Shown here: in pieces, positions 1-61,071 of the stretch
Numbering within the stretch: position 1 is the first letter of the stretch
Layout: each line of letters begins with the position of its first letter
IMG/VR virus record: IMGVR_UViG_3300005611_000024
Location: 1-61,071 of that record
Strand: one strand, 5' to 3'
Length of the DNA: 61,071 nucleotides
Source: a virus
Taxonomy: Duplodnaviria; Caudoviricetes
Made by a program: the position numbers and the translations under genes
The notes under the pieces: model-generated
Told to the model about the DNA's origin: nothing
Databases searched by the model: none
The model's input: only the letters and a program-made list of their open reading frames with translations

Positions 1-18
1 GAACTAGAAAAAGGGTTA
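1..18. repeat. 18-bp terminal overlap (GAACTAGAAAAAGGGTTA), identical to 61054-61071
   Basis: Exact match of the first and last 18 nt; joining the ends restores one open frame. Confidence 0.95.
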
Positions 19-2000
19 GCCATAGAACCAAACACAGCACCTGTCTTTAAAAATTGTGGTATTTTAGTATTTAGTCTTTGTGCTAAAGACTGCACCTCAT
101 TGTAGACAAGCTCTTGTAAACCACCATTTCTTCCTGCTAAATCAAAAGCTGCAATTCTAGCTCGGGCTCTAGCATTAATTGTTGTTGGCACATCTTCTTG
201 TCTAGTGATATCTCTAGCTTTTATTCTATATCTTTCTCCAATTTCATCTCTAAGTTTTTTATTTTCTGAAATGCTTTTATATTGCTCTTCACCTAATGTA
301 TTTTTTAAAAATCTCATTATTTCTGGCGAACCTTTTTTGTCAAACTTATACTGTCTATCTACTGTAAATTGCTCATGATTTATTGCATAGTCAGCTACCA
401 CCTCAGCGGCTTCATTGTCATTCTTACCTAAATTTAAATTGACACGAGGAGAAATAAATAAAGAGTCTGTTTTTAATTTATCCACCATCTCAGGTACTTT
501 TTTACCTTCCTTTTTTTCTTCTTCTGTCAACTTACCTGGCACTGTTTTAATAGTTTTAACTTCGCCTACATAAAAATCATCCTTTGATAAGTTATTATCT
601 TTCATATATTTGTTTATTTCTTTTCTTGTTTTACCTTCAAAAACTTTTGGTGATTCTTGTCCCTTTATAAAGTCAACTCTTCCACTAGGGATTTCAGGTT
701 TTTCTTCTACTTTACCTTCTTCTACTTTATTTTCTTCTACTTTACCTTCTTCTTTAGTGTCTGTTTCTACAGCTACACCTGCTCGTTCTTCAAGTAGTGC
801 TTTTTGCTGTGCTTGTAATTCTGCTAGTTGTTCATCTGTTAATTCACCACCTGCTTGCTCTATTTTTATTCTTTGTTTTTCCGCTGCTATTTCATCTTCA
901 GTTGGACTAACAGCTTCTTTAGGAGGCATGTTTTTAGGGTTCAAACTAATATCCGCCAACTCATTTCTTTGTTGTACATTTTCTGCTTCTTTGGATATAT
1001 CTTCTATAGATTCTTCTTTTGTAGATTCAGATTTGATGGCTGCTTTTGAACCTTCCTCATCTTCTTCTCTCACATCAGTTATTTTTTTAGCATCCATTCT
1101 TTGTTTAAAACCACCAATAGAACCTATTGGACCCATTAGAGTAACCGCAAATGCTGTTTCTACATATTCTTTTTGTGCACTTTCATCTGTTAAAGGTAGT
1201 CCTGCATAGTATCTTTCAAGTAATTGTTGTCCTATTTCAGTAGGAATTTCAGCTCCTAAAAATTTACCTGTACCTTTTGATACAGCCTCAGTAATACTTT
1301 GTCTTGCTATTTGTTCAGCAGTTTTTGTACCACCTTGCATAAAGTTTACACCTAATAATTTAGATACTCCTGATAACGCAAGACCCATTCTATCTAAAGC
1401 AGTTTGTGCAAAAGCTGTGGAATAAGCTCCTAATTCATTAATATCCACAGGTCTACCTTGTGATATATCTTCTTCTGCTTTTCTTTGCATATTACTACCT
1501 GCCATAGAAAAGAACACAGGTAATACTGGAGCTATAATTTTAGCAGCTACACCTGCGGGGCCAGGTACATACTTAGCTAATTGAAACCCACCGTAAATAG
1601 AGGCTAGTATAGGTGATTGTCCTGCTATCGTTGCTGGAACTTGAGATATTGCTTCACCCGTTGCGGCAAGAAGACCTTCTTTTTTGAATGTATCTTTAAC
1701 TTTATCTAAATTATAACCAGGACGTTCAGTAATATTTTTTTCTCTTTCTATCCCTTCTAAAGCTGCTTCTTCTCCACCAACAAATGGAGCTGTTAAACCT
1801 GTACCAATACTAGATAAATAACGTTTAGTACCACCAATAAGAGCTTCACCAACACCAGCAGTTTCTTGCTGAGATGGGTCTAATTCATTTTGAGGTTGTT
1901 GTGTTGACCTTATATAATCAACAAGTTTTCGGGCATTTTCTGTGTCGCCTGCAGCGTGTGCTTTTTGTAAAGCTTCATAAACTTGGTTTATGTCGGCCAT
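1..2000 (-). CDS. N-terminal part of giant (~2305 aa) virion/ejection polyvalent protein; continues across the contig junction into 61053-56136
   Basis: ATG at 2000 (MADINQVY...) just after the stop of 2003..3349; 2000+4918 nt = 2306 codons, in frame with the 1619-aa ORF; junction codons checked, no stops. Confidence 0.85.
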   Translation of the reverse strand, partial: MADINQVYEALQKAHAAGDTENARKLVDYIRSTQQPQNELDPSQQETAGVGEALIGGTKRYLSSIGTGLTAPFVGGEEAALEGIEREKNITERPGYNLDKVKDTFKKEGLLAATGEAISQVPATIAGQSPILASIYGGFQLAKYVPGPAGVAAKIIAPVLPVFFSMAGSNMQRKAEEDISQGRPVDINELGAYSTAFAQTALDRMGLALSGVSKLLGVNFMQGGTKTAEQIARQSITEAVSKGTGKFLGAEIPTEIGQQLLERYYAGLPLTDESAQKEYVETAFAVTLMGPIGSIGGFKQRMDAKKITDVREEDEEGSKAAIKSESTKEESIEDISKEAENVQQRNELADISLNPKNMPPKEAVSPTEDEIAAEKQRIKIEQAGGELTDEQLAELQAQQKALLEERAGVAVETDTKEEGKVEENKVEEGKVEEKPEIPSGRVDFIKGQESPKVFEGKTRKEINKYMKDNNLSKDDFYVGEVKTIKTVPGKLTEEEKKEGKKVPEMVDKLKTDSLFISPRVNLNLGKNDNEAAEVVADYAINHEQFTVDRQYKFDKKGSPEIMRFLKNTLGEEQYKSISENKKLRDEIGERYRIKARDITRQEDVPTTINARARARIAAFDLAGRNGGLQELVYNEVQSLAQRLNTKIPQFLKTGAVFGSMANPFSS

Positions 2001-2002
2001 AA

Positions 2003-3349
2003 TTAAACACCATAACCCTTCATTATTTCCTGTATGTAGGCAGGTATATTACCTGTGCCTGTAGAAACACCATAACCACTAGGGTCAGTAGACAAAGCAA
2101 CAGAGTCAGCCGTCATTTTTGATTTAACTTCAAATATATCTGCTATTTTAGCTCTTAATTCTGCAGCCTTTTTTTCATTTCCAGCTCTTTCTGCACTTTT
2201 CAAAGCTAATTCATATTGTATTTGTTGTGCATTTAAACCTTCTATTATTTTTGCTGCTGCAGACGCAGTTTTTGCAACTGTTGGACCTGCAATACCAGCT
2301 ACTTGTATATCTTTTGCTCTTTCTAGTGCTTGTTCATCTTGAGCTAGTGCTTGACCTATTAATGCTATACGTTCTGCTCTGTCTGTTTTTGCTAATTCAG
2401 CTTGAGCTTCAAATATATCTGCTTGAGTATCTGTGTAATCTTTTATTCCCTCAGTTGCTCCTGTTGCAATATTAGTTAATGCATCTGGAGATTGTCCTGC
2501 AGCGATATTAAGACCTGCATTTATTAGAGCCATATTTAAAGCACTTTTATCTTTTTCTTCTAGTTTTTTAGCTATAGATTCTCTTGCAGTGTCTTTTCCA
2601 ACTAAAGCTTCTATTTCTTTATATCTATCCTGAATAGTTTTTTTAGTTTCAACTGTGTTTTTCTTAGGTGGTTTTGGACTAGGTTTACTTTTAGCAAAGG
2701 CATCACGCACTGCATCTAATTCTTCTTTAGTCATACCTGGAGCATCAGTATCATCATCATCTCCAAATAGACTAGAAATAATTGGAATACCGAGACCACC
2801 AGCCACTATTGTTTTTTTAGGATTATCTCTTAAAACTTTACCTGTTTTTGTAAGTAAACTTGGATTGTCGACTACCTCATCAACTGCTTCACCTGCTACA
2901 ACACCAGCAGCCACATCTTTACCTTTACCTTTAAAAAGACCTTTAGCTTTGTTAAATATTCCACCTAATCTATATCTTGGAATAATCCCACCCTCTTTAA
3001 ATGACATATTAGGAGCAGGTAATGAACCAACACCACTTGAAGCTAACATACTAGGAGTTATTTCTGGTTGTGGTGTACCAATACCCTCTGTAACTGGTGT
3101 CATTGCTTGGGGGGCCATTGAGCCTAATCCCATTTGCATTGGTTGTGGTTTGCTCTCAGCTACAAGTTGCTCTGCAACTGATAGGGGTGGTGTTTGGTCA
3201 GCTTGATATCTCTCACGCATTTCTTTACGTCTTTGTAACTCACCTAACGCAAGATAGATAGGAACTTCACCCATAGGTTGTTCTACATAATTAACCAAAT
3301 CTGAATCTGGTAATCCTTTTAGTCTATCTTGTATTTGTATAATATTCAT
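2003..3349 (-). CDS. Putative internal virion/ejection protein
   Basis: Ala/Gly/Gln-rich and helical, FKEGG/YRLGG motifs, lies next to the giant protein in the ejection-protein block. Confidence 0.6.
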   Translation of the reverse strand: MNIIQIQDRLKGLPDSDLVNYVEQPMGEVPIYLALGELQRRKEMRERYQADQTPPLSVAEQLVAESKPQPMQMGLGSMAPQAMTPVTEGIGTPQPEITPSMLASSGVGSLPAPNMSFKEGGIIPRYRLGGIFNKAKGLFKGKGKDVAAGVVAGEAVDEVVDNPSLLTKTGKVLRDNPKKTIVAGGLGIPIISSLFGDDDDTDAPGMTKEELDAVRDAFAKSKPSPKPPKKNTVETKKTIQDRYKEIEALVGKDTARESIAKKLEEKDKSALNMALINAGLNIAAGQSPDALTNIATGATEGIKDYTDTQADIFEAQAELAKTDRAERIALIGQALAQDEQALERAKDIQVAGIAGPTVAKTASAAAKIIEGLNAQQIQYELALKSAERAGNEKKAAELRAKIADIFEVKSKMTADSVALSTDPSGYGVSTGTGNIPAYIQEIMKGYGV

Positions 3350-3361
3350 GCCATTTACCTT

Positions 3362-3538
3362 TTAATGTACAGTAGATTCATCTCTTTCAGTTAATAAATT
3401 ATCTAATATCTGGTCTAAAAGTAACCACTGTACCTCTGTTAATTCAGTTAATCCCTCTGGTACATATTTATTTTTTGGTTCATATAAATATAAAAAAGCT
3501 TTCTCTAGTTTCTCTTTACTTAATAATTCTAAATTCAT
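3362..3538 (-). CDS. Hypothetical 58-aa protein (MNLELLSKEK...ESTVH)
   Basis: Manually translated; AGGAGG SD upstream; fills the gap in the operon. Confidence 0.7.
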   Translation of the reverse strand: MNLELLSKEKLEKAFLYLYEPKNKYVPEGLTELTEVQWLLLDQILDNLLTERDESTVH

Positions 3539-3554
3539 ACTACCTAACCTCCTG

Positions 3555-4826
3555 TTAACTCATTTGGTTATATAATCCCAATCCTGCAATACCAAGTCCA
3601 CCAATCTGACTAGCTAAACTAGGTGCTGGAGCATATTGTACTTGTGTTGAACCTAATGCACCTGCAGTACCACGAAGTATGTTTGATTGAAACTCCAATA
3701 GTCGTCTTGCTTCGTCTTGTTGCTCTTTGAAGTTTTGGTATTCTAAGTTTGCAATTTCTTGGTCTAGTGCTTGTTGTTGACCTGCTGTAGCTGCTTGAGC
3801 TTTGAGTCTTTCTAACTCTGCAATCTGTTGGTCTCTACCTAATTGACCTTGAGCTTGACCTGCTTGTAGTCCAGTACCTAATCCTGAAATACCTAAGTCT
3901 GCTTGTAGTTTAGTACCAAACTGTTCACCTGCTTGCTCTAATTGTCTTCTTTCTCTCTCAGCAGCAAGAGTCTGTTCATCAGCTCGCATACCAGCGGCTC
4001 TATCTCTTTCAAACTGTTGTTGTGCATTTAAGAAAGCATCTTGTTGTCCTTTGGCTCTTAAATCTGCAATTAATGCTCTAGTTCTAGCATCAGCTTCTCC
4101 AGTCATCAAGGCTTCACGACCACCACCAAAAGTACCTCTTCCGATTGAACCCATAGAATATCTTGCTTTGTCAATGTCTGCTTGTCGTTGAGCCTCTAGT
4201 ATTGCTCTATCTGTTACTTGTTCACTAAATGGGCTCATGTATTGTTGCATAGCTGCTTGGTCAAACATACCAGGAGTTGTCATTCTAAGTGACTCAATAT
4301 CACTTGGAGTATAATCAAGTGCTCCGCTTAGTCCTCTTGCAGCTGCACCTGTACTCATGGTGCCAATATCGCCTAGTGTTTGTGTGGCTGTACCAAACTG
4401 ACCAGGAGTGGTTAGACCTAATACACCTTGTTGGATAGCTTGTTGCTCTGGAGTAAATCCTACAACTCTAGTGCCTTCGTATTGTGGTAAATCTTGTACG
4501 CCTGTAACATTCCCTGCTGCATCTGTAGTGTAAGTCTGTTTAGCTGATTGTTTCATCAACTCTTCATAGAAAGGTCTAGCATACTCAGGTAAGTTGGTTG
4601 TAGTTGAAGTAGTATTACCACCACTTTTACTTCCACCACCATACTCAAATAGTCCTGTTGCTGGATTGATTGTACCTGAACCACCTACTGATTTTAGTAA
4701 GTCTGCTTCGTAATCATTGATGTGAGCTAAACGTGTATCACCCATACGACCCTGTCCTGCAAGGTCTTTATATAAGTGTTTAATTAACCATACTTTTAAT
4801 TTATTTGGTACTAACTTTAAAAACAT
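3555..4826 (-). CDS. Putative DNA transfer/ejection protein
   Basis: Gln/Ala/Gly-rich coiled coil, hydrophobic Gly-rich C-terminus, N-terminal GDTxLAHIN...GSGTINPxTGL module. Confidence 0.6.
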   Translation of the reverse strand: MFLKLVPNKLKVWLIKHLYKDLAGQGRMGDTRLAHINDYEADLLKSVGGSGTINPATGLFEYGGGSKSGGNTTSTTTNLPEYARPFYEELMKQSAKQTYTTDAAGNVTGVQDLPQYEGTRVVGFTPEQQAIQQGVLGLTTPGQFGTATQTLGDIGTMSTGAAARGLSGALDYTPSDIESLRMTTPGMFDQAAMQQYMSPFSEQVTDRAILEAQRQADIDKARYSMGSIGRGTFGGGREALMTGEADARTRALIADLRAKGQQDAFLNAQQQFERDRAAGMRADEQTLAAERERRQLEQAGEQFGTKLQADLGISGLGTGLQAGQAQGQLGRDQQIAELERLKAQAATAGQQQALDQEIANLEYQNFKEQQDEARRLLEFQSNILRGTAGALGSTQVQYAPAPSLASQIGGLGIAGLGLYNQMS

Positions 4827-4829
4827 CTT

Positions 4830-5252
4830 TTACTCCACGGGTAACTCATAACCCACAAATCGTTTGACATATCCATAGTCTTTCCACATCTTTTCCCAAC
4901 CTGGTCTGCCATATGACTCTATTTTCTCACATCCGTTGTCTCTTGCAAACCCTTGTACCTTTGGAAATCCATCTGGTACCCAGCTTTTAAAATCCTGTCC
5001 GCCTGTAAAATGCATCATCAGGGTTTTAAATTGAGGATATTTAACTATTTCTGTTATCAAAAAACCTACTATAACTTTGGTTTCTACGTCAAATGAGACC
5101 CATAACTGCTGGTCTTTTGATAACAAATCTCTTAACATATCCTCTGCGGTAAATCTACCGTAAGTATATCTGGCACAACGCTTTGCATACTTCTCTATTT
5201 GTGGCCAAACATCTGCGATATGTTCTTTTGGAACAATCGTTGCTTTCTTCAA
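4830..5252 (-). CDS. GNAT-fold acetyltransferase-like virion-associated protein
   Basis: GCxxIExxGRPGW motif and size typical of podophage GNAT-like proteins beside ejection genes. Confidence 0.55.
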   Translation of the reverse strand: MKKATIVPKEHIADVWPQIEKYAKRCARYTYGRFTAEDMLRDLLSKDQQLWVSFDVETKVIVGFLITEIVKYPQFKTLMMHFTGGQDFKSWVPDGFPKVQGFARDNGCEKIESYGRPGWEKMWKDYGYVKRFVGYELPVE

Positions 5253-5965
5253 ACTGGCATAAACCTCTCGGGTGTAATCTCTTTACCCTGTCTCTCATTT
5301 CCTGTCCTAGCTTTTCTTATTCTATCCATCATACTATAGAGTTGCTCTGCACCTGCATCAGAAGAGCCATTACCTAAATGACTTACAACATCTGCAGGAA
5401 TCACAAACTCACCATCAGATAGTCTGACAGGTTGTGTATTATCAATGGTGCCCATAATCTCATCAGACATTCCATCTCCTACTTTTCCACCTGTTTCTAA
5501 ATAACCACCCTCTGCGAGTAATCTTAATCCTGTGTCTCTATTTAAATTTAATCGTCTATTAGGGTCATATTTGTATTCATTCATTTCAGCTGTGGTCATG
5601 TCTGGTACCATCGCTCCTGCTACTGCAGGTAAGCCAACAGCTCCTGCTTTTAGAGCACCTTTGGTCATGTCTCCACCACCTAAATTGCTTATAAGTCCTT
5701 TAGGGTCACTAAGAGCAGCTTTAGCTGCTTCTCCAGTAGTAGCTTGAGTTCCTGTTAAACCCATAGCAGTAGTATTAGCAGCCTCACGTAATCCTCCGCC
5801 ACCATATCCTCCAAGACCACCTGTAACAGCACCCATCAATGGGTCTTCTTTTCTCAATGCAGCTATACCTGCACCCGTAGCAGCACCTGCAGCCAAAGCA
5901 TAACCAGGAAATGCAAATCCTGCGGCTACTGGGGCTAAACTTGAAAATAAATTTCCTAAACTCAT
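5249..5965 (-). CDS. Putative internal virion protein
   Basis: Gly/Ala-rich hydrophobic N-half; GDGMSDEI...LSDGEFVIPADVV motif. Confidence 0.55.
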   Translation of the reverse strand: MSLGNLFSSLAPVAAGFAFPGYALAAGAATGAGIAALRKEDPLMGAVTGGLGGYGGGGLREAANTTAMGLTGTQATTGEAAKAALSDPKGLISNLGGGDMTKGALKAGAVGLPAVAGAMVPDMTTAEMNEYKYDPNRRLNLNRDTGLRLLAEGGYLETGGKVGDGMSDEIMGTIDNTQPVRLSDGEFVIPADVVSHLGNGSSDAGAEQLYSMMDRIRKARTGNERQGKEITPERFMPV

Positions 5966-6012
5966 AAGTTGTATAATACCACCATTTATGTTATGTAAAA
6001 ACCTTTTTTATC

Positions 6013-7257
6013 TTACAAATCATACCATTTAAGCAATCCAGAGACATCGCCGTTAGCACTACCTGGACGCACTGCAAGCGTTAAAGTATCTGATGTACCA
6101 CCTATGGTTTGTCCTAATTGATAAGCAAATGCAAATTCTCCAGTACCAATAGTAAATGGTGTTGTTTTACCTCCTAAATATCCGCCTGCTACACGAGTAC
6201 CTGTACTAGATAAAGAAGATGTTGTTAAATCATATTCAACATTATCACTGAATGAAGTATAACTAAATGCTGAACTTGGTGTTGCATTAAAAAATAATCC
6301 CCATTCAAAGTCGTTATTAGATATATTTAATATGTCTACTCCAGCAGGGATAATGACAGCATAAGGTCGGCCTGATTTAATTCTAATCGTTGCAATATTA
6401 TAATAAGTATTTGCTGTTGTTAAGTTAACCCCTACATTAATTTGAGAAGTACCTATCATATTACGTGCACCTTCTGGAGCATAGCCCCCTTCAGATATAC
6501 AAGTAGAACATATTTGACCTAGTGTATAAGTACCTGCAGCTAATGTATCTAATACTTCAATCTCATACCGAATGGGTAAATTAGGTGATGTCATATAGAC
6601 TGCTGTTAGGTTATTTGCATTATAAAAAGTATGAGCAACAATAAATTTACCATCAATAATAAACCCTACTCTAACTGAACCAACACCTAACCATTCCATA
6701 TCCATATATAAAATATTAGTTTTAGTTGGGTCTAATGTATACCCACTTGAGCCTGTTCCATCTAACTTATCACCATTCCAATTAGCTTGAATTATATCAG
6801 TATCTACTGCAGAACCTGATACATAAGTACGTCTTACTATCTGATAGCCTGTGCCAGTGTCTTCAAAAAAGATGCCATTATTAGCATCAAAATAACCTAC
6901 CGCTTGTCGTAAGTTTTCAGTCTGTGTATGCATCACAAAAGTATTAAACAATAATAAAGACTTACCTGGTTGATAAGACATAACACGTTTACTCTGTCTA
7001 ATTACTTTATCGCCTGTTGTTTCAGTAACATTTAAATTAACTTGCGATGAGTTTTGTACATAAGTAACAGTCGCTGAGCCCGTAGTGGAAGCATCAAACA
7101 AAGTATTTTGCGAACCTACGTTTTTACTATCAAATATAGTTAATGGGTTAGATACCCGCATTCTACCAAATGCATCAGAACCTGTTGTACCTTGAAAGTT
7201 TATAGATACGGGTATTTCTGGGCTTGAGCCAAACGGAGGGTAATAACTTATTGTCAT
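6013..7257 (-). CDS. Beta-rich virion/tail protein (possible lectin-like fold)
   Basis: 414 aa, Thr/Gly/aromatic-rich, in tail operon. Confidence 0.45.
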   Translation of the reverse strand: MTISYYPPFGSSPEIPVSINFQGTTGSDAFGRMRVSNPLTIFDSKNVGSQNTLFDASTTGSATVTYVQNSSQVNLNVTETTGDKVIRQSKRVMSYQPGKSLLLFNTFVMHTQTENLRQAVGYFDANNGIFFEDTGTGYQIVRRTYVSGSAVDTDIIQANWNGDKLDGTGSSGYTLDPTKTNILYMDMEWLGVGSVRVGFIIDGKFIVAHTFYNANNLTAVYMTSPNLPIRYEIEVLDTLAAGTYTLGQICSTCISEGGYAPEGARNMIGTSQINVGVNLTTANTYYNIATIRIKSGRPYAVIIPAGVDILNISNNDFEWGLFFNATPSSAFSYTSFSDNVEYDLTTSSLSSTGTRVAGGYLGGKTTPFTIGTGEFAFAYQLGQTIGGTSDTLTLAVRPGSANGDVSGLLKWYDL

Positions 7258-7592
7258 TCAGTAGCCTCCCCGCCTGTAACATTAACAGTGCATCCTGTTG
7301 CATCTGCTTTGACTTGTACTGTGTCTGAAGCATTTAATATTTGAGCTCCTGTCCACTGAACTGTTGTGTAAGCAGGTAGAAGATTATTATAGAATAAAGC
7401 ATTACCCGTGCCTACAGTACCTTGGTCTGGCACTAAATTAACATAAATACGTTTTGCAGAACTTGTAGTATTAATAATAGTAATGTCTTTTACGTAAGTT
7501 CTAGTGTTTGCAGGACAGGTGTAAATAGCCAAATAAGTTGTGGTCATTTCAGCTTGTCCTAATAATGTAGGTGTAATTGCTTGATAAGCCAT
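7254..7592 (-). CDS. Small virion structural protein
   Basis: 112-aa beta-rich ORF, translationally coupled to neighbours. Confidence 0.55.
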   Translation of the reverse strand: MAYQAITPTLLGQAEMTTTYLAIYTCPANTRTYVKDITIINTTSSAKRIYVNLVPDQGTVGTGNALFYNNLLPAYTTVQWTGAQILNASDTVQVKADATGCTVNVTGGEATE

Positions 7593-7777
7593 TAATTATC
7601 TCCTAACCACTGTAAAGTTACTAACATATCTAAATTATTTTTGACTTGGTTATTCGTACCGTCTATTTGATTAAAATATAATCTTAGCTGATTTAGAAGT
7701 TGTAACTGCTGTTGATAGTCATATTCTTGTTTAGGTGGAGCTAAGTTAGGTCCTTTAGTAGTTGTGATATGTGCCAT
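7592..7777 (-). CDS. Hypothetical protein (tail-associated)
   Basis: Coupled TAATG overlaps on both sides. Confidence 0.6.
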   Translation of the reverse strand: MAHITTTKGPNLAPPKQEYDYQQQLQLLNQLRLYFNQIDGTNNQVKNNLDMLVTLQWLGDN

Positions 7778-9933
7778 TATCCTCTCCTTCCATCTGGTCT
7801 AAAGTCTACTCGTGTAGTACCAAGTTGCCATTGTACTCCAACATCTTCACTAGCTATCTTAAAGTTCATCTGTCTACCTCTGGCTCTAACATATACTTGA
7901 TTAGTATACTGGTCTACAGTAGCTGTGGTTACAACATCCCTTGTTAATGTATTACCTGAAACATCTGAAGTGCTATTGGCAGCTCCTGGAAAGTTTCTCA
8001 CTCCTACAGTTACTTGTACTTCTGGAGTCAATGCATCACCTTGTGCAGTCGCAGTATCTGAATTAGTAAAGTTAATATCAGGTATGACTCTTTTAGTTAA
8101 AACAAATTGTTCACCATCTTCTATATCCATATCTCCAGATTCAATAAAAGATTCTATGGCAGTTGGGTCTGCACCAGGAGTCTCTACATTGTCTTTACCA
8201 TCTTCATGTTTATACACATAGCCATTGAAAGTAGCAAGTGGGAACTTGATTGTTCCTGAGTTAGCCCATGCAGTTCTAGTTAAGTTACCATAATACCATA
8301 TATTATCTTGGTAATTATAGATGACATAGCGGTCTATACTGTTAGAGCCTCCTGAACAGTAAAACCAAATAATTTCGTTAAACTCGCTGTTAACTCCTGC
8401 GAAATTCAAATACCCTTCATTTTTATTCATGTCCTCAAACACATACTGTTTTAAAGTACAAGGTAAAGTGTTAACACGACCATCATATGAGAAAAACTTA
8501 TCTGTTCCCATCCAGTAGACAACGTTGTTTGCTTCTGCTACAACTTTAGGTCCGATAATATTAATAGCATCACTAATCTCTTGAATAGCAAAAACTTCTT
8601 CTGTACCTAAAAATTGTAGTGTTGATAAAGCAATATCAGTAAAGATAAGAACCTCTTGTCTAGTTCTAAATCCAGTAATAATTTGAGAACCTTGTTTAAC
8701 TCGTATAAACCCTGCTGTATTAGTAAGTTCTGGCTTCCATTCTTCAGGTTGTGGTCCTATGTTAGGGTCAACGTTTGCCCAACGAATAAGTAATGGGTCT
8801 AGTGTTCCTGAGTAATCAATACTTTGGAAAGCACCAACTGTAGTAGCATCACTGCCTGGGTCATAAGGTAGTGTTATAGTAAAAGTAGTACTACTTGGTA
8901 CAGAGACTACTTGATATTCACCTTGATAAACCTGTGGAGCTTGACCACTAAATAGCAACCAATCGTTTGCACTCAATCCGTGTGCTCCTGAAGTAGTTAC
9001 TGTGGCGGTAGTCCCAGACCTAGTAATAGTAGAAATTGTTGCCCCTGCTGTATAAACTTGATTATAGTCAGTGCAACTTAGAGCAAGTAAATGTCCACTT
9101 GCCGCGAAAATAACTTTACCAACTGTTTCTGGAACAGCTCTTGAACCTGTTAAACTATTAAGTAATACAGCTCGGTTTGTAATAGAAGCATCATAGTCCC
9201 AATAAAATATATCACTATCTTGTATATTATAAATAATATCGTTATTAAACTTTTCTTGGAATATTATTCTAGCAGGTAAATTAATTGGTGTGGTTGCACT
9301 AGAACCCCAAGTTCCTCTACCCCATGTACCTGCACTCCAACCATACCCAAAAGTAACAACAGAGTATCCAACAGGCCATAAAAATTCCATTGTAATACCT
9401 GTACCACCACCTGCAGCAACCGTTGAAGTAGCTGCTGTATCTACTGTAATTTCAAAAGTGCTACTTGTCGTGTTACTAACTTGATGTTCTTTGTTGATAT
9501 CTAAAGCAGGGACACCACCAATCGCTGTCGCACCACTTATAATTACATAGTCATTATCAGAAGCACCGTGTCCTGTCAAAGTTACTGTAATCGTTGTGGA
9601 AGTATCAGTTGTAGCTAAAGAGTTGTCAGTTGCAGTTGTGGTAAATGTGGCTCTAATTGGAGTTATATCATAGAGTTCGTTACCTAAAACAACGTAATTT
9701 TTCTCGTTAGTTGCAACTCCGATAATCTCGTTATTATCTGTAGTACCATACTGAATAATAGTACTAGCATCACCAGAAAAAGCAGTCAGATTTATTGGAG
9801 TCCAACCACCTATTTTTTCAGGATAACCTTGTCTGAATCTTATTTTGTCACAAGAATACCAACTCCCTTCTGAAGAGTAGTTAGTTCTGTCTCGATTGAT
9901 TCCTGGTTGGAATACAATTTTTTTCAGTGCCAT
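7777..9933 (-). CDS. Tail nozzle/stabilisation protein (P22 gp10 / T7 gp12-like position)
   Basis: 718 aa, beta-propeller-like W/Y motifs, C-terminal ARGRQ...DxRPDGRR. Confidence 0.65.
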   Translation of the reverse strand: MALKKIVFQPGINRDRTNYSSEGSWYSCDKIRFRQGYPEKIGGWTPINLTAFSGDASTIIQYGTTDNNEIIGVATNEKNYVVLGNELYDITPIRATFTTTATDNSLATTDTSTTITVTLTGHGASDNDYVIISGATAIGGVPALDINKEHQVSNTTSSTFEITVDTAATSTVAAGGGTGITMEFLWPVGYSVVTFGYGWSAGTWGRGTWGSSATTPINLPARIIFQEKFNNDIIYNIQDSDIFYWDYDASITNRAVLLNSLTGSRAVPETVGKVIFAASGHLLALSCTDYNQVYTAGATISTITRSGTTATVTTSGAHGLSANDWLLFSGQAPQVYQGEYQVVSVPSSTTFTITLPYDPGSDATTVGAFQSIDYSGTLDPLLIRWANVDPNIGPQPEEWKPELTNTAGFIRVKQGSQIITGFRTRQEVLIFTDIALSTLQFLGTEEVFAIQEISDAINIIGPKVVAEANNVVYWMGTDKFFSYDGRVNTLPCTLKQYVFEDMNKNEGYLNFAGVNSEFNEIIWFYCSGGSNSIDRYVIYNYQDNIWYYGNLTRTAWANSGTIKFPLATFNGYVYKHEDGKDNVETPGADPTAIESFIESGDMDIEDGEQFVLTKRVIPDINFTNSDTATAQGDALTPEVQVTVGVRNFPGAANSTSDVSGNTLTRDVVTTATVDQYTNQVYVRARGRQMNFKIASEDVGVQWQLGTTRVDFRPDGRRG

Positions 9934-9935
9934 AC

Positions 9936-10304
9936 TTATCTCACTAATTCAAAGTGGGGTCCATCTTTAAATGTTTTCCAAGACCCACCCCAAACATACG
10001 GAATACTTAAACGTACCGAGGCTTCTGTAAAAGCAAGATTAATTACCTCATAATCTAAAAAATCCCACGATACACCACCGTCTTTCCAAGCATATACATC
10101 AACGGCTAATCCTTTTAAATGCTTAGAGTTCATAGTTTGACTCTTACCTTGTTCAAATAATAACTTCTGTCTCTCTTCAGTGCGTAATCCTTCACTAATC
10201 CCAAAATCTATAGTTGAAAGCTCAATGGCTTGTTTAACTAATTCCTGCATATCAGGATGCACTTTTTCTAATTTACCTAATGATTTCTGTGATAATTTAA
10301 ACAT
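9936..10304 (-). CDS. Endolysin, M15-family (L-Ala-D-Glu) peptidase
   Basis: EGLRT..RQ, SKH..GLAVD, WGGSW..FKDGPHFEL motifs; start moved to MFKLSQ (TAATG overlap with holin). Confidence 0.88.
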   Translation of the reverse strand: MFKLSQKSLGKLEKVHPDMQELVKQAIELSTIDFGISEGLRTEERQKLLFEQGKSQTMNSKHLKGLAVDVYAWKDGGVSWDFLDYEVINLAFTEASVRLSIPYVWGGSWKTFKDGPHFELVR

Positions 10305-10681
10305 TACTTTGTAAATTTCCCTATTGATTTGAGTCCAAATGATGCAGCGATTGAGGCCATAATAGACCATTGTAACCATTCTGGAAATGTACCTAGAAAT
10401 TCTATACCTCTAGCAACATAAGGTTGAAAATAAGGTATAAAACTAAAAATTATTATAGCTATGAAAGTGAGCGTCCAAGCCTCGTCTTTCCACGAATCCT
10501 CAGAAGCCTTTGCCATAGCGGTTTCCCACTCGACCTTACCTTCTGCAACCTTCTTTTTTACTGCTGTTTTAGCTTCTATTTCGGCTATTTTTAATTCGGA
10601 CTTTGCGACTGACTCTTTGCTTTTATGCTCAAAGTATCCTCCAACCGCTTTACTTAAGCCATTTACAATTAATCCTATCAT
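10304..10681 (-). CDS. Holin-like membrane protein
   Basis: SWKDEAW motif, hydrophobic helices, directly upstream of endolysin. Confidence 0.7.
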   Translation of the reverse strand: MIGLIVNGLSKAVGGYFEHKSKESVAKSELKIAEIEAKTAVKKKVAEGKVEWETAMAKASEDSWKDEAWTLTFIAIIIFSFIPYFQPYVARGIEFLGTFPEWLQWSIMASIAASFGLKSIGKFTK

Positions 10682-10740
10682 AGTGCACTCCGATATTAAT
10701 AATACCTTATTTTATATCAACAGTATACTAAATGCACCTT

Positions 10741-10875
10741 TTATGATGAAGCGTTATTTATATCTCTAGCTTCTTCTAATATCTTTATGTAAGCTAATAG
10801 ATTTTTTACTTCAGAACCATCAGTGCTTGATTTTAAGTATGCTTTTACTTTACTAATTATTCTTTCGTTAGTCAT
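10741..10875 (-). CDS. Hypothetical 44-aa protein
   Basis: Manually found ORF MTNERIISKV...; weak SD. Confidence 0.35.
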   Translation of the reverse strand: MTNERIISKVKAYLKSSTDGSEVKNLLAYIKILEEARDINNASS

Positions 10876-10948
10876 CTTTATAAGTTTAAGTTTTCGTTTA
10901 AGTGAACTTCTATATTATCTAAAAGAATTAAAGATGTCTAGAATTAAT

Positions 10949-11347
10949 TTATTTATATCCTTTAACAATTTTATTTGATGGTATTACCTTATTATTAACA
11001 ATACCAGATGTCATTTCGTTTTTAATAGGACCCATAAACATTAAGGTATATACAGGTTTATTTGCTCTAATCTCGTGAAATTTATTATGCGATAATTTAT
11101 TTATCCAGCTTTTTTTAGTTGCAATACCATCTACAACTTCAGTATAAGAACCCCACAAAAGAAAAGATATGAATGAGCCTTCGTGGTTATGTGGTATTTG
11201 TTTGATTGGAAATATTTTGGAAAACAATATGGTAAAATATGGTGTCCAAATACCCCATCTTTTAAGCATATAATTTCCAGTTCTTGTAATAATATGACTA
11301 GAACCTATACCACATTGACTATAAATCTTTGAGAAGAACTTTATCAT
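10949..11347 (-). CDS. Cupin-like protein
   Basis: PHNH..SFISFLLWGSYTE ... FHEI ... VYTLMF, an HxH..E..H cupin pattern; likely start MIKFFS. Confidence 0.55.
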   Translation of the reverse strand: MIKFFSKIYSQCGIGSSHIITRTGNYMLKRWGIWTPYFTILFSKIFPIKQIPHNHEGSFISFLLWGSYTEVVDGIATKKSWINKLSHNKFHEIRANKPVYTLMFMGPIKNEMTSGIVNNKVIPSNKIVKGYK

Positions 11348-12134
11348 AGCCACCACTTCCATCTTCTTTAGGAATCATTATATATTCTTTAATATCTTCT
11401 TTACTGACTTCTTGTGCAACTCTGTTGCCGTGATTATCATAGTTAGGTATAACAATTTCAGTATCAGCAAGATTAGTTAATTCATCAGCAAAGTCTGCGG
11501 TATATTCAACAAACAAGTTTTCTCCTTTTCCATACACCATATATCTTTCTAAATGTGCAAATAGTTGTACTGATTGTAATTCACCAGCACTATTGAATTG
11601 AAACTTATATGAATCTTTTTCGTGTAGTGTTTTGTCTTTAGAGATAGGCATAACCACATCAGACTTTAATGATGTTGCCCACGCCCATACATCATCATTT
11701 GTGCCTTGCACATATATGGCTTGAGTATTTTGTAATTCAAAGTTTGCATTACATATATCTGATATACGGTACACAGTAATCCCTGCACCTAAATTTACAA
11801 TAGGTGTTGCTTGGTTGTGTTTATAAAATATTTCTATAGTCTTAGTTTGTGTATCTAGGTTATAAATATATCTCATAAAATCTGCGTCAAGTAATAAACT
11901 GTTTTGAAATTTACTACTGTCTTTATGGTCTTGTTCTACTGAGCATTGATGAAAAGTGATTACATTATCATCCATATTGACACCCCATATCATAATAGGG
12001 AATGGAAATGTTTCACTAGTAAATACATCAGTAACTCTTTTCTTTACTGCTATTGTTTCTGCATCTTCACTACCTGCCCAATAAACTCTATTGACTACTG
12101 CTTTATTTTCTATAAATGCTCTAAATAAAATCAC
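11319..12134 (-). CDS. Hypothetical protein downstream of adhesin
   Basis: 271-aa ORF coupled to the adhesin stop. Confidence 0.7.
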   Translation of the reverse strand: MILFRAFIENKAVVNRVYWAGSEDAETIAVKKRVTDVFTSETFPFPIMIWGVNMDDNVITFHQCSVEQDHKDSSKFQNSLLLDADFMRYIYNLDTQTKTIEIFYKHNQATPIVNLGAGITVYRISDICNANFELQNTQAIYVQGTNDDVWAWATSLKSDVVMPISKDKTLHEKDSYKFQFNSAGELQSVQLFAHLERYMVYGKGENLFVEYTADFADELTNLADTEIVIPNYDNHGNRVAQEVSKEDIKEYIMIPKEDGSGGYDKVLLKDL

Positions 12135-13102
12135 GACACTGCTCCATAAATTGTTCCTGTTGCTGTATATGTTACTGAATTACCATTTAGATTGATAGCT
12201 TTTCCACCAGCACCACCTGTACCACCAGCACCTAAACTATTTCCAGATACTCCATTTGCACCATTAGCTCCAGCACTTGCTGTATTAGCACCACCATTAC
12301 CACCAGCTCCTGCTGTTACTGTACTTCCAGCACCAGATGTACTGCCACCAGCTCCACCAGTACCTAACGCTGTAATACTTGAAGCATTACCAGCAGAGCC
12401 ATTTACAGCACTTCCACTTCCAGAAAATGAAACAGAACCACCAGCACCACCACTAGCAGAAGCACGACCAGCACCAGCACCACCGCCACCAGCAACTAAA
12501 TTTTCTGAGCCACCTTTGATAGGTATATTTGAATATGCACCACCGCCACCGCCACCACCGCCAGAACCACCTGAGATAGTTCCACCTGTGTTGTTTAAAG
12601 TAATACTATACTGTAAATTAAATGCTGTACTTCCAGCTCCACCATTTGCACCATTACCAGCAGAATTAAATCCACCGCCACCAGCTCCACCATCTCCACC
12701 GTGTCCAACAATCAAAGCATTATTGTCAATGGTAATAGTATCACCAGCAGTCCAACCTGTTCCTGTATCTAAAGCAACACCTGATGTGCTATAAATATTT
12801 GCATTATTTACTAAGGTTACATCAGAAATACCAGCAACATATGTACCACCTCTGTTATTAAAGATGTTATAGCCATTAGTATTAGCACTTATAGTTAAGG
12901 TAATAGATACTCTATTTGACGAACCATAAAAATCACCAATAGATATTTCACCAGATGTAGGTATAGCACCACCAGTACCTGTTGTACCAGATGGAACATT
13001 AGCACCACCAGCATAATATTCTGATAATGATATAGGATTGCTACCACCAAACTCTGTTTGGATATCTGATAATGATAATGCTCCTGAACTTGGTATTGCC
13101 AT
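12131..13102 (-). CDS. Glycine-rich receptor-binding adhesin (T-even gp38-like)
   Basis: Multiple GGGGGG/GGAGG polyglycine motifs, GxGGxGG pattern, follows an S74 fibre gene. Confidence 0.65.
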   Translation of the reverse strand: MAIPSSGALSLSDIQTEFGGSNPISLSEYYAGGANVPSGTTGTGGAIPTSGEISIGDFYGSSNRVSITLTISANTNGYNIFNNRGGTYVAGISDVTLVNNANIYSTSGVALDTGTGWTAGDTITIDNNALIVGHGGDGGAGGGGFNSAGNGANGGAGSTAFNLQYSITLNNTGGTISGGSGGGGGGGGAYSNIPIKGGSENLVAGGGGAGAGRASASGGAGGSVSFSGSGSAVNGSAGNASSITALGTGGAGGSTSGAGSTVTAGAGGNGGANTASAGANGANGVSGNSLGAGGTGGAGGKAINLNGNSVTYTATGTIYGAVS

Positions 13103-14410
13103 CTATTTTTCCTTTTTAAGTTCGTCTACTTCGGCTTTTAAATCTTTTATCGCTTCTATAAGAACACCTACTAAGTTACCATACGCCACAGACATATACT
13201 CACCTTCATCATGCACAACTTGTGGCATAACTTTTTGCATCTCTTGAGCTATTACACCTGTGCCTTCTCTACCTTCTCTAGTAAAAGTGACACCTCTCAT
13301 ATTCATTACTTTATCTAAAGCATCCGTGATTGTTTCTATATCACTTTTCAAACGTTCATCAGAAAATGCGGTTACATCATTATTAAAAGTTGCTGCACCT
13401 GCAGCGGACATATCTAAAGTCAAAGCAGTTATAGTTGAACCACCATCATTACCTTTAAAAATCATATCTTTATCACTAACAGCACTTTGAATTACAAAAT
13501 CACTAGTACTATTTGATAATCTACCAATTTCAGTACCTGCATCTTTAAAGATAACATCTCCGCCATCAGCATCTAAATTAATATCTCCAGCTACATCTAT
13601 TGTTAAGTTACCACTTGATAAGTCAATTTCTGTGCCATCTATTGTGATGTTGTCTACTGTTACTCCACCATTAGCTGTTACTGAAGTGGCTGTCACAGAA
13701 TTATTAAAAGTAGCAGCTCCTGCAGCACTCATATCTAATGTTAATGCTGTTATTGGACTACCACCATCGTTTCCTTGAAAGATGACATCCTTGTCGCTAA
13801 CCAAAGATTTTATGGTTAGGTTATCGCTATCCATGCTTACATGACCAACATTCGTACTACCATCTTTAAAAATAACTTCATCACCAGCAGCATCTAAGAT
13901 AATATCTCCTGCTACATCTAATGTTAAATCACCTGAAGATAAGTCAATCTCTGTGCCATCAATGGTTATATTATCTACTGTCACTCCACCGTCTGATTGT
14001 AAAGATGTCACAGCAGTAACTGCATCAACAACATTAGTACCATCGTTATATACCCACATGGTTTTACCTGATGGTACTCCTATTCCTGTGCCACCAGAAG
14101 TTTTAACAGTAATCGTGTCAGCTGTGCCATTATTAATTAGGTAATTTTTTTGTATTGATGGAACAACTAAGTTTTGTGCTCCACCTGATGTACCTGTTAA
14201 ATTAAGTCTTAAATGACGAGCTGATTGAGTTGCGTTTGAATCTGTCAAAGTAAGAGTTACTTGGCCACTTGAAAAAGGTACATCAACAGTACCTACGATT
14301 GCTTCTTCTAAAGCTGTACCTAAATTAGTATTAGTAGTTGTACCCCAACTACCTGATTGTTCACCTGTAGTGATTAATTCAATTTTTAAGTCTGAATATG
14401 TACTAGCCAT
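13103..14410 (-). CDS. Tail fibre with C-terminal intramolecular chaperone (peptidase S74)
   Basis: SDERLKSDI...GVIAQE...VAYGNLVGVLIEAIKDL. Confidence 0.88.
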   Translation of the reverse strand: MASTYSDLKIELITTGEQSGSWGTTTNTNLGTALEEAIVGTVDVPFSSGQVTLTLTDSNATQSARHLRLNLTGTSGGAQNLVVPSIQKNYLINNGTADTITVKTSGGTGIGVPSGKTMWVYNDGTNVVDAVTAVTSLQSDGGVTVDNITIDGTEIDLSSGDLTLDVAGDIILDAAGDEVIFKDGSTNVGHVSMDSDNLTIKSLVSDKDVIFQGNDGGSPITALTLDMSAAGAATFNNSVTATSVTANGGVTVDNITIDGTEIDLSSGNLTIDVAGDINLDADGGDVIFKDAGTEIGRLSNSTSDFVIQSAVSDKDMIFKGNDGGSTITALTLDMSAAGAATFNNDVTAFSDERLKSDIETITDALDKVMNMRGVTFTREGREGTGVIAQEMQKVMPQVVHDEGEYMSVAYGNLVGVLIEAIKDLKAEVDELKKEK

Positions 14411-14422
14411 TAAATTCTCCTA

Positions 14423-14626
14423 TTAGCTTGATTGACCTGCTAATGGAACACTTGTTACGTGAATCTTGGTATGTTGCTTTCCATTCCACGCGGCACCACA
14501 GTCTGAGCAAGTTCCTGATTTATACTCTTCAGCATCTACAGTCATTCCACAACTGGAACACTCTAAATGTACCTCATACTTGCATTGTATTATACCATCT
14601 TTTAATTTTTTTGCTTCAATTATCAT
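14423..14626 (-). CDS. Small zinc-ribbon protein
   Basis: CSSC...CSDC; likely start MIIEAK (ATGA overlap). Confidence 0.55.
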   Translation of the reverse strand: MIIEAKKLKDGIIQCKYEVHLECSSCGMTVDAEEYKSGTCSDCGAAWNGKQHTKIHVTSVPLAGQSS

Positions 14627-15528
14627 GCTGCTATATCCTTCCAATTTGGTGATTGATTAGTGTCTATTTGTACCCAATTAGGTGATTGGCTTGTACCAAT
14701 ATTTACCCAGTTTGCTGTCTGGTCAGTATCTATTTCACCCCATACTAATGTAAATCCATTAGTTTCACAAGTACCACTGACTCCTATCACATAAACATTT
14801 GCAAGTCCTGTAGCATCTGCTGTGCCAATAGCACCTGTGGCAGCTACACCCGTGACTGCTACGTTTGCATCAGCTGTAACTGTCTCTAAGCCAATAGCAC
14901 CTGTGGCAGCTACACCCGTGACTGCTACGTTTGCATCAGCTGTAACTGTCTCTGAGCCTAGAGCACTTGTGCCAGCTACGCCTGTAACAGAAATATTATT
15001 ATTTGTTACAAGAGAAATAGTACCTAGAGCAGTTGTTCCAACTACACCCGTGACTGCTACGTTTGCATCAGCTGTAACTGTCTCTGAGCCTAGAGCAGTT
15101 GTTCCAACTACACCCGTGACTGCTACGTTTGCATCAGCTGTAACTGTCTCTAAGCCAATAGCACCTGTGGCAGCTACGCCTGTAACAGAAATATTATTAT
15201 TTGTTACAAGAGAAATAGTACCTAGAGCAGTTGTTCCAACAACTCCTGTAACAGATACGTCAGCTTTAGCTATTACAGTAACTGAACCGAGATTTCCTGT
15301 TGCTTGCTCTCCCGTAACAGACGTATTAGCATCTGCTGTTGTTGTAGCACTTCCTAAAGCAGAGGTTCCAACAACTCCAGTAACAGATATATTAGCTTCA
15401 GCAACAACAGTGGTTGTGCCAATAGCACCTGTGGCCGATACACCTGTAACTTCAGCATTAACACTTATTTCACCTCCACCTAAAGCAGCAAAAGAATCTT
15501 CAGCAAAGGTGGTAATACCAAATGCCAT
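14623..15528 (-). CDS. Virion protein with 22-aa Thr/Val/Gly repeats
   Basis: About ten VTGVxxTxAxGxxTVTADAN-type units. Confidence 0.75.
   Translation of the reverse strand: MAFGITTFAEDSFAALGGGEISVNAEVTGVSATGAIGTTTVVAEANISVTGVVGTSALGSATTTADANTSVTGEQATGNLGSVTVIAKADVSVTGVVGTTALGTISLVTNNNISVTGVAATGAIGLETVTADANVAVTGVVGTTALGSETVTADANVAVTGVVGTTALGTISLVTNNNISVTGVAGTSALGSETVTADANVAVTGVAATGAIGLETVTADANVAVTGVAATGAIGTADATGLANVYVIGVSGTCETNGFTLVWGEIDTDQTANWVNIGTSQSPNWVQIDTNQSPNWKDIAA
14824..15250. repeat. 66-bp tandem repeat array with near-identical units
   Basis: e.g. GCCAATAGCACCTGTGGCAGCTACACCCGTGACTGC at 14824 and 14890. Confidence 0.9.
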
Positions 15529-15529
15529 A

Positions 15530-15871
15530 TTATTTTCCTAATGGATTATCATTAATAATGTCGTATACTTTAGACAGTTCTCTTTCCATCCAAGCAGCTA
15601 ATTTATCTTCCACTTGTGCCATATCTGAATCTAATCTATCAAGATTATCATAAATTTCTTTAAGTGAATCATTATTAAACTGCACTCGTTCTTCTACGAT
15701 TGTTAGTCTGTCATTAAGTTGTCCTGTGTCGCTAGCTTCTATCTTACCTTCCATAGCCACTAAACGTGTGCTTAGGTCTGACATCCACCATACGAACCCA
15801 CCTGCTGCTGGCACCACCGATAAGACTATTGTAAGCATCACTGCTGGCGAGAGCACCAATGTCTTGCTCAT
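15530..15871 (-). CDS. Membrane-anchored coiled-coil protein
   Basis: N-terminal TM helix followed by heptad pattern. Confidence 0.65.
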   Translation of the reverse strand: MSKTLVLSPAVMLTIVLSVVPAAGGFVWWMSDLSTRLVAMEGKIEASDTGQLNDRLTIVEERVQFNNDSLKEIYDNLDRLDSDMAQVEDKLAAWMERELSKVYDIINDNPLGK

Positions 15872-17126
15872 ATATCATCTCCTGTGTCAAAGACACTGTT
15901 TCTTGTATTGTAATTGTTTGCGGTATTACTTGCAATCCAATCATTGTACTTACATCTATTTGTTCAAACCCTGTATTCTCTTTAGGAGCCTCAGAAACTT
16001 CAGATTTAGGTTGTTCAGACTTCTGTTCAACTTTAGATTTAGGCTCATCTTTTGATTCTGCAATCTCAGTTTCTTGCTTTGATTTGGCTTTTTCCTCTTC
16101 TTCAGAGCTTTCTGTTTTTTCAATTTCATCAGCTTCAGCAAGGTCTTCCTCCATATTATTTTCTTTTAATTCTTCTGGTTGTTCTACTACCTCTTCAGTT
16201 ACTTCTGCAATTTCTTCTACTTGTATTTCTTGTATTTCTTCTACTACATCTATTTCTAATGGAGCTTCTGTAATGTCAGGTAAATCAATATCTACAGGAG
16301 GTAAGCTAGGTAAATCATTCATAGTTATATCTGTTTCAATCGGTGTATCTAAAATAACATCTGTTACAATTTCAGTATCTAAATCTAATCCTTGAATTAC
16401 CGTAGTTTCTTCTATAACTACAACTTCTTCTACAGGTTCTATAACTTCAGGTTTGATTTCTACAATTGGTTCTATAACTTCAGGTTTGATTTCTACAATT
16501 GGTTCTATAACCACTGGCACAGGAGTTTCTGTCATAGTCAAATATAAACTAAGGTTATCTACAATAGGACCAAACTGTCCATCCCAGTTGCCTGTATCAA
16601 TACCTGTAATACTAAAATTTATACTAGTATCGTCTGTCGTCCATGCATCGAGCGTTTGTGTAGAAAGACCATAATCTTTTGTGCCATCGTTGTAATCTAA
16701 GGTCTGCTCTAGATATAAGTTTTCTGTATTCGTGCCATCAGATAATTGTATGACTGCTTGTACTTTGTCATAATCTGTACCTTCACTACACCAAGCACCT
16801 GTCGCTTCATTGTTACAACCTAGTGCAGTAAAGTCTAAATGTATAGTATCAATATCATAACCTTCACTTAAATCTTCAATCGTTTGAGAAAGTGTTTTAC
16901 CTAAGTCTGATGACCAACGTACCGATTGACATAGTCCAGATTCATTATAACAGTTACCCTCATATTGAATTTTATCTGAGTCCTCTACCGTCCAACCTGA
17001 TAAGTCGCCTGTAGAGAAATCTCCGTTATCTAGTAGGTTGTCCGAAGTTGTCTCTGCTTGACTTTGGTTGACTAATGTTGATACGCATAGTATTAGGAGA
17101 GACCAAAATACGATTTTTTTCATCAA
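15744..17126 (-). CDS. Exported protein: signal peptide, CBM/galactose-binding-like domain, acidic Pro/Glu stalk
   Basis: MMKKIVFW...SQA signal; NLLDNGDFSTGDLSGW; long E/P-rich region. Confidence 0.6.
   Translation of the reverse strand: MMKKIVFWSLLILCVSTLVNQSQAETTSDNLLDNGDFSTGDLSGWTVEDSDKIQYEGNCYNESGLCQSVRWSSDLGKTLSQTIEDLSEGYDIDTIHLDFTALGCNNEATGAWCSEGTDYDKVQAVIQLSDGTNTENLYLEQTLDYNDGTKDYGLSTQTLDAWTTDDTSINFSITGIDTGNWDGQFGPIVDNLSLYLTMTETPVPVVIEPIVEIKPEVIEPIVEIKPEVIEPVEEVVVIEETTVIQGLDLDTEIVTDVILDTPIETDITMNDLPSLPPVDIDLPDITEAPLEIDVVEEIQEIQVEEIAEVTEEVVEQPEELKENNMEEDLAEADEIEKTESSEEEEKAKSKQETEIAESKDEPKSKVEQKSEQPKSEVSEAPKENTGFEQIDVSTMIGLQVIPQTITIQETVSLTQEMIYEQDIGALASSDAYNSLIGGASSRWVRMVDVRPKHTFSGYGR
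16435..16511. repeat. 33-bp tandem repeat (VIEPIVEIKPE, ~2.3 copies)
   Basis: GGTTCTATAACTTCAGGTTTGATTTCTACAATT repeated exactly. Confidence 0.9.
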
Positions 17127-17547
17127 TAATTCCTAGTTCTAAATATTTCTTTTTTGCTTCCTTTCCAACCAAACCATCTATTGGGCAAGGACTTCCTGCT
17201 GCCAACATAGCTTTAAATACTCTAACATCTTGACATAGGATAGCCGTTGCAGACACTTTGAGGCCCAGTTGAGCTAATCCTCGTGACAATTTCAGGCGTT
17301 CACAGTTCATGTCTCGTACGTGAGTACCAAAGCTACCAGAAAATATACCTGTACCTACAGCACCACTTCTTACAACCACACAAACATCATTGCCACTACC
17401 TATAGATAAGCTAGGACTTATAGATGAAGGTGGTGGTTGATCCTTATATCGAATAGTCGTCTCCGCAGAGTAAACTCTACTTGGATAAATAACACAAGTA
17501 ATTATGACTAATCCAGTTAAAATAATTTTTAAAATTTCAGAATGCAT
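17026..17547 (-). CDS. Exported Cys-containing protein
   Basis: Signal peptide; DMNCERLKLSR...ILCQD...AGSPCP. Confidence 0.6.
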   Translation of the reverse strand: MHSEILKIILTGLVIITCVIYPSRVYSAETTIRYKDQPPPSSISPSLSIGSGNDVCVVVRSGAVGTGIFSGSFGTHVRDMNCERLKLSRGLAQLGLKVSATAILCQDVRVFKAMLAAGSPCPIDGLVGKEAKKKYLELGIIDEKNRILVSPNTMRINISQPKSSRDNFGQPTR

Positions 17548-17577
17548 TAATTATCTCCTAGCCTTTAGGATACCCAT

Positions 17578-18747
17578 TTATTTATTCTCCAATCCGTCTT
17601 TTATCTCTAATCTTTCCTCAAGATATTTAACTTTGTCACTTAACTCTTTAATTGCTTCAATTAATAAACCATGAATTGCGTCATATTCAACGACTTTATA
17701 CTTCTCACCATCATCTTGTTGTAATGGTAATTCTTTTTCTCGTACTGCTTCTGGTAATACTTTTTCTAATTCGTGTGCTAAAATACCAGCACTCTTTTGT
17801 CCGTTGTGTTTACGAGTAAATGTATATCCTGATAATTGATTGACTTTAGATAACGCATTTGTAATTGGTTCTACATCTGATTTGAGTCTTACATCAGAAG
17901 TTGTTGTTGAGTATGCAATTACATCTCCATCTGCATGAAAGTCTCCATTAGTTGCCATTCTAAAATCAAACGCATTAGATGTATAAAAATCTATATTAGC
18001 TGCTTCGGTTGTTTTAATTTGAAAAGCACCTGTACCTCTATGTTCTATTACACTAGTAGTATTAGCACCAGTATTACCTCTAATTAACCTTAAACCATAA
18101 TCAGTGTAAGTAGCGTCACCTACAAGGTCTATGTAAGCATACCCATTACCACCACGACCTTTACCAATTTCTATATAACGACTTTCTGTAGTGCTTGCAG
18201 ATAAAGCAACAGTACCATTAACATCTAAGGTTTCACCAGGTGAAGTCGTACCTATACCTACTTTACCACTGGAGTCAATCACCATTCTATCAGTACCACC
18301 AACTTTAAAATCTATTTGGTCATCTGTATCTGCTGTAATAGAAGTATCTGCATCTGCATCAAGTATTAATTCATTTCCATTTACATCAATGTTACCTGAC
18401 ATGGTAAGCCCTGCAAGATTACCGCTTGCGTCTAATACTGTTGCTTTACTAGCAGGTAAAGTACAAAAGACATCTTTAGTCCCAGCAGAAAAATTTACAA
18501 CACTGTCAGAATTAGATGAAGAAATAATTGTAGTTCTAGCCATAGTAGAACTATCGGCCGATAGCGTGCCAAGTCCTACTTCAAATTCAGAACCACCTTG
18601 TAAAGCAATAGCATAATAAGTTGTATTACTATTACCGATACCTGATGCAAAAGTCTCAAATCCTGTTGCAGCACCTGCGAAAGTAATATCTCCTGTACCA
18701 GTTGTAGTAGTAGTCTCTTTGACCCTATCATTAACAACAAGTGCCAT
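17578..18747 (-). CDS. Second tail fibre/spike with S74 chaperone
   Basis: SDVRLKSDV...AGILAHELEKVLPEAV...LLIEAIKEL; N-terminal DRVKETTTTTGTG anchor. Confidence 0.85.
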   Translation of the reverse strand: MALVVNDRVKETTTTTGTGDITFAGAATGFETFASGIGNSNTTYYAIALQGGSEFEVGLGTLSADSSTMARTTIISSSNSDSVVNFSAGTKDVFCTLPASKATVLDASGNLAGLTMSGNIDVNGNELILDADADTSITADTDDQIDFKVGGTDRMVIDSSGKVGIGTTSPGETLDVNGTVALSASTTESRYIEIGKGRGGNGYAYIDLVGDATYTDYGLRLIRGNTGANTTSVIEHRGTGAFQIKTTEAANIDFYTSNAFDFRMATNGDFHADGDVIAYSTTTSDVRLKSDVEPITNALSKVNQLSGYTFTRKHNGQKSAGILAHELEKVLPEAVREKELPLQQDDGEKYKVVEYDAIHGLLIEAIKELSDKVKYLEERLEIKDGLENK

Positions 18748-18759
18748 TTGAACCTCCTA

Positions 18760-19206
18760 CTAAGCTATACGTATAATAGCGTTTGAAGCATCTGCTGTAG
18801 GGAACACTACTGTAAAATCACCTGCAGTAGAAGTTTTATCTCCACCAAAGTCCAATACTGCAACTGCTTTATTTGATTGAGTTGAATTATAAATCAACGC
18901 ACCACGAGCTGTAATTGTTGCTGTAGTCCATGTTTCATCATCAAAATCTAAATAAGCTGTTGTACTTGATGATGTAGGAGCCACTGTTGTAAGGGCTTGT
19001 CCACCAGCAGAATATCCTGTACCTGAGGCTTCGTTAGTTACTGTATATGCTGTTGTTGTCGCATCTAAAGTTGCTGATGATGTATATAATGCTAAATAAA
19101 AAGTATCAGCAGTTGTAGCTCCACGAACTACTGTTGTACCAAAAGCATGAATACCGTTTAACAACTCAACTTTAAATGACGTACACATTGCTTGAGAAAT
19201 TGCCAT
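18760..19206 (-). CDS. Virion structural protein
   Basis: 148-aa Thr/Ala-rich, in tail block, GGAGG SD downstream for next gene. Confidence 0.6.
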   Translation of the reverse strand: MAISQAMCTSFKVELLNGIHAFGTTVVRGATTADTFYLALYTSSATLDATTTAYTVTNEASGTGYSAGGQALTTVAPTSSSTTAYLDFDDETWTTATITARGALIYNSTQSNKAVAVLDFGGDKTSTAGDFTVVFPTADASNAIIRIA

Positions 19207-19207
19207 T

Positions 19208-19495
19208 TTATATCTCCAAAAGTTTAGTTAATTCAGAATGCCCTGCTTCATGCAGTTTATTCGCTATCGTTGTATGATTAGACTTTATAGCCTGCTTCAT
19301 ATAATGCACTAGAACTTGTCTAATGTTATCCTTATAAGCCAATGCTTGTTCTTTTAATAAAGGGTTAGCATCTTGACCTACATAAATTATTTTAGCAAGT
19401 GCTAATTCAGCTACTTGCTCAGGTGTCATACCTCCGTATGAAGTAGTAATTACATCATAGTCAACACCTTGTTTTATCTCTGCTACGTTATCCAT
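19208..19495 (-). CDS. Hypothetical protein
   Basis: Coupled ORF in structural operon. Confidence 0.65.
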   Translation of the reverse strand: MDNVAEIKQGVDYDVITTSYGGMTPEQVAELALAKIIYVGQDANPLLKEQALAYKDNIRQVLVHYMKQAIKSNHTTIANKLHEAGHSELTKLLEI

Positions 19496-20129
19496 TTCTT
19501 ACAGGTATCCTCTCTTGTCCGCTTCTATAAGCATCACGTCTATTTTTACCATCTCCTAAGTTTTTCAATAACTGCATAGATTCATTATACTTGGTTGTGT
19601 ACTGAGTTACCACATCTACGTCTTCTTTCATAAACGCAGCTGCTTCCAATAGTGCACCATAAAACAAAGCAGTATCGAAGTTATCCCCCAACCAAGTATT
19701 ACCAGCAGTAACAATGCTTTCAGGATAATAGTAATAATGCAATTCAGCGGTGTAATTATCATCAGGAGTTGGACCTAAAATCATTGTTGTATCGTCAAAT
19801 ATACCATAGTATTCAGGCTTTGCATAAAACCCTGAGTCAGTGTCAGGGAATGCTTCTCTAACAAAGTTAACATCTTTATTTAAAAGGTAACTATATTCAT
19901 TATTACTATCTATCACTGCGATACTAAAAGTAGACAACCAATCACTCGGTAGTGAAAAGTATTTGTTACCTGAAGTCATTGTACCTGTAGCATTTTTACG
20001 TAAGTCAGGTATTTGCACTGTATTGTAGATGCGTTGCTCTGCATTCTGAATAAATATATTTACATCAGTCGTACTATAATCATTTTCAGTGTACGATTTA
20101 ATAGCTGCAACTAACTCTGTATAATTCAT
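19488..20129 (-). CDS. Head-tail adaptor-like protein
   Basis: MNYTELxxAI...FIQNAEQRI...PxYY...GPTPD...LFYGALLEA pattern. Confidence 0.6.
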   Translation of the reverse strand: MNYTELVAAIKSYTENDYSTTDVNIFIQNAEQRIYNTVQIPDLRKNATGTMTSGNKYFSLPSDWLSTFSIAVIDSNNEYSYLLNKDVNFVREAFPDTDSGFYAKPEYYGIFDDTTMILGPTPDDNYTAELHYYYYPESIVTAGNTWLGDNFDTALFYGALLEAAAFMKEDVDVVTQYTTKYNESMQLLKNLGDGKNRRDAYRSGQERIPVRNG

Positions 20130-20138
20130 CTAATATCC

Positions 20139-20306
20139 TTACGCCATTGGGCCTCTAGCTTTTGTACCTTTTGTAGCTGCTCCATTACCACGAGTAACTA
20201 CACCTTCAGATTTTACATCCTTTTCAGGATAACCTGCAGTGTTAGGCACAGCAACTGTTTCTGGCTGTTTGTATGATTGTGGACAACCTTTTCTGTCTTT
20301 GTTCAT
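20139..20306 (-). CDS. 55-aa basic protein ending RGNGAATKGTKARGPMA
   Basis: Manually translated; AGGAG SD. Confidence 0.75.
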   Translation of the reverse strand: MNKDRKGCPQSYKQPETVAVPNTAGYPEKDVKSEGVVTRGNGAATKGTKARGPMA

Positions 20307-20315
20307 ATTTCACTC

Positions 20316-20669
20316 CTAAGTTGTTGTAACAGTGACTGAACCTACTTGGCCAGTCGATTCTAAATTATCTTCTAATCCTTCTAAAGCTAAAGGATTATTA
20401 AGTCCTACTGGGTCCCAACCATACTGATAATCCCTTTGTTCTGTCAAGTTCCTATCTGGTCTAGGGTCTCTAACAGCTTGTGGGTCATCTACAGGATACA
20501 TTCCTTGCATATTCTGTGGATGGTCTGGTTCCCAACACTCTTTACAAACTTTTATGTTTGTCTCTGTGGTCTTAATAAATAAGTCTTTTAATTCAGTTAA
20601 CTTATATTGAAAACCACATCTATCACATTCTGCAATGGTATGTTTAGCTGATGCATATTTGCGTCCCAT
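20316..20669 (-). CDS. Zn-binding hypothetical protein
   Basis: CDRC...CKEC, EPDHPQ, DPQA..DPRPD. Confidence 0.65.
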   Translation of the reverse strand: MGRKYASAKHTIAECDRCGFQYKLTELKDLFIKTTETNIKVCKECWEPDHPQNMQGMYPVDDPQAVRDPRPDRNLTEQRDYQYGWDPVGLNNPLALEGLEDNLESTGQVGSVTVTTT

Positions 20670-20677
20670 AACTTACC

Positions 20678-21358
20678 TCATATATGTTGTCTACGAGGGG
20701 CAAGTCTCAAGTCAGCTTTCTCTCTATCTTCAGTTGAAGCCAATAACCATTGTTCTTCATACTCTTGTTTTAAAAACTGAGTTCTATCACCTGCATTTGG
20801 TATCTTTAGACTTAGATAAAATGCTAGTCCTGCTACCAAACAAGGTAAAAATCTAAACGGTATATCTTGTGTATTCACACCATTACCTGCATCCTCAATT
20901 CGTTTTAGTGCCCAATAGACAAATGTATAGCTATCATCTTCTGGAGCTGGCCATACATTTATAATCGGTTGCGATACTTGTCTGTTTATCCACACCTGAA
21001 TAGGTCTACCTGTTGCATTTTTATTAGGTATTACTCCATAGGTTGGTGCTGATATTCTAGTAATATTAATGTCTTGTTGGTTACTACCTGTCCCTGTTCT
21101 GATAACTTGTTCAATTAAATCAATCGTATCAGTAGGTAAGTTATAGGTAATAGTTCCTTCAGTGAGAGATACATTACCTTCTTCAATCGTCCATAGATTA
21201 ACACCTCTGTTAGCCCACTCTGCAGTAAGTAAATTTAAACTTCTACGGGCTGTACGTAGGTCATATCCTGTACGTAATTCTGCACCACATCTTTCAAATG
21301 CTTCTTCAACTAATTGGTTTAAATCTAAGTTAAACGTTGTTGTTCCTGATGTCGCCAC
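20678..21358 (-). CDS. Head-tail connector-like protein
   Basis: EEAFERCG...ARRSLNLL..EWANRG...VWPAP; position in structural operon. Confidence 0.55.
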   Translation of the reverse strand: MATSGTTTFNLDLNQLVEEAFERCGAELRTGYDLRTARRSLNLLTAEWANRGVNLWTIEEGNVSLTEGTITYNLPTDTIDLIEQVIRTGTGSNQQDINITRISAPTYGVIPNKNATGRPIQVWINRQVSQPIINVWPAPEDDSYTFVYWALKRIEDAGNGVNTQDIPFRFLPCLVAGLAFYLSLKIPNAGDRTQFLKQEYEEQWLLASTEDREKADLRLAPRRQHI

Positions 21359-21669
21359 TATACTATCCTTCCTCTTGTTCTGCCACGTTTAGCAATTCCA
21401 TCACCACGATGGGCTTTAGCTTTCTTTACTTTACCGCCTTTTTTATATTTCTTTATAACTTTTCCAGTAGCATTATCTGTAAGAGTACCTTTAAACGAAC
21501 CTGGATTGTTTAATATTCCTTGACCTGCTAATTTAAGTAAGTAAGAATTTCCAATGTCAGGGGTTGCGTTTACTTGTGACATTTTTGAAGCCATAGCAAA
21601 CAGTCTAGGATTATTACCAAAAAATCTTGATAGGTCTTTTACATTTAACGCTTTTTTATCTTTAGCCAT
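21358..21669 (-). CDS. Small basic protein (YKKGG; C-terminal DGIAKRGRTRGRIV)
   Basis: ORF track; K/R-rich. Confidence 0.7.
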   Translation of the reverse strand: MAKDKKALNVKDLSRFFGNNPRLFAMASKMSQVNATPDIGNSYLLKLAGQGILNNPGSFKGTLTDNATGKVIKKYKKGGKVKKAKAHRGDGIAKRGRTRGRIV

Positions 21670-21950
21670 TATGTTTTCTTCCTTCTCCTAAGTGGTGCTA
21701 CTCTACGTGGTTTTCCAGCTGGTTGCCCAAGTCTTTTCTTTTGAGCAATACGCTTCTTCTTTTGAGCTGCCGTCATTTCTCCTGATGTTTTAGGAGTTTT
21801 ACTTGACACTCGTTTACTAGGTCTGCAATAAGGTGTACCACGTTTCTCACCTTTTTGACGACCACAGGCTTTGCCTGTTCTTACATCCTTCCAGTCTTCC
21901 TTAAACCATCGCTTTAATGCAAGACCTTTTTTCGTCTTACGAACGGCCAT
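21669..21950 (-). CDS. Small basic protein (LKRWFKEDW, CGR, PYCRP)
   Basis: ORF track; coupled. Confidence 0.7.
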   Translation of the reverse strand: MAVRKTKKGLALKRWFKEDWKDVRTGKACGRQKGEKRGTPYCRPSKRVSSKTPKTSGEMTAAQKKKRIAQKKRLGQPAGKPRRVAPLRRRKKT

Positions 21951-22126
21951 TACTTTTTACCGCCTCGTTTCTTCCTGCATTTAGCAATCGCACCAGAAGC
22001 ATAAGCACTAGGAAAAACTTTATATTGTGCTTTCACCTTATGATAACACGCATCTTTAACACTACCACCTTTTTTAAGGGCAATAGGTTTTTTCATAGCT
22101 CTTCCCATTCCACGACATTTCATCAT
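21950..22126 (-). CDS. 58-aa basic protein (LKKGG; PSAYASG)
   Basis: Manually translated MMKCRGMGRAMKK...RGGKK; TAATG coupling. Confidence 0.75.
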   Translation of the reverse strand: MMKCRGMGRAMKKPIALKKGGSVKDACYHKVKAQYKVFPSAYASGAIAKCRKKRGGKK

Positions 22127-22128
22127 AT

Positions 22129-22410
22129 TTACTTACCTGCTCTAGTTCTACCACGCATAGCTATACCATCACGCTTACACTTAGCCATACCACCGTGTTT
22201 CATCTTCTTAACAGTGCCACCATACATCATTTTCTTAGATTTTTTCTTATGAGCTGAATCCTTCATAAGTTTTCCATCAGGCATATAATGCATTCCTTTA
22301 GGTGCTTTCTTTTTAGTCATACCACCTTTCTTCATATAACCCATCTTATTACGAACTTCTGTTGGTAACTTAGCTAGACCTGGATTTTTTTGTTTATCTA
22401 CAGGTTTCAT
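22129..22410 (-). CDS. Small basic Met/Lys-rich protein (three xxGG motifs)
   Basis: ORF track. Confidence 0.7.
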   Translation of the reverse strand: MKPVDKQKNPGLAKLPTEVRNKMGYMKKGGMTKKKAPKGMHYMPDGKLMKDSAHKKKSKKMMYGGTVKKMKHGGMAKCKRDGIAMRGRTRAGK

Positions 22411-22883
22411 TACACCATTCTCCCTTTTGTTTTACCGCGTACAGCACATCCATCACGTCTACTAACTTTACCGCCTGACTTCATCATTTTAACTTTACCA
22501 CCATAAGCCATTTGACCCATAGTTCCTGCAGCATTTCTTTTTACTATTTTTTTCTTACGTTGTAAATTACCAGCGTCTCCTGGCATACCACCCATCATAC
22601 CACTTCTACCAACTTTAGATTCACCCTTAGCTAATGTACGAGGAGGTGTCATACCTCTGTTACTAATCTTAAGAGGACCTGTATTGGTGCTCATGCCAAA
22701 TTTCTTTTTAAAATTACTTATATCACCTTTTATACCTTTGATTTCTTTTGAAAAAAGTTTCTTTTTCATAGAATCGCCTTTTGATTTATCTAATCTATTT
22801 TGAGCTCTACTTAATCTACCTTCAAGCATTTTTAACTTGTTTTTATCTTTTAATCTCATTAAATTACTTCCACCAACTGCCAT
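22410..22883 (-). CDS. Basic protein (MAYGG, MKSGG; C-terminal DGCAVRGKTKGRMV)
   Basis: ORF track; SD upstream. Confidence 0.7.
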   Translation of the reverse strand: MAVGGSNLMRLKDKNKLKMLEGRLSRAQNRLDKSKGDSMKKKLFSKEIKGIKGDISNFKKKFGMSTNTGPLKISNRGMTPPRTLAKGESKVGRSGMMGGMPGDAGNLQRKKKIVKRNAAGTMGQMAYGGKVKMMKSGGKVSRRDGCAVRGKTKGRMV

Positions 22884-22909
22884 TTTCCTTCTCCTATATT
22901 AAATTAAAA

Positions 22910-23563
22910 TTAACGTTGTCCAAACTTTTGACCTGCACGGTTAGCTTTTGTTGGGTCAAATCGTCTGTTTCTGTTTTTAACTACGGTACTCTTCTTTCTT
23001 TCATCAAGCTTACCACCTAACGGTCCTTTAGGTCCTGATAATCTACCTTTACTACCACCCATAATATCAGATTTTCTTATCTTAGATTCACCTGGAGATA
23101 ACTTACGTTTTTGAATAGGTGCTTTATTTTTAGGTGTTGGTTTTTTAGCTACAGGTTTTTTCTTTTTACCAGCAAACTCTTTATATCCATAATAAGCCGC
23201 TGTCGCAAGAGCACCTGGAATACCAAACTTACCAACTGGGGACCTTACAACATTTTTAGCAACGTTACCTATTTTCTTTAATGTACCAGAAGCTTTCTTA
23301 GCTGTAGCAGGTAAGTTTTTCTTAGCTACAGTTTTAGCTGTAGCAGGTAAGTTTTTCTTAGCTACAGTTGTAGGTGTTTTTCTTACTGTTTTCTTAGTTG
23401 CAAGGTTTGCACTTACTTTCTTTTTAGGTACAGTTGTAGGTGTTTTTCTTACTGTTTTCTTAGTTGCAAGGTTTGCACTTACTTTCTTTTTGTTTCTACC
23501 ACCTGCTACAATACCTGCATTTTTCGTGGTTTTTTCCTTTCTAACTTTATCAACCATTTCCAT
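22910..23563 (-). CDS. Histone-H1-like Lys/Ala/Thr-rich protein with tandem repeats
   Basis: KKKVSANLATKKTVRKTPTT x2 and VAKKNLPATAK x2. Confidence 0.65.
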   Translation of the reverse strand: MEMVDKVRKEKTTKNAGIVAGGRNKKKVSANLATKKTVRKTPTTVPKKKVSANLATKKTVRKTPTTVAKKNLPATAKTVAKKNLPATAKKASGTLKKIGNVAKNVVRSPVGKFGIPGALATAAYYGYKEFAGKKKKPVAKKPTPKNKAPIQKRKLSPGESKIRKSDIMGGSKGRLSGPKGPLGGKLDERKKSTVVKNRNRRFDPTKANRAGQKFGQR

Positions 23564-23571
23564 CTCCTAAA

Positions 23572-23799
23572 TTATTTACCTACCCACCAGGTTATGATTG
23601 ACCCAGCGATAGCTCCAAAAAAGCCGAAGAACCAAAGCCCTACAGCTTTACCACCTTTAAATTCAGCTAATATCTTCTCAATATTATCTATCTTAGCATC
23701 CATTCTATCGACCTTCTCTATAATATGGTCAATATCTTTTTTCATATGTTCTATTTCAACATTGTGAACGGCTACTGTTTCTTGCACTTTATCTTCCAT
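23572..23799 (-). CDS. Small coiled-coil plus C-terminal TM protein
   Basis: Heptads then a hydrophobic helix. Confidence 0.65.
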   Translation of the reverse strand: MEDKVQETVAVHNVEIEHMKKDIDHIIEKVDRMDAKIDNIEKILAEFKGGKAVGLWFFGFFGAIAGSIITWWVGK

Positions 23800-23800
23800 G

Positions 23801-24109
23801 TTAACACTTCCATCTTTTTCTAGCCTGCCTTAATCTAGAATTTGGGTTCTTAGCTGCTTTAGGAAACATCTTCATTTGCCCTGCACTACGTGCACAAAAT
23901 GACTTACGTCTTTTTGCTCTAGCCTTTGAAGGTTTATCTTCTGTTACAGCAGTTTTAAGTTTACTACCAGGGTTGGCTTTACGATAGGCTTTGACCCCTT
24001 TCGTAGTCATACCCGCTCCCGTCTTAGTCGGGCGAAAATTACCCGACTTTACAGAAGTTTTAATTCCCATTCCTTTTCGTTTGACTGTTTTTTTCTTAGT
24101 AACGGCCAT
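23801..24109 (-). CDS. Small basic protein (RRKSFCARS...RLRQARKRWKC)
   Basis: Recognisable recurrent phage family motif. Confidence 0.7.
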   Translation of the reverse strand: MAVTKKKTVKRKGMGIKTSVKSGNFRPTKTGAGMTTKGVKAYRKANPGSKLKTAVTEDKPSKARAKRRKSFCARSAGQMKMFPKAAKNPNSRLRQARKRWKC

Positions 24110-24111
24110 AC

Positions 24112-24717
24112 TTATCCACAGAATAGTACTGTATTAGTAACATTAGTAATAGTAACCACAGAAAAATCTGTAATGCTACTACCTGTCGATGTTGTTAATA
24201 TGCCTGTGCCTGGTAAGAACATATCTTGTGTCCCAGTTGCACTTGCTGGTGTTGCTATATTTAACAACTCTGTACCTGAGCTACTATTTAAATTAACTTT
24301 TATGCTACCCGCTGAACCACTAGCTAAATAATAGAACCCTTTTAGTCGAGTTCTAGGTAAAGCTATTGACCCAGTAGTTCCTATACTTACGTTTCCTGCT
24401 GAAGCACCTGATGCAGTAATACTTGTAATCACTGCAAAAAAATTAGTGGAATCAGCTGTACTAGCATTAGCACCTGTAACGACTTCTGTAGTTGAGTCTC
24501 CTGTTAGTGTGTTACCTACAGTAATACCAACGATAGTAAAAGTAATACCACTGTCATTACCTGCAGAAGTAAATCTAACTTTATAACCTACACCGTTAGG
24601 ACCTGCATCATTTGTAAGTAGGGTTAAAGCCCCAGCTCCTCCAATCGATGCTGCGGCTCTATAGTATGTAGCACTCGTGGAAGGGGTTACTGCCCATATA
24701 TCTCCATTGTTGCTCAT
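24112..24717 (-). CDS. Virion structural/decoration protein
   Basis: Thr/Gly/Ser-rich, downstream of capsid. Confidence 0.55.
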   Translation of the reverse strand: MSNNGDIWAVTPSTSATYYRAAASIGGAGALTLLTNDAGPNGVGYKVRFTSAGNDSGITFTIVGITVGNTLTGDSTTEVVTGANASTADSTNFFAVITSITASGASAGNVSIGTTGSIALPRTRLKGFYYLASGSAGSIKVNLNSSSGTELLNIATPASATGTQDMFLPGTGILTTSTGSSITDFSVVTITNVTNTVLFCG

Positions 24718-24730
24718 ATCCTATCTCCTA

Positions 24731-25207
24731 TTAAGCAATAGTTGCTAGTGGTGAAGAAAGTGTTTCTGCTTTCCATGTAGAGTTTGTACCATCGTCAGAT
24801 ACACATGTTAATTTCACTCTTGAGTTTACAACTGTTGAGTTTCCTAAAGTTAATGTATCACCTGCAACGTCACTAGCTGGGTTAGCAGCTGCACCGCCCA
24901 TAAGTTGTAAAGCACCAAAGAAGTTAGATACTCCTGCACCTGGTAAAACGAAAGTAACAGTTTTAGCAGCACCTACAGCTGTAGTTACAAAAAATTCATA
25001 GGATACTCCTACGTTGCCTGTGTTTAACGCAGGCATATTAACAACGATATCGCCTGTGCCATCTACTTCAAATAAAGTACCTGATTGAGCTACTGTTAAA
25101 GTTGTAGTAACAGCACCGCCTGTGTTTAGTGTTGAGTTATCTACTACGACTGGACCATTGAAACCTGCATTTGAGGTGACTGGACCTGAAAATGTTGTTC
25201 TTGACAT
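24731..25207 (-). CDS. Virion structural/decoration protein
   Basis: Start MSRTTFSGPV after GGAG SD. Confidence 0.6.
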   Translation of the reverse strand: MSRTTFSGPVTSNAGFNGPVVVDNSTLNTGGAVTTTLTVAQSGTLFEVDGTGDIVVNMPALNTGNVGVSYEFFVTTAVGAAKTVTFVLPGAGVSNFFGALQLMGGAAANPASDVAGDTLTLGNSTVVNSRVKLTCVSDDGTNSTWKAETLSSPLATIA

Positions 25208-25215
25208 TATAATAT

Positions 25216-25292
25216 CTCCATACAAAGTTCAAACTTATCTATCGTGTATGCGTCTGTCGGGGCAGTTAGATAAGTTATATTGTTCCCGATGG
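25216..25292 (-). ncRNA. Structured cis-RNA downstream of capsid gene (candidate Mu-gpT-DE-like motif)
   Basis: Perfect 10-bp stem (25232-41/25267-76), inner CUG/CAG hairpin, 6-bp pseudoknot reaching the SD; family name recalled, unverified. Confidence 0.55.
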
Positions 25293-25326
25293 TTTAAATT
25301 ATACTCTTTTTGAAATTAATTTAAAG

Positions 25327-25365
25327 AAAAAAAGAAACTCTCTACGAGAGATGGTAGAGAGTTTC
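25327..25365 (-). terminator. Intrinsic terminator after major capsid gene
   Basis: 12-bp stem GAAACTCTCTAC/GTAGAGAGTTTC followed by U7 on minus strand. Confidence 0.85.
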
Positions 25366-25417
25366 AATGAAGACCTAGAAACTATGAGAAAACTAGGTAT
25401 CCAAAACACTTAGTGCA

Positions 25418-26326
25418 TTAAGCACCTTGTGAACCCCACATTCCTAGTGGGTCTGACCAACCAAATGAATATCTTTCACGGGCTTTGTATCTTACATTAC
25501 CTGTGTCGAAATCACCGTCCATAGATGTAGTTAATGGTGTTCTAACAAAATGTTTTAGACCATTTGGTACATCGGTTGTTAGGAAGTATGCATCAGTATC
25601 TGTTAGATAGTGATTAATTGCATACCCTTCAGGTATCGCACCATTAGTTCTAATAGCGTTGATATCGTTATCAGCTGTAGCTGTACGTAGCTCAGTATCT
25701 AATAAACGTGTAGCAACGAATTGTAAGCTTGGTGGGATAATTAGTTTACGTGGCTTAGCAGCAATCAATAAACCTCTTTCATCTGTCCACGCAGCTATTT
25801 GAATAACCGCATTTTCTAATGATGACTCGTTTAAGTCAGCAGCTGTTGTTTGAGTATTGCTATTTGTACCACCTGATACTAATGGGTGAGCTGTGCTAAA
25901 TAATGTAACACCATCACCACCTGTAGGACCACCTGAGAAACCATTGTTTAATACGTTAGCAGCTTTCACTTGTTTTGTGTTAGCCATTGAACGTGCTAAA
26001 GCTTTTGTGTATCTCGCAGATAAAGTATCGTAAAGGTTATCCTCTACAGCTTCTTCTGTTAGTGAGAAACCTAAAGCTATGGTTTCGTGGTTATATCTAG
26101 CTGTGAACGCTTCTTGAGCATTGTCATAAGCGATGGCAGAACCTTCGTTTTTGACAGGTGCTTGTCCAAAGCCAGATAGTTTTGTTTCTTCTTCGAAACT
26201 TCTTTCCGAAGATTCAGTTTCGTAGATTTCTTTGTGCTCTTCCCCATAACGCTCGTATTCCATTCCGAATAAAGCATTAAGGCCAGGAAGCAACTCTTTT
26301 AATAATTGAGCTCTTGAAATTGCCAT
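25418..26326 (-). CDS. Major capsid protein (Mu gpT-like)
   Basis: MAISRAQLLKELLPGLNALFG..., GGDGVTLFSTAHP, DFDTGNVRYKARERYSFGWSDP. Confidence 0.9.
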   Translation of the reverse strand: MAISRAQLLKELLPGLNALFGMEYERYGEEHKEIYETESSERSFEEETKLSGFGQAPVKNEGSAIAYDNAQEAFTARYNHETIALGFSLTEEAVEDNLYDTLSARYTKALARSMANTKQVKAANVLNNGFSGGPTGGDGVTLFSTAHPLVSGGTNSNTQTTAADLNESSLENAVIQIAAWTDERGLLIAAKPRKLIIPPSLQFVATRLLDTELRTATADNDINAIRTNGAIPEGYAINHYLTDTDAYFLTTDVPNGLKHFVRTPLTTSMDGDFDTGNVRYKARERYSFGWSDPLGMWGSQGA

Positions 26327-26338
26327 GATTTATTCTCC

Positions 26339-26944
26339 TTAAATACCAGTCTTGTTAAGATAGCTGTGGCTATCTGGGTTGAACTTAACTAACACGTCAG
26401 TAAACGCATCTCCTACTGAAGAATTTGGTGAGTCAACGAAATCAACGACTCTGAACGCAAATCCTGAAGTAGTAGCTACTGTTGCATCTAGTGCTGTATT
26501 TGAATTACCTGTAACAGTAGAACCAGTCGAAGTAGACTGAACTGCTGCTAAATGAGCATTAGAACCTAGTGTAGCTTGAGCCATAGTGGCATCTGCTTGC
26601 ACTTGTAATAATGTATCAGGGTCATCTACGACATAAGCTACTGCATCACTAGCAACAGTGCTAGCTGGCCAATATTGTGCGAACAATTTTTGGCTTGTAT
26701 TTGGGTCTGTGTATGAACAACCTACAAACACACCAACTGTCCCCGCAGGGAATGGTGTTGAGTTATCTCCGTTTGTAGTAACTATTTCAATGGTACCCGC
26801 TGCTACTACAGAAACGATTGACCCATTGAAAATGTTTGTATTATACCCAGACGCAATTTTAATTTGACGAGTAGAACCAGCATAAGGCTGACCACCAATC
26901 AAATTTACGGGTTTGAAACCGTAAGGTGCGGCTGAACTTGCCAT
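26339..26944 (-). CDS. Capsid decoration/cement protein
   Basis: Immediately upstream of MCP; beta-rich with VGVFVGC and VVDDP. Confidence 0.6.
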   Translation of the reverse strand: MASSAAPYGFKPVNLIGGQPYAGSTRQIKIASGYNTNIFNGSIVSVVAAGTIEIVTTNGDNSTPFPAGTVGVFVGCSYTDPNTSQKLFAQYWPASTVASDAVAYVVDDPDTLLQVQADATMAQATLGSNAHLAAVQSTSTGSTVTGNSNTALDATVATTSGFAFRVVDFVDSPNSSVGDAFTDVLVKFNPDSHSYLNKTGI

Positions 26945-26965
26945 AATATTATCTCCTTAAAAGAA

Positions 26966-27433
26966 TTATTTATTTCCTTTTCCAAAAGAAGTAGTTGACT
27001 TTTTATCAGAGAACAACGGCATTCTAGGGTCATTTTGACGCATTAAATTTTGGTCAACCGCCTGCTCTTGAGCTTGGGCTTTTTCCCTAAAATATTCATT
27101 TCTCTGGTCTACCATTTCTTGTGGCATTTTACATAATAGCAGTCCACCAATCTCAATACCGTCTTTGAATCTTGAGTTAGGGTCTGCTGGTATTTGTACC
27201 TCTGGGTGGTCTGAATGTTTCACAGGCTCCCAGCCTTCACGCATACGAGAGGACACATTTAGGTTATCAGCTTCATTCACCAACGACACTCTAATCCAAC
27301 GATACGCCCAGCCAGCTTCATGCTTGATTTCTGGTAATGTTGAACGAGGTTGCCACTGTTTATTTCGAACTTCAGTTTCTTCTCGAACTACTGCTTCTCT
27401 ACTCTTACGATTGTTGCTTTTATCCATTTGCAT
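26966..27433 (-). CDS. Conserved head-module protein
   Basis: GWAYRWIR...REGWEPV...GGLLLCKMP between scaffold and capsid genes. Confidence 0.65.
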   Translation of the reverse strand: MQMDKSNNRKSREAVVREETEVRNKQWQPRSTLPEIKHEAGWAYRWIRVSLVNEADNLNVSSRMREGWEPVKHSDHPEVQIPADPNSRFKDGIEIGGLLLCKMPQEMVDQRNEYFREKAQAQEQAVDQNLMRQNDPRMPLFSDKKSTTSFGKGNK

Positions 27434-28484
27434 TCTCCGTTTTAATTAATTCGCGTGCATATTGCTCTGGTGTTAGCTTGAATTTCTTTGCTAAAGCTAA
27501 CTGTGTCTTTGTCAATCTAACCTTTTTAGGGCCAGTTGACCTTGTTGCTGGAGCAACTACAGTTGAAGGTTTGCGTTGGGCAGGTTTAGCCTCTTCCAAC
27601 GTATCAGTCCCAAAATATTCTGGGAATCGTTTTTGCATAGTACTATCAATACTACGGTAATACTCTTCAGATGATGGATTTACTCCACTTCTGACTAACT
27701 TTTCATGCAGTCCTAATGCTAATGAAGTCATTTCTTCATCTTGACCGAACCAGGTGTTTCTTTCTTGCCAAGCAAGTGCCTTCGCATCTGGTCGTGGAAC
27801 ACTAGGTTTCACTGTATCTTGTCTTGAAGATACCGCATTTTCATTAGTTTGTAAAGTCTCTTGATTATATTGAGGCTGTCTATCTTGAGCTTGACCCAAT
27901 TTATATTGAGCTTCGTTCATTTTAGTTTGAGCTTCTACTAACTTTTCACTATCACCTGCATCATAAGCTTCTCTATACTCTCTTTGAGCAATCGCTAAAT
28001 CACTCGTATATTTCTCTTGAAGAGTCTTTAGATAATCTGCCTCTCCTGTTGAAAGTGTTTCTTTAAGCTTTCTATTCTCTAACATAATTTGTTCGGCAAT
28101 TCTTGCAGCTTCAGCTCTTTCGCGGTCTGCTGCTTCTTTTGCACGTCTTTCATCATGCCAAGCTTTTTTCAACTGAGCCATTCTGTTTTTTACTCTATCT
28201 GAATAATCATCTAAAGTATCAGCATCAAGCTCTTCTTTTACTTCATCAGGTAAAGGTTGTCTATTTCTATCTGCTCTCGGAGTATCATCTTCAATCTCAA
28301 TATCAAAATCTAACTCTCCTTGGACAGGTTCAGCTTCTTTTTTAGGTTGTTTTGGAGCTTCTTCAGGAATTTCTACATCACCTGTGTTTTGCTCTTGAGC
28401 AACCTTATCAGCTTCACTAGCCTTTACCTCAACCTCTTCCTCATCAAGTAACTCATCAGGAATCTCATTGATTATCTTTGCCAT
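27420..28484 (-). CDS. Capsid scaffolding protein
   Basis: Acidic N-terminus, coiled coil, C-terminal LTxTQxxLAKKxxLTPEQYA. Confidence 0.7.
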   Translation of the reverse strand: MAKIINEIPDELLDEEEVEVKASEADKVAQEQNTGDVEIPEEAPKQPKKEAEPVQGELDFDIEIEDDTPRADRNRQPLPDEVKEELDADTLDDYSDRVKNRMAQLKKAWHDERRAKEAADRERAEAARIAEQIMLENRKLKETLSTGEADYLKTLQEKYTSDLAIAQREYREAYDAGDSEKLVEAQTKMNEAQYKLGQAQDRQPQYNQETLQTNENAVSSRQDTVKPSVPRPDAKALAWQERNTWFGQDEEMTSLALGLHEKLVRSGVNPSSEEYYRSIDSTMQKRFPEYFGTDTLEEAKPAQRKPSTVVAPATRSTGPKKVRLTKTQLALAKKFKLTPEQYARELIKTENANG

Positions 28485-28498
28485 CTCTGCTCTCCATG

Positions 28499-28927
28499 TT
28501 ATGCACGTTCGTAGCCACGTGGGTCATCCACTACAGCTTCTACTGTGTCGTCATTAATAATGCGAAACTCTCTTCCGTGAATCTTGATTCGAGTTCCAGA
28601 ATATGCCCTTGTTATAACAAAGTCTCCCTCTTTACACCAAGGACCTGTAGGAAATCTGTCTTTATCTAAGTAAGCCATATCTCCTAATTTCATAACAAAT
28701 AAAACTACTGTTGAATGTTCTTCAATATTTCTCGTCTTATCTGATTTAATTATCCCACTCTCATACGCTTCATCTACTGTAGGTACAGCACATAATATGC
28801 GATATCCTTTAACATCAGGTAATTGCGTAGGTTTGGTTTCTTCTACATCAATTTTAGGTGGTGTCATAGGTACACCAGATGCAGATACAATTTCTTTAGT
28901 AGGTGTTTGTATTTCACTCATCGTCAT
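28499..28927 (-). CDS. groES: GroES-like co-chaperonin
   Basis: GYRIL...SGII...PWCKEGDFV..RAYSGTRIKIHGREFRIINDD. Confidence 0.85.
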   Translation of the reverse strand: MTMSEIQTPTKEIVSASGVPMTPPKIDVEETKPTQLPDVKGYRILCAVPTVDEAYESGIIKSDKTRNIEEHSTVVLFVMKLGDMAYLDKDRFPTGPWCKEGDFVITRAYSGTRIKIHGREFRIINDDTVEAVVDDPRGYERA

Positions 28928-29105
28928 TCTCCATATGTTGTGCTAAAGAAGCGATAAGTCCTTGAGCTATTTGAAAACCTCTGATTACTCCACATGCGTG
29001 CATGTATTGGGCGTATTCTTCGGCTCTACCTTGTGCCATATCATCTTTCATGCGTTGTTCTTCCTCACCTAACTGTTTGGCGAGAATCATTAACGATTCA
29101 TCCAT
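28914..29105 (-). CDS. Hypothetical protein
   Basis: 63 aa with YxxxxGxIxG motif, follows portal. Confidence 0.65.
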   Translation of the reverse strand: MDESLMILAKQLGEEEQRMKDDMAQGRAEEYAQYMHACGVIRGFQIAQGLIASLAQHMENDDE

Positions 29106-29127
29106 TTCTCTCTCCTTTTGCGTTTAA

Positions 29128-31569
29128 TTACGTTTCATTTCTCTTTTGCTTTACGGCTTCAGCACCTAACTTAGTACCTTCCATAAATTCTTTTGCATCC
29201 AACTGTTTTTGTTGGTTGACTGCGTCAGCACCAATCTTAGCACCAGCGATTCTTTCTTGCGACTCTATTCTCATTTTCTCCAATTCAAGTCTTGCTTGGT
29301 CAAGAGCCGAGTCATCATTCATCTTCTTAGCTTTTGCTTGAGCTTCCATTTGTTTAATTTGTAACTCTTGTTTTTGTATCTGTAACAGTGGGTCATCTTC
29401 TTGTTGTTGAATCTGTTGTTGCTTCGCTTCATTAATATTATTTTGTAGCAACTGTTGTCCTGCTTTAGATACAAGTCTTGAGAGTTCTACTTCCACATCA
29501 TCTGGTAATACTTCATTTGGTGGAGGTAGTGGGGCTCCAAGTTCTTCTTCAATTCTCTTACGATATTCAAACGCAATATGTTCTGCTATGTGAGCTTCTA
29601 CAGCAGATTGTACTTTTGCTGCATTTGGGCTTTGACCTACTAACTCTCTAATTTTAGGGTCTTCGGCAAAAGCCATATGAGTCTTGATATGGGCTTCGTG
29701 GTCTTGGTATATAAATGCTTTTACAGGTTTACCGTTAATAAGATTCATATTCTCTGAAACAGGGTTCATAGGTTTGATATCATCTTTCTTAGGTAATAAT
29801 TTTTCAGCATTTTTTATACCAAGTACATCTAACATTTGTCGGTTAAGTTCCACCATATCATAGATATCTGGGTTCTGTTGTGCCAACTGCATGACTGCTT
29901 GATACTGAACAACTTTCTGTGACATAGTTGCAGCATTAGGGTCACTAACAGGAATTACATCCACCAAGTCATAGTCACTTTGTTTTGCCATTCTTGAACC
30001 TGTGTCAGGTGTATAAGAATATTCTGGTGGTGTAAAATCTCTAATAATATTTTTGAGTAATTTAAACTCTTGTTTCATTGCATAATGAATACGGCTTTGT
30101 ACCGCAGACATTACTTTTAATGTTCTTTCTAAGATAGCAAGTGTTGTTCCTACAGGAGCTTGAGCTGACATATCAGATACTTTTAAATCAGCAGCACTAG
30201 CAAATCTTCTACCTTCCTCAATAATCTGATTCATTAGTTGATTTAAAACTTGACTTGGTTCTTTATAAGGGAGTGGTAATATATTATCTCTGATGCTACC
30301 TGATGGTACATCCACATCTCTAAACTCAGCAGGGGATATTGGTGTATCATCACCTTTGATTCTAAGTCCTCTAGACTTAAATCCGCCTGGTAAATTAGAT
30401 AGTGTACCTGCATCTACTAACTGTCTGAGTATCATAGTTCCAGATTTAGCAAACGCACCTATTAAATGTATTAATCCAAAATGATAAAAACCAAAACCAG
30501 GGACATAACCATAGTGCACAAAGTGCTGACGTTTCTGTCTAGTTTTGTCATCTTGGTTCCAATTACGTCTGATAGCAAGTACTGTATTGGTACTCTTCTC
30601 TATAGTTACGACATAAGGTAATGCGATTCCTGTTTGTTCACCATCTACCTCATCTTCATAACCTTCTAAGTCTAAGTCAACGTGCATCTCTAGTATCTTG
30701 AAGCGACTATCTGTAGTTGCACTGAAACCCATCTTCTCAGCTATCTTTTTCTCTACATCATCTAAGTCATAAGTTGGTTCACCTAAGTCTACATCTTTAT
30801 AAAATCCTGCAACTTGTAATTTACGTAATTCATTTTGTGTTTTACGCATAACGTGAGTAACCCTTTCTGCACTTTCTAAATCAGATGCACCATAAGGTAC
30901 AACTAAATCTTCAGCTGGAATATACATAGAAACTTGACGTTCTAAGTTAGGGTCATAATAAACTTTCTTAAAAGCGTTACCTGCAAGACCTAAACCCCAT
31001 AACATTCTTTCGTGCTCAGGTCTATACTCAACCATTTTCTCGGTGAGTTGATAATTCATATTCTCTCTGACACGATTAGCAGCATCCATATTCTCTTCAG
31101 TTTCTTTGCCAATAATCGTAGTTTTAACTGGGCCACTCGCTGGAAAAGTTTCGGTCATAGTCTCTGCTTGAAACTTCACAAGAGTCTCTGTTAATAAAGG
31201 GTGATAAACATTACAAGCTCCTTCCCATGGTTCACTTCTGTCTTCTAATTTAAGACCTAAAAGGTCTAACCCATCTACATAAGTATCAAGCCAGTCTTTA
31301 CGAGAACTTACGTCTCCTGCATAATCACCGATTAAATCACTAGCTAACTTTTCAAGTAAGTCATCATCCATTTCTTCTGCAAGGTTTGCAGCGAACTCAT
31401 CATCGTCCATACGGTCAGGGTCTATGGTAATCTCCATATCTCCTGCTTTAATAGTGACTTCTTCTGGGTCTTCGATTTCTATTTCTAAATCAGGCTCTTC
31501 TTGAGCCATCTCTTCCATACCAAGAGGAGCTTGGTATAACCCTTTATCAACGTTGTTGTCTTGTGCCAT
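29128..31569 (-). CDS. Portal protein
   Basis: 813 aa after TerL; GNAFKKVYYD, GFGFYHFGLIH, long C-terminal coiled coil. Confidence 0.88.
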   Translation of the reverse strand: MAQDNNVDKGLYQAPLGMEEMAQEEPDLEIEIEDPEEVTIKAGDMEITIDPDRMDDDEFAANLAEEMDDDLLEKLASDLIGDYAGDVSSRKDWLDTYVDGLDLLGLKLEDRSEPWEGACNVYHPLLTETLVKFQAETMTETFPASGPVKTTIIGKETEENMDAANRVRENMNYQLTEKMVEYRPEHERMLWGLGLAGNAFKKVYYDPNLERQVSMYIPAEDLVVPYGASDLESAERVTHVMRKTQNELRKLQVAGFYKDVDLGEPTYDLDDVEKKIAEKMGFSATTDSRFKILEMHVDLDLEGYEDEVDGEQTGIALPYVVTIEKSTNTVLAIRRNWNQDDKTRQKRQHFVHYGYVPGFGFYHFGLIHLIGAFAKSGTMILRQLVDAGTLSNLPGGFKSRGLRIKGDDTPISPAEFRDVDVPSGSIRDNILPLPYKEPSQVLNQLMNQIIEEGRRFASAADLKVSDMSAQAPVGTTLAILERTLKVMSAVQSRIHYAMKQEFKLLKNIIRDFTPPEYSYTPDTGSRMAKQSDYDLVDVIPVSDPNAATMSQKVVQYQAVMQLAQQNPDIYDMVELNRQMLDVLGIKNAEKLLPKKDDIKPMNPVSENMNLINGKPVKAFIYQDHEAHIKTHMAFAEDPKIRELVGQSPNAAKVQSAVEAHIAEHIAFEYRKRIEEELGAPLPPPNEVLPDDVEVELSRLVSKAGQQLLQNNINEAKQQQIQQQEDDPLLQIQKQELQIKQMEAQAKAKKMNDDSALDQARLELEKMRIESQERIAGAKIGADAVNQQKQLDAKEFMEGTKLGAEAVKQKRNET

Positions 31570-31578
31570 AATTTTTTC

Positions 31579-31692
31579 CTATAGTATACAGATTATCAAT
31601 AATATTAATAAAACTGCACTTATAATTTTGTGGTAAGTATTATATTTATCCATTACCCATCTTCCTGCTTCTCTCAACTTTTGATATAACAT
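31579..31692 (-). CDS. 37-aa membrane peptide
   Basis: MLYQKLREAGRW...IISAVLLILLIICIL; GGAG SD. Confidence 0.55.
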   Translation of the reverse strand: MLYQKLREAGRWVMDKYNTYHKIISAVLLILLIICIL

Positions 31693-31706
31693 AATTATCT
31701 CCGTTG

Positions 31707-33236
31707 TTAAATAACATACAGACGTTTCTGATTGTACCTTCTAAAACTCGGAATGTCATCTTCTTCGTCACTCGGCAACCTAATAAATCCGCCCTGCCTA
31801 AATCTCATTAAGGCAAGCGTTGTCGCATCCACTAGGTCATCATTCGCACCTGAAGGAAAATCGTTACACTCTTCTATCACTTCGTGTGCCCATCTTCTGT
31901 CTGGTGCCCATACTATACCTGAATTAAATAAATCAGACACAGCGTTCACACGACTAATTTTATCCTGTCCTTTGCCTGGTGTAAACTCTCCTACAGGAAT
32001 CCCCATACGTCTAAATTCTTGGTAAAGTGCAGCACCGTTTGACTTTTTCTCTACCACGAACGCATCAGGCTCCCACGATTTATACTCTTCTAGACATAAT
32101 TCTTTGAGCTCTGGAAACTCCAGTCTCTGCTTAATAGCATCTAGAAGAATAATATTATAGTTATTAGTTTCTTCATTCATAAACACACCCCAAGTAGTCA
32201 GGGCATTGTAGTCAGCACGGTTATTCTTTTCTTGAGCCGCATCAAGTGTCATAATAATAAATTCACAACTGGGTGGGTTTTCTTCTTCCCATATGTTCCA
32301 CCACTCACGTTTTATTAGAGCACCTTCTTCAGATACTGGGTTTTGTAAATACTGTGCGTTCCAATAGCGTATATCTAATGCTGCTCGTCTAGACTTTAGT
32401 TCTTCCAATGACCAGAACTCAGGCCACAATGGTACTTCCTCTCCGTCTTGTTCTAGTATCGCTGGAAACTCTACCACTTCCCAGTCGTCTACTTCATCAT
32501 TCTTCACCATCTGGTTGACAATCTGTCCTGTTAAGTCAAGTTTTGACCAACGCGTCATCACCACAATAATCGCACCACCTGGCATTAGACGTTGTAGGGG
32601 TCCTGATTGAAACCATTCCCAAGCGGGTAGAAAAACATCTGGCTTTCCTAGCTTTGCATCTTGCTCAGAATGAGGGTCGTCAATAATAAATAAATCAGCC
32701 CCACGACCAGCCAAAGCACCCCCCACACCAATAGCGAAATACTCGCCATTAAAGTTCGTACCCCAACGGGACGCTGACTTAGAGTCCGCCTGGAGCGACA
32801 CATCTGGGAATATATCTTTGTACGAGTCCGAACCAACCAAATTTCGAACTCTACGGCCAAAGTTGACAGCCAAATCCGCAGTGTGCGAAGCCATAATGAC
32901 CTTTTTGGCTGGGTGCTTTCCCAAAAACCACGCAGGTGCGAGATAAGATATGAGCTCACTTTTACCGTGCCTTGGTGCAATATTAACAATAACTCTTTTG
33001 CGTTTACCTTCAGCAATTTCTTCAAATAATTTAGCCAATTTTGCATGATGTGCTCCTACTTTGTAGTCTGGATAGACGTGTCTAATAAATTCTAAGAAAG
33101 TTTTACCGCCAGCTTCTTTAACTAGCTCGGCTTTGTATTGTTGAAGCAGTTGTAGATTGCGAAGTCGCTCGGTCTCGCTCATCTGTGGGAGTGCTTGCTC
33201 CAATAACTCTAAATCTTTAGGGCTAATCATCCTCAA
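31707..33236 (-). CDS. terL: Terminase large subunit
   Basis: Walker A APRHGKS, Walker B FIIDDP, nuclease acidic motifs (DAA, VEKK, NDDLVD). Confidence 0.95.
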   Translation of the reverse strand: MRMISPKDLELLEQALPQMSETERLRNLQLLQQYKAELVKEAGGKTFLEFIRHVYPDYKVGAHHAKLAKLFEEIAEGKRKRVIVNIAPRHGKSELISYLAPAWFLGKHPAKKVIMASHTADLAVNFGRRVRNLVGSDSYKDIFPDVSLQADSKSASRWGTNFNGEYFAIGVGGALAGRGADLFIIDDPHSEQDAKLGKPDVFLPAWEWFQSGPLQRLMPGGAIIVVMTRWSKLDLTGQIVNQMVKNDEVDDWEVVEFPAILEQDGEEVPLWPEFWSLEELKSRRAALDIRYWNAQYLQNPVSEEGALIKREWWNIWEEENPPSCEFIIMTLDAAQEKNNRADYNALTTWGVFMNEETNNYNIILLDAIKQRLEFPELKELCLEEYKSWEPDAFVVEKKSNGAALYQEFRRMGIPVGEFTPGKGQDKISRVNAVSDLFNSGIVWAPDRRWAHEVIEECNDFPSGANDDLVDATTLALMRFRQGGFIRLPSDEEDDIPSFRRYNQKRLYVI

Positions 33237-33816
33237 ACTCCACGTCTTGTACTTCTACCACTTCTCTAGTATGTATAATCTTGCCTTTTAGTTCTTGTAT
33301 AGTCTTCATTAGTTCTTTTTCTAACTCTTCACCTGACTTATTGATGTGAGTTACCTCAGTTTTCTTCTTAAATGCGTCTACTCCGTCTATTTCACCCACA
33401 GCTTTGAATGCACTAATACGTTCTCTAGCATTTTTAGCTGAATAAGCCTCTTGTAACAGGCCATTGAGCACCGATAACTTAATATCTGCAAGGTCTTTTG
33501 CCACCATATGACTAGTCTGCGACACTAAACCTGCAAGATAAGCTATGGTTTCATTAGGATAAGTGCCAAAATCTGGTCTAAGCTCAGGATTTTTCATCAT
33601 TTCTTGAGCTAATTGTTCTGCTTGCTCCATATTCTCTTTAGATGGCTCTATGTTTTCCTCAGATATATCCGCCAAAAGCTTGATAGTATTGGTTCTAGCT
33701 TCTAATTCTTCTTGTGGAGATAAATCTGGTAATGCTTCACGAGCATTCTTTGGTAATGGAACGTTGTCCTCTATATGTGGAACTACTATTGTTTGGTTCT
33801 CAGAGTCTATTATCAT
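33223..33816 (-). CDS. Probable terminase small subunit
   Basis: Helical 197-aa protein directly upstream of and overlapping TerL. Confidence 0.55.
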   Translation of the reverse strand: MIIDSENQTIVVPHIEDNVPLPKNAREALPDLSPQEELEARTNTIKLLADISEENIEPSKENMEQAEQLAQEMMKNPELRPDFGTYPNETIAYLAGLVSQTSHMVAKDLADIKLSVLNGLLQEAYSAKNARERISAFKAVGEIDGVDAFKKKTEVTHINKSGEELEKELMKTIQELKGKIIHTREVVEVQDVEFEDD

Positions 33817-33915
33817 GTGTCGCTGTTTACACCTATATATTAATTGCAGCTTACTTTACAAACTCCTAGTATAATATATAATTATAAGTAATACAATGAA
33901 ACTTGAGAGGTTTCT

Positions 33916-34206
33916 ATGAAGATGGATTTAACGAGAGATGGAGTTTTGCATTTAGATATCTTTGATGTGGAGACTCAAGAAGAGAGAGACCAATTTATAT
34001 ATTACTATCTAGGGCTTTCCCGCAACGTCAAGAAAAAGTTTGAGAATGCTTATTACGCAGCCTATAATAAAAAATTATTAGGAGAACCTGAAGCAAATAT
34101 CATTCACACAGATGTACACGGAGTTACTCATATTGAAGTACATCCCCACGATATCGTAAATAATCTAAAGCTTATTAAGCAGATTATACTAAGTGAACAA
34201 CAATGA
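33916..34206 (+). CDS. Hypothetical protein
   Basis: GAGG SD. Confidence 0.6.
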   Translation: MKMDLTRDGVLHLDIFDVETQEERDQFIYYYLGLSRNVKKKFENAYYAAYNKKLLGEPEANIIHTDVHGVTHIEVHPHDIVNNLKLIKQIILSEQQ

Positions 34207-34463
34207 AAAAAAGAGAAAAAGTAAATAAACAACTAGACGAAATGTTTTTGGTCTGCTGGAAAGACCACACCGCTAATGCATCTTGGGTTGACGATATAGA
34301 GAAAGAAAAGTTTACGACTTGCTGGTCTGTGGGTTGGCTCAAAGGTGAAGATGATGATTGCATCAAACTCGTAGATACATACACTGATGACAACACAGTA
34401 GGTGGAGTTATGGTAATTTTAAAGTCTTGCATTGTTGAGATGTATATGATAGAAATGGAATAA
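34203..34463 (+). CDS. Hypothetical phage protein (VxWxD...W...SVGWL)
   Basis: ATGA coupling; recurrent phage motif. Confidence 0.7.
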   Translation: MKKREKVNKQLDEMFLVCWKDHTANASWVDDIEKEKFTTCWSVGWLKGEDDDCIKLVDTYTDDNTVGGVMVILKSCIVEMYMIEME

Positions 34464-34567
34464 GTAAAGTTTTAGGACAAATATAGTCCCCTACGTAACG
34501 ATGATTTTTGGGTTTTTAATATTTTCAGCCCAGCCTCGAGTTTAAGTTTATTGTCGTTACTTCTTTT

Positions 34568-34596
34568 CCCCCACGTTTAACGCTGGGGGTTTTTTT
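34568..34596 (+). terminator. Intrinsic terminator
   Basis: CCCCCACG..CGCTGGGGG stem followed by T7. Confidence 0.7.
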
Positions 34597-34598
34597 GT

Positions 34599-34700
34599 CT
34601 ACAGTTTATGAGGCATCAACCCACGATAGTATAACCTTCTATACTGTCCGTTAATCTTACGGTTTGGGTGTGCTGCCATTATCTTTGCGAGTATATACAT
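34599..34700 (-). CDS. Basic 33-aa peptide
   Basis: GGGAGG SD before MYILAKIM... Confidence 0.45.
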   Translation of the reverse strand: MYILAKIMAAHPNRKINGQYRRLYYRGLMPHKL

Positions 34701-35020
34701 ATCGCCTCCCTTGTTGAAACTTAGGTAAGCTTTTCTCCCATGCTTTATGGCTTCATTGAGTATACCTTGGTTTTTCAATTTTTTACATAAAATTTTTTTC
34801 AATGTGCCTTTTCGTTTACAAGGGGGCCACTTCCTGTATTAGTAAAGTTACGAGCTGGACTTTGAAAATGTTTTGATAATTTGTGTAGATTATTGTGTAT
34901 ACACCGATACATATATTACGCAGATATTTGGGGGGTTGGGGATAGGTGGGGTCAATAGTGGATTAATTAGTAAAGTTATGCTTTAATTATACTGTGATTA
35001 ACAAAAACTATGGAGGCTTT

Positions 35021-35188
35021 ATGAAGCAATTAGAACTAAATATATATCCTGCTTGTATTAGGATATTCACACCACTTGATAAATTAGCTAGGCATATGAG
35101 AATGTTTAGAGTTGATTTCACATATGATGAATTACTTGAGTGGCATAAAGAAGCTAACGCGTTAACACAGCAAGTTAGCAAAAGATAA
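35021..35188 (+). CDS. Early hypothetical protein
   Basis: GGAGG SD before MKQLEL. Confidence 0.65.
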   Translation: MKQLELNIYPACIRIFTPLDKLARHMRMFRVDFTYDELLEWHKEANALTQQVSKR

Positions 35189-35234
35189 TTAAGATTGGGC
35201 AAGGACGCTCAGAACTTTTACCTTGGAGGTAAAT

Positions 35235-35453
35235 ATGAAATTGTTTAATATACAATACAAATCCACAGAGCATAATAATCTTAATATTGAGGCTGAGACA
35301 GAAGAAGAGGCAATAAGAATCTTCAGAGCCCTTGTTGCAAGATACGGTGTTCTTAGTATACACGATGTAAAAGACCATGACCGTTTTAATGGTGATGTTT
35401 TTACAGATGCTGTTACAAGTCTCAGAATAAAAGGCGTCAAAGCTAGCAAATAG
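35235..35453 (+). CDS. Early hypothetical protein
   Basis: GGAGG SD before MKLFNI. Confidence 0.65.
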   Translation: MKLFNIQYKSTEHNNLNIEAETEEEAIRIFRALVARYGVLSIHDVKDHDRFNGDVFTDAVTSLRIKGVKASK

Positions 35454-35481
35454 TTAGGACAGAACAAGGAAGTTCACTTTG

Positions 35482-35516
35482 GCAGGGCTTAGAGAAATCT
35501 AGGTCCTGCTTTTTTT
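35482..35516 (+). terminator. Intrinsic terminator
   Basis: GCAGGGCTTAGA-GAAA-TCTAGGTCCTGC followed by a T run. Confidence 0.85.
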
Positions 35517-35710
35517 GTGCCTAATAAAATGATACCAGTTATCCGCCGCCGACCTCGTTGCGACGACGATATGAGTACTGAGATATCTCAGTGGTAATAG
35601 TAGAGAATATCTTAGATGATAGTATAATTATTTCAAGGTTGAGAGATTACCGCCTATTGGTATACCTTGTAAAAGCAATCAAGCTATCCTGTTTTAAAAG
35701 GTAAATTATT

Positions 35711-36361
35711 ATGAAAAAAGATAATTTAAAAAACTTAATGCGCTCTTTTGTGAACGCTAAAAAGAAAGTTAAGGATGTAGCATTAGACATCTTTAATGAG
35801 TTAGGACTAGATAACATTTCTAATCTTAAAACATTGGACGCTTGTAAGAATAAAGTTAAAAATGTTTTAAATGAAGTTAGAAGCGATTATATTCCAGAAA
35901 TTGCTGTACAGCATAGCGAGAATATATCTAGTGAATATAGTTTATTTCTAAATAGAGTAAAAGATGTATTTGTCGCGGATAAGAAAGGCTCTACTAAATT
36001 TACTCCTTATCAGTGTTATATGATGAGTAGAAATGATTATAGCAATCTTAGTAAAGAAAAGGCACCTACTAACAAATACAAGGAAGCTGGTGCTAGTCTT
36101 AAATCTCATATAAAACCTGTAAGGGATAAAATGAGAGAGCTAGTAGACAATACCAATAGAGAGTTAAAAGCGGAGTTAGTAGAATTGCTTAAAACTCAAA
36201 ATGGTATTGTTAGTAAGGAAAAACCTAAAACAAAAGCAGGGGAAATTAAAAAAGCGAAGGATGGACTAGATAATGCTAGAAAATCTTTTGAATATTTAGG
36301 AGACCTTGAAATGCTGGAGTGGTTAAACACTGCACCTAATAAGGATTATCGTCCTGTGTAA
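35711..36361 (+). CDS. Early hypothetical protein (basic, helical)
   Basis: 216-aa ORF flanked by TATAAT upstream and a terminator downstream. Confidence 0.75.
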   Translation: MKKDNLKNLMRSFVNAKKKVKDVALDIFNELGLDNISNLKTLDACKNKVKNVLNEVRSDYIPEIAVQHSENISSEYSLFLNRVKDVFVADKKGSTKFTPYQCYMMSRNDYSNLSKEKAPTNKYKEAGASLKSHIKPVRDKMRELVDNTNRELKAELVELLKTQNGIVSKEKPKTKAGEIKKAKDGLDNARKSFEYLGDLEMLEWLNTAPNKDYRPV

Positions 36362-36390
36362 TTTAGGATAGCATAAGGAAGTGCATTTTT

Positions 36391-36427
36391 AGCTGAGTTA
36401 GATTAATTTCTAGCTCAGCTTTTTTTT
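36391..36427 (+). terminator. Intrinsic terminator
   Basis: AGCTGAGTTAGA..TCTAGCTCAGCT followed by a T run. Confidence 0.85.
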
Positions 36428-36620
36428 GGCTCAAAATTTTTTGAAACCAGTTACCCACGACGACGACGATACGACACTGAGAAATCTCAGTACTTGTTTT
36501 AGTCTGCGTCAAAACTCTATCATTTAAGAAAATCAAATATGACACGAAACACATCACAAAGTGAAACCAGTTATTCGCCGACGACACTATTCACGAACGC
36601 TGAGAAATCTCAGTACTCAA

Positions 36621-37039
36621 TGTTCCACGCTGTGAACTTTGTTCCAAAATGCGTTTTTTGGTTGGAACGGATTTTCGTTGTATGGCTAGGATTGTGAGCG
36701 TTTGTTCCAATGTTCCAATGTTCCAACAGGGTATATGTCTGGTTTTTCAAAATTACGAGGTCAAGAGGTTATTTTTCGCAGTGCATTCAAGGCTCTCTAC
36801 ACAGACCGTCCTATTTTTCGCTTGGAACATTGGAACAAAACAACATAAACTATACTAACTAAAAAAATATTAATATATAAAACAATAACTTAGCTAACCC
36901 CGTTCTCTTTGTTCCGTTCCATTAGTAAAGTTAAAACGCCGTTTTTTTCTGGAACACTTGGAACAACCTTATATATCAATAACTTACACTTTGTTCCAAA
37001 TCGTGTTCCAACATAACTTTACAAATAGAACGGAACAAA
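36621..37039. other. Putative replication origin: TGTTCCA iterons, inverted repeats, IHF consensus site
   Basis: 11 exact TGTTCCA/TGGAACA in ~400 bp of non-coding DNA; TATCAATAACTTA at 36974. Confidence 0.65.
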
Positions 37040-37140
37040 ACTCAAAAAACCACGCCGAAAACAGACGCAAACTACAAAATCTGTCATCTAAGAAAACGAA
37101 ATATGACACAAAACACATCGCAAAAATAAAGTGAAATCGC

Positions 37141-37168
37141 TTGGGAATTAGTAAAGTTATGTTATAAT
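37141..37168 (+). promoter_or_regulatory. Early promoter (TTGGGA-16-TATAAT, extended -10)
   Basis: TGtTATAAT; same architecture as 38341. Confidence 0.7.
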
Positions 37169-37264
37169 GGTTGTATAGTGTGAGTAGAGATATTATTTTA
37201 TGACACTATATAAACTTAAACTTAACGCTGAGAAATCTCAGCACTTGAAAAGAGAGGTAACAAA

Positions 37265-37588
37265 ATGACAAACAAAATAGCAAACAAAGACGCAAGAGAA
37301 TATATAAATAGATGTGAGGACTTTACAGGTAACAATACTTTTGGGCAGAGAGAAGTAAACCAATATATCGTATATAGTTACAGCACACACTTTCCAATGT
37401 ATGTCTATGACTACACCACGCAAGAGTGGTACGCAAACAGCGACAAGTATTCACAGACTACATCAAAACACCAATCGCAATGCAGACCTAGTTTTGAGAT
37501 TGCGAGAGAGTTTAATACAGCAGACCTACAAAACCTTATTGACAGAGGTAGTCTTGCAGAGTGGGTAAAGTGGAAAGCAGTCGCTTAA
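37265..37588 (+). CDS. Early hypothetical protein (YxVYSYxxHxP...YSxTTSKHQ)
   Basis: GAGG SD; recurrent phage motif. Confidence 0.75.
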   Translation: MTNKIANKDAREYINRCEDFTGNNTFGQREVNQYIVYSYSTHFPMYVYDYTTQEWYANSDKYSQTTSKHQSQCRPSFEIAREFNTADLQNLIDRGSLAEWVKWKAVA

Positions 37589-37636
37589 TTATTTAATTGC
37601 TGAGAAATCTCAGCACATAACACAGAGAGGTGAAAG

Positions 37637-37807
37637 ATGAGTAAAATAAATAAATTACAAAAAGAAGTAGATGAGGCATTAAGCTTATGTACTACCAATT
37701 TTGAAAGAAGTATGTGTAGCCATTTCTTAAATAAAGACCTAGAAGAATATGGATATACCTTGAGTGTATACGATAAAGTAATACCATTGGAGAAAAACTA
37801 TGAGTAA
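37637..37807 (+). CDS. Hypothetical 56-aa protein
   Basis: Manually translated MSKINKLQ...; GAGG SD. Confidence 0.65.
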   Translation: MSKINKLQKEVDEALSLCTTNFERSMCSHFLNKDLEEYGYTLSVYDKVIPLEKNYE

Positions 37808-38006
37808 ATATTATTGTAGATGTTGCGAAACACATATCCCTGTAAAACGCGTACAGCTCGGCTATGATACTTGTATACAATGTGGCGAGGAAGAGGCTAG
37901 ACAAGTAAATCACACAATCGTACCAATGCACAAGTCCAACTATGTCGTAATCAGCGATAAGGCAGACTTGAAAGGTATCAATAACAAAGGGGGGTTATAC
38001 AGATGA
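37800..38006 (+). CDS. DksA/TraR-type C4 zinc-finger protein
   Basis: CRCC..HIPVKRVQLGYDTCIQC. Confidence 0.6.
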   Translation: MSKYYCRCCETHIPVKRVQLGYDTCIQCGEEEARQVNHTIVPMHKSNYVVISDKADLKGINNKGGLYR

Positions 38007-38161
38007 ACATATTAACTGATGACTTTGAGGTATCAATTAAGATAACTGTAATGGATACAGCAGGAAACTTTGAGGGTGAGTATCAATCAGAGATACTTGA
38101 TGACAAAACAGTACATGCAATTATGGAACAAGTAGCGAAAGCGAGAGGGGGTGTCAAATGA
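38003..38161 (+). CDS. Hypothetical 52-aa acidic protein
   Basis: ATGA coupling at both ends. Confidence 0.6.
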   Translation: MNILTDDFEVSIKITVMDTAGNFEGEYQSEILDDKTVHAIMEQVAKARGGVK

Positions 38162-38268
38162 ATGAATTTATATTGTATATAAAACTAACGATACTTGTAC
38201 TCATACCCTTATTGGTTATGGTGTCTTGTGGATTAGCTATCTTTATTCATAAGACAGGAGGATTGTAA
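38158..38268 (+). CDS. 36-aa membrane peptide
   Basis: Hydrophobic ORF, ATGA coupling. Confidence 0.45.
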   Translation: MNEFILYIKLTILVLIPLLVMVSCGLAIFIHKTGGL

Positions 38269-38340
38269 AGGTTTGGGGATAGTGAGTATCTTTTTTCTTT
38301 TTTCATTGCTCACTATCTCTCACTTGCGATATTATTTCGC

Positions 38341-38368
38341 TTGGTAATATGTAAAGTTGTGGTATACT
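38341..38368 (+). promoter_or_regulatory. Early promoter (TTGGTA-16-TATACT, extended -10)
   Basis: TGgTATACT; GTAAAGTT in spacer. Confidence 0.7.
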
Positions 38369-38447
38369 AATAGAATGAATAAAGAAATTATTAAATGATG
38401 TAAAACTAACTGCTGAGATTTCTCAGCACAACAAAACGGAGTAAACT

Positions 38448-39374
38448 ATGAGACTAAAACAAAGTGAGCTAGAGCTCAAAACACCAGAGCATATCATCTC
38501 ATTGGCAACATCAGGTATGTTAATCTCTTGTGATGTCAATGTTTGGAGTGCAACAAAACAAGACCGAACCATATCAGGCGAGGTTACATCAAGTAAGAAA
38601 GCCGACCCTAACGCGGGACGCTTTGTTAAAAACTTACTTGCAGGGGATAAACAACACAAAGACATAATCAACTACCGACAGGCAATATATAATTGGCAGA
38701 AACGCAGTACTTTTCGTTGGAACAATGCACAAGATTATCTGTTGTCAGTGGACTTGGAAAAGTTTATGGAAGAGTGGCATAAACACAAAGCAGAGTTTGA
38801 CAGATTGGTAGATAACTTTTGTATGAACTATGACACTATTAGAGGAAGTATGGCATTTGCTCAGGGTGATATGTACGACCAAGCAGATTATCCACCCGTA
38901 GAGGAAGTCAGGCGAAAGTTTGGTTGTGAACTGTATGTGTCAGAAGTGCCAGAGGGCGACCCTCGTTGTCAGATAAGCTACGACTTGGCGAATGACTTGA
39001 GAGATAATCTTAGCCGACAGCACAAAGAAAAAGTAAATTCTATTTTATCTCAACAGATAGGTAGATTGACCGAAGTTATGCAGAGTATCTCGCATTGCTG
39101 TACCTCGCACAAAGTCAAACTAAAAGATGGCACAGTGAAAGAAAAGAAACGCAAGATATACGATGAAACTTTACAAAAAGCGAAGGACTACTGCAAGTCT
39201 TACGCAAACTACGATTTAGCAGACAATGAGGATAATAAGAAACTCAAGTCAGCTATTAAACTCTTGGACGATACACTCAATGGAGTAGACAGTCATACAC
39301 TTCGTGAGAGTGATGTAGTACGAGAGCAAGTGAAATCAAATGTTGATGAAATACTTAGCAAGTTTGATTTCTAA
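38448..39374 (+). CDS. DUF3150-like helical protein
   Basis: WSATKQD...KNLL...DYPPVEEVRRKF; recalled as partner of AAA/vWA genes. Confidence 0.55.
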   Translation: MRLKQSELELKTPEHIISLATSGMLISCDVNVWSATKQDRTISGEVTSSKKADPNAGRFVKNLLAGDKQHKDIINYRQAIYNWQKRSTFRWNNAQDYLLSVDLEKFMEEWHKHKAEFDRLVDNFCMNYDTIRGSMAFAQGDMYDQADYPPVEEVRRKFGCELYVSEVPEGDPRCQISYDLANDLRDNLSRQHKEKVNSILSQQIGRLTEVMQSISHCCTSHKVKLKDGTVKEKKRKIYDETLQKAKDYCKSYANYDLADNEDNKKLKSAIKLLDDTLNGVDSHTLRESDVVREQVKSNVDEILSKFDF

Positions 39375-39422
39375 ACTAACTGCTGAGATTTCTCAGCACT
39401 TAAAAAACCTATGGAGGGTATT

Positions 39423-40502
39423 ATGTACCAAGTAACGATAGATGAGTTAAGAAAACTCATACCAACAATAAGCAAACAGGATAAGAACAATCCTAGAAAA
39501 CATATCACACCTATTGTTCAAAGCGAGGCAGGTTGTGGTAAAACAAGTTTACTCAAGATGATTGAGGAGGACTTGGGTGATGGATACGATTACATCTATG
39601 TTGATTGTCCAGTGAAAGACTACTCAGACATAGCTATGACTATTCCTAACCACGATACACAGAGTTTGAAACCATATGTAGGTAGTTTATTCAAACTTGA
39701 TAGTGATAAACCGAAAGTCATACTACTAGACGAGTTTATGAAGTCACCTAAGATGTTACAGGTAATCTTTACTAGACTTATGCTAGAGAGATACATAGGT
39801 GATACACCACTACCAGACGGCTCTATTGTGTTTGGTACTTCAAACAATCAGTCAGATGGATTGGGTGATAGTATGTTAGCTCACGCAGGTAACAGGGTGT
39901 GTATTTTACAGATGAAGAAACCAGACTCAGATGAATGGTTGCAATGGGCGAACAACAATGGAGTTAATTCATATGTGAAAGCTTTCGTCAGTATGTATCC
40001 AGACTGTTTGGCGAGTTACTTAGACGAGGGACAAAAAGAAAATCCTTATATCTTTAATCCTAAGAGAATGGAGTTATCCTTTGTTAGTCCTCGTTCGCTA
40101 GAGAAATCATCTATTATTGTAGATAACAGAGAGCTACTAGGTGAGAATGCAACTATGAGTGCATTGGCAGGTACGATTGGTAAAAGTGCGTCGGCTCAGT
40201 TCATGGCTATGCTACAACTAGGCGACAAGTTACCAAAGTTTGAAGATGTACTGAAAAAACCAGAGGAAGTACCTATTCCTGAAGAAGTATCAGCACAACT
40301 TATTCTAATGTTCCAAGCAACAGATAAGATAAAAACACAGGAAGACTGTACTAACTTTATGAAGTTTGTCCAACGAATACCACAACTAGAAACTCAAGCA
40401 GTATTCTTTTCAATGGTATTGAAGAATGACAAAACTAAAATGGTTGCATGTCGTAACAAAACAATCACAGATTGGGCGACTGCTAACCACTACTTATACT
40501 AG
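39423..40502 (+). CDS. MoxR-like AAA+ ATPase
   Basis: Walker A AGCGKT, Walker B ILLDE, sensor TSN, SPRS; start after GGAGG. Confidence 0.85.
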   Translation: MYQVTIDELRKLIPTISKQDKNNPRKHITPIVQSEAGCGKTSLLKMIEEDLGDGYDYIYVDCPVKDYSDIAMTIPNHDTQSLKPYVGSLFKLDSDKPKVILLDEFMKSPKMLQVIFTRLMLERYIGDTPLPDGSIVFGTSNNQSDGLGDSMLAHAGNRVCILQMKKPDSDEWLQWANNNGVNSYVKAFVSMYPDCLASYLDEGQKENPYIFNPKRMELSFVSPRSLEKSSIIVDNRELLGENATMSALAGTIGKSASAQFMAMLQLGDKLPKFEDVLKKPEEVPIPEEVSAQLILMFQATDKIKTQEDCTNFMKFVQRIPQLETQAVFFSMVLKNDKTKMVACRNKTITDWATANHYLY

Positions 40503-40511
40503 GAGGAAACT

Positions 40512-40685
40512 ATGAATGAAAATACTAGATGTTTGATTACAGACTTGAAAGAGGGTGAGGACTTTTCTGTACCTGTGTCGCATATACAGCAATGGATAAT
40601 GGATAACATTGAAGATGTGATAAATGGTCAGTATAGGTTTGATGGAACTTACGAAATAAATAAACAACAGGAGTTAAAACTATGA
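40512..40685 (+). CDS. Hypothetical 57-aa protein
   Basis: AGGAGG SD; ATGA overlap with next gene. Confidence 0.65.
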   Translation: MNENTRCLITDLKEGEDFSVPVSHIQQWIMDNIEDVINGQYRFDGTYEINKQQELKL

Positions 40686-41848
40686 AACACACAGCAGAAC
40701 AAAGACTCAAGAGGTCGCATGTTGCGTTGATGAAACACCCTGAAACTGCATTGTACTCAGGTATTATTCTAATGGGTAAGAGTACCATAGATGACAATGT
40801 TCCAACTGCATACACAGATGGAGTAAACAAAGTTTATGGTAGGGAGTTTGTTGACAAACTAAATGATGAAGAGTTACGAGCATTGATACTACATGAGAAC
40901 TTGCATGTTGCATTGAAACATATGAACAGGTTTATGAAAGAGTTTAAAGCAGAACCTCAACTCATTAATGCGTCAGCAGATTATGTTGTAAATGATATAA
41001 TTGTAAACTTACAAGACAGGGACTTTTGTAAACTTCCAGATGGAGGGTTGGTTGACAGTAAATATCATAATTGGTCAGTGCGACAGGTTTACAATGACTT
41101 GAAACAAAAGCAAGACAATGACCCTGATTTTCAACCACAAGACTCACTAGATGAACATGGGTTTGGTGAGGGCGAGGGTAGAAATATGACACCACAAGAG
41201 CAGAAAAAACTTAGTGAGGAAATTGACAAAGCATTGCGACAGGGTTCACTACTCGCAGGTAAGCTAGGTGGTAAGACACCACAAGCGATTGAAGATTTAC
41301 TTACAGGTAAGGTAGATTGGCGAGCCATCCTTAGAGAGTTTATTACCTCAAACACAAGAGGTATGGAAGAACTTTCTTGGCGAAATTACAGTAAGAAACA
41401 TATCCCTAACGATATTTACTTACCAAGTGCAATCAGTGAAAAAATGGAAGAACTTGTTATTGCGTGGGATACAAGTGGGTCTATCAGTAGTCAGGCAAAC
41501 GCAGAGTTTGCAGGTGAACTACAACTTATTTGTGAGAATGTAAATCCAACTAAGGTTCGTATCTTATGGTGGGATACAGAGGTCGCAGGTGAGCAAGTGT
41601 TCACAGAGGGTAACTATGAGGGTATGGATAAAGTACTAAAGCCGAGAGGTGGAGGTGGTACAGACCCTAACTGTATTCCTAAGTATATCAAAGATAAAAA
41701 TATCAATGCGTCAGCTATGGTTGTATTTACTGACGGGTATTTCTATGGTGATGTAGATTGGAGTACAGACATATCTACATTATGGTTGGTTACTGAAAAT
41801 GATAGGTTAGAAGTACCAAAAGGAAAGATTGTTAAACAATATTTATAA
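40682..41848 (+). CDS. Metallopeptidase plus vWA domain protein (DUF2201-like)
   Basis: TAYTDG, HENLH (HExxH), MIDAS DTSGS, GGGGTD, FTDG. Confidence 0.88.
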   Translation: MKHTAEQRLKRSHVALMKHPETALYSGIILMGKSTIDDNVPTAYTDGVNKVYGREFVDKLNDEELRALILHENLHVALKHMNRFMKEFKAEPQLINASADYVVNDIIVNLQDRDFCKLPDGGLVDSKYHNWSVRQVYNDLKQKQDNDPDFQPQDSLDEHGFGEGEGRNMTPQEQKKLSEEIDKALRQGSLLAGKLGGKTPQAIEDLLTGKVDWRAILREFITSNTRGMEELSWRNYSKKHIPNDIYLPSAISEKMEELVIAWDTSGSISSQANAEFAGELQLICENVNPTKVRILWWDTEVAGEQVFTEGNYEGMDKVLKPRGGGGTDPNCIPKYIKDKNINASAMVVFTDGYFYGDVDWSTDISTLWLVTENDRLEVPKGKIVKQYL

Positions 41849-41893
41849 ACACTGAGATTTCTCAGTAATTAAAAACACTATGGAGGTTTTATT

Positions 41894-42760
41894 ATGTTTG
41901 AGAGAGTAAGATTTGAAAGATTAGAAAATGTTCGTAATAACTTTAAACAGATAAGAGGTAGAAAAGCTGAAGAGTATTATTTCTCATTATATAATACTTA
42001 CGAACGAGGTGGTAATCACGAGATTAGACCTGAGTATAATGAACTTGGTGTGTGTGATAGCTATGTATATAACTATCAAAAGAATGACATACTTCGTATC
42101 TATCATAACGATATAGTGCAAATATTAAATGTGGAATATGGTAAGCATATAATGAACGATATGCATGAGTCTTGGGATTATCGCATTAGCCATGAAAAAG
42201 CAAGAAATGGTTATGTATTACATCACTTCAATAAAACAGTTGGAAAAAATTATATATATCCTGTTGTAAATGGTATGGCATTTCACATACACACTAATGA
42301 AGTCATTACTAAGTATGATGTACATTGTCGTATTGTTAATCGCAAAAAAGCTGAGAAGTCTTGGACTGAAAACGAGCCGAAGTGGTTAGCAGTGCAATCT
42401 ATGTTTAATACAGTGAATGGTCAGGCGAGACAAGAAATGGTTCGTAATATTCACAAAGAGTATGGATTTGTATTTGGTAAGTGGGATTGGCTAGAGTCTA
42501 GACCTTATATACCTTATACACCAGAACACATAGAGGCAGTGAAAAAAGCAAGTGAGATAAGTGCGTTTGATGAAGTGGTTATTGCTATGGGTATGAATGG
42601 TTCAAGACTAGATAAAATGAAACAGTCATATAAGCATTACTTAAACGAAGTAAATGATAACTTCAAGATAAAAGTACACCCTTGTGAGAACAAGTATTTT
42701 CCGACAAACAAACACATTAAAATAGTAATGAGAGAGGTGAATGATGAAAACGATAAATAA
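41894..42760 (+). CDS. Hypothetical protein
   Basis: 288 aa, GGAGG SD. Confidence 0.75.
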   Translation: MFERVRFERLENVRNNFKQIRGRKAEEYYFSLYNTYERGGNHEIRPEYNELGVCDSYVYNYQKNDILRIYHNDIVQILNVEYGKHIMNDMHESWDYRISHEKARNGYVLHHFNKTVGKNYIYPVVNGMAFHIHTNEVITKYDVHCRIVNRKKAEKSWTENEPKWLAVQSMFNTVNGQARQEMVRNIHKEYGFVFGKWDWLESRPYIPYTPEHIEAVKKASEISAFDEVVIAMGMNGSRLDKMKQSYKHYLNEVNDNFKIKVHPCENKYFPTNKHIKIVMREVNDENDK

Positions 42761-43829
42761 TAAAGATATATTACAAGGTACGCACTACAAAGAACTAGAA
42801 GTCTTTGTGAATGAGATGTGTGGTAAGTTTGATTTAAAAGTATTAGACGAATGCAGAGTAAAACCGAGTCATTGGTATAATGTTGAATTTCTTCCAATGA
42901 ACTATGATAGATTTGGTAGTAGATTTGATAAAGATGAATTAGAAAATCTTAAAAATAGAAATTTACCGTCAGGTGTTATTCTAACTCGCAATGGTTTACC
43001 TAACTGTATTGTTTGGTTACAAGAAGATGATGATAATGTATTAAGATATTATTACCACACAGCTATACCTATGAGAGAGAAAGATAATAAAGGTTTTATT
43101 TTCTCAAAGAGATTGAGTCAACTGATAAAGAAGATACAAACTCATGTAGTGCGTGGACGAAGTATTGAACCTATGTCAGATAATAATCTCATAGCTCGTC
43201 TTACAATAGGTGGCTATGGTTCATATAGTTTTTATGATACCTTTGAAAAATTAATCAGTGGTAATGTAAAAAGTATGAAAGCTGAATACAACTCAAAAAA
43301 TATGGTTGGTGAAACACTTCACTCATTAATGAAAGTCTTAGATGATGACAAAGTCTTTTCTTCAACAGATGAATATTCAAAATACAAAACTAAAGTACAA
43401 GAAATAGTAGAGTATTTTGATGAACAAACTGAAAAGATAAAAGAGTCAGAGGGTATAATACAAGCAAAACTTTTTAAACCTTTTCATCTATTTATACAAT
43501 CACCAGACTATAACTCAAAAAATAATTGTTATGCTTTGCGTGGTAACTTTTATGTGGGAGGTGATACAAAAGAACCACAACTTTATATTTTTAAAGACAG
43601 TGTGCAATATTGTGATAGTATAGAAGACTACAAAGATTATGATAGTATATGTGGTAGACTTACTATGTTTAAAAATGTGTACCCTGTTGATGAAACAAAA
43701 GGTGAACTATCAAACTTGATAGAACGAGACCAATACAATTATAAAGGAAATAAATTTGATGACGCATTAGACATGGGTTACATGTATTTTGGTAACGCAT
43801 CAACTAATATATTCTTTGTTTTTGAGTAG
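42741..43829 (+). CDS. Hypothetical protein
   Basis: 362 aa, GAGG SD. Confidence 0.75.
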   Translation: MMKTINNKDILQGTHYKELEVFVNEMCGKFDLKVLDECRVKPSHWYNVEFLPMNYDRFGSRFDKDELENLKNRNLPSGVILTRNGLPNCIVWLQEDDDNVLRYYYHTAIPMREKDNKGFIFSKRLSQLIKKIQTHVVRGRSIEPMSDNNLIARLTIGGYGSYSFYDTFEKLISGNVKSMKAEYNSKNMVGETLHSLMKVLDDDKVFSSTDEYSKYKTKVQEIVEYFDEQTEKIKESEGIIQAKLFKPFHLFIQSPDYNSKNNCYALRGNFYVGGDTKEPQLYIFKDSVQYCDSIEDYKDYDSICGRLTMFKNVYPVDETKGELSNLIERDQYNYKGNKFDDALDMGYMYFGNASTNIFFVFE

Positions 43830-43836
43830 GAGTTAA

Positions 43837-44238
43837 ATGGGATTAGTTTTACCAGAATTTGAATTTGAACCAATAACCTCCAAGGTTGAGGGAAGTATGT
43901 GTGTGCCAATAGTGTTAGACATGAAAGGCATCTACAATGTTTATGTGGGTAAAGATACAACTAGACGATACAAACAAGAACAACTTCCCTCTTTTATCCT
44001 ATCTAAAATTATCATAGCTAAAGAACTTAGCACCAATCCTAAACTTAAATCTGTTTATTCAATCCCTTCTAAATATCAACTCTTTACTTGTCCAGAAGAT
44101 GGTATAGAGAGCATTTCTTGGAAGATTTCTGATAGCATATATGTTATAGTCTTGACCAAACAAGAACTATCCGAACTCAAAGGTACAAGGATTGACACCA
44201 GAAAAGAAAGTCAAAGAGAAAGTCAAAAAAATTCTTAA
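43837..44238 (+). CDS. Hypothetical protein
   Basis: AGGAG SD. Confidence 0.7.
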   Translation: MGLVLPEFEFEPITSKVEGSMCVPIVLDMKGIYNVYVGKDTTRRYKQEQLPSFILSKIIIAKELSTNPKLKSVYSIPSKYQLFTCPEDGIESISWKISDSIYVIVLTKQELSELKGTRIDTRKESQRESQKNS

Positions 44239-44488
44239 AAACTTGAGCTGTTATTATTGCATGCCTGCAACAGGTGGCTATGGCTCTAGTGGTGTGCCAG
44301 ACTTCATCATATCTTATCGTGGTAAATTTATTGGTATTGAATGCAAAGCCAATGGAGGTAAACCAACTGCATTACAAAATAAACACTTAGCTGATATAAA
44401 AAATTCATTAGGTCAGAGTTTACTTATTGACGAAACAAATGTTGATATGCTAGACTGTTTGATACTTTCAGGTGAAAGCAACATCTGA
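44192..44488 (+). CDS. VRR-NUC / Holliday-resolvase-like nuclease
   Basis: TPEKKVK...GVPDFI...FIGIECKA...PTALQ. Confidence 0.85.
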   Translation: MTPEKKVKEKVKKILKNLSCYYCMPATGGYGSSGVPDFIISYRGKFIGIECKANGGKPTALQNKHLADIKNSLGQSLLIDETNVDMLDCLILSGESNI

Positions 44489-44541
44489 TAATTAAAATAA
44501 AAAGCTGAGAAATCTCAGCACTTAAACTATGAGGAAAGGAA

Positions 44542-45045
44542 ATGAATATATTTGTATTAGACGAAGAGCCACGTACTTGTGCTGAGTATCATTGTGATAA
44601 ACATGTGGTAAAGATGATACTAGAAACTGCTCAAATGATGTGTACTGTACTTAACGAACTGGGACACAACACACCTTATAAATCAACTCACAGTAAGCAC
44701 CCTTGCACTTTGTGGCTAAAACAATCACTAGCTAACTACAACTGGACATTGCGTTTAGTGAAGTATTTAAATCGTGAATATCAAGAAAGATATAATAAAA
44801 CGATAGAACACAAGTCGTGGGGCGTGGTGCGTTCTCTACCAACAAAGATATTATTACCTGATACAGAACTCACACCGTTTGCTCAAGCTATGCCAGATGA
44901 ATACAAAAATGTTGACCCTGTGATAGCATATCGTACATACTACATCAACGACAAAAAAGGTTTCGCCACTTGGAAAAACAAAGTACCTGCGTGGTGGACA
45001 AACACTGAGAACTGGTATCGTACCGAAGGAGTCGTTTCAAAATGA
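44542..45045 (+). CDS. Pyrimidine-dimer DNA glycosylase (DenV-like)
   Basis: MNIFVLD...HCDKHVVKMILETAQM...HPCTLW...EYQERY...AYRTYY. Confidence 0.8.
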   Translation: MNIFVLDEEPRTCAEYHCDKHVVKMILETAQMMCTVLNELGHNTPYKSTHSKHPCTLWLKQSLANYNWTLRLVKYLNREYQERYNKTIEHKSWGVVRSLPTKILLPDTELTPFAQAMPDEYKNVDPVIAYRTYYINDKKGFATWKNKVPAWWTNTENWYRTEGVVSK

Positions 45046-45233
45046 AAAAACCTAAAACAATAAGTGATATTATAAAACCAGACTTATATAGCTCTTTAAA
45101 TCCACAAGATAAATTTAGATTTCTTATGCTATATGTACAACAAAATAAAAACTTAAATGACAATCAACACGAGGCGGTGTTGAAAATGACCGAAGAAGAA
45201 TTTAAAAAACTAGAGAGAGGTGAAAATGCCTAG
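45042..45233 (+). CDS. Hypothetical protein
   Basis: ATGA coupling. Confidence 0.6.
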   Translation: MKKPKTISDIIKPDLYSSLNPQDKFRFLMLYVQQNKNLNDNQHEAVLKMTEEEFKKLERGENA

Positions 45234-45471
45234 AGGGTCAATATACACATCAGAACAAATAGATAATATTATAAAAAGAGTTGAACAATTTAAAGAAGAA
45301 AACTCAGACGCAACACGAGCTAGTCTTGCAAGGTACGCAGGTTGTGATATTTCGGTGTTGAAAAGATTAGAAAAACAAGGCAAACTAGAACTTCCAAAGC
45401 CTTTGACTAGACAACAAGCAAGAAAAAGAAGAACAATAGATTGGGCAAAAACATTAGGAAAATTAAGATAA
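45220..45471 (+). CDS. Small HTH-like protein
   Basis: TRASLARYAGCDISVLKRL. Confidence 0.5.
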   Translation: MKMPRGSIYTSEQIDNIIKRVEQFKEENSDATRASLARYAGCDISVLKRLEKQGKLELPKPLTRQQARKRRTIDWAKTLGKLR

Positions 45472-45665
45472 TGGTTGATGAAGTAGATATAGCAAATAAA
45501 AATGTAGAGAGAGAAATAGAAACTGCATTAAAAAATATTAATATCACAATACCAAAAAATGAAACAGGAAAGTGTTTTTATTGTAAAGAAGATATAACAG
45601 ACGAGAGAAGATGGTGTAACGCAGACTGTAGGGATAACTATGAAAAAACAAACAGAAACGCATAA
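45471..45665 (+). CDS. TraR/DksA-like RNA polymerase modulator
   Basis: MVDEVDIA (DxxDxA) plus CFYC...CNADC; TAATG coupling. Confidence 0.65.
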   Translation: MVDEVDIANKNVEREIETALKNINITIPKNETGKCFYCKEDITDERRWCNADCRDNYEKTNRNA

Positions 45666-45837
45666 TTATAGTTTAAGAAAACATTATGACGAGCAAGTGT
45701 GTCATAAGTGTGGGGCAAAGGCTAGATTTAAACACAAAGGTATTTGGTGGTGCTCTTGGGAAAATTTATTAGGGGAGTACAATCTAGTTGGTAAATGCAA
45801 AAAAGAAAAACAGGAGAGAAATTATGCGGAAAGATAA
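45640..45837 (+). CDS. Small Cys-rich protein
   Basis: CHKC...WWC. Confidence 0.55.
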   Translation: MKKQTETHNYSLRKHYDEQVCHKCGAKARFKHKGIWWCSWENLLGEYNLVGKCKKEKQERNYAER

Positions 45838-46042
45838 AATATATATTAAAACTGTTGAGTTAGACGATTATGAGTTTATTAAAAGACTTAACGAAATAAT
45901 AAAAAAATTAAATTTAGAAGAAAAAATGAAAGTAGATGAAAACGGAGTTGAAATTATTTTAGGAGACTGGAATCCAGAGGAAACAGAGGAAATATTTGCA
46001 ACCTTAAGTGACTATGTAAAACATGGAAAAAGTAACCACTGA
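45824..46042 (+). CDS. Hypothetical protein
   Basis: AGGAG SD before MRKDKI. Confidence 0.55.
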   Translation: MRKDKIYIKTVELDDYEFIKRLNEIIKKLNLEEKMKVDENGVEIILGDWNPEETEEIFATLSDYVKHGKSNH

Positions 46043-47928
46043 TGAAAATCATAACCATTGATTTTGAAACATATTATGATAGTGATTTTAGTCTATCTAA
46101 ACTAACTACTGAGGCATACATAAAAGACCCACGATTTCAAGTTATTGGATTTGGTGTTAAAGTAAATGGTGGTCCTACTAAATGGTATACAGGCACACAC
46201 GAAGAACTAAAAGAAAAATTAGACTATTATAAATTACAAGATAATGCAGTATTATGTCACAACACTATTTTTGATGGTGCAATATTATCTTTTATTTTTG
46301 ATATAACTCCTAAACTTTATCTTGATACTTTATCAATGGCTCGTTCATTACATGGTATCAATGTAGGGGGTTCACTTAAATACCTCGCTGAAAAATATAA
46401 CATAGGACAGAAAGGTACAGAAGTCTTAGACGCAAAGGGTAAAAAATTAGAGGACTTTGAACAAGATGAACTAGACCGATATGGTCAATATTGTATTAAT
46501 GATGTGGAACTAACCTATGAGTTATTTAATAAATTAGCTTATCCTGATGGAGAATATGGACTAAAAGAGTTTCCAAGAACAGAGATACAATTAATTGACA
46601 TAACTATAAGAATGTTTACTCAACCTCGTTTACAAATCAACGACGCAGTCTTGATAGACAGACTAGAAGAAGTAACCACAGAAAAACAAAAACTTTTAGA
46701 TGGTTTGAAAGCAAAACTAAACTGCGAAACAGCAGAAGAAGTGAGAAAGAAACTTGCTAGTAATAAACAGTTTGCAGAACTGTTAGAAGATTTAGATGTT
46801 GTCATTCCTTTAAAAGTATCACCAGCGACAGGCAAAGACACATTTGCTTTTGCAAAAACCGATAGAGGGTTTATTGAACTACAAGAACACGAAGACCCAT
46901 TAGTACAAGAACTTTGTGCAGTTAGATTAGGTACAAAGTCAACGATAGAAGAAACAAGAATAGAGAGATTCTTAGACATTGGGTGTCGTAACAACGGTAA
47001 GTTACCTATACCGTTAAAGTATTATGGTGCTCACACAGGTAGATGGTCAGGTTCAGACAAAGTGAACTTCCAAAACTTACCGAGTCGTGACGCAAAAAAG
47101 AAAGCTTTGAAGAATGCTATTATACCGCCGAAAGGTAATGTTATATTAAATGTTGACTCTTCACAGATTGAAGCTCGTATACTTGTTTGGTTAGCAGGGC
47201 AAGAAGATGTTACACAAGAATTTAGAAATGGTGAGGATGTGTATGCAAACTTCTCTAGCAAAGTGTATGGCAGAAAGATTACAAAGAAAAATAAAGAAGA
47301 AAGATTTGTAGGAAAGACCTGCACACTTGGTTTGGGATATGGCACAGGTTGGAAGAAACTACAACACACATTAGAAACATCTGGTCAAGTTGCGAAGCTA
47401 TCTGAGGATGAATGTAGAAACTTAGTAAAAATATATCGTGAAGTAAACTACAAAGTTATAGATTTATGGAAAGAGTGTGACCGAGCATTAGAGTTTATTT
47501 CAAACAGTACCGACGAAGGCTACTACTTAGATAAACATAAATGTCTTCATATAGAAAAAGGTCGTATCAGATTACCTAATGGTATGTGTATATACTACCC
47601 TAATTTAAGATGGGACGCTTCTCAACCTCAAGGGGAGTTTGTTTATGACTCTCGTAGAGGAACAGTTGGTATATGGGGTGGGTCAGTTGTGGAGAATGTG
47701 GTGCAAGCGTTAGCTAGAATAGTCATAGGTGAACAAATGATAAAGGTCTCCAGAGAGTACCCTGTTGTGTTGACTGTACATGACGCAATCGTTTGTGTTG
47801 CACCAGAAGAAGAAAAAGATATAGCACTAAAAAGAATTATGGAGATAATGTCTGAGCCTCCTGAGTGGGGTAAAGATTTACCTATCGCCTGTGAGGGTGG
47901 CTATGCAGATAATTATGGGGATTGTTAA
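46042..47928 (+). CDS. polA: Family A DNA polymerase with 3'-5' exonuclease
   Basis: IDFET, HN..FD, YCINDV; TGRWS, QNLP, DSSQIEAR, KTCTLGLGYG, TVHDAI. Confidence 0.95.
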   Translation: MKIITIDFETYYDSDFSLSKLTTEAYIKDPRFQVIGFGVKVNGGPTKWYTGTHEELKEKLDYYKLQDNAVLCHNTIFDGAILSFIFDITPKLYLDTLSMARSLHGINVGGSLKYLAEKYNIGQKGTEVLDAKGKKLEDFEQDELDRYGQYCINDVELTYELFNKLAYPDGEYGLKEFPRTEIQLIDITIRMFTQPRLQINDAVLIDRLEEVTTEKQKLLDGLKAKLNCETAEEVRKKLASNKQFAELLEDLDVVIPLKVSPATGKDTFAFAKTDRGFIELQEHEDPLVQELCAVRLGTKSTIEETRIERFLDIGCRNNGKLPIPLKYYGAHTGRWSGSDKVNFQNLPSRDAKKKALKNAIIPPKGNVILNVDSSQIEARILVWLAGQEDVTQEFRNGEDVYANFSSKVYGRKITKKNKEERFVGKTCTLGLGYGTGWKKLQHTLETSGQVAKLSEDECRNLVKIYREVNYKVIDLWKECDRALEFISNSTDEGYYLDKHKCLHIEKGRIRLPNGMCIYYPNLRWDASQPQGEFVYDSRRGTVGIWGGSVVENVVQALARIVIGEQMIKVSREYPVVLTVHDAIVCVAPEEEKDIALKRIMEIMSEPPEWGKDLPIACEGGYADNYGDC

Positions 47929-48642
47929 ATGGCAGTAGCCAAAGTAAGACAGAATGATATATGCAAAGACTTACTTATGAAAAGAAAGAAGATGGGTGAG
48001 TTGGATGCAGAAACACTTACTAAGTTTAGAAGATACGCAAGAAATAAAAAAGCTCAGTTGTTTGAAGAGGGTTATGTAGATGATGAACACGAGTATTGGT
48101 TAAGACATTATTGTGCGAGTTGGCTAAGAGATAAGAAACCTAGTCGTATGGACAAGAGTAATAAACGCAGAAGAAACTGTCCAACACACAAGAAGAAAGC
48201 TAAAGTTGCAAAGTATAAAAGAATGAACTTAAACACTTGGGGTTTTACTGAGTCAATGTGGAATAATTATGCCTTTGCTGATATGAGAAGAAAATATCCT
48301 AGACGAGTGATGTGGAAAACTCGTAAGGAACTTTATATATGGTTAATTAAACAATTAAAAAAGCAAGGTGGTCGTTCTGCTTACCGTAATAAAAGAGGTG
48401 TTTATCCAAAGATGACAATGATAAGAGATGGAAACTTAACACCAAAAGAAAACTTTTTAATAGATACTAATTTAAGTATAGATAGAATACTACCAGATAA
48501 ATTTTATATAGAAGGAAATATGGTCTTGTGCCAAAGACAACAGAACAAAGATAAGAATGCAATACATTTGTTGCAAACAGAAGATGTTGTGAAATTACAA
48601 AGGAAAGCTACAAAACAATTTTTAAGAAGTAGAAAGTTGTAA
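47929..48642 (+). CDS. HNH-like (homing) endonuclease candidate
   Basis: LSIDRI..K.Y..GN.VLC...N..K; very basic. Confidence 0.5.
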   Translation: MAVAKVRQNDICKDLLMKRKKMGELDAETLTKFRRYARNKKAQLFEEGYVDDEHEYWLRHYCASWLRDKKPSRMDKSNKRRRNCPTHKKKAKVAKYKRMNLNTWGFTESMWNNYAFADMRRKYPRRVMWKTRKELYIWLIKQLKKQGGRSAYRNKRGVYPKMTMIRDGNLTPKENFLIDTNLSIDRILPDKFYIEGNMVLCQRQQNKDKNAIHLLQTEDVVKLQRKATKQFLRSRKL

Positions 48643-48694
48643 ATATATGTAATCTATGACACTATTAGCTAACTACAACAAACAAGAGAATAAT

Positions 48695-49351
48695 ATGACA
48701 GACTTTACTTGGAGTTATTCATCTTTAAAACAATATCAAAACTGTCCTAAACAATATCAAGAAATAAAAGTATTAAAAAATTACATAGTAAAAGAAAGTG
48801 AAGCTATGATTTATGGTAAAGAAGTACACACTGCATTAGAAGAGTATGTCAGAGATGGAAAACCTTTAGCAAAAAATTACCAACGATTTAAAAAGTATGT
48901 AGACCGATTGATTGCTATTGAAGGTGAAAAATATGTTGAGCATGAAATGGCACTTAAATATGACAGAACTCCTTGTGATTTTCATGATGAAGATAGATGG
49001 GTAAGAGGTATCGTTGACTTATTAATAGTTGATGGAAATTATGCTTTTATCATTGACTATAAAACAGGTAGTAAAAAATATCCTGACCCAAAGCAGTTAA
49101 GGTTGATGGCACTTATGACTTTTACTCACTTTCCTGATGTGCAGAAAATAAAAGCAGGTTTATTATTTATTATGCACGATGCTTTTGTCACGGAAGAATA
49201 TCATAGAAGAGATATGGATAACTCATGGAAAGTTTTTGAACAACCACTTAAAAGACTAGAAAAGTCTTATGAAACAGACACTTGGCAACCTAATCCTACA
49301 CCGTTGTGTGGGTGGTGTTCAGTAGATAGTTGTGAATTTAACACCAAGTAG
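48695..49351 (+). CDS. PD-(D/E)XK (Cas4/RecB-like) exonuclease
   Basis: WSYSSL..Y.NCP, G..VH, GIVD, IDYKTG, Q, CGWC...C. Confidence 0.85.
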   Translation: MTDFTWSYSSLKQYQNCPKQYQEIKVLKNYIVKESEAMIYGKEVHTALEEYVRDGKPLAKNYQRFKKYVDRLIAIEGEKYVEHEMALKYDRTPCDFHDEDRWVRGIVDLLIVDGNYAFIIDYKTGSKKYPDPKQLRLMALMTFTHFPDVQKIKAGLLFIMHDAFVTEEYHRRDMDNSWKVFEQPLKRLEKSYETDTWQPNPTPLCGWCSVDSCEFNTK

Positions 49352-49363
49352 TATAATATAGAC

Positions 49364-49690
49364 ATGCCATATGTAAATAAAAAAAGACCTTATAAGAAGG
49401 AATATCAACAGCAGAAAGCCAGAGGTGAGCATAACAACCGTATGGAACGTCAACGTGCTCGTCGTAAAATAGATAAGACTGGTAAAGACGCTAACAAAAA
49501 TGGTAAAGCTGATAAGCGTGAAGGTAAAGATGTATCACATAGAAAAGCATTATCTAAAGGTGGTAAAAATAAACACGGTGTTACTATTCAATCTAAATCT
49601 AAAAATCGTTCATTTAAAAGAAACTCACAGCGTAAGCTAGTGTCAGAAACAAGTAAAAGGGAGAGAAAAGGTGCCACTAAAAAAAGGTAA
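49364..49690 (+). CDS. Basic HNH-like protein
   Basis: [14 protein letters not shown]...NRS. Confidence 0.55.
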
Positions 49691-49805
49691 AAGTAAAAAA
49701 GTAATTTCTGAAAACATTAGAAAAGAAATTAAATCAGGTAAGCCTCGCAATCAAGCAATAGCCATTGCATTATCAAAAGCAAAAGTAAAAAAGAAAAAAA
49801 GATAG
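49671..49805 (+). CDS. 44-aa basic protein ([16 protein letters not shown]...[10 protein letters not shown])
   Basis: GTG start after GGAG; recurrent phage family. Confidence 0.7.
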
Positions 49806-49816
49806 TAAATTAGTAG

Positions 49817-49844
49817 TTGACTTTCTATATTGAGGGTGTAAACT
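49817..49844 (+). promoter_or_regulatory. Sigma70-like promoter for helicase operon
   Basis: TTGACT-16-TAAACT. Confidence 0.45.
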
Positions 49845-49878
49845 GTAATTCTTACGAGAGAGAACATACAATGTATGA

Positions 49879-51456
49879 GTGAGAATAATGAACCTTATTG
49901 ATAATAAAATATTAAAACTAAAACTACGAGACGAATCAGCAGAACTAGTAAAAGAATATATTGAAAGAAGTGAAATACTTTCAAGAAGTAAAGATGGTAT
50001 AAATGAAGTAGCTATTTACTGGGGACTTGATGAAGTAACTACACTTAATCAACTGATAAAACTAAATAAAAATATACCTTCACCTATCACTAAAGAATAT
50101 AATTGGCCAGGTTTATACAAACCGTTTGACCATCAACGACTAACATCTGAATTTTTATCTGTACAAAAAAGAGGTTTCTGTTTTAATGAAGCAGGTACAG
50201 GTAAAACATCATCAGCATTGTGGGCGGCTGACTATTTAATGAATAAAGGTAAAGTTAAACGAGTACTAATTATATGCCCTTTATCTATTATGTACTCAGC
50301 ATGGCAGGCAGATATATTTAATACTTGTATGCACAGAACTTCACAAGTTTGTCATGGTACAAAAGACAAACGACAAAAGATAATAAATAGTGAATATGAA
50401 TTTATCATAATAAATTATGATGGTGTAGCGATTATAAAAGATGAAATTAAACGAGCTGACTTTGATTTAATTATTATAGATGAAGCTAACGCATACAAAT
50501 CAACTTCAACGAGCCGTTGGAAAACATTAGCTAAAATATTAACACCTCGTACTAGAATGTGGATGATGACAGGAACTCCTGCATCTCAATCGCCAGAAGA
50601 CGCATATGGTCTTGCTAGGTTAGTATGCCCAGACAATGTTCCTAAATTTAAAACAGCTTGGCGTGATAGAGTAATGTACCAAATATCTAGGTTCAAATGG
50701 ATACCTAGACCTACATCAAAAGATGAAGTTTTCAAAGCTCTTACACCAGCAATACGATTTGCAAAAGATGAATGTCTTGACTTACCAGAAGTAGTTTATC
50801 AAACAAGAGACGTAGAACTCACAGCACAAGCTAAGAAATACTATAAACAACTAAAAAATCAAATGCTTATTGAAACAGCAGGTGAACAAATATCTGCTGT
50901 GAATGCAGCTTCGGGTATGAATAAATTACTACAGATATCAGGTGGTGCAGTATACACGGATACAAAAGAAACAGTTAAATTTGATATTAAACCAAGACTA
51001 AATGCGTTACTAGAATCAGTACAAGAAACTACAAATAAGTTACTTATCTTCGTACCATACAGACACACCATAAACATAGTGTCAGAGTTTCTATCAAAGA
51101 ATAATATAACAAACGAACTAATACATGGTGATGTTAGTGCTACAGAAAGAGCTCACATCATTAACCGATTTCAAACATCAGATGAACCTAAAGTTCTTGT
51201 GATACAACCACAGTCAGCTTCTCACGGAGTGACACTAACCAAAGCAGATACAGTTGTGTTTTGGTCTCCTGTGATGTCCGTTGAAGTTTACTTACAATGT
51301 ATCGCTAGAATGGATAGGGTTGGGCAGAAGAATAAAATGACAGTTGTTCATCTGCAAGGGTCTGATGTTGAAAAAAGAATGTATGCCATGCTACGAGGTA
51401 AAGTAGACCAGCATACTAAATTAGTTGACTTATACAGAGAGGAATTAGAGTCATGA
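49879..51456 (+). CDS. SNF2-family helicase
   Basis: GTGKT, IIDEA, MTGTP, HGVTL, Q..AR.DRVGQ. Confidence 0.92.
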   Translation: MRIMNLIDNKILKLKLRDESAELVKEYIERSEILSRSKDGINEVAIYWGLDEVTTLNQLIKLNKNIPSPITKEYNWPGLYKPFDHQRLTSEFLSVQKRGFCFNEAGTGKTSSALWAADYLMNKGKVKRVLIICPLSIMYSAWQADIFNTCMHRTSQVCHGTKDKRQKIINSEYEFIIINYDGVAIIKDEIKRADFDLIIIDEANAYKSTSTSRWKTLAKILTPRTRMWMMTGTPASQSPEDAYGLARLVCPDNVPKFKTAWRDRVMYQISRFKWIPRPTSKDEVFKALTPAIRFAKDECLDLPEVVYQTRDVELTAQAKKYYKQLKNQMLIETAGEQISAVNAASGMNKLLQISGGAVYTDTKETVKFDIKPRLNALLESVQETTNKLLIFVPYRHTINIVSEFLSKNNITNELIHGDVSATERAHIINRFQTSDEPKVLVIQPQSASHGVTLTKADTVVFWSPVMSVEVYLQCIARMDRVGQKNKMTVVHLQGSDVEKRMYAMLRGKVDQHTKLVDLYREELES

Positions 51457-51854
51457 GTGAAAATAAGATGGATAAGATAGTTGAAACCTATCTTAAAATT
51501 AGAGATGAGAAAAATAGACTCACAAGAGCGTACGAGGCTAGAGATAAAGAATTAGCTGCTGACCTTGCGTCTATTGAACAAGTCTTACTAACTTCTTGTA
51601 ATGATATAGGTGCTGATAGTATTCGTACAGAACTCGGCACAATCATCAAGAGCACAAAAGAAAGTTTCGTTTGTGGGGACTGGGATAACTTTAAAAAGTA
51701 TATTCTAGATAACGAAGCTGTAGAATTATTACAGCAGAGAATCCACCAATCAAACTTTAAAGAGTTTTTAAGTAATCGTGAAGATGAAGGGTTGCCACCT
51801 GGAATTAGTAGTATGCGAGAATTTAAAATAACAGTCCGTAAATCAAGTAAATAA
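51453..51854 (+). CDS. Conserved hypothetical protein (replication module)
   Basis: Coiled coil plus DW..F...LLQ.RI...LPPG. Confidence 0.75.
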   Translation: MSENKMDKIVETYLKIRDEKNRLTRAYEARDKELAADLASIEQVLLTSCNDIGADSIRTELGTIIKSTKESFVCGDWDNFKKYILDNEAVELLQQRIHQSNFKEFLSNREDEGLPPGISSMREFKITVRKSSK

Positions 51855-51866
51855 AGGAGAAACGAA

Positions 51867-52763
51867 ATGAGTGACGATTTAATTACCATTTTACAACAAA
51901 ATCCAGCTGTTGTACAAAAAGGTCTGGATGAAGATACCCTTGCTGTCGCAGGTGGGGGTGGTGGAGATACCACTAAACGAATATCTATTCGTGGAAAAAA
52001 CTTTCATAAAGTAGTAAACGGTAAAGAAATATCTACCGTAGAAGATAACCATATGAATGTAATCATAGTTAAAATGGCACACGCAGCTGCTAGAACTTAC
52101 TACACAGAGAGTTATCAAGAGGGTAAAAAAGTAGCACCTGCTTGTTGGTCAAGTGATTCAAGAGTGCCTGACCCTGAAGTGACTACGCCTCAAGCAAAGT
52201 CATGTAACGAATGTCCTATGAGTGTTAGAGGCTCAGGTACAGGCGGTACAGGCTCAGCGTGTAGACTATCTTGGAGGATAGCTGTTGTGTTACCTAATGA
52301 CCCATCAGGTGATGTAATGCAAATGGTTTTACCTGCTACTTCAGCGTTTGGTAAAGAGGACTCAGGTAAATGGCCTTTCAGACCTTATGTGCAAATGTTA
52401 GCTAACAATAATGTTAGTGCTGGTAATGTGATAACTAGAATGCAGTTTGACCCTAAAGCTTCTGTACCTAAGTTATATTTTTCACCAGCAGCTGCTGTTA
52501 GACCTGAAGATATGGAGATATTAAAAAGACAATCTAAATCAGCGGCAGCTGAGGCAGCTGTTAAGATGACTGTGTATCAAACTGATACTAAGTCAGACGA
52601 AGCTCCAGCTCCAGCAGCTGTAGAGCCTACTGCAAAGAAAAAGGTAAAAGCTGAATCTGATGATGTAAGTGAACCTGAAGTTGTTAATCAGGATAAAAAA
52701 GCGTCAGCAGAGAAAGCTAATGATATCAATGAGTTAATGGATAAATGGGGTGTAAAAGACTAA
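51867..52763 (+). CDS. ssDNA-binding-like protein
   Basis: PACWS..CNECP..ACR, acidic tail ending near Trp; position in replication module. Confidence 0.55.
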   Translation: MSDDLITILQQNPAVVQKGLDEDTLAVAGGGGGDTTKRISIRGKNFHKVVNGKEISTVEDNHMNVIIVKMAHAAARTYYTESYQEGKKVAPACWSSDSRVPDPEVTTPQAKSCNECPMSVRGSGTGGTGSACRLSWRIAVVLPNDPSGDVMQMVLPATSAFGKEDSGKWPFRPYVQMLANNNVSAGNVITRMQFDPKASVPKLYFSPAAAVRPEDMEILKRQSKSAAAEAAVKMTVYQTDTKSDEAPAPAAVEPTAKKKVKAESDDVSEPEVVNQDKKASAEKANDINELMDKWGVKD

Positions 52764-52767
52764 GGAG

Positions 52768-53082
52768 GTGATAATGGCTAGGCCATATAGTGATAAACTA
52801 TTAATCCACCTGTCTAATGCAGACCCAGAGAGAGTTGGTATACAATTAGCGAAGTTGTGTATAGAAGCTAAGTTACCAGCATCAGCTATCGCTGACTACT
52901 TTGATGTTTCAAGAATGGCAGTGCATGGATGGTTTCGAGGAAATTACATAAGAGAAAGTAGATGTATATTGATTCGGAAGTTTATGAAACAAATAAAAAA
53001 CGATTTGGATGATGGGGTCTTACCTACAAAGACTCAAGTTCAAGCAAAGAAATATTTAGAAGAAATGAGAGATGATAACTAA
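52768..53082 (+). CDS. HTH (Cro/XRE-like) regulator
   Basis: IADYFDVSRMAVHGWFRG. Confidence 0.7.
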   Translation: MIMARPYSDKLLIHLSNADPERVGIQLAKLCIEAKLPASAIADYFDVSRMAVHGWFRGNYIRESRCILIRKFMKQIKNDLDDGVLPTKTQVQAKKYLEEMRDDN

Positions 53083-55948
53083 ATTTTATGAAAAAATATT
53101 ACCAACACAGGGAAACAAATACTGTGTAGCATGGACTACTGGTAAAGGAATGAATCATGAGTGGGTTGACTCTATAGCAGAGATAGAACCTACTATAAAT
53201 GATTTACAAAGCCGACACAGTAACATCAATGTGTATGTTGCAATGTCTTCCTTTCAGGGTCAAAGCCGATTGGCTAAGTATGCTACGCATAGAAAAGCTT
53301 TATTTGTAGATTTAGATGTAGGGGAAGATAAAGCTGCGTCAGGTAAAGGATATGCTACAAAAGAAGAGGCGAAGAAAGCCTTAGATGAATTTGTACAGAA
53401 TACTTTACTACCCCCTGTGATAAAGGTTGATTCAGGTAATGGTATTCATGGTTATTGGCCTCTTGAAAAAGATTTGACTATTGAAGAGTGGGAGCCGTAT
53501 GCAACTAAGTTTTTTGACTTTTGTTTACAACATAATTTAATAGTTGATTCTTCTGTTATGTGTGACGCTGCTAGGATTATGAGAAGTCCTGAAACTACCA
53601 ACTATAAAAAAGGTAAAGAACCAGCTACAGCTAAAGTTATAACTGAAGATATAAAAGAGTATCCTCTTGAGATTATAAGTGATTTACTCGGTGATGTTGA
53701 ACCGTCAGTAGAGAATATCTTAAAAGCTGCTAGAAGTCCTCTCACTGAAGACCAAAGAAAAGCTTTGAAGTTAGATAATTTTCAATCTTCTTTTGCAACA
53801 ATAGCTAAGAAAAGCTTATCTGATAATGGTGGTTGTCCACAGATAAAACATATACTAGTTAATGCTACTACTTTAGAAGAGCCTATGTGGTACGCAGGGT
53901 TGTCTATTGCTCAACATTGTAAAGATAGAGATACAGCTATTCATATAATGTCTGAAAATCATAGAGACTATGACCCTGAAATAACAGAAGCTAAAGCTAC
54001 ACAGTCTCAAGATAAACCTTTTTCTTGTGAGAAGTTTAATGACTTAAATCCAAGAGGGTGTGAGGGGTGTACACATAAAGGTAAAATAACTAATCCATTA
54101 GCCATAGGCAAAGAGTTTGTACCCGCTCCTCCAATAGAGTTAGACCCAGTAGAGCAAACTAAAGAAGGTGGTGCTTTGATTTCTCTCGGTGGATTACCTA
54201 AAGACTTATATCCTTTTGTGTATGGTGGTGCAGAGGGTGGTATATATTTTGAGCATCCAGTGGAAGTAGATGAAGATGGTCAGCCTCTTCCTCGCAAAAA
54301 GCCTGTCTTGGTTTCACCATATGACTTGTATCCTACTAACAGAATATATAGTCCAACAGAAGGTGAGTGTTTAAATATGAGATATCATCCACCTCATGAT
54401 GAACCAAGAGACTTTATGATGCCAATGGCACACTTATATATAGTAGAAAAATTTAAAGAAATTATATTGAAGAATGGAGTATTTTATGACCCTAATAATC
54501 AACAAGGGAGATATCTAATGACATATATTTATAGATGGGGAGATTATTTATTATCTAAAAGCAAAGCAGAAATCATGAGAACACAAATGGGTTGGACTCC
54601 AGATAAGAAAGCTTTTGTTATAGGTAACAAAGAAATAGACTCAAATGGGAATGTTGTTAATAGTCCAACTTCTCCACTATGTAAAGGCATAGCTCAACAC
54701 CTTACTACTGAGGGAAGCTATGATGAATGGAAAGCTACGGCTAATAAACTTAACACACCAAGTTTAGAACTACACGCTTTTACTATGCTAACTGGGTTTG
54801 GTTCTGTAATTATGGACTTCACAACTACTAACGGTATGACAGTGTGTTTGACAGGGACTGATTCAGGTTCAGGTAAAACAGGTGCACTACAAGCAGCTTT
54901 GAGTATATGGGGTAATCCTGAAGCATTGAAGCTACAACAAGGTGGTGCTACAGAGAACGCATTGACAGCTAGATATTTGACATTTCACAACCTACCGTTT
55001 GGTTTAGATGAGGTAGGTAACATAGAAGGTAGAGCGTTATCTAATCTAATACATAAGATATCAAATGGTAAAGCAAAGGCACGTATGCAAGCTTCAACAA
55101 ATGCTGAGAGGGAGTATGAGATGTCCGCATCACTAATTGCTTTGTTTACGTCTAACCATTCATTGTATAACACACTACAAACTGTGAAGAAGAACCCACA
55201 CGGAGAGGTTGCTCGTTTACTAGAAATAACTGTAAACAAGCCTAAAATATTTTATGATGACCCAACTGCAGGTGCGTCAGTGTTTCAACCTTATAATCAC
55301 AACTATGGACACGCAGGGTTAGACTTTATATCTAAGCTATTTAAATATTCTCCTGATGAAATACGTAGTAGGATTGACAAGTGGTTAGTAAAGTTTAAGA
55401 AAGACTTTGGTGATGATACTACTTATAGGTTTCATGAGAACATGGTAGCTTGTACTTTTGCTGCAGGTGAGATAGCCGTTGAAAATGATATAGTTAATTT
55501 AGATTTGACTAGAATATATCTAGCTACTGTCAGTGAGCTTATAAATATCAGAGATAACGTCATAGGACGTATCAATGTGGTGGATTACGAGAGCATCCTT
55601 GGAGAATATCTTAACGCACACAATACTAACATCCTGGCACTTGAGGTGAACGAGAATAACCGACTTAATCAAGAGCCAAGAGGTGAACTATTAATACGTG
55701 CAGAGATTGACACAGCTAAGATGTTTATAGAAAAGCGTCACTTCAGAGAGTATCTTGCCAAATCAGGTATAAGTGTGTCTGATTTTGTACTCAAAATGAA
55801 AGCAAAGGGTTATAACATACGAGACCATAAGCGTCGTATGGGTACAGGTTGGAAAGCTGCTACAGGATTTAGCTCAGTGATGACACTTGAGATTGATACT
55901 ACTAAGTTTATAGAAGACTTGATACAGGAGAGCAATGAGACTGAATGA
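53072..55948 (+). CDS. Primase-helicase (AEP-type primase, Cys cluster, DUF927-like helicase)
   Basis: FVDLD, SGNGIHGYW, DAARIMRSP, C..C..C, QMGW, GSGKT, LDE. Confidence 0.88.
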   Translation: MITKFYEKILPTQGNKYCVAWTTGKGMNHEWVDSIAEIEPTINDLQSRHSNINVYVAMSSFQGQSRLAKYATHRKALFVDLDVGEDKAASGKGYATKEEAKKALDEFVQNTLLPPVIKVDSGNGIHGYWPLEKDLTIEEWEPYATKFFDFCLQHNLIVDSSVMCDAARIMRSPETTNYKKGKEPATAKVITEDIKEYPLEIISDLLGDVEPSVENILKAARSPLTEDQRKALKLDNFQSSFATIAKKSLSDNGGCPQIKHILVNATTLEEPMWYAGLSIAQHCKDRDTAIHIMSENHRDYDPEITEAKATQSQDKPFSCEKFNDLNPRGCEGCTHKGKITNPLAIGKEFVPAPPIELDPVEQTKEGGALISLGGLPKDLYPFVYGGAEGGIYFEHPVEVDEDGQPLPRKKPVLVSPYDLYPTNRIYSPTEGECLNMRYHPPHDEPRDFMMPMAHLYIVEKFKEIILKNGVFYDPNNQQGRYLMTYIYRWGDYLLSKSKAEIMRTQMGWTPDKKAFVIGNKEIDSNGNVVNSPTSPLCKGIAQHLTTEGSYDEWKATANKLNTPSLELHAFTMLTGFGSVIMDFTTTNGMTVCLTGTDSGSGKTGALQAALSIWGNPEALKLQQGGATENALTARYLTFHNLPFGLDEVGNIEGRALSNLIHKISNGKAKARMQASTNAEREYEMSASLIALFTSNHSLYNTLQTVKKNPHGEVARLLEITVNKPKIFYDDPTAGASVFQPYNHNYGHAGLDFISKLFKYSPDEIRSRIDKWLVKFKKDFGDDTTYRFHENMVACTFAAGEIAVENDIVNLDLTRIYLATVSELINIRDNVIGRINVVDYESILGEYLNAHNTNILALEVNENNRLNQEPRGELLIRAEIDTAKMFIEKRHFREYLAKSGISVSDFVLKMKAKGYNIRDHKRRMGTGWKAATGFSSVMTLEIDTTKFIEDLIQESNETE

Positions 55949-56135
55949 CGAGCCAGAATGGAACTTCCCTCTAGAATGGATGCAAGTGGGGGAAAGTTTC
56001 TTCATACCAACATTGAAGCCATCATCTATGATATATGCTATTGATAGTGGTGCTAAACGAGCTAAAGTAAAAGTCAAAATATTTCAGACTATGAAAGACG
56101 ATGTGATGGGTGTTAGAGTATGGAGAGTTAGATAA
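55935..56135 (+). CDS. Small DNA-binding-like protein
   Basis: FP...MQVGESFFIP...GVRVWR. Confidence 0.7.
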   Translation: MRLNDEPEWNFPLEWMQVGESFFIPTLKPSSMIYAIDSGAKRAKVKVKIFQTMKDDVMGVRVWRVR

Positions 56136-59100
56136 TTAGATATCATTAGGTATTTCTTGGTCAATCATATTTACCATTTGTCTTCTTAACATTTTTCTAT
56201 ATTCTTCTAATGGTTCTAGTAATACTTTTTTCATTTTCCTATCTATAGTAGCATCTCTTTTTATCTTATTTATTTGTGCCTGTACTTGGTTAACTTTTGC
56301 TTTACTTTGATTATATAATTTTATAATAGTTTCAGCATTTGGATTTTCTTGTAGTATCTCATAATATAATAATGGGTTAGTATTTTTAAATAGGTTTACT
56401 TTTGATTCAAGTTCTGAAAATTTCAGACCTGCTTTAGCAAATCTTCTTTGGTCTATATCAGAATACCTACTAAAAAAACTATTAAATATTACAGTATCAA
56501 ACTTAGCTTCAAAATCTTTTTTACCTGTTGCAGTTAAATAAGTGCTATATAAATTTTGAAAAATAGTAGCAAGACCATCTGCGTAATTATTTGCAAAAAA
56601 ATACATTATATTTGGGTCAAAATCATATTCACCAGGTTCAAGACCAAAAACATCACCTTGTACTATCGCTTGTGCTAAATCTTGAAACATAGGTGGAGTA
56701 CTACCGAGTGTTTGATAAGCACTACCATAACGTCTAGATGTTGATAAACTAGTAATAGGACTACCAAAAGCATTAGTATTTGTACTATATTCAAAAATTG
56801 GTCTTAACATAGTAGGTACTGCAGTATCCATAAACCACATAAGAGGCTCTTCAGTTGGTGACATTTTTGAAACAGGAATAGGTGCAAAAGAATCAAGCAT
56901 AATGTTTAACATATTCCCAACTATTTCTATCTTTTCATTTTCATTAGAAAACGCTAATGCGTAAGTTTGTGCACCAAGTGCAGGTAAACCACCTAAACCA
57001 AAACCCCATGGAAATTGTAAAACATCATTATCATTACCTGTAAAAGCACCTATTGGTAATCTTAGATATCTAGTCCATCTTGCAAAATCATCATCAAGTG
57101 TTTTATTACCTTCTTCACCATCAGCGGCAGCTGCACTTGCTAAAGTTGCAAGACCAACCAAAGTATATCCTACACCGAAACCTACAAGCATCATTGTTGA
57201 AGCTCTTTGTCTTGCTATCTCATAATTTTTTTCAAACTCTGCTAATCTTTCTGGATTATTTAATGTAACAGGTGATAAAGATTTTTTAGCTGTTTCTACA
57301 CTTATAAGTGCTGGTGCTATTGATTGAGCTGCTCTAGCCGCACCTGTCATAGAGGCACGGAAAAACATAAACCAAGCTCCTAATTCTCGTCCAGAATATC
57401 CCATTTTCTCAAAGTTTGATAAATTTTTTGCATATGCCGCAGCTGTTTGATTAGCAGCATTCATTACATTTTCTGAAACTTTATTTTTAGGAGTACCATA
57501 TGCGTTTTTAGCTAAATAATTATCTTTTCTTGTTTGGAAAACTGATACTCTTACTGCTAACTCAAATGCACCCATATAAGTATCTGCTAAGTCATAAAGA
57601 ATTTGTCTACTTACCGCAACTTTATTTTGTCCTATTGCTGCTAGTTGTTGTTGGAATGCGGCCTGATTTGATAAAGAAGACATCATAGCTACCATACCTC
57701 CTTGGTCTAAATAATCCATCATAGCTAATCCATAGGGGTTACCCTTTTTATCTAGGTCTCTAGCATATTTTCTTGCTCCATTAACATCACCTCTGATATA
57801 TTTACCTACAATTTTACCTGTGTGAAATATATTACCATCAGTGATACCTCTAGCTATATTATTAACATATCCAGCCATATCTGCATATCCTAAATCTGCC
57901 CCTGTAATATATAAGTTTGTAACAAAATCACGAGCAAAGTTAAGAGGAGCAAATTTAATATTAAATCTGGTATGAAGTTGTCCTATAAGTCCTGTGACTG
58001 TATTACCAATATCTAATAGTAAATTTTCCTGTCTAGGTAAACCTCTAATAGCAGCAACATCTCTTTCGTCTTTTACTGATAAAATTACTAAAGAGCCATC
58101 TGGTTTGAAGTGTACGAAAGTATTATTTTTATTTAATAATTTTTCTATGTCAGGGTCATTTCTGTGTCGTTGTTCAAAAGTAAATTCACCTTCTACTTTA
58201 GCATTTAGAATATTTCCTGTTTTTTCTTTTTGTTCTTTTTCATCAAAATATTTATCATCTCGTAATGCAGTATTGTAAAGAGATGTTGTAAAACCTATTC
58301 TACCTGCTCTTGCAGCTGCCATACTAGCATCTACTATTACTTGAGAAAATGGGTCAGCAGGTACTTTTTGAGAACCTTCCATAGCAGCAGGTAAATCTTT
58401 AAGTCTAGTTGATAACATACCACCACCTGAATCATCTATTAATGCTTCTATAGCTGAGTCCATATCTTTCTTTAAATACCTACCTTTTAAAGGTATATAA
58501 TAATCAAACCCATACATATCAATAAGATTTCTAGATTGTACAGGAGCAAAATTACCTAACTGATTTAAGTCTAGTATACCTTTTATACCATTAGGTACTT
58601 CTTGTGTTTTTTCATGCCCTTTTTGTATTACATTCATTTGTTTCTGTACATCTACAAGTGCCTCATATAACTGAGGATTAGTAGACTTTAGTGCATCTAA
58701 TTCATTTCTATAACGAACACCTGTATCATAATCAAAAAGAGTTGAGTCATATGTAGAACTTTTTATATCCACTGGCACAGGATTTCTTGGAGTTGGATTT
58801 TTTCCAACATATCGTTTACCTAACTTACCATCTGTATAACCATTTTTTGGGTCGGTTAAATATAAAAGTTGTTTTTTATATTGCTCTAACTCTACTTTAT
58901 CTATTTTAGCTTTGCTGTCAGTTATAATATTCATGATATCTTCTCTGTGTTGAGCAGGAGTTTTCTCAACAGTTTTTCCATCTTTTTTTGTATAACGAAT
59001 CGTTTTATTTTCAGCATCTAAAGGCACCGAAAGCATATGTATAACTTCACGTCTTTCGTATTCATGTTGAGCCATTAACAATCTTTGTAAATAACCTCTT

Positions 59101-61053
59101 GCTTGGTCTGGAGTTGCTTTAGGATTCTGCTCCATATAAAGTTCTGTATATTTTTTAAGTGCTTTTTCATAATTTCTCATAATAGGTAACAAAGCTTTTA
59201 AGTAATTATCTGATACACCATTCATTAAAGTAATTTGTTCATAAAAATTATTAAAACCTTCCTCACCTATTATTAACATACCATTTTTTCTCATTTCCTC
59301 TTCTTTAATTTTAAGAGGGTAAGAAATATCAACAAATTTTTGTTGTACTTTAGTCACACTGTCTTGGAAATTTGTAAAGAATTTTTTAATTGATGCACCA
59401 AGTCTAGCAGGTTTTCCTTTAGATTCTTGATATGTATCTATAAATAAAGCTTCATGCTCAGCGGGATTTAATTTTTCAGCTGGGATAGCTACGTCAGTAT
59501 CTTCTTTTAATGCTAATCTCTCACTAGGATTTATAAGCTCGTCAATTATCTGTTTACTTTTACCTTCTTTTAATAAATTATTTGCTCTTATTGTTGCTAT
59601 TTTCCTACTTATTTTTATTCTTTGTTTCGGACTTAATCTTGTAGGTGTCACTCCATAAGTAACTAATCTATCACTTGTTTTTAATAAGTCATCTAATAAT
59701 GAATCTTGAGATGATGGTACAGTTATTCTTGTTCCTATTAATGATTTAAATAAATTTATAATATCACTTAGTAAAGACATAAATCTATTTCTTGGTTGTG
59801 TAACGCTAGGTATACTTTGTAAAAAATCTTTGAAGTCATTATTAGAATATGCCTCTGCAATAAATTCTTGCACATTAGTAAGTCCGTAATATTTTTCACC
59901 TCTTTGCCTAGCCACTTGTCTAGCTCTGTCAATTATACTTGTAATTTGTTGAGCTTGTTCTATAGTAATAAATTTAAAACCATATACTGTAGCTGCATGG
60001 GAAAGTTCGTGTAATAATGTCTTAATTGATTCTTCAGAGTCTAGTTTACCTAATATAAATACATTGTTACCTTTTAAATTTATTCTCCCGCTTTGTGCTG
60101 GACTTAAATACCTACCGAGAGCAACACCTTCTAAAACTATTCCTGGCTCTCCTCTTGCTTTTAATTCTTTACGCTCCATAGCTAACATTTCTTTTTCTGA
60201 TACTACTTTGACATTAACATCACCCATGTTAGGTACAGTTGCTAATCTAGCTGTTAAATTTTTAAATAACTCTAGTTGCTGAATATACTGATTTCTTTGG
60301 TTTGTAGTAAGAGGTTTGTTAGTATCATTATGTAGTATAGGCTTGGTAGTATCTCTAGCCACTCTTAACATTTTATCAATTAAGGGGCTAATATTTCTTA
60401 AAGCATCAGATGCATTTGAAGACTTTTGTAATATACGTTTAGCTTCAGAGTTAGTTACTGGGTTATATCCTTTAGTTGTAAGTTTAAAATCTGGCCCCAA
60501 TATATCGTTATCATAGTTAACATATTCTTCTAAAATATCATCTATTGTATCATCACTTAAACCTTGTCCAGTTAAGTCACTTTTTATATTATCAAGTGTT
60601 TTTTCAACTTGTTTTTCTACTTTATTATTTTCTTTCTTTGTTTCTTCATCTGATTGTATTCCTGATTCCATAACGTTTACTTCTTCTGAATCATAATTAT
60701 CATCTACTCTTTGTGCTTGTCTTTGCAGATTTGAAGTTACTTTTGCTCCAACTGTAGGTGGTTTAAAAGTTTTTACTTCACTGTCTATATAAGACTTATC
60801 ACTATTTGTTCTTTTTAAATAATCATCAAGTATTGGAGAATCGTAAAACTCTTTTCTAATTTTTCCACGGTCTTCCGCTTCCTTTTTAAGTTTTTTAGCA
60901 TCTGCTAATCTTGTTTTTTCAGATTCTGATAATTCTTTTTGTTTTTCAAGCTCCCCTATGGTTTTGTTATAATTTTTAATATCTGCTGTATCCATACCCT
61001 CTTCAAAAATATATTCATTAATATTATTTTCTATAAGCTCGTTAGCAGAATTA
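56136..61053 (-). CDS. C-terminal part of giant polyvalent protein (zincin HExxH domain; LPD38-like C-terminus)
   Basis: LLHELSHAAT...EFIAE; FASMxGAAR / LPxG..PWGFG / PIFEYxxNxNxFG patterns; continuous with 2000-1. Confidence 0.75.
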
Positions 61054-61071
61054 GAACTAGAAAAAGGGTTA
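61054..61071. repeat. Terminal overlap with 1-18
   Basis: Exact match. Confidence 0.95.

Follow-up and report, generated by a model that had tools for sequence, protein, structure and literature searches.

The question raised by this locus is whether the DNA between a phage capsid gene and the gene behind it encodes a structured RNA and, if so, what that RNA does. We analyzed the whole of IMGVR_UViG_3300005611_000024 (positions 1 to 61,071; here called the window), which comes from an HTVC023P-type pelagiphage. The element and all features of the locus lie on the minus strand. The upstream gene (25418 to 26326) encodes a 302-amino-acid, Mu-gpT-like major capsid protein. This open reading frame (ORF), read from 26326 to 25418, matched Pfam PF10124 (Mu-like_gpT; E value of 3.7e-9), its product matched PHROG 371 (major head protein; E value of 2e-22), and the capsid genes of HTVC023P and HTVC027P, two Pelagibacter phages, are 67% identical to it at the DNA level. 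Behind it are an intrinsic terminator (25334 to 25365) with a 12-bp stem that is 100% complementary, an 8-nt loop, and a T run, and then a promoter-like site (25298 to 25325), in which TTTAAA (25325 to 25320) and TATAAT (25303 to 25298) are separated by 16 nt. The latter site matches 10 of 12 consensus positions and is putative, being called by consensus alone. The element starts ~128 nt past the capsid stop codon, within the ~85-nt 5′ leader (25290 to 25205) of the next gene (24731 to 25207), whose product is a β-rich protein of 158 amino acids. The AUG start codon of this gene (25207 to 25205) agrees with the conserved N terminus of its relatives and is preceded, at a spacing of 8 nt, by the Shine-Dalgarno (SD) sequence GGAG (25216 to 25219). 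The element is on the sense strand of the downstream gene, directly adjoins its ribosome binding site (RBS), and is present once in the 61-kb genome. An earlier note had pointed to a pseudoknotted RNA here, and every part that it described was found letter for letter where it had been placed on the minus strand.

Across 63 distinct related leaders, defined in this analysis as class I, the architecture is a double pseudoknot with three helices, A, B, and C. The two strands of outer helix B, AACUUAUCUA (25267 to 25276) and UAGAUAAGUU (25232 to 25241; strand B′), were assigned from sequence and covariation; in the window they form 10 of 10 pairs, their arms are separated by 25 nt, and the helix ends 12 nt before the SD. 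Enclosed by helix B are a mini-hairpin (25254 to 25265), in which CUG (25265 to 25263) and CAG (25256 to 25254) surround CCCCGA, and a 12-nt 3′ internal loop, ACG-CAUACA-CGA (25242 to 25253). Within the internal loop, strand C (CAUACA, 25250 to 25245) is complementary to strand C′ (UGUAUG, 25219 to 25224), the last G of which is the first G of the SD. The earlier note had taken this pairing for the only pseudoknot, which was not borne out: through strand A′ (CCCGA, 25261 to 25257), the loop of the mini-hairpin also pairs with strand A (UCGGG, 25289 to 25285), so that the element begins ~13 nt upstream of the 10-bp stem. Helices A, B, and C and the mini-stem are all present in the window in the form that characterizes class I, and the same architecture is kept in the cultured phages HTVC023P and HTVC027P and in 023Pt_psg01; for HTVC027P, an RNA-seq time course is available (PMC12753301).

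Among the leaders, helix B varies from 7 to 10 bp and the mini-hairpin from 2 to 3 bp, and strand C is found in all subgroups at a fixed position, 9 to 4 nt before B′. Helix B is flanked by an invariant A-C on its 5′ side; AC ahead of A′ and GA(C) behind it are invariant in all subgroups, and B′ is preceded by GA in nearly all leaders. The sequence of the internal loop differs completely between subgroups. Perfect inverted repeats of at least 10 nt with separated arms within 45 nt occur three times in the 61 kb, and helix B is one of them, the terminator being another. The third (35826 to 35870), like helix B a perfect 10-nt repeat with a 25-nt gap, was rejected as a candidate; it falls within a plus-strand ORF and gave no match to our covariance model R2. 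The stability of the nested fold is ordinary (minimum free energy of −11.2 kcal/mol; z = −0.53), with 52 of 200 shuffled sequences folding as well, and helix C alone is weak (−4.2 kcal/mol). The reality of the element rests on conservation with compensatory change, not on fold stability.

Pairs were counted in a block alignment anchored on invariant nucleotides and in two MAFFT alignments, A4 (28 distinct rows) and A8 (35 distinct rows, all from outside the window's subgroup). Loci with less than 95 to 100 nt upstream of the start (for example, L007, L010, L063, L068, L079, and L083) were dropped; L076 was excluded because its match did not begin at residue 1, and L029 was omitted from the block counts, which cover 62 leaders, on account of an A bulge in helix B. 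In four further MAFFT alignments (A2, A3, A6, and A9), made from whole leaders or from cores, strand A, B′, or C′ was misregistered by 1 to 4 columns between subgroups, and these were therefore not used for pair counts. Register errors persisted in the alignments made with covariance models, A5 and A7; in A7, helix B was only 73.4% paired because two subgroups sit 1 to 2 columns out of register. We therefore relied on the block alignment and on the two alignments that MAFFT had registered. Strand A and B′ were placed by search in the block alignment, which favors pairing, but the controls were far lower.

The earlier note had proposed looking for covariation across related phages, and it proved to be strong in helices A and B. 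In helix A, every one of the 62 leaders has Watson-Crick pairs at all 5 positions, each position showing 2 to 3 pair types; over 22 haplotypes, 110 of 110 cells are paired (shuffled mean of 73.5), a value that none of 5,000 shuffles reached. An exact upstream complement of the mini-hairpin loop was present in 63 of 63 leaders when each loop was compared with its own leader and in 30 of 567 cross-type comparisons. In A4, helix A is 98.8% paired and 5 of 6 pairs change on both sides, a score reached by 0 of 500 shuffles. For helix B, 8 pairs are kept in 55 to 62 of the 62 leaders (33 haplotypes), and 361 of 368 cells are paired over 46 haplotypes, again with 0 of 5,000 shuffles as high; in A8, pairing in this helix reaches 96.8%, and each of its 8 pairs varies on both sides. 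G·U pairs are present in helix B, which fits an RNA of the sense strand, since the opposite strand would have A·C at these places. In the mini-stem (90.5% paired in A8), a C-G pair is invariant and its neighbor is either U-A (41 of 62 leaders) or G-C (21 of 62). The whole structure is 95.1% paired in A8, compared with 65.8% in shuffled sequences and 24 to 49% in slid controls. Within the window's own subgroup (12 leaders), 2 pairs covary in helix A and 5 in helix B. The proposal of a conserved pseudoknotted RNA between the capsid terminator and promoter and the next SD, on the sense strand, thus held up, with covarying helices and G·U pairs in stem B.

Helix C is less uniform. Scored as a Watson-Crick complement of at least 5 bp, it was found in all 43 leaders belonging to the three main C types when C and C′ came from the same leader, in 0 of 86 cross-type combinations, and in 6.4% of shuffles. 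It covaries between three subgroups, is invariant within the window's subgroup, and is absent from a fourth; the 16 of 62 leaders that lack a 5-bp helix C belong to subgroup 4 (12 leaders) or subgroup 5 (4 leaders), the latter having CUCC/GGAG only. In 42 of the 43 leaders of the three main C types, C′ ends 11 to 15 nt before the AUG, the distance being 11 nt in the window's subgroup. The pairing of CAUACA had been claimed to overlap the SD. It does so by 1 nt in the window and its subgroup, but the overlap is not conserved across subgroups: it amounts to 3 nt in subgroup 3 and is replaced by a gap of 0 to 6 nt in subgroup 2, and the SD is free or almost free in many leaders.

The earlier note had also linked the element to the orphan motif Mu-gpT-DE (RF03012) and had suggested an Rfam search. 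With Rfam 15, the whole 61 kb gave 0 matches at the gathering threshold and the element itself remained without a match. Between 25000 and 25600, RF03012 did not match at an E value of ≤10, and the 11 weak matches at that level were to unrelated families, all below half their cutoffs; the best RF03012 score in the genome was 11.1 bits (38516 to 38563; gathering cutoff of 49). Nor was there an Rfam match to twister, pistol, hatchet, HDV-like, SAM-II/V, or preQ1-II/III RNAs, the presence of each of these families in the library being unconfirmed; HDV-like, twister, and pistol topologies were also compared by eye and rejected. As a positive control, RF03012 scored 51 to 77 bits in 9 of 10 related loci with the other leader type and matched 0 of 10 loci of the window type. 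In these relatives, the matches occupy the same slot, each ending on the AUG of the homologous gene. The link is real in this sense; the window RNA is not itself a member of RF03012.

Our own covariance model R1, built without the window's subgroup, did not find the window at an E value of ≤1. Model R3, also built without it, found 6 of 13 leaders of that subgroup at an E value of ≤0.061, the window not being among them; with filters off, the window was unmatched in its genome at an E value of ≤10 and scored 10.0 bits in a 101-nt search. This miss likely arises because a nested model takes the covarying strand C for fixed sequence. Model R2 scored 36.7 bits for the window by construction, since the window was among its seeds, and found none of 19 loci with other leader types.

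Set side by side, the two leader types share their slot, from a Mu-gpT-like capsid gene to the next gene, and the order of their parts: outer helix, single A, inner hairpin, a 12- to 13-nt loop of the form AC...(C/A)GA, and outer helix. By eye, the loops (12 nt in the window, ACGCAUACACGA, behind a 3-bp inner stem; 13 nt in RF03012, ACAcUAGCCAcGA) are alike in their ends and length and differ in the center, and one subgroup of the window type carries AAGCCAAGA where RF03012 has cUAGCCAcGA. Both leaders tie the ribosome-binding region to the fold, in different ways. In RF03012, the outer helix has 4 bp, formed by CCUG and the CAGG of the SD (ACAGGAG), whereas AACUUAUCUA/UAGAUAAGUU of the window excludes the SD. 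The window type further differs from RF03012 in its inner hairpin, which is shortened to 2 to 3 bp and has a loop that is paired with a 5′ strand (helix A), and in a second pseudoknot, helix C, made by the internal loop. The leader types are intermixed on a quick tree of the downstream protein, on which class II needs at least 4 changes, and they have been swapped between nearly identical downstream proteins.

A pairing of the RF03012 loop with the start codon region (UAGCCA with AUGGCUA) was considered and kept as a lead only; it has no compensatory change because the letters are constrained by coding. The second codon is GCT in 17, GCG in 4, and GCA in 0 of 21 genes of the RF03012 class and GCA in 43, GCT in 10, and TCA in 10 of 63 genes of the other class. 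This codon bias is the sole support for that pairing.

The downstream gene was claimed to encode a virion protein; from the modeled structure of the product, a small one of the spike or fibre-like kind is plausible. An AlphaFold2 (AF2) model of the 158-amino-acid protein (pLDDT of 73, pTM of 0.70) gave as its best PDB fold match the Pa223 capsid spike (9ny6_C; E value of 6.8e-5, TM score of 0.43), followed by T4 gp9/gp10-like chains, and its BFVD matches were Mtd N-terminal-domain and tail fibre proteins. The protein has no Pfam or PHROG family, and tblastn against 50,697 phage records returned no match at 1e-3; the corresponding protein of HTVC023P, HTVC027P, and 023Pt_psg01 is only 28% identical to it over 103 amino acids. 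Three scans of IMG/VR gave 286, at least 572, and 240 relatives.

We consider it fairly probable that the RNA from 25290 to 25205 is a cis-acting, double-pseudoknot leader that acts on translation initiation and is a variant of Mu-gpT-DE. In the proposed mechanism, strand A at the 5′ end would pair with the loop of the 2- to 3-bp mini-hairpin inside helix B, and strand C, on the 3′ side of the internal loop, would pair with C′ at or over the SD. Through these two pairings, the whole leader, from its first nucleotide to the ribosome-binding region, would be held in one fold. Such a fold may limit or time access of the 30S subunit in cis and would probably shield the 5′ end too. On the sequence evidence, the leader probably gates the amount of the downstream virion protein that is made, and the element is best read as a pseudoknotted structural variant of Mu-gpT-DE. 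That the leader responds to a protein or ligand, or sets protein stoichiometry, as the "switch" of the earlier note would have it, we only infer.

Stabilization of the mRNA, with a paired 5′ end that denies entry to 5′-end-dependent ribonucleases and an effect on translation that is secondary, is compatible with a cis-acting leader; as the main function it is unlikely. In the window, strand A follows the end of the −10 box by 8 nt, which would place the predicted first nucleotides in a helix (a transcription start at ~25290 is inferred from the sequence), and a TANNNT hexamer lies 5 to 9 nt upstream of strand A in 40 of the 63 distinct leaders. Helix A is the best-conserved pairing (62 of 62 leaders at 5 pairs) even though it is far from the RBS, and the freedom of the SD in many leaders also fits this reading. 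Parallels exist in the 5′ stem-loops of stable bacterial mRNAs and, by topology, in the exonuclease-resistant RNAs (xrRNAs) of flaviviruses and plant viruses, double pseudoknots in which the 5′ end is drawn into the core and the 3′ tail pairs with an internal element. Both ends are likewise tied into one compact fold here, but the partners are swapped (5′ end with hairpin loop, 3′ tail with internal loop), the host is bacterial, and no xrRNA or other Rfam family matched. Stabilization also leaves unexplained why C′ is held 11 to 15 nt from the AUG and why, in the sister motif RF03012, the SD itself is paired. Moreover, 23 of the 63 leaders have no −10 box at the proper distance from strand A, and some lie directly 3′ of a terminator, which argues that strand A is not always the 5′ end.

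A riboswitch or protein operator, the idea put forward in the earlier note, is in our view doubtful. The junction around the conserved A / C-G / GAC / GA nucleotides would be bound by a small molecule, by capsid protein, or by unassembled product, which would stabilize helix C and make translation responsive to a signal. A few nucleotides, unpaired or closing, do not vary among the subgroups, and the marginal stability of helix C is what would be expected of a gate that needs help. Small leaders whose SD-adjacent 3′ strand enters a pseudoknot are known from the SAM-II, SAM-V, preQ1-II, and preQ1-III riboswitches, and phage translational operators include the leader pseudoknot of T4 gene 32, the autoregulation of P22 scaffolding protein, and the coat protein operators of RNA phages. 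The window leader resembles the riboswitches in that its core forms a pseudoknot with a 3′ strand that overlaps or borders the SD, and by analogy with the operators, a structured leader of a structural or abundant gene could allow feedback by its product; the T4 gene 32 pseudoknot, however, is far upstream of the RBS, while that of the window adjoins it. Against such a sensor, very few invariant unpaired nucleotides are available for a ligand pocket, the internal-loop sequence is wholly different between subgroups, the gene is structural with no metabolic link, and no Rfam riboswitch matched. A conserved, mutually exclusive alternative pairing was not found among the leaders either. Some members of the window's subgroup have a local hairpin in which strand A pairs with the linker (CCGG..CCGG, CUGG..CCAG), but neither the window nor any other subgroup has it, and it was therefore rejected as a conserved switch. 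A combined version is also rather improbable: the knot would be a cap-like 5′ fold resistant to nucleases (exonuclease or RNase E) as well as a 30S gate, set by free spike protein or procapsids in an assembly-coupled feedback, with Mu-gpT-DE as the simpler, SD-paired form.

A free-standing, trans-acting small RNA is very hard to reconcile with the locus. Rfam types RF03012 as "Gene; sRNA" and the promoter-like site is directly upstream, but neither inspection of the sequence nor a terminator scan found a terminator between the element and the downstream ORF, and the element and RF03012 both continue into the same gene's SD and AUG. Contigs from four metatranscriptome runs, moreover, span the ORF and the leader as far as 25260 to 25278, connecting leader and ORF in RNA libraries. 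In these runs, the capsid contigs are separate from those of the downstream gene, and positions 25279 to 25362 are covered by no contig, a gap that is uninformative on transcription. The weakest alternative, a DNA palindrome, recombination junction, or chance complementarity without RNA function, could draw on the ordinary fold energy and on the swapping of leader types between nearly identical proteins, which makes the site a recombination boundary, but it is strongly disfavored and barely credible, given that three helices stay paired through dozens of differing sequences, that G·U pairs would be A·C on the opposite strand, and that the pseudoknot pairings are not palindromes.

HTVC023P-type pelagiphages are a very abundant group of ocean phages, and a covarying, three-helix leader before a virion gene is a strong candidate for posttranscriptional control in phages. 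The SD and AUG of the next gene both fall within the RF03012 model, whose outer helix is itself an SD pairing. The orphan motif thereby gains a working hypothesis: Mu-gpT-DE appears to be a 5′ leader that acts in cis, not a free small RNA. Two structural solutions at one locus, swapped between near-identical proteins, amount to a natural experiment that shows which features matter.

The window's capsid ORF ends on the minus strand at position 25418 and is followed by a terminator (12-bp stem and T run, 25365-25334) and, 3′ of it, by a promoter-like TTTAAA-16-TATAAT (25325-25298), both found by scanning. Downstream, AACUUAUCUA (25276-25267) pairs with UAGAUAAGUU (25241-25232) to form helix B, whose interior reads, in order, A, CUG, CCCCGA, CAG, ACG, CAUACA (strand C, 25250-25245), and CGA. 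UGUAUG (strand C′, 25224-25219) comes after UGAACUU, and its final G is the first G of the Shine-Dalgarno (SD) sequence GGAG (25219-25216), which is separated by 8 nt from AUG (25207-25205). Every sequence element listed in the earlier note was found on the minus strand exactly as written. In the ORF list, the downstream gene begins at TTG 25225 and not at this AUG, which agrees with the conserved N terminus of all relatives. The whole window contains three perfect inverted repeats of ≥10 nt whose separated arms lie within 45 nt, and the 10-bp stem is one of these. Duplex energies are −6.8, −9.2, and −4.2 kcal/mol for helices A, B, and C, respectively, and the nested fold of the leader (−11.2 kcal/mol; z = −0.53) is not unusually stable, so thermodynamics alone would not single the element out.

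Used as queries in three IMG/VR scans, the downstream protein and two related proteins gave 286, at least 572, and 240 relatives, and the best 80 of each were taken. Dropping duplicates and loci short of upstream DNA left 93 distinct leaders; one mis-anchored row (L076) was left out, and the others sorted into three types. Class I (63 leaders) has the architecture of the window and includes three GenBank phages, whose downstream protein is 28% identical to that of the window over 103 amino acids. Among the 23 class II leaders, 9 of 10 tested matched the Rfam orphan motif Mu-gpT-DE (RF03012) at 51 to 77 bits (cutoff of 49). Class III leaders (L112, L119, L132, L133, L134, and L206) are short and without obvious structure; a terminator is followed by a short conserved ACCCGUUAGACUUAAAACGACUACUUAUUUAGGAGGG about 60 nt before the start codon of the same gene. 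The leader types are intermixed on a maximum-likelihood tree (quick method) built for the downstream protein, in which the three GenBank rows sit on very long branches and are unreliable; on branches with good support, class II requires 4 or more changes. The proteins of locus L042 and of loci L034 and L039 are 98 to 99% identical, yet their class I subtypes differ (different A, B, and C strands), indicating modular exchange of the leader among very closely related phages.

Class I leaders were aligned as gap-free blocks anchored on invariant nucleotides flanking the mini-hairpin loop (A-C on its 5′ side and G-A-C on its 3′ side) and on a near-invariant G-A preceding the helix B 3′ strand. The partner of the mini-hairpin loop, strand A, lies 21 to 29 nt upstream. 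All five core pairs of the resulting helix A are Watson-Crick in 62/62 leaders, with 2 or 3 pair types each (C-G/U-A/G-C; U-A/C-G; A-U/G-C/U-A; G-C/U-A/A-U; G-C/A-U), and an exact 5-mer complement of the loop was present upstream in 63/63 own leaders versus 30/567 loop/upstream combinations across types. On a MAFFT alignment of class I subgroups 3 and 4 (A4; 28 distinct rows), helix A was 98.8% paired, five of its six pairs changed on both sides, and its covariation score was reached by 0 of 500 shuffles. The closing C-G of the mini-stem is invariant; at the adjacent pair, 41 leaders have U-A and 21 have G-C. In helix B, eight pairs are each formed in 55 to 62 of 62 leaders; they show as many as 6 pair types and comprise 33 haplotypes, and the G·U pairs in this helix are consistent with an RNA of the minus (gene sense) strand. 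A second alignment (A8) held 50 leaders in register (35 distinct), none of them from the subgroup of the window. On it, the whole structure was 95.1% paired, versus 65.8% after shuffling and 24 to 49% with slid partners, and helix B alone was 96.8% paired, with 8/8 pairs changing on both sides. The A8 covariation score was 0.806 versus 0.265 for shuffled alignments, with 0/500 shuffles as high; two coarser measures, the counts of double-change pairs and of further pair types, were not separated from shuffles. Within the window's own subgroup (12 leaders), two pairs of helix A and five of helix B covary.

In the window, 8 nt separate the end of the −10 box from strand A. The RNA is accordingly predicted to start at about 25290, which would place strand A at its extreme 5′ end. 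A TANNNT hexamer lies 5 to 9 nt upstream of strand A in 40/63 class I leaders; the remainder have none at that distance, and three of these directly follow a terminator. Contigs of four metatranscriptome runs, ~98% identical to the window, span the ORF and reach into the leader as far as 25260-25278, which shows presence in RNA libraries and indicates neither start site nor strand. Between the −35 and −10 hexamers is an AT-rich imperfect palindrome (25307-25328; 15-nt overlapping arms, 87% complementary), which could be an operator or a chance occurrence in AT-rich DNA.

The position of strand C in class I is constant, 9 to 4 nt 5′ of the helix B 3′ strand. In the three main types (CAUACA/UGUAUG, GUAUAG/CUAUAC, and CCUAG/CUAGG), a downstream complement was present in 43/43 leaders, versus 0/86 cross-type combinations and 6.4% of shuffles; AUAUAG/CUAUAU and a G·U pair occur in one leader each. 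A 5-bp helix C is missing in 16/62 leaders, 12 of which carry AAGCCAAGA or close variants with no clear partner, while the other 4 pair CUCC with GGAG of the SD. Since helix C is invariant within the window's subgroup, the SD-linked pseudoknot CAUACA/UGUAUG proposed in the earlier note draws its support from comparison between subgroups. The distance from the end of C′ to AUG is 11 nt in 29/43 leaders and 12 to 15 nt in 13 more, and its overlap with the SD core amounts to 1 nt in the window's subgroup and 3 nt in subgroup 3; in subgroup 2, C′ falls 0 to 6 nt short of the SD core. The conserved feature is a predicted compact knot that ends directly at the SD; full SD occlusion is not conserved.

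At gathering thresholds, Rfam 15 had no match anywhere in the window, and at E ≤ 10 it gave 11 weak matches in 25000-25600, all unrelated; the best RF03012 score in the genome (11.1 bits) lay outside this leader. A covariance model of helix B and the mini-stem (R2; 62 seeds) found 63/63 class I leaders and 0/19 class II or III loci. In the window, R2 matched once (25234-25275; 36.7 bits; E = 9e-7), a score that follows by construction, the window being among the seeds. Another perfect 10-nt inverted repeat in the window (35826-35870), with 25 nt between its arms and the geometry of helix B, sits within a plus-strand ORF (35711-36361) and does not match R2. Model R1, which covers helices A and C and was seeded only with leaders of subgroups 3 and 4, reached subgroups 2 and 5 and 7/13 leaders of the window's subgroup (E of 1e-4 to 0.4 in 251 kb) but not the window's leader in that search. 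Model R3 (helix B and mini-stem; seeds excluding the window's subgroup) reached 6/13 leaders of that subgroup and missed the window's leader with filters on or off, scoring it at 10.0 bits when just 101 nt was searched. We attribute these misses to nested models taking the covarying strand C for fixed sequence; they remain a failed membership test by score for the window's leader. At L022, a related locus, R1 gave a weak match (1056-1107; 17.1 bits; E = 0.58) that lies some 330 nt 5′ of the real leader and likewise ends in AGGAGAAAAUUAUG; it may be a leader belonging to the preceding gene, or a chance match.

The accession RF03012 was taken from an excerpt of Rivas 2020 (PMC7657543), which gives Mu-gpT-DE by name only. 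In the literature searched, the name Mu-gpT-DE occurred in Rivas 2020 alone, in two versions of that paper. The consensus reads CCUG, A, a 5-bp hairpin, a 13-nt loop ACAcUAGCCAcGA, CAGG-AG, a spacer, and AUG, a layout that makes the outer helix an SD pairing (CCUG with CAGG) and the last three positions the start codon. In class I, the order is helix B, A, mini-hairpin, a 12-nt loop AC...(C/A)GA, and helix B′, and one subgroup keeps AGCCA of the RF03012 loop. Judging by eye, we infer a common skeleton; neither model detects the other's leaders (R2 had no match at class II loci, and RF03012 matched 0/10 class I loci). The 3′ end of every RF03012 match (L037:1451-1503, L048:400-452, L080:1451-1503, and six others) coincides exactly with the AUG of the homologous post-capsid gene; L081 and L148 have UCUG instead of CCUG, which would form G·U with the SD. 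Given these end points and the SD-paired outer helix, Mu-gpT-DE looks like a cis-acting 5′ leader, despite its Rfam type of "Gene; sRNA." The loop UAGCCA is also complementary to AUGGCUA at the class II start codon. Of 21 class II leaders, 17 have GCT as the second codon, 4 have GCG, and none has GCA, versus 43 with GCA, 10 with GCT, and 10 with TCA among 63 class I leaders; no compensatory change was seen among class II leaders, and a loop-to-start-codon pseudoknot there is only a lead.

The window record (61,071 bases; estimated completeness, 98%) encodes a capsid protein that matches Pfam Mu-like_gpT (3.7e-9) and PHROG 371, and its capsid DNA is ~67% identical to that of Pelagibacter phages HTVC023P and HTVC027P and phage 023Pt_psg01. 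The gene downstream of the leader encodes a 158-amino-acid beta-rich protein with no family in Pfam or PHROG and no tblastn match in 50,697 phage records. Its AlphaFold model, built from 19 aligned relatives (pLDDT of 73; pTM of 0.70), is closest among solved structures to the Pseudomonas phage Pa223 capsid spike (9ny6_C; E = 6.8e-5; TM of 0.43), followed by T4 gp9/gp10-like chains and N-terminal parts of tailspikes. BFVD gave 141 matches at E ≤ 0.001, the named ones being Mtd N-terminal-domain and tail fiber proteins, and a protein atlas gave leads only, including a T4 gp9/10-like N-terminal cluster at 0.87. We read the product as a small spike or fiber-like virion protein; capsid decoration is plausible from gene order. 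The first ~16 residues, M-[AS]-x-[TS]-T-F-x-G-P-V-x-S-x-x-G-F, are common to the window (24731-25207) and HTVC023P (L001:4087-4605), and the rest is ≤28% identical, a pattern commonly seen where an anchor is conserved and the distal part varies.

The term "gpT" is absent from the main text of Weinberg 2017 (PMC5737381), whose supplements presumably describe the motif. No paper in the literature searched combined pelagiphage and pseudoknot, and a search on Mu-like gpT, major head subunit, and RNA motif returned phage genome papers only, none mentioning an RNA motif. Within that literature, neither the double-pseudoknot form nor a reading of Mu-gpT-DE as a 5′ leader belonging to the next gene is in print; other journals or supplements may contain either.

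A classical metabolite riboswitch is disfavored, since few unpaired nucleotides are invariant and no alternative pairing is conserved. The evidence best supports reading the element as a cis-acting leader, one that would tie the 5′ end and the strand near the ribosome binding site into a single fold and thereby set or gate translation initiation, with protection of the 5′ end a likely side effect of that fold.

Follow-up and report, generated by a model that had tools for sequence, protein, structure and literature searches.

A nine-copy palindrome array in the early region of a viral genome, a candidate operator system co-varying with an orphan phage gene

We analysed the DNA record, 61,071 bases long, of an uncultured marine podophage (the window, i.e. 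this whole stretch) and found that its early region carries nine copies of a short palindrome. In related viruses the palindrome is replaced, in a lineage-specific manner, at orthologous slots, and its sequence co-varies with one gene of the compared region (gene X), whose product is predicted to form a homodimer. The reading that we favour, with moderate confidence and on the strength of sequence comparison and structure modelling, is that the nine palindromes constitute a distributed operator array, which would be read on double-stranded DNA by the gene X homodimer.

Exhaustive scanning of the window yielded nine exact matches to RCTGAGAWWTCTCAGY, all within 35577-44519 (Table 1), which upholds the initial annotation in both the number of copies and their absence from the remainder of the record; 100 dinucleotide-preserving shuffles gave no match. 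With up to two mismatches allowed in the core, the single extra match, at 42351 (two mismatches), was at chance level. Each palindrome is composed of two 7-bp half-sites and a 2-bp A/T centre. The arms are the same in all nine copies (chance expectation, 0), while the centre is AA (five copies), TT (three) or TA (one), independently of gene direction. The outer pair is G..C in five copies, A..T in three and G..T in one, and re-scanning thus returned the same counts of centres and outer pairs as given earlier. The half-site CTGAGA was found 32 times (31.3 +/- 5.2 expected) and, since 18 of these 32 are arms of the nine copies, only 14 lone half-sites are left.

Table 1. Palindrome copies and neighbouring features of the early region.
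Feature	Position	Strand	Remarks
Intrinsic terminator	35481..35517	+	13-pair stem and T run; upstream of copy 1
Left flank of copy 1	35534..35576	+	ACCAGTTA box, then CGACGA-rich stretch; type-independent
Palindrome copy 1	35577..35592	.	ACTGAGA-TA-TCTCAGT; 8 bp before the -35 hexamer (gene X promoter)
Gene X promoter, sigma-70-like	35601..35628	+	TAGAGA-16-TATAAT
Gene X	35711..36361	+	216 aa; candidate reader of the palindromes; separate transcription unit with a terminator on either side
Intrinsic terminator	36391..36428	+	12-pair stem and T run; closes gene X unit, upstream of copy 2
Palindrome copy 2	36476..36491	.	55 nt past the terminator closing the gene X unit
Palindrome copy 3	36599..36614	.	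outer pair G..T; edge of the GTTCC/GGAAC iteron region
Non-coding iteron region, origin-like	36600..37060	.	15 GTTCC/GGAAC iterons; bounded by copies 3 and 4
Sigma-70-like promoter	37141..37168		upstream of copy 4
Palindrome copy 4	37227..37242	.	59 nt downstream of promoter 37141..37168; 22 nt before ATG 37265
Palindrome copy 5	37599..37614	.	10 nt after stop 37588; 22 nt before ATG 37637
Sigma-70-like promoter	38341..38368		upstream of copy 6
Palindrome copy 6	38412..38427	.	44 nt downstream of promoter 38341..38368; 20 nt before ATG 38448
Palindrome copy 7	39382..39397	.	7 nt after stop 39374; upstream of ATPase gene
Palindrome copy 8	41851..41866	.	2 nt after stop 41848; 27 nt before ATG 41894
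Palindrome copy 9	44504..44519	.	15 nt after stop 44488; 22 nt before ATG 44542

In the window, the nine copies lie outside plausible genes and are overlapped only by some mechanically called ORFs of 37-82 aa. The earlier description of all sites as intergenic is therefore correct for the window, but it does not extend to the family, since copies of relatives overlap ribosome-binding sites or a start codon, or sit inside ORFs. Six of the nine copies are placed in 5' leaders or between cistrons, and copy 1 alone abuts a promoter. The spacing of 20-27 nt between the last six copies and the following start codons was confirmed, as were the position of four copies just after the previous stop codon (2-15 nt) and that of two copies downstream of sigma-70-like promoters. 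For copy 7 the start was taken to be the second ATG, at 39423, which is preceded by the ribosome-binding site; the listed ORF starts at 39411, 13 nt past the palindrome. As already noted in the initial annotation, the palindromes are not terminators: no T run follows any of the nine copies on the + strand, and terminator-like scores are limited to the opposite strand, where copies 6, 7 and 9 have them. The composite left flank of copy 1, i.e. the box and the CGACGA-rich stretch, recurs before copies 2 and 3, with its box at 36446 and 36566, respectively.

The gene X promoter has been retained by relatives, whatever their palindrome type. Its -10 hexamer is separated from the centre of copy 1 by 38, 50 or 60 bp (determined by script) and, at three further loci read by eye, by 39, 47 and 48 bp; these six distances share a 3-bp span modulo 10.5, which is weak evidence for the operator reading. 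Several features point to duplex DNA: the arms are invariant and the centre, variable in sequence, has a fixed length in each type; there are 14 lone half-sites against approximately 31 half-sites expected in all; a terminator lies upstream of each of copies 1 and 2, and a promoter downstream of copy 1; and the predicted hairpin energies range from -3 to -17 kcal/mol across types.

The main rival explanation, to which we assign a minor share of probability, is that the palindromes form RNA hairpins in transcripts, bound by a phage factor specific to the type, be it gene X or a different one. Such hairpins might, with the same reservation, affect processing of the early polycistronic RNA, stabilisation of its 5' or 3' ends, anti-termination or translation. 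The location of six copies in leaders or between cistrons shortly before start codons, and of two downstream of promoters, would suit this explanation, as would the overlap of the right arm with the ribosome-binding site or start codon in relatives and the co-variation of the outer pair in the window (A-T/G-C, with one G-T). The centres of some types show sense-strand bias (ATCGAA-type centres are C-rich on the sense strand), and sites of a second clade (clade C, see below) extend to hairpins of 27-29 nt, of about -14 kcal/mol. Among the 165 non-Watson-Crick pairs, in a set that allows two mismatches and may hold chance matches, G-T (51) outnumbers A-C (33), but the remaining 81 are unable to pair at all. 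Moreover, invariant stems with variable loops are the reverse of most protein-RNA hairpin recognition, TTAACA-type hairpins are marginal (about -4 kcal/mol), the best fold of one TTAACA-type copy is not the palindrome hairpin, and the long palindromes of clade C, read by eye, lose complementarity at middle positions. The centre is AA or TT regardless of gene direction, strong terminators precede copies 1 and 2, and copy 1 is upstream of a promoter. None of the palindromes was matched when the covariance models of Rfam 15 were run over 33800-46100, the sole match being a sub-threshold snoRNA elsewhere in this region. Taking into account the stability, which is unconserved across types, the fixed stems with varying loops and the intrinsic terminators in front of copies 1 and 2, the mRNA hairpins considered in the initial annotation are the weaker reading.

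Recurrent palindromes of their own are present in the same early region of 34 of the 36 related viral loci, and also in that of the cultured Rhizobium phage RHph_TM3_14A; in three complete relatives all copies fall inside one stretch of 8-10 kb. The closest relatives carry four palindrome types at the same gene slots, three of which differ by one base pair per half-site: CGTTACA and CGTCACA each depart from CGTGACA at one base pair in each half-site. The CGTGACA-NN-TGTCACG and GCTGAGA-WW-TCTCAGC cores share 9-11 of 16 bases, and the changed positions are the same at every site. Close relatives of different type have 97-99% identical ATPases and 95-96% identical 308-aa proteins, and in the 30-nt palindrome flanks 15-28 of 30 bases are identical. 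The existence of types one base pair apart at orthologous slots requires base-specific reading of either the stem or the duplex. In the wider family there are at least nine further palindrome types, with a total length of 13-18 bp. The type switch in the window's own clade represents few events.

It is improbable, in our opinion, that the palindromes are sites of a host regulator, in which case no phage factor would be needed and type switches would follow host switches. The two 4-5-bp half-sites around 6 bp in the window's clade have a spacing that we take to resemble the layout of CRP/FNR-family dimers, and an abundant host protein might be captured by sites that match its consensus perfectly. 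However, the four types among close relatives, three of them a single base pair apart, come from similar waters, further types of differing length abound in the wider family, most sites are off activator or repressor positions relative to promoters, and palindrome type tracks a phage gene.

This gene is gene X. Eighteen ORFs of the window were compared with up to 11 relatives, nearly all of which are contig fragments, and only gene X differed with palindrome type: at the same slot its identity to the six copies from CGTGACA-type relatives, over half its length, does not exceed 36%, and these six are mutually 57-100% identical. The check proposed in the initial annotation, i.e. whether relatives have different palindromes that co-vary with one gene, therefore gave a positive answer. 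The co-variation is not one-to-one, as loci L056 and L058 share a palindrome type and their gene X copies fall into separate clusters at 50% identity. Several other ORFs were rejected as the reader: those of 362 and 288 aa are 89% identical in L046 and that of 76 aa is 81% identical in L056, both loci being of a different palindrome type, while the 64-aa ORF shows no partition by type. Among the genes of the compared region, gene X, already put forward as a candidate, is by these sequence comparisons most likely the best candidate for the reader of the palindromes; a reader encoded elsewhere, e.g. the 2,311-aa virion protein, may be considered as an alternative.

Gene X, which is flanked by palindrome copies, represents a small orphan family and is predicted to be all-helical. 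Its monomer model is poor (pLDDT 58.8), whereas a symmetric homodimer is predicted with a score of 0.73, against 0.00 for the best control; three runs agree on 100% of contacts, and the pLDDT of the partner is at least 79. Among proteins of solved structure, a mark of 0.73 was attained by 20 of 30 pairs and 1 of 23 single chains; these benchmarks hold only roughly for gene X because an alignment of our own was used in the run. Searches of Pfam, PHROGs, PDB sequences and a protein atlas identified no DNA-binding fold or family, the only Pfam match being a sub-threshold one to the ParB family (PF08775, E 0.004, 17.9 bits versus a cut-off of 25).

A similar relationship was observed in an independent clade (clade C), in which the gene following the first palindrome, C1, is the positional analogue of gene X. 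Identity of C1 is 42-74% (median 51) in 56 pairs of the same palindrome type and 30-45% (median 38) in 83 pairs of different types. The interleaved genes show no separation by type (same- versus different-type medians: ATPase 80/77, 308-aa protein 76/73, C2 35/37). C1 is well modelled (pLDDT 84.5) and consists of long helices; a fold search with this model gave no significant match. Homology between gene X and its analogues in other clades was undetectable with hhalign (probabilities of at most 0.5%).

The flanking of gene X by palindrome copies would also suit an explanation in which gene X is an enzyme and the palindromes are mainly its recombination or mobility sites, acting either as hairpin repeats of the REP/RAYT kind or as boundaries of cassettes, but we see only a slight chance of this. 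Gene content is variable after copy 5, and in L046 the gene that copies 4 and 5 enclose is missing, the junction being exactly at the palindrome. However, the genes next to most sites are conserved core genes, found at orthologous positions in every relative, Pfam and PHROGs revealed no signature of a nuclease or transposase in gene X, and deletion between identical 16-bp repeats requires no dedicated enzyme. Cassette recombination, another suggestion of the initial annotation, shows itself only as a by-product, in the gene loss of this one relative.

If the palindromes are operators read by gene X, as we favour, host RNA polymerase would start at the sigma-70-like early promoters, and gene X would be produced as an early protein from its own host-type promoter directly beside copy 1. 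As the protein builds up, it would fill the palindromes, i.e. sites in 5' leaders and at junctions between early and replication-preparing cistrons as well as in the vicinity of its own promoter, and this occupancy would set the level or timing of expression of these genes. Roadblock or repressor action, together with autoregulation, would be the likeliest mode. We propose that each phage lineage, having its own matched site and protein, would restrict this control to its own DNA. The dedicated early-region control by a dimeric phage protein, postulated earlier, is supported by the form of the array, the co-variation with gene X and the homodimer prediction; from these we infer DNA binding by gene X, the direction of its effect and the lack of a responsible factor outside the compared region.

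Identical short palindromes placed before many operons, some of them far from promoters, are read by dimers of KorB and KorA of the IncP plasmid RK2, KorB being a ParB-family protein. Unlike the KorB system, which is carried by a plasmid, the array described here belongs to an apparently lytic phage. A reader of the KorB/operator or ParB/parS kind would have a ParB-family domain, and in gene X there is none other than the sub-threshold match mentioned above.

The closest resemblance, by analogy, appears to be to the stoperator networks and the Cluster O dyad repeats. According to PMC6550527, in Cluster A mycobacteriophages one phage protein (L5 gp71 and its relatives) recognises 20-30 short dispersed sites, which are mostly outside promoters and act on elongating polymerase, and related phages have different site motifs and proteins, with cognate binding preference. 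The window likewise has nine copies of one short site, mostly outside promoters. The palindrome motif co-varies with gene X and, in clade C, with C1; a DNA-binding fold was found in neither of these putative readers, and gene X has no recognisable repressor fold. The stoperators are 13-bp asymmetric sites oriented with transcription, which serve prophage immunity of temperate phages, whereas those of the window are perfect palindromes, unoriented and all within some 9 kb of the early region. Pfam and PHROGs family scans detected no integrase, only a sub-threshold Arm-DNA-binding match in a primase-like protein. The 17-bp dyad repeats of Cluster O (Corndog) are characterised, in the accessible part of PMC4351075, by 7-bp invariant inverted arms and a short variable centre, whose orientation is unrelated to transcription direction, and they are located between genes or near gene starts. 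The window palindromes share the invariant 7-bp arms, the short variable centre and the position at gene junctions, a likeness of form and not of descent. Corndog has its 34 copies distributed over the whole genome and over both transcription arms; their centre is 3 bp, and that part of the source names no cognate protein, in contrast to the nine early-region copies, candidate protein and documented type switching found here.

Phage-specific short inverted repeats before early genes, at the first-entering genome end (PMC4496689), also serve as promoters of the N4 virion RNA polymerase, a giant enzyme; they have a 5-7-bp stem and a conserved 3-nt loop centred at -11. That the palindromes are such hairpin promoters, or other palindromic promoters of a phage-borne or injected RNA polymerase, with transcription starting in or just after them, seems very improbable. 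By the N4 geometry given in that source, transcription beginning about 11 nt from the centre would produce leaders of about 17-24 nt with a ribosome-binding site; lineage-specific promoters would be expected, as with phage polymerases, and a giant virion protein of 2,311 aa is encoded. However, no RNA polymerase family was revealed among the 53 ORFs scanned in total with Pfam and PHROGs (a very divergent enzyme is possible), the D-x-D-G-D motif is absent from every frame of at least 150 aa, and the giant protein shows LPD38 as its sole domain and did not match N4 vRNAP in the PDB sequence search. Unlike in N4, the window centre is 2 bp (a 4-nt loop if folded), and the loops of relatives are unconserved and vary within genomes. 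Moreover, some hairpins are too weak for extrusion, the palindrome of relatives overlaps the ribosome-binding site or start codon, and host-type promoters exist in the early region.

We tentatively suggest that this abundant, apparently lytic family of marine and soil podophages may use a private early code of sites and homodimeric helical readers, in which G, T or C at position 4 switches palindrome identity by one base pair per half-site. Phages that are 95-99% identical would thus be split into types without cross-control in co-infection, and about nine sites would be kept while the genes between them recombine freely. If true, this would be a lytic-phage counterpart of heteroimmunity. Should gene X read the palindromes, it would represent a new DNA-binding protein family with a simple, naturally evolving recognition code, whose specificity rules are directly testable, as three types are one base pair apart. 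Dispersed operator networks would then extend beyond temperate actinophages and organise the early genes of widespread uncultured marine podophages and of cultured Rhizobium phages. The sharply diverged sites in otherwise near-identical genomes would be a clear-cut example from nature of a regulator shifting together with its many targets.

The palindrome array is real and highly non-random. A scan of the window with the exact pattern RCTGAGAWWTCTCAGY gave exactly 9 matches, which bore out the nine copies reported in the initial annotation at their positions (listed in the table), and 0 matches in 100 dinucleotide-preserving shuffles. When two mismatches were tolerated in the 14-bp core, one extra match appeared at 42351, within chance expectation, and no further copy was found across the whole window, an IMG/VR record estimated to be 98% complete. 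The composition described earlier also held, i.e. AA (five copies), TT (three) or TA (one) at the centre, and G-C (five), A-T (three) or G-T (one) as the outer pair. So did the placement: each of the last six copies ends 20-27 nt before a start codon, four copies lie 2-15 nt 3' of a stop codon, two have sigma-70-like promoters 44 and 59 nt upstream, and a T-tail, whose absence had been claimed, was found on the plus strand in 0 of 9. The claim that the sites are located outside genes is true of the window but not of its relatives, in which copies can overlap a ribosome-binding site, include a start codon or fall within an ORF.

Coordinates of the palindromes and of other features of the window
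Feature	Position	Strand	Description
Palindrome copies 1 to 9 (starts)	35577, 36476, 36599, 37227, 37599, 38412, 39382, 41851, 44504		16 bp
Gene X	35711-36361	+	216 aa
288-aa and 362-aa ORFs	41894-43829		adjacent
ORF without ends at the record edges	3-2000 and 56136-61070	-	same frame
Late module	1 to ~33.8 kb	-	
Early and replication genes	~33.9 to 56 kb	+	
Left flank of copies 1-3	35534-35576, 36446-36475, 36566-36598		TGA(A/T)ACCAGTT + 5-6 nt + CGACGA-rich stretch; independent of type
Non-coding gap, gene X to next gene	~900 bp, including 36600-37060		15 GTTCC/GGAAC iterons; 69 genome-wide
TTAGTAAAGTT	34839, 34967, 36922, 37148, 8063, 55385	+ (6/6)	11-mer repeat
TATAGTGT...ACACTATA	leader 37175-37226		8-bp inverted repeat; downstream of promoter 37141-37168, just 5' of copy 4

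Since one minus-strand frame runs off both record ends, the record appears to be a complete, circularly permuted genome, in which a single gene of ~2,311 aa spans the junction. The LPD38 'polyvalent protein' domain was the sole domain found in this wrap-around protein, whose counterpart in Pseudomonas phage KPP25 is annotated as a virion structural protein; comparison with PDB sequences gave no relative of note. On the minus strand lies a late module of the ordinary podovirus kind (terminase, portal, head, tail fibres, ejection protein), and the plus-strand gene set includes an ATPase, a metallopeptidase/VWA protein, a family A DNA polymerase, an exonuclease, a helicase and a primase-like protein. 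Judged by DNA polymerase identity, the RHph_TM3_14A group of Rhizobium phages (36%) and KPP25 (33%) are the nearest cultured relatives, and RHph_TM3_14A and the window have a common gene order. The early region, which contains promoters of host type and two strong intrinsic terminators, had no blastn match in cultured phages, nor did the 288-aa and 362-aa ORFs (by tblastn). These two ORFs lack a family assignment and are fast-evolving (58% to 99% identical between phages that share 80-99% identity in the neighbouring genes), with no link to the palindrome type.

Other repeats were also recorded. The left flank of copies 1-3 is kept in relatives whichever of the four palindrome types they carry; an ECF-sigma-like reading of its ACCAGTT...CGACGA arrangement was dropped, the spacing being inconsistent (judged by eye). 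The iteron region behind gene X looks like an origin, and its pentamer recurs in clade C (a second group of related loci) and in the related locus L006, where it forms the outer arms of the long palindromes. At 34967 and 37148 the 11-mer makes up the spacer in promoter-like sites whose -10 is extended; it may be the signature of a separate class of promoters. The inverted repeat 5' of copy 4 is kept in the close relatives L005 and L046.

The question raised with the initial annotation, whether relatives carry different palindromes that co-vary with one gene, received a positive answer: different types occupy the same slots and change with one gene, i.e. gene X or, in clade C, its positional analogue C1. 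In L005, whose ATPase is 97% identical to that of the window and whose DNA is collinear with it at 75-93% identity, all nine slots contain CGTGACA-NN-TGTCACG. At copies 4-9, the two phages share 15-28 of 30 bases in the 30-nt flanks and 9 of 16 bases in the 16-bp cores, with the same positions changed at each site. Among 13 typed metagenome loci of the window's clade, the window's type was found in L043, L044 and L047, and the CGTGACA type in L045, L046, L048 and all seven loci (7/7) of an 82%-identical group. Relatives of gene X led to CGTTACA-WW-TGTAACG (L056 and L058) and CGTCACA-NN-TGTGACG (L059); P0008 and P0011 had no match among viral contigs. The CGTGACA, CGTTACA and CGTCACA types differ solely at half-site base pair 4, which requires that the reader, whatever it is, sense base identity and not just a fold. 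A host regulator could be imagined in this role, the half-site spacing presumably resembling that of CRP/FNR-type dimers, but close relatives display four types, and the type is linked to a phage gene, both of which argue against it.

A role of the palindromes in recombination was also considered. The 107/115-aa gene found between copies 4 and 5 is missing from L046, and the junction lies exactly at the palindrome: in L046:2780-2900, compared with L005:7540-8040, one palindrome has the upstream flank of copy 4 on one side and the copy 5 downstream flank on the other, the outcome predicted if two identical palindromes recombined and the segment between them was deleted. However, identical 16-bp repeats give such a junction without any dedicated enzyme, and we regard the event as a by-product of the repeats.

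Eighteen ORFs of the window were compared first against as many as 11 relatives and afterwards against three further types. Core genes are 75-100% identical irrespective of type, and gene X is the only compared ORF that occupies the same slot everywhere and is divergent between types. Its six copies from CGTGACA-type phages have 57-100% mutual identity over 236 aa, and are 30-36% identical to the window's 216-aa product, in the C-terminal half only. The match between type and gene X is not one-to-one, since L056 and L058, with one palindrome type, carry gene X from different 50%-identity clusters. Several other ORFs were rejected as reader: the ORFs of 362 and 288 aa, which share 66% and 79% identity with L005, because they are 89% identical in L046, which is of the other type; the 76-aa ORF before copy 1, which recurs at 81% in L056, of a third type; the 56-aa ORF after copy 5, whose slot contains unrelated small genes even within one type; and a 64-aa ORF, which shows no partition by type. 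Gene X, the candidate named in the initial annotation, is the best-supported putative reader, as the sole compared gene that follows the type.

In clade C we compared 20 loci with four palindrome types, counting only pairs with ATPase identity <90%; pairs involving two loci without C1 or three without the 308-aa protein were omitted, the genes being missing because the contigs end. C1, the gene after the first palindrome, is 42-74% identical in same-type pairs (n=56, median 51) and 30-45% identical in different-type pairs (n=83, median 38), while the corresponding medians show no separation for the ATPase (80/77), the 308-aa protein (76/73) and the early gene C2 (35/37). Since the sites are interleaved with these three genes, the association of C1 with the type is not simply due to shared ancestry of one block.

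We lean towards reading the palindromes as duplex-DNA operators, with gene X as their putative reader. Several features point this way: the arms are invariant and the centre varies in sequence, with a length fixed per type; predicted hairpin energies vary (type averages of about -4 to -14 kcal/mol), and the predicted fold of one TTAACA-type copy is not the palindrome; copies 1 and 2 lie behind terminators, and copy 1 upstream of a promoter; the long palindromes of clade C have conserved inner and outer arms, with non-complementary bases between them (by eye); and lone half-sites are few (14, with about 31 half-sites expected in all). The distances from copy 1 to the -10 element (38, 39, 47, 48, 50 and 60 bp, three of the six read by eye) fall within a 3-bp span modulo 10.5, which is a weak indication. 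Action as RNA hairpins seems unlikely. An RNA or strand-specific role would agree with the location of many copies within leaders, the co-varying outer pair of the window with its one G-T, the strand-biased centres of some types, and the excess of G-T over A-C (51 vs 33) among non-Watson-Crick pairs, but 81 of these non-Watson-Crick pairs cannot pair at all, in a set that allows two mismatches; Rfam gave no family match. The observed distances also agree with N4-like hairpin promoters. Against these stand the variable loops, the weakness of some hairpins and the failure to find a polymerase: no RNA polymerase was matched in the window with Pfam or PHROGs, and the D-x-D-G-D motif is absent from every open frame of at least 150 aa.

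Gene X, the putative reader of the operators, forms its own transcription unit, in the order terminator, copy 1, conserved sigma-70-like promoter, gene X, terminator, copy 2. When 1.84 billion representatives were searched in full with HMMER, just 13 clusters were retrieved, which align over their full length around one conserved basic core. No family could be assigned, the lone hint being a sub-threshold ParB-family score; in the protein atlas only unnamed viral clusters were matched (0.86-0.88), and Pfam and PDB profiles gave nothing meaningful for gene X or C1. The AlphaFold monomer of gene X is all-helical and poor (pLDDT 58.8, too low for a fold search). A symmetric pair was predicted with a score of 0.73 (best control 0.00). 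Among proteins of solved structure, 20 of 30 pairs and 1 of 23 single chains attained this mark, counts that hold only roughly for gene X, as an alignment made for this analysis was used. The dimer runs had 100% contact agreement and a partner pLDDT of at least 79, and the predicted interface (residues 2-31, 56-71 and 148-213) leaves the conserved basic core (about 105-140) free. C1 was modelled well, as long helices (pLDDT 84.5); Foldseek returned no structural neighbour at E <= 0.001, and the best VIA-align Z (6.6) came from single long helices and lies in the range that common helical arrangements give. Profile comparison of gene X with the positional analogues of other clades gave probabilities of at most 0.5%, and homology of C1 and gene X is not demonstrable from their sequences.

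The closest described systems are the stoperators of Cluster A mycobacteriophages and the 17-bp dyad repeat of Cluster O. In Cluster A, a cognate repressor acts at 20-30 dispersed stoperators, which are asymmetric and oriented, occur in temperate phages and differ in motif between heteroimmune relatives (PMC6550527). The likeness lies in dispersed sites and a motif differing among relatives, and would extend to a cognate protein, for which the window has a candidate; the window's sites are palindromic. The Cluster O repeat has 7-bp invariant arms and a variable 3-bp centre, with 34 copies in Corndog, and the accessible part of its description names no reader (PMC4351075). On this account it shares with the window invariant 7-bp arms around a short variable centre, which is 3 bp long there and 2 bp in the window. 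The KorB/KorA operators of RK2 are, we presume, a further likeness.

Thirty-six related viral loci were retrieved via the ATPase. In 31 loci, the same region contains three or more copies of a palindrome with 6-bp arms, three more have a recurrent palindrome with 5-bp arms, and L032 and L033 have no recurrent palindrome; none with 5- or 6-bp arms was found in KPP25. The palindromes differ between lineages, e.g. ATTAACA-NN-TGTTAAT, ATCGACA-N3-TGTCGAT, ATCGAA-N5-TTCGAT, ACCCTT-N5-AAGGGT, CCTAACA-N-TGTTAGG (17 copies), CCCGTA-N-TACGGG and TCTGACA-N3-TGTCAGA. All copies lie inside a single 8-10 kb stretch in three 100% complete relatives, and 4.7-12.6 kb from the left end in the one of these three with direct terminal repeats. 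RHph_TM3_14A contains TTACC-N5/6-GGTAA 25 times, at 8.5-34 kb of its locus, with many copies inside annotated genes and the right arm over the ribosome-binding site in several. The array of the window is one instance of a system that spans the family, with palindromes specific to each lineage; as RHph_TM3_14A is cultured, the system could be tested in that phage.
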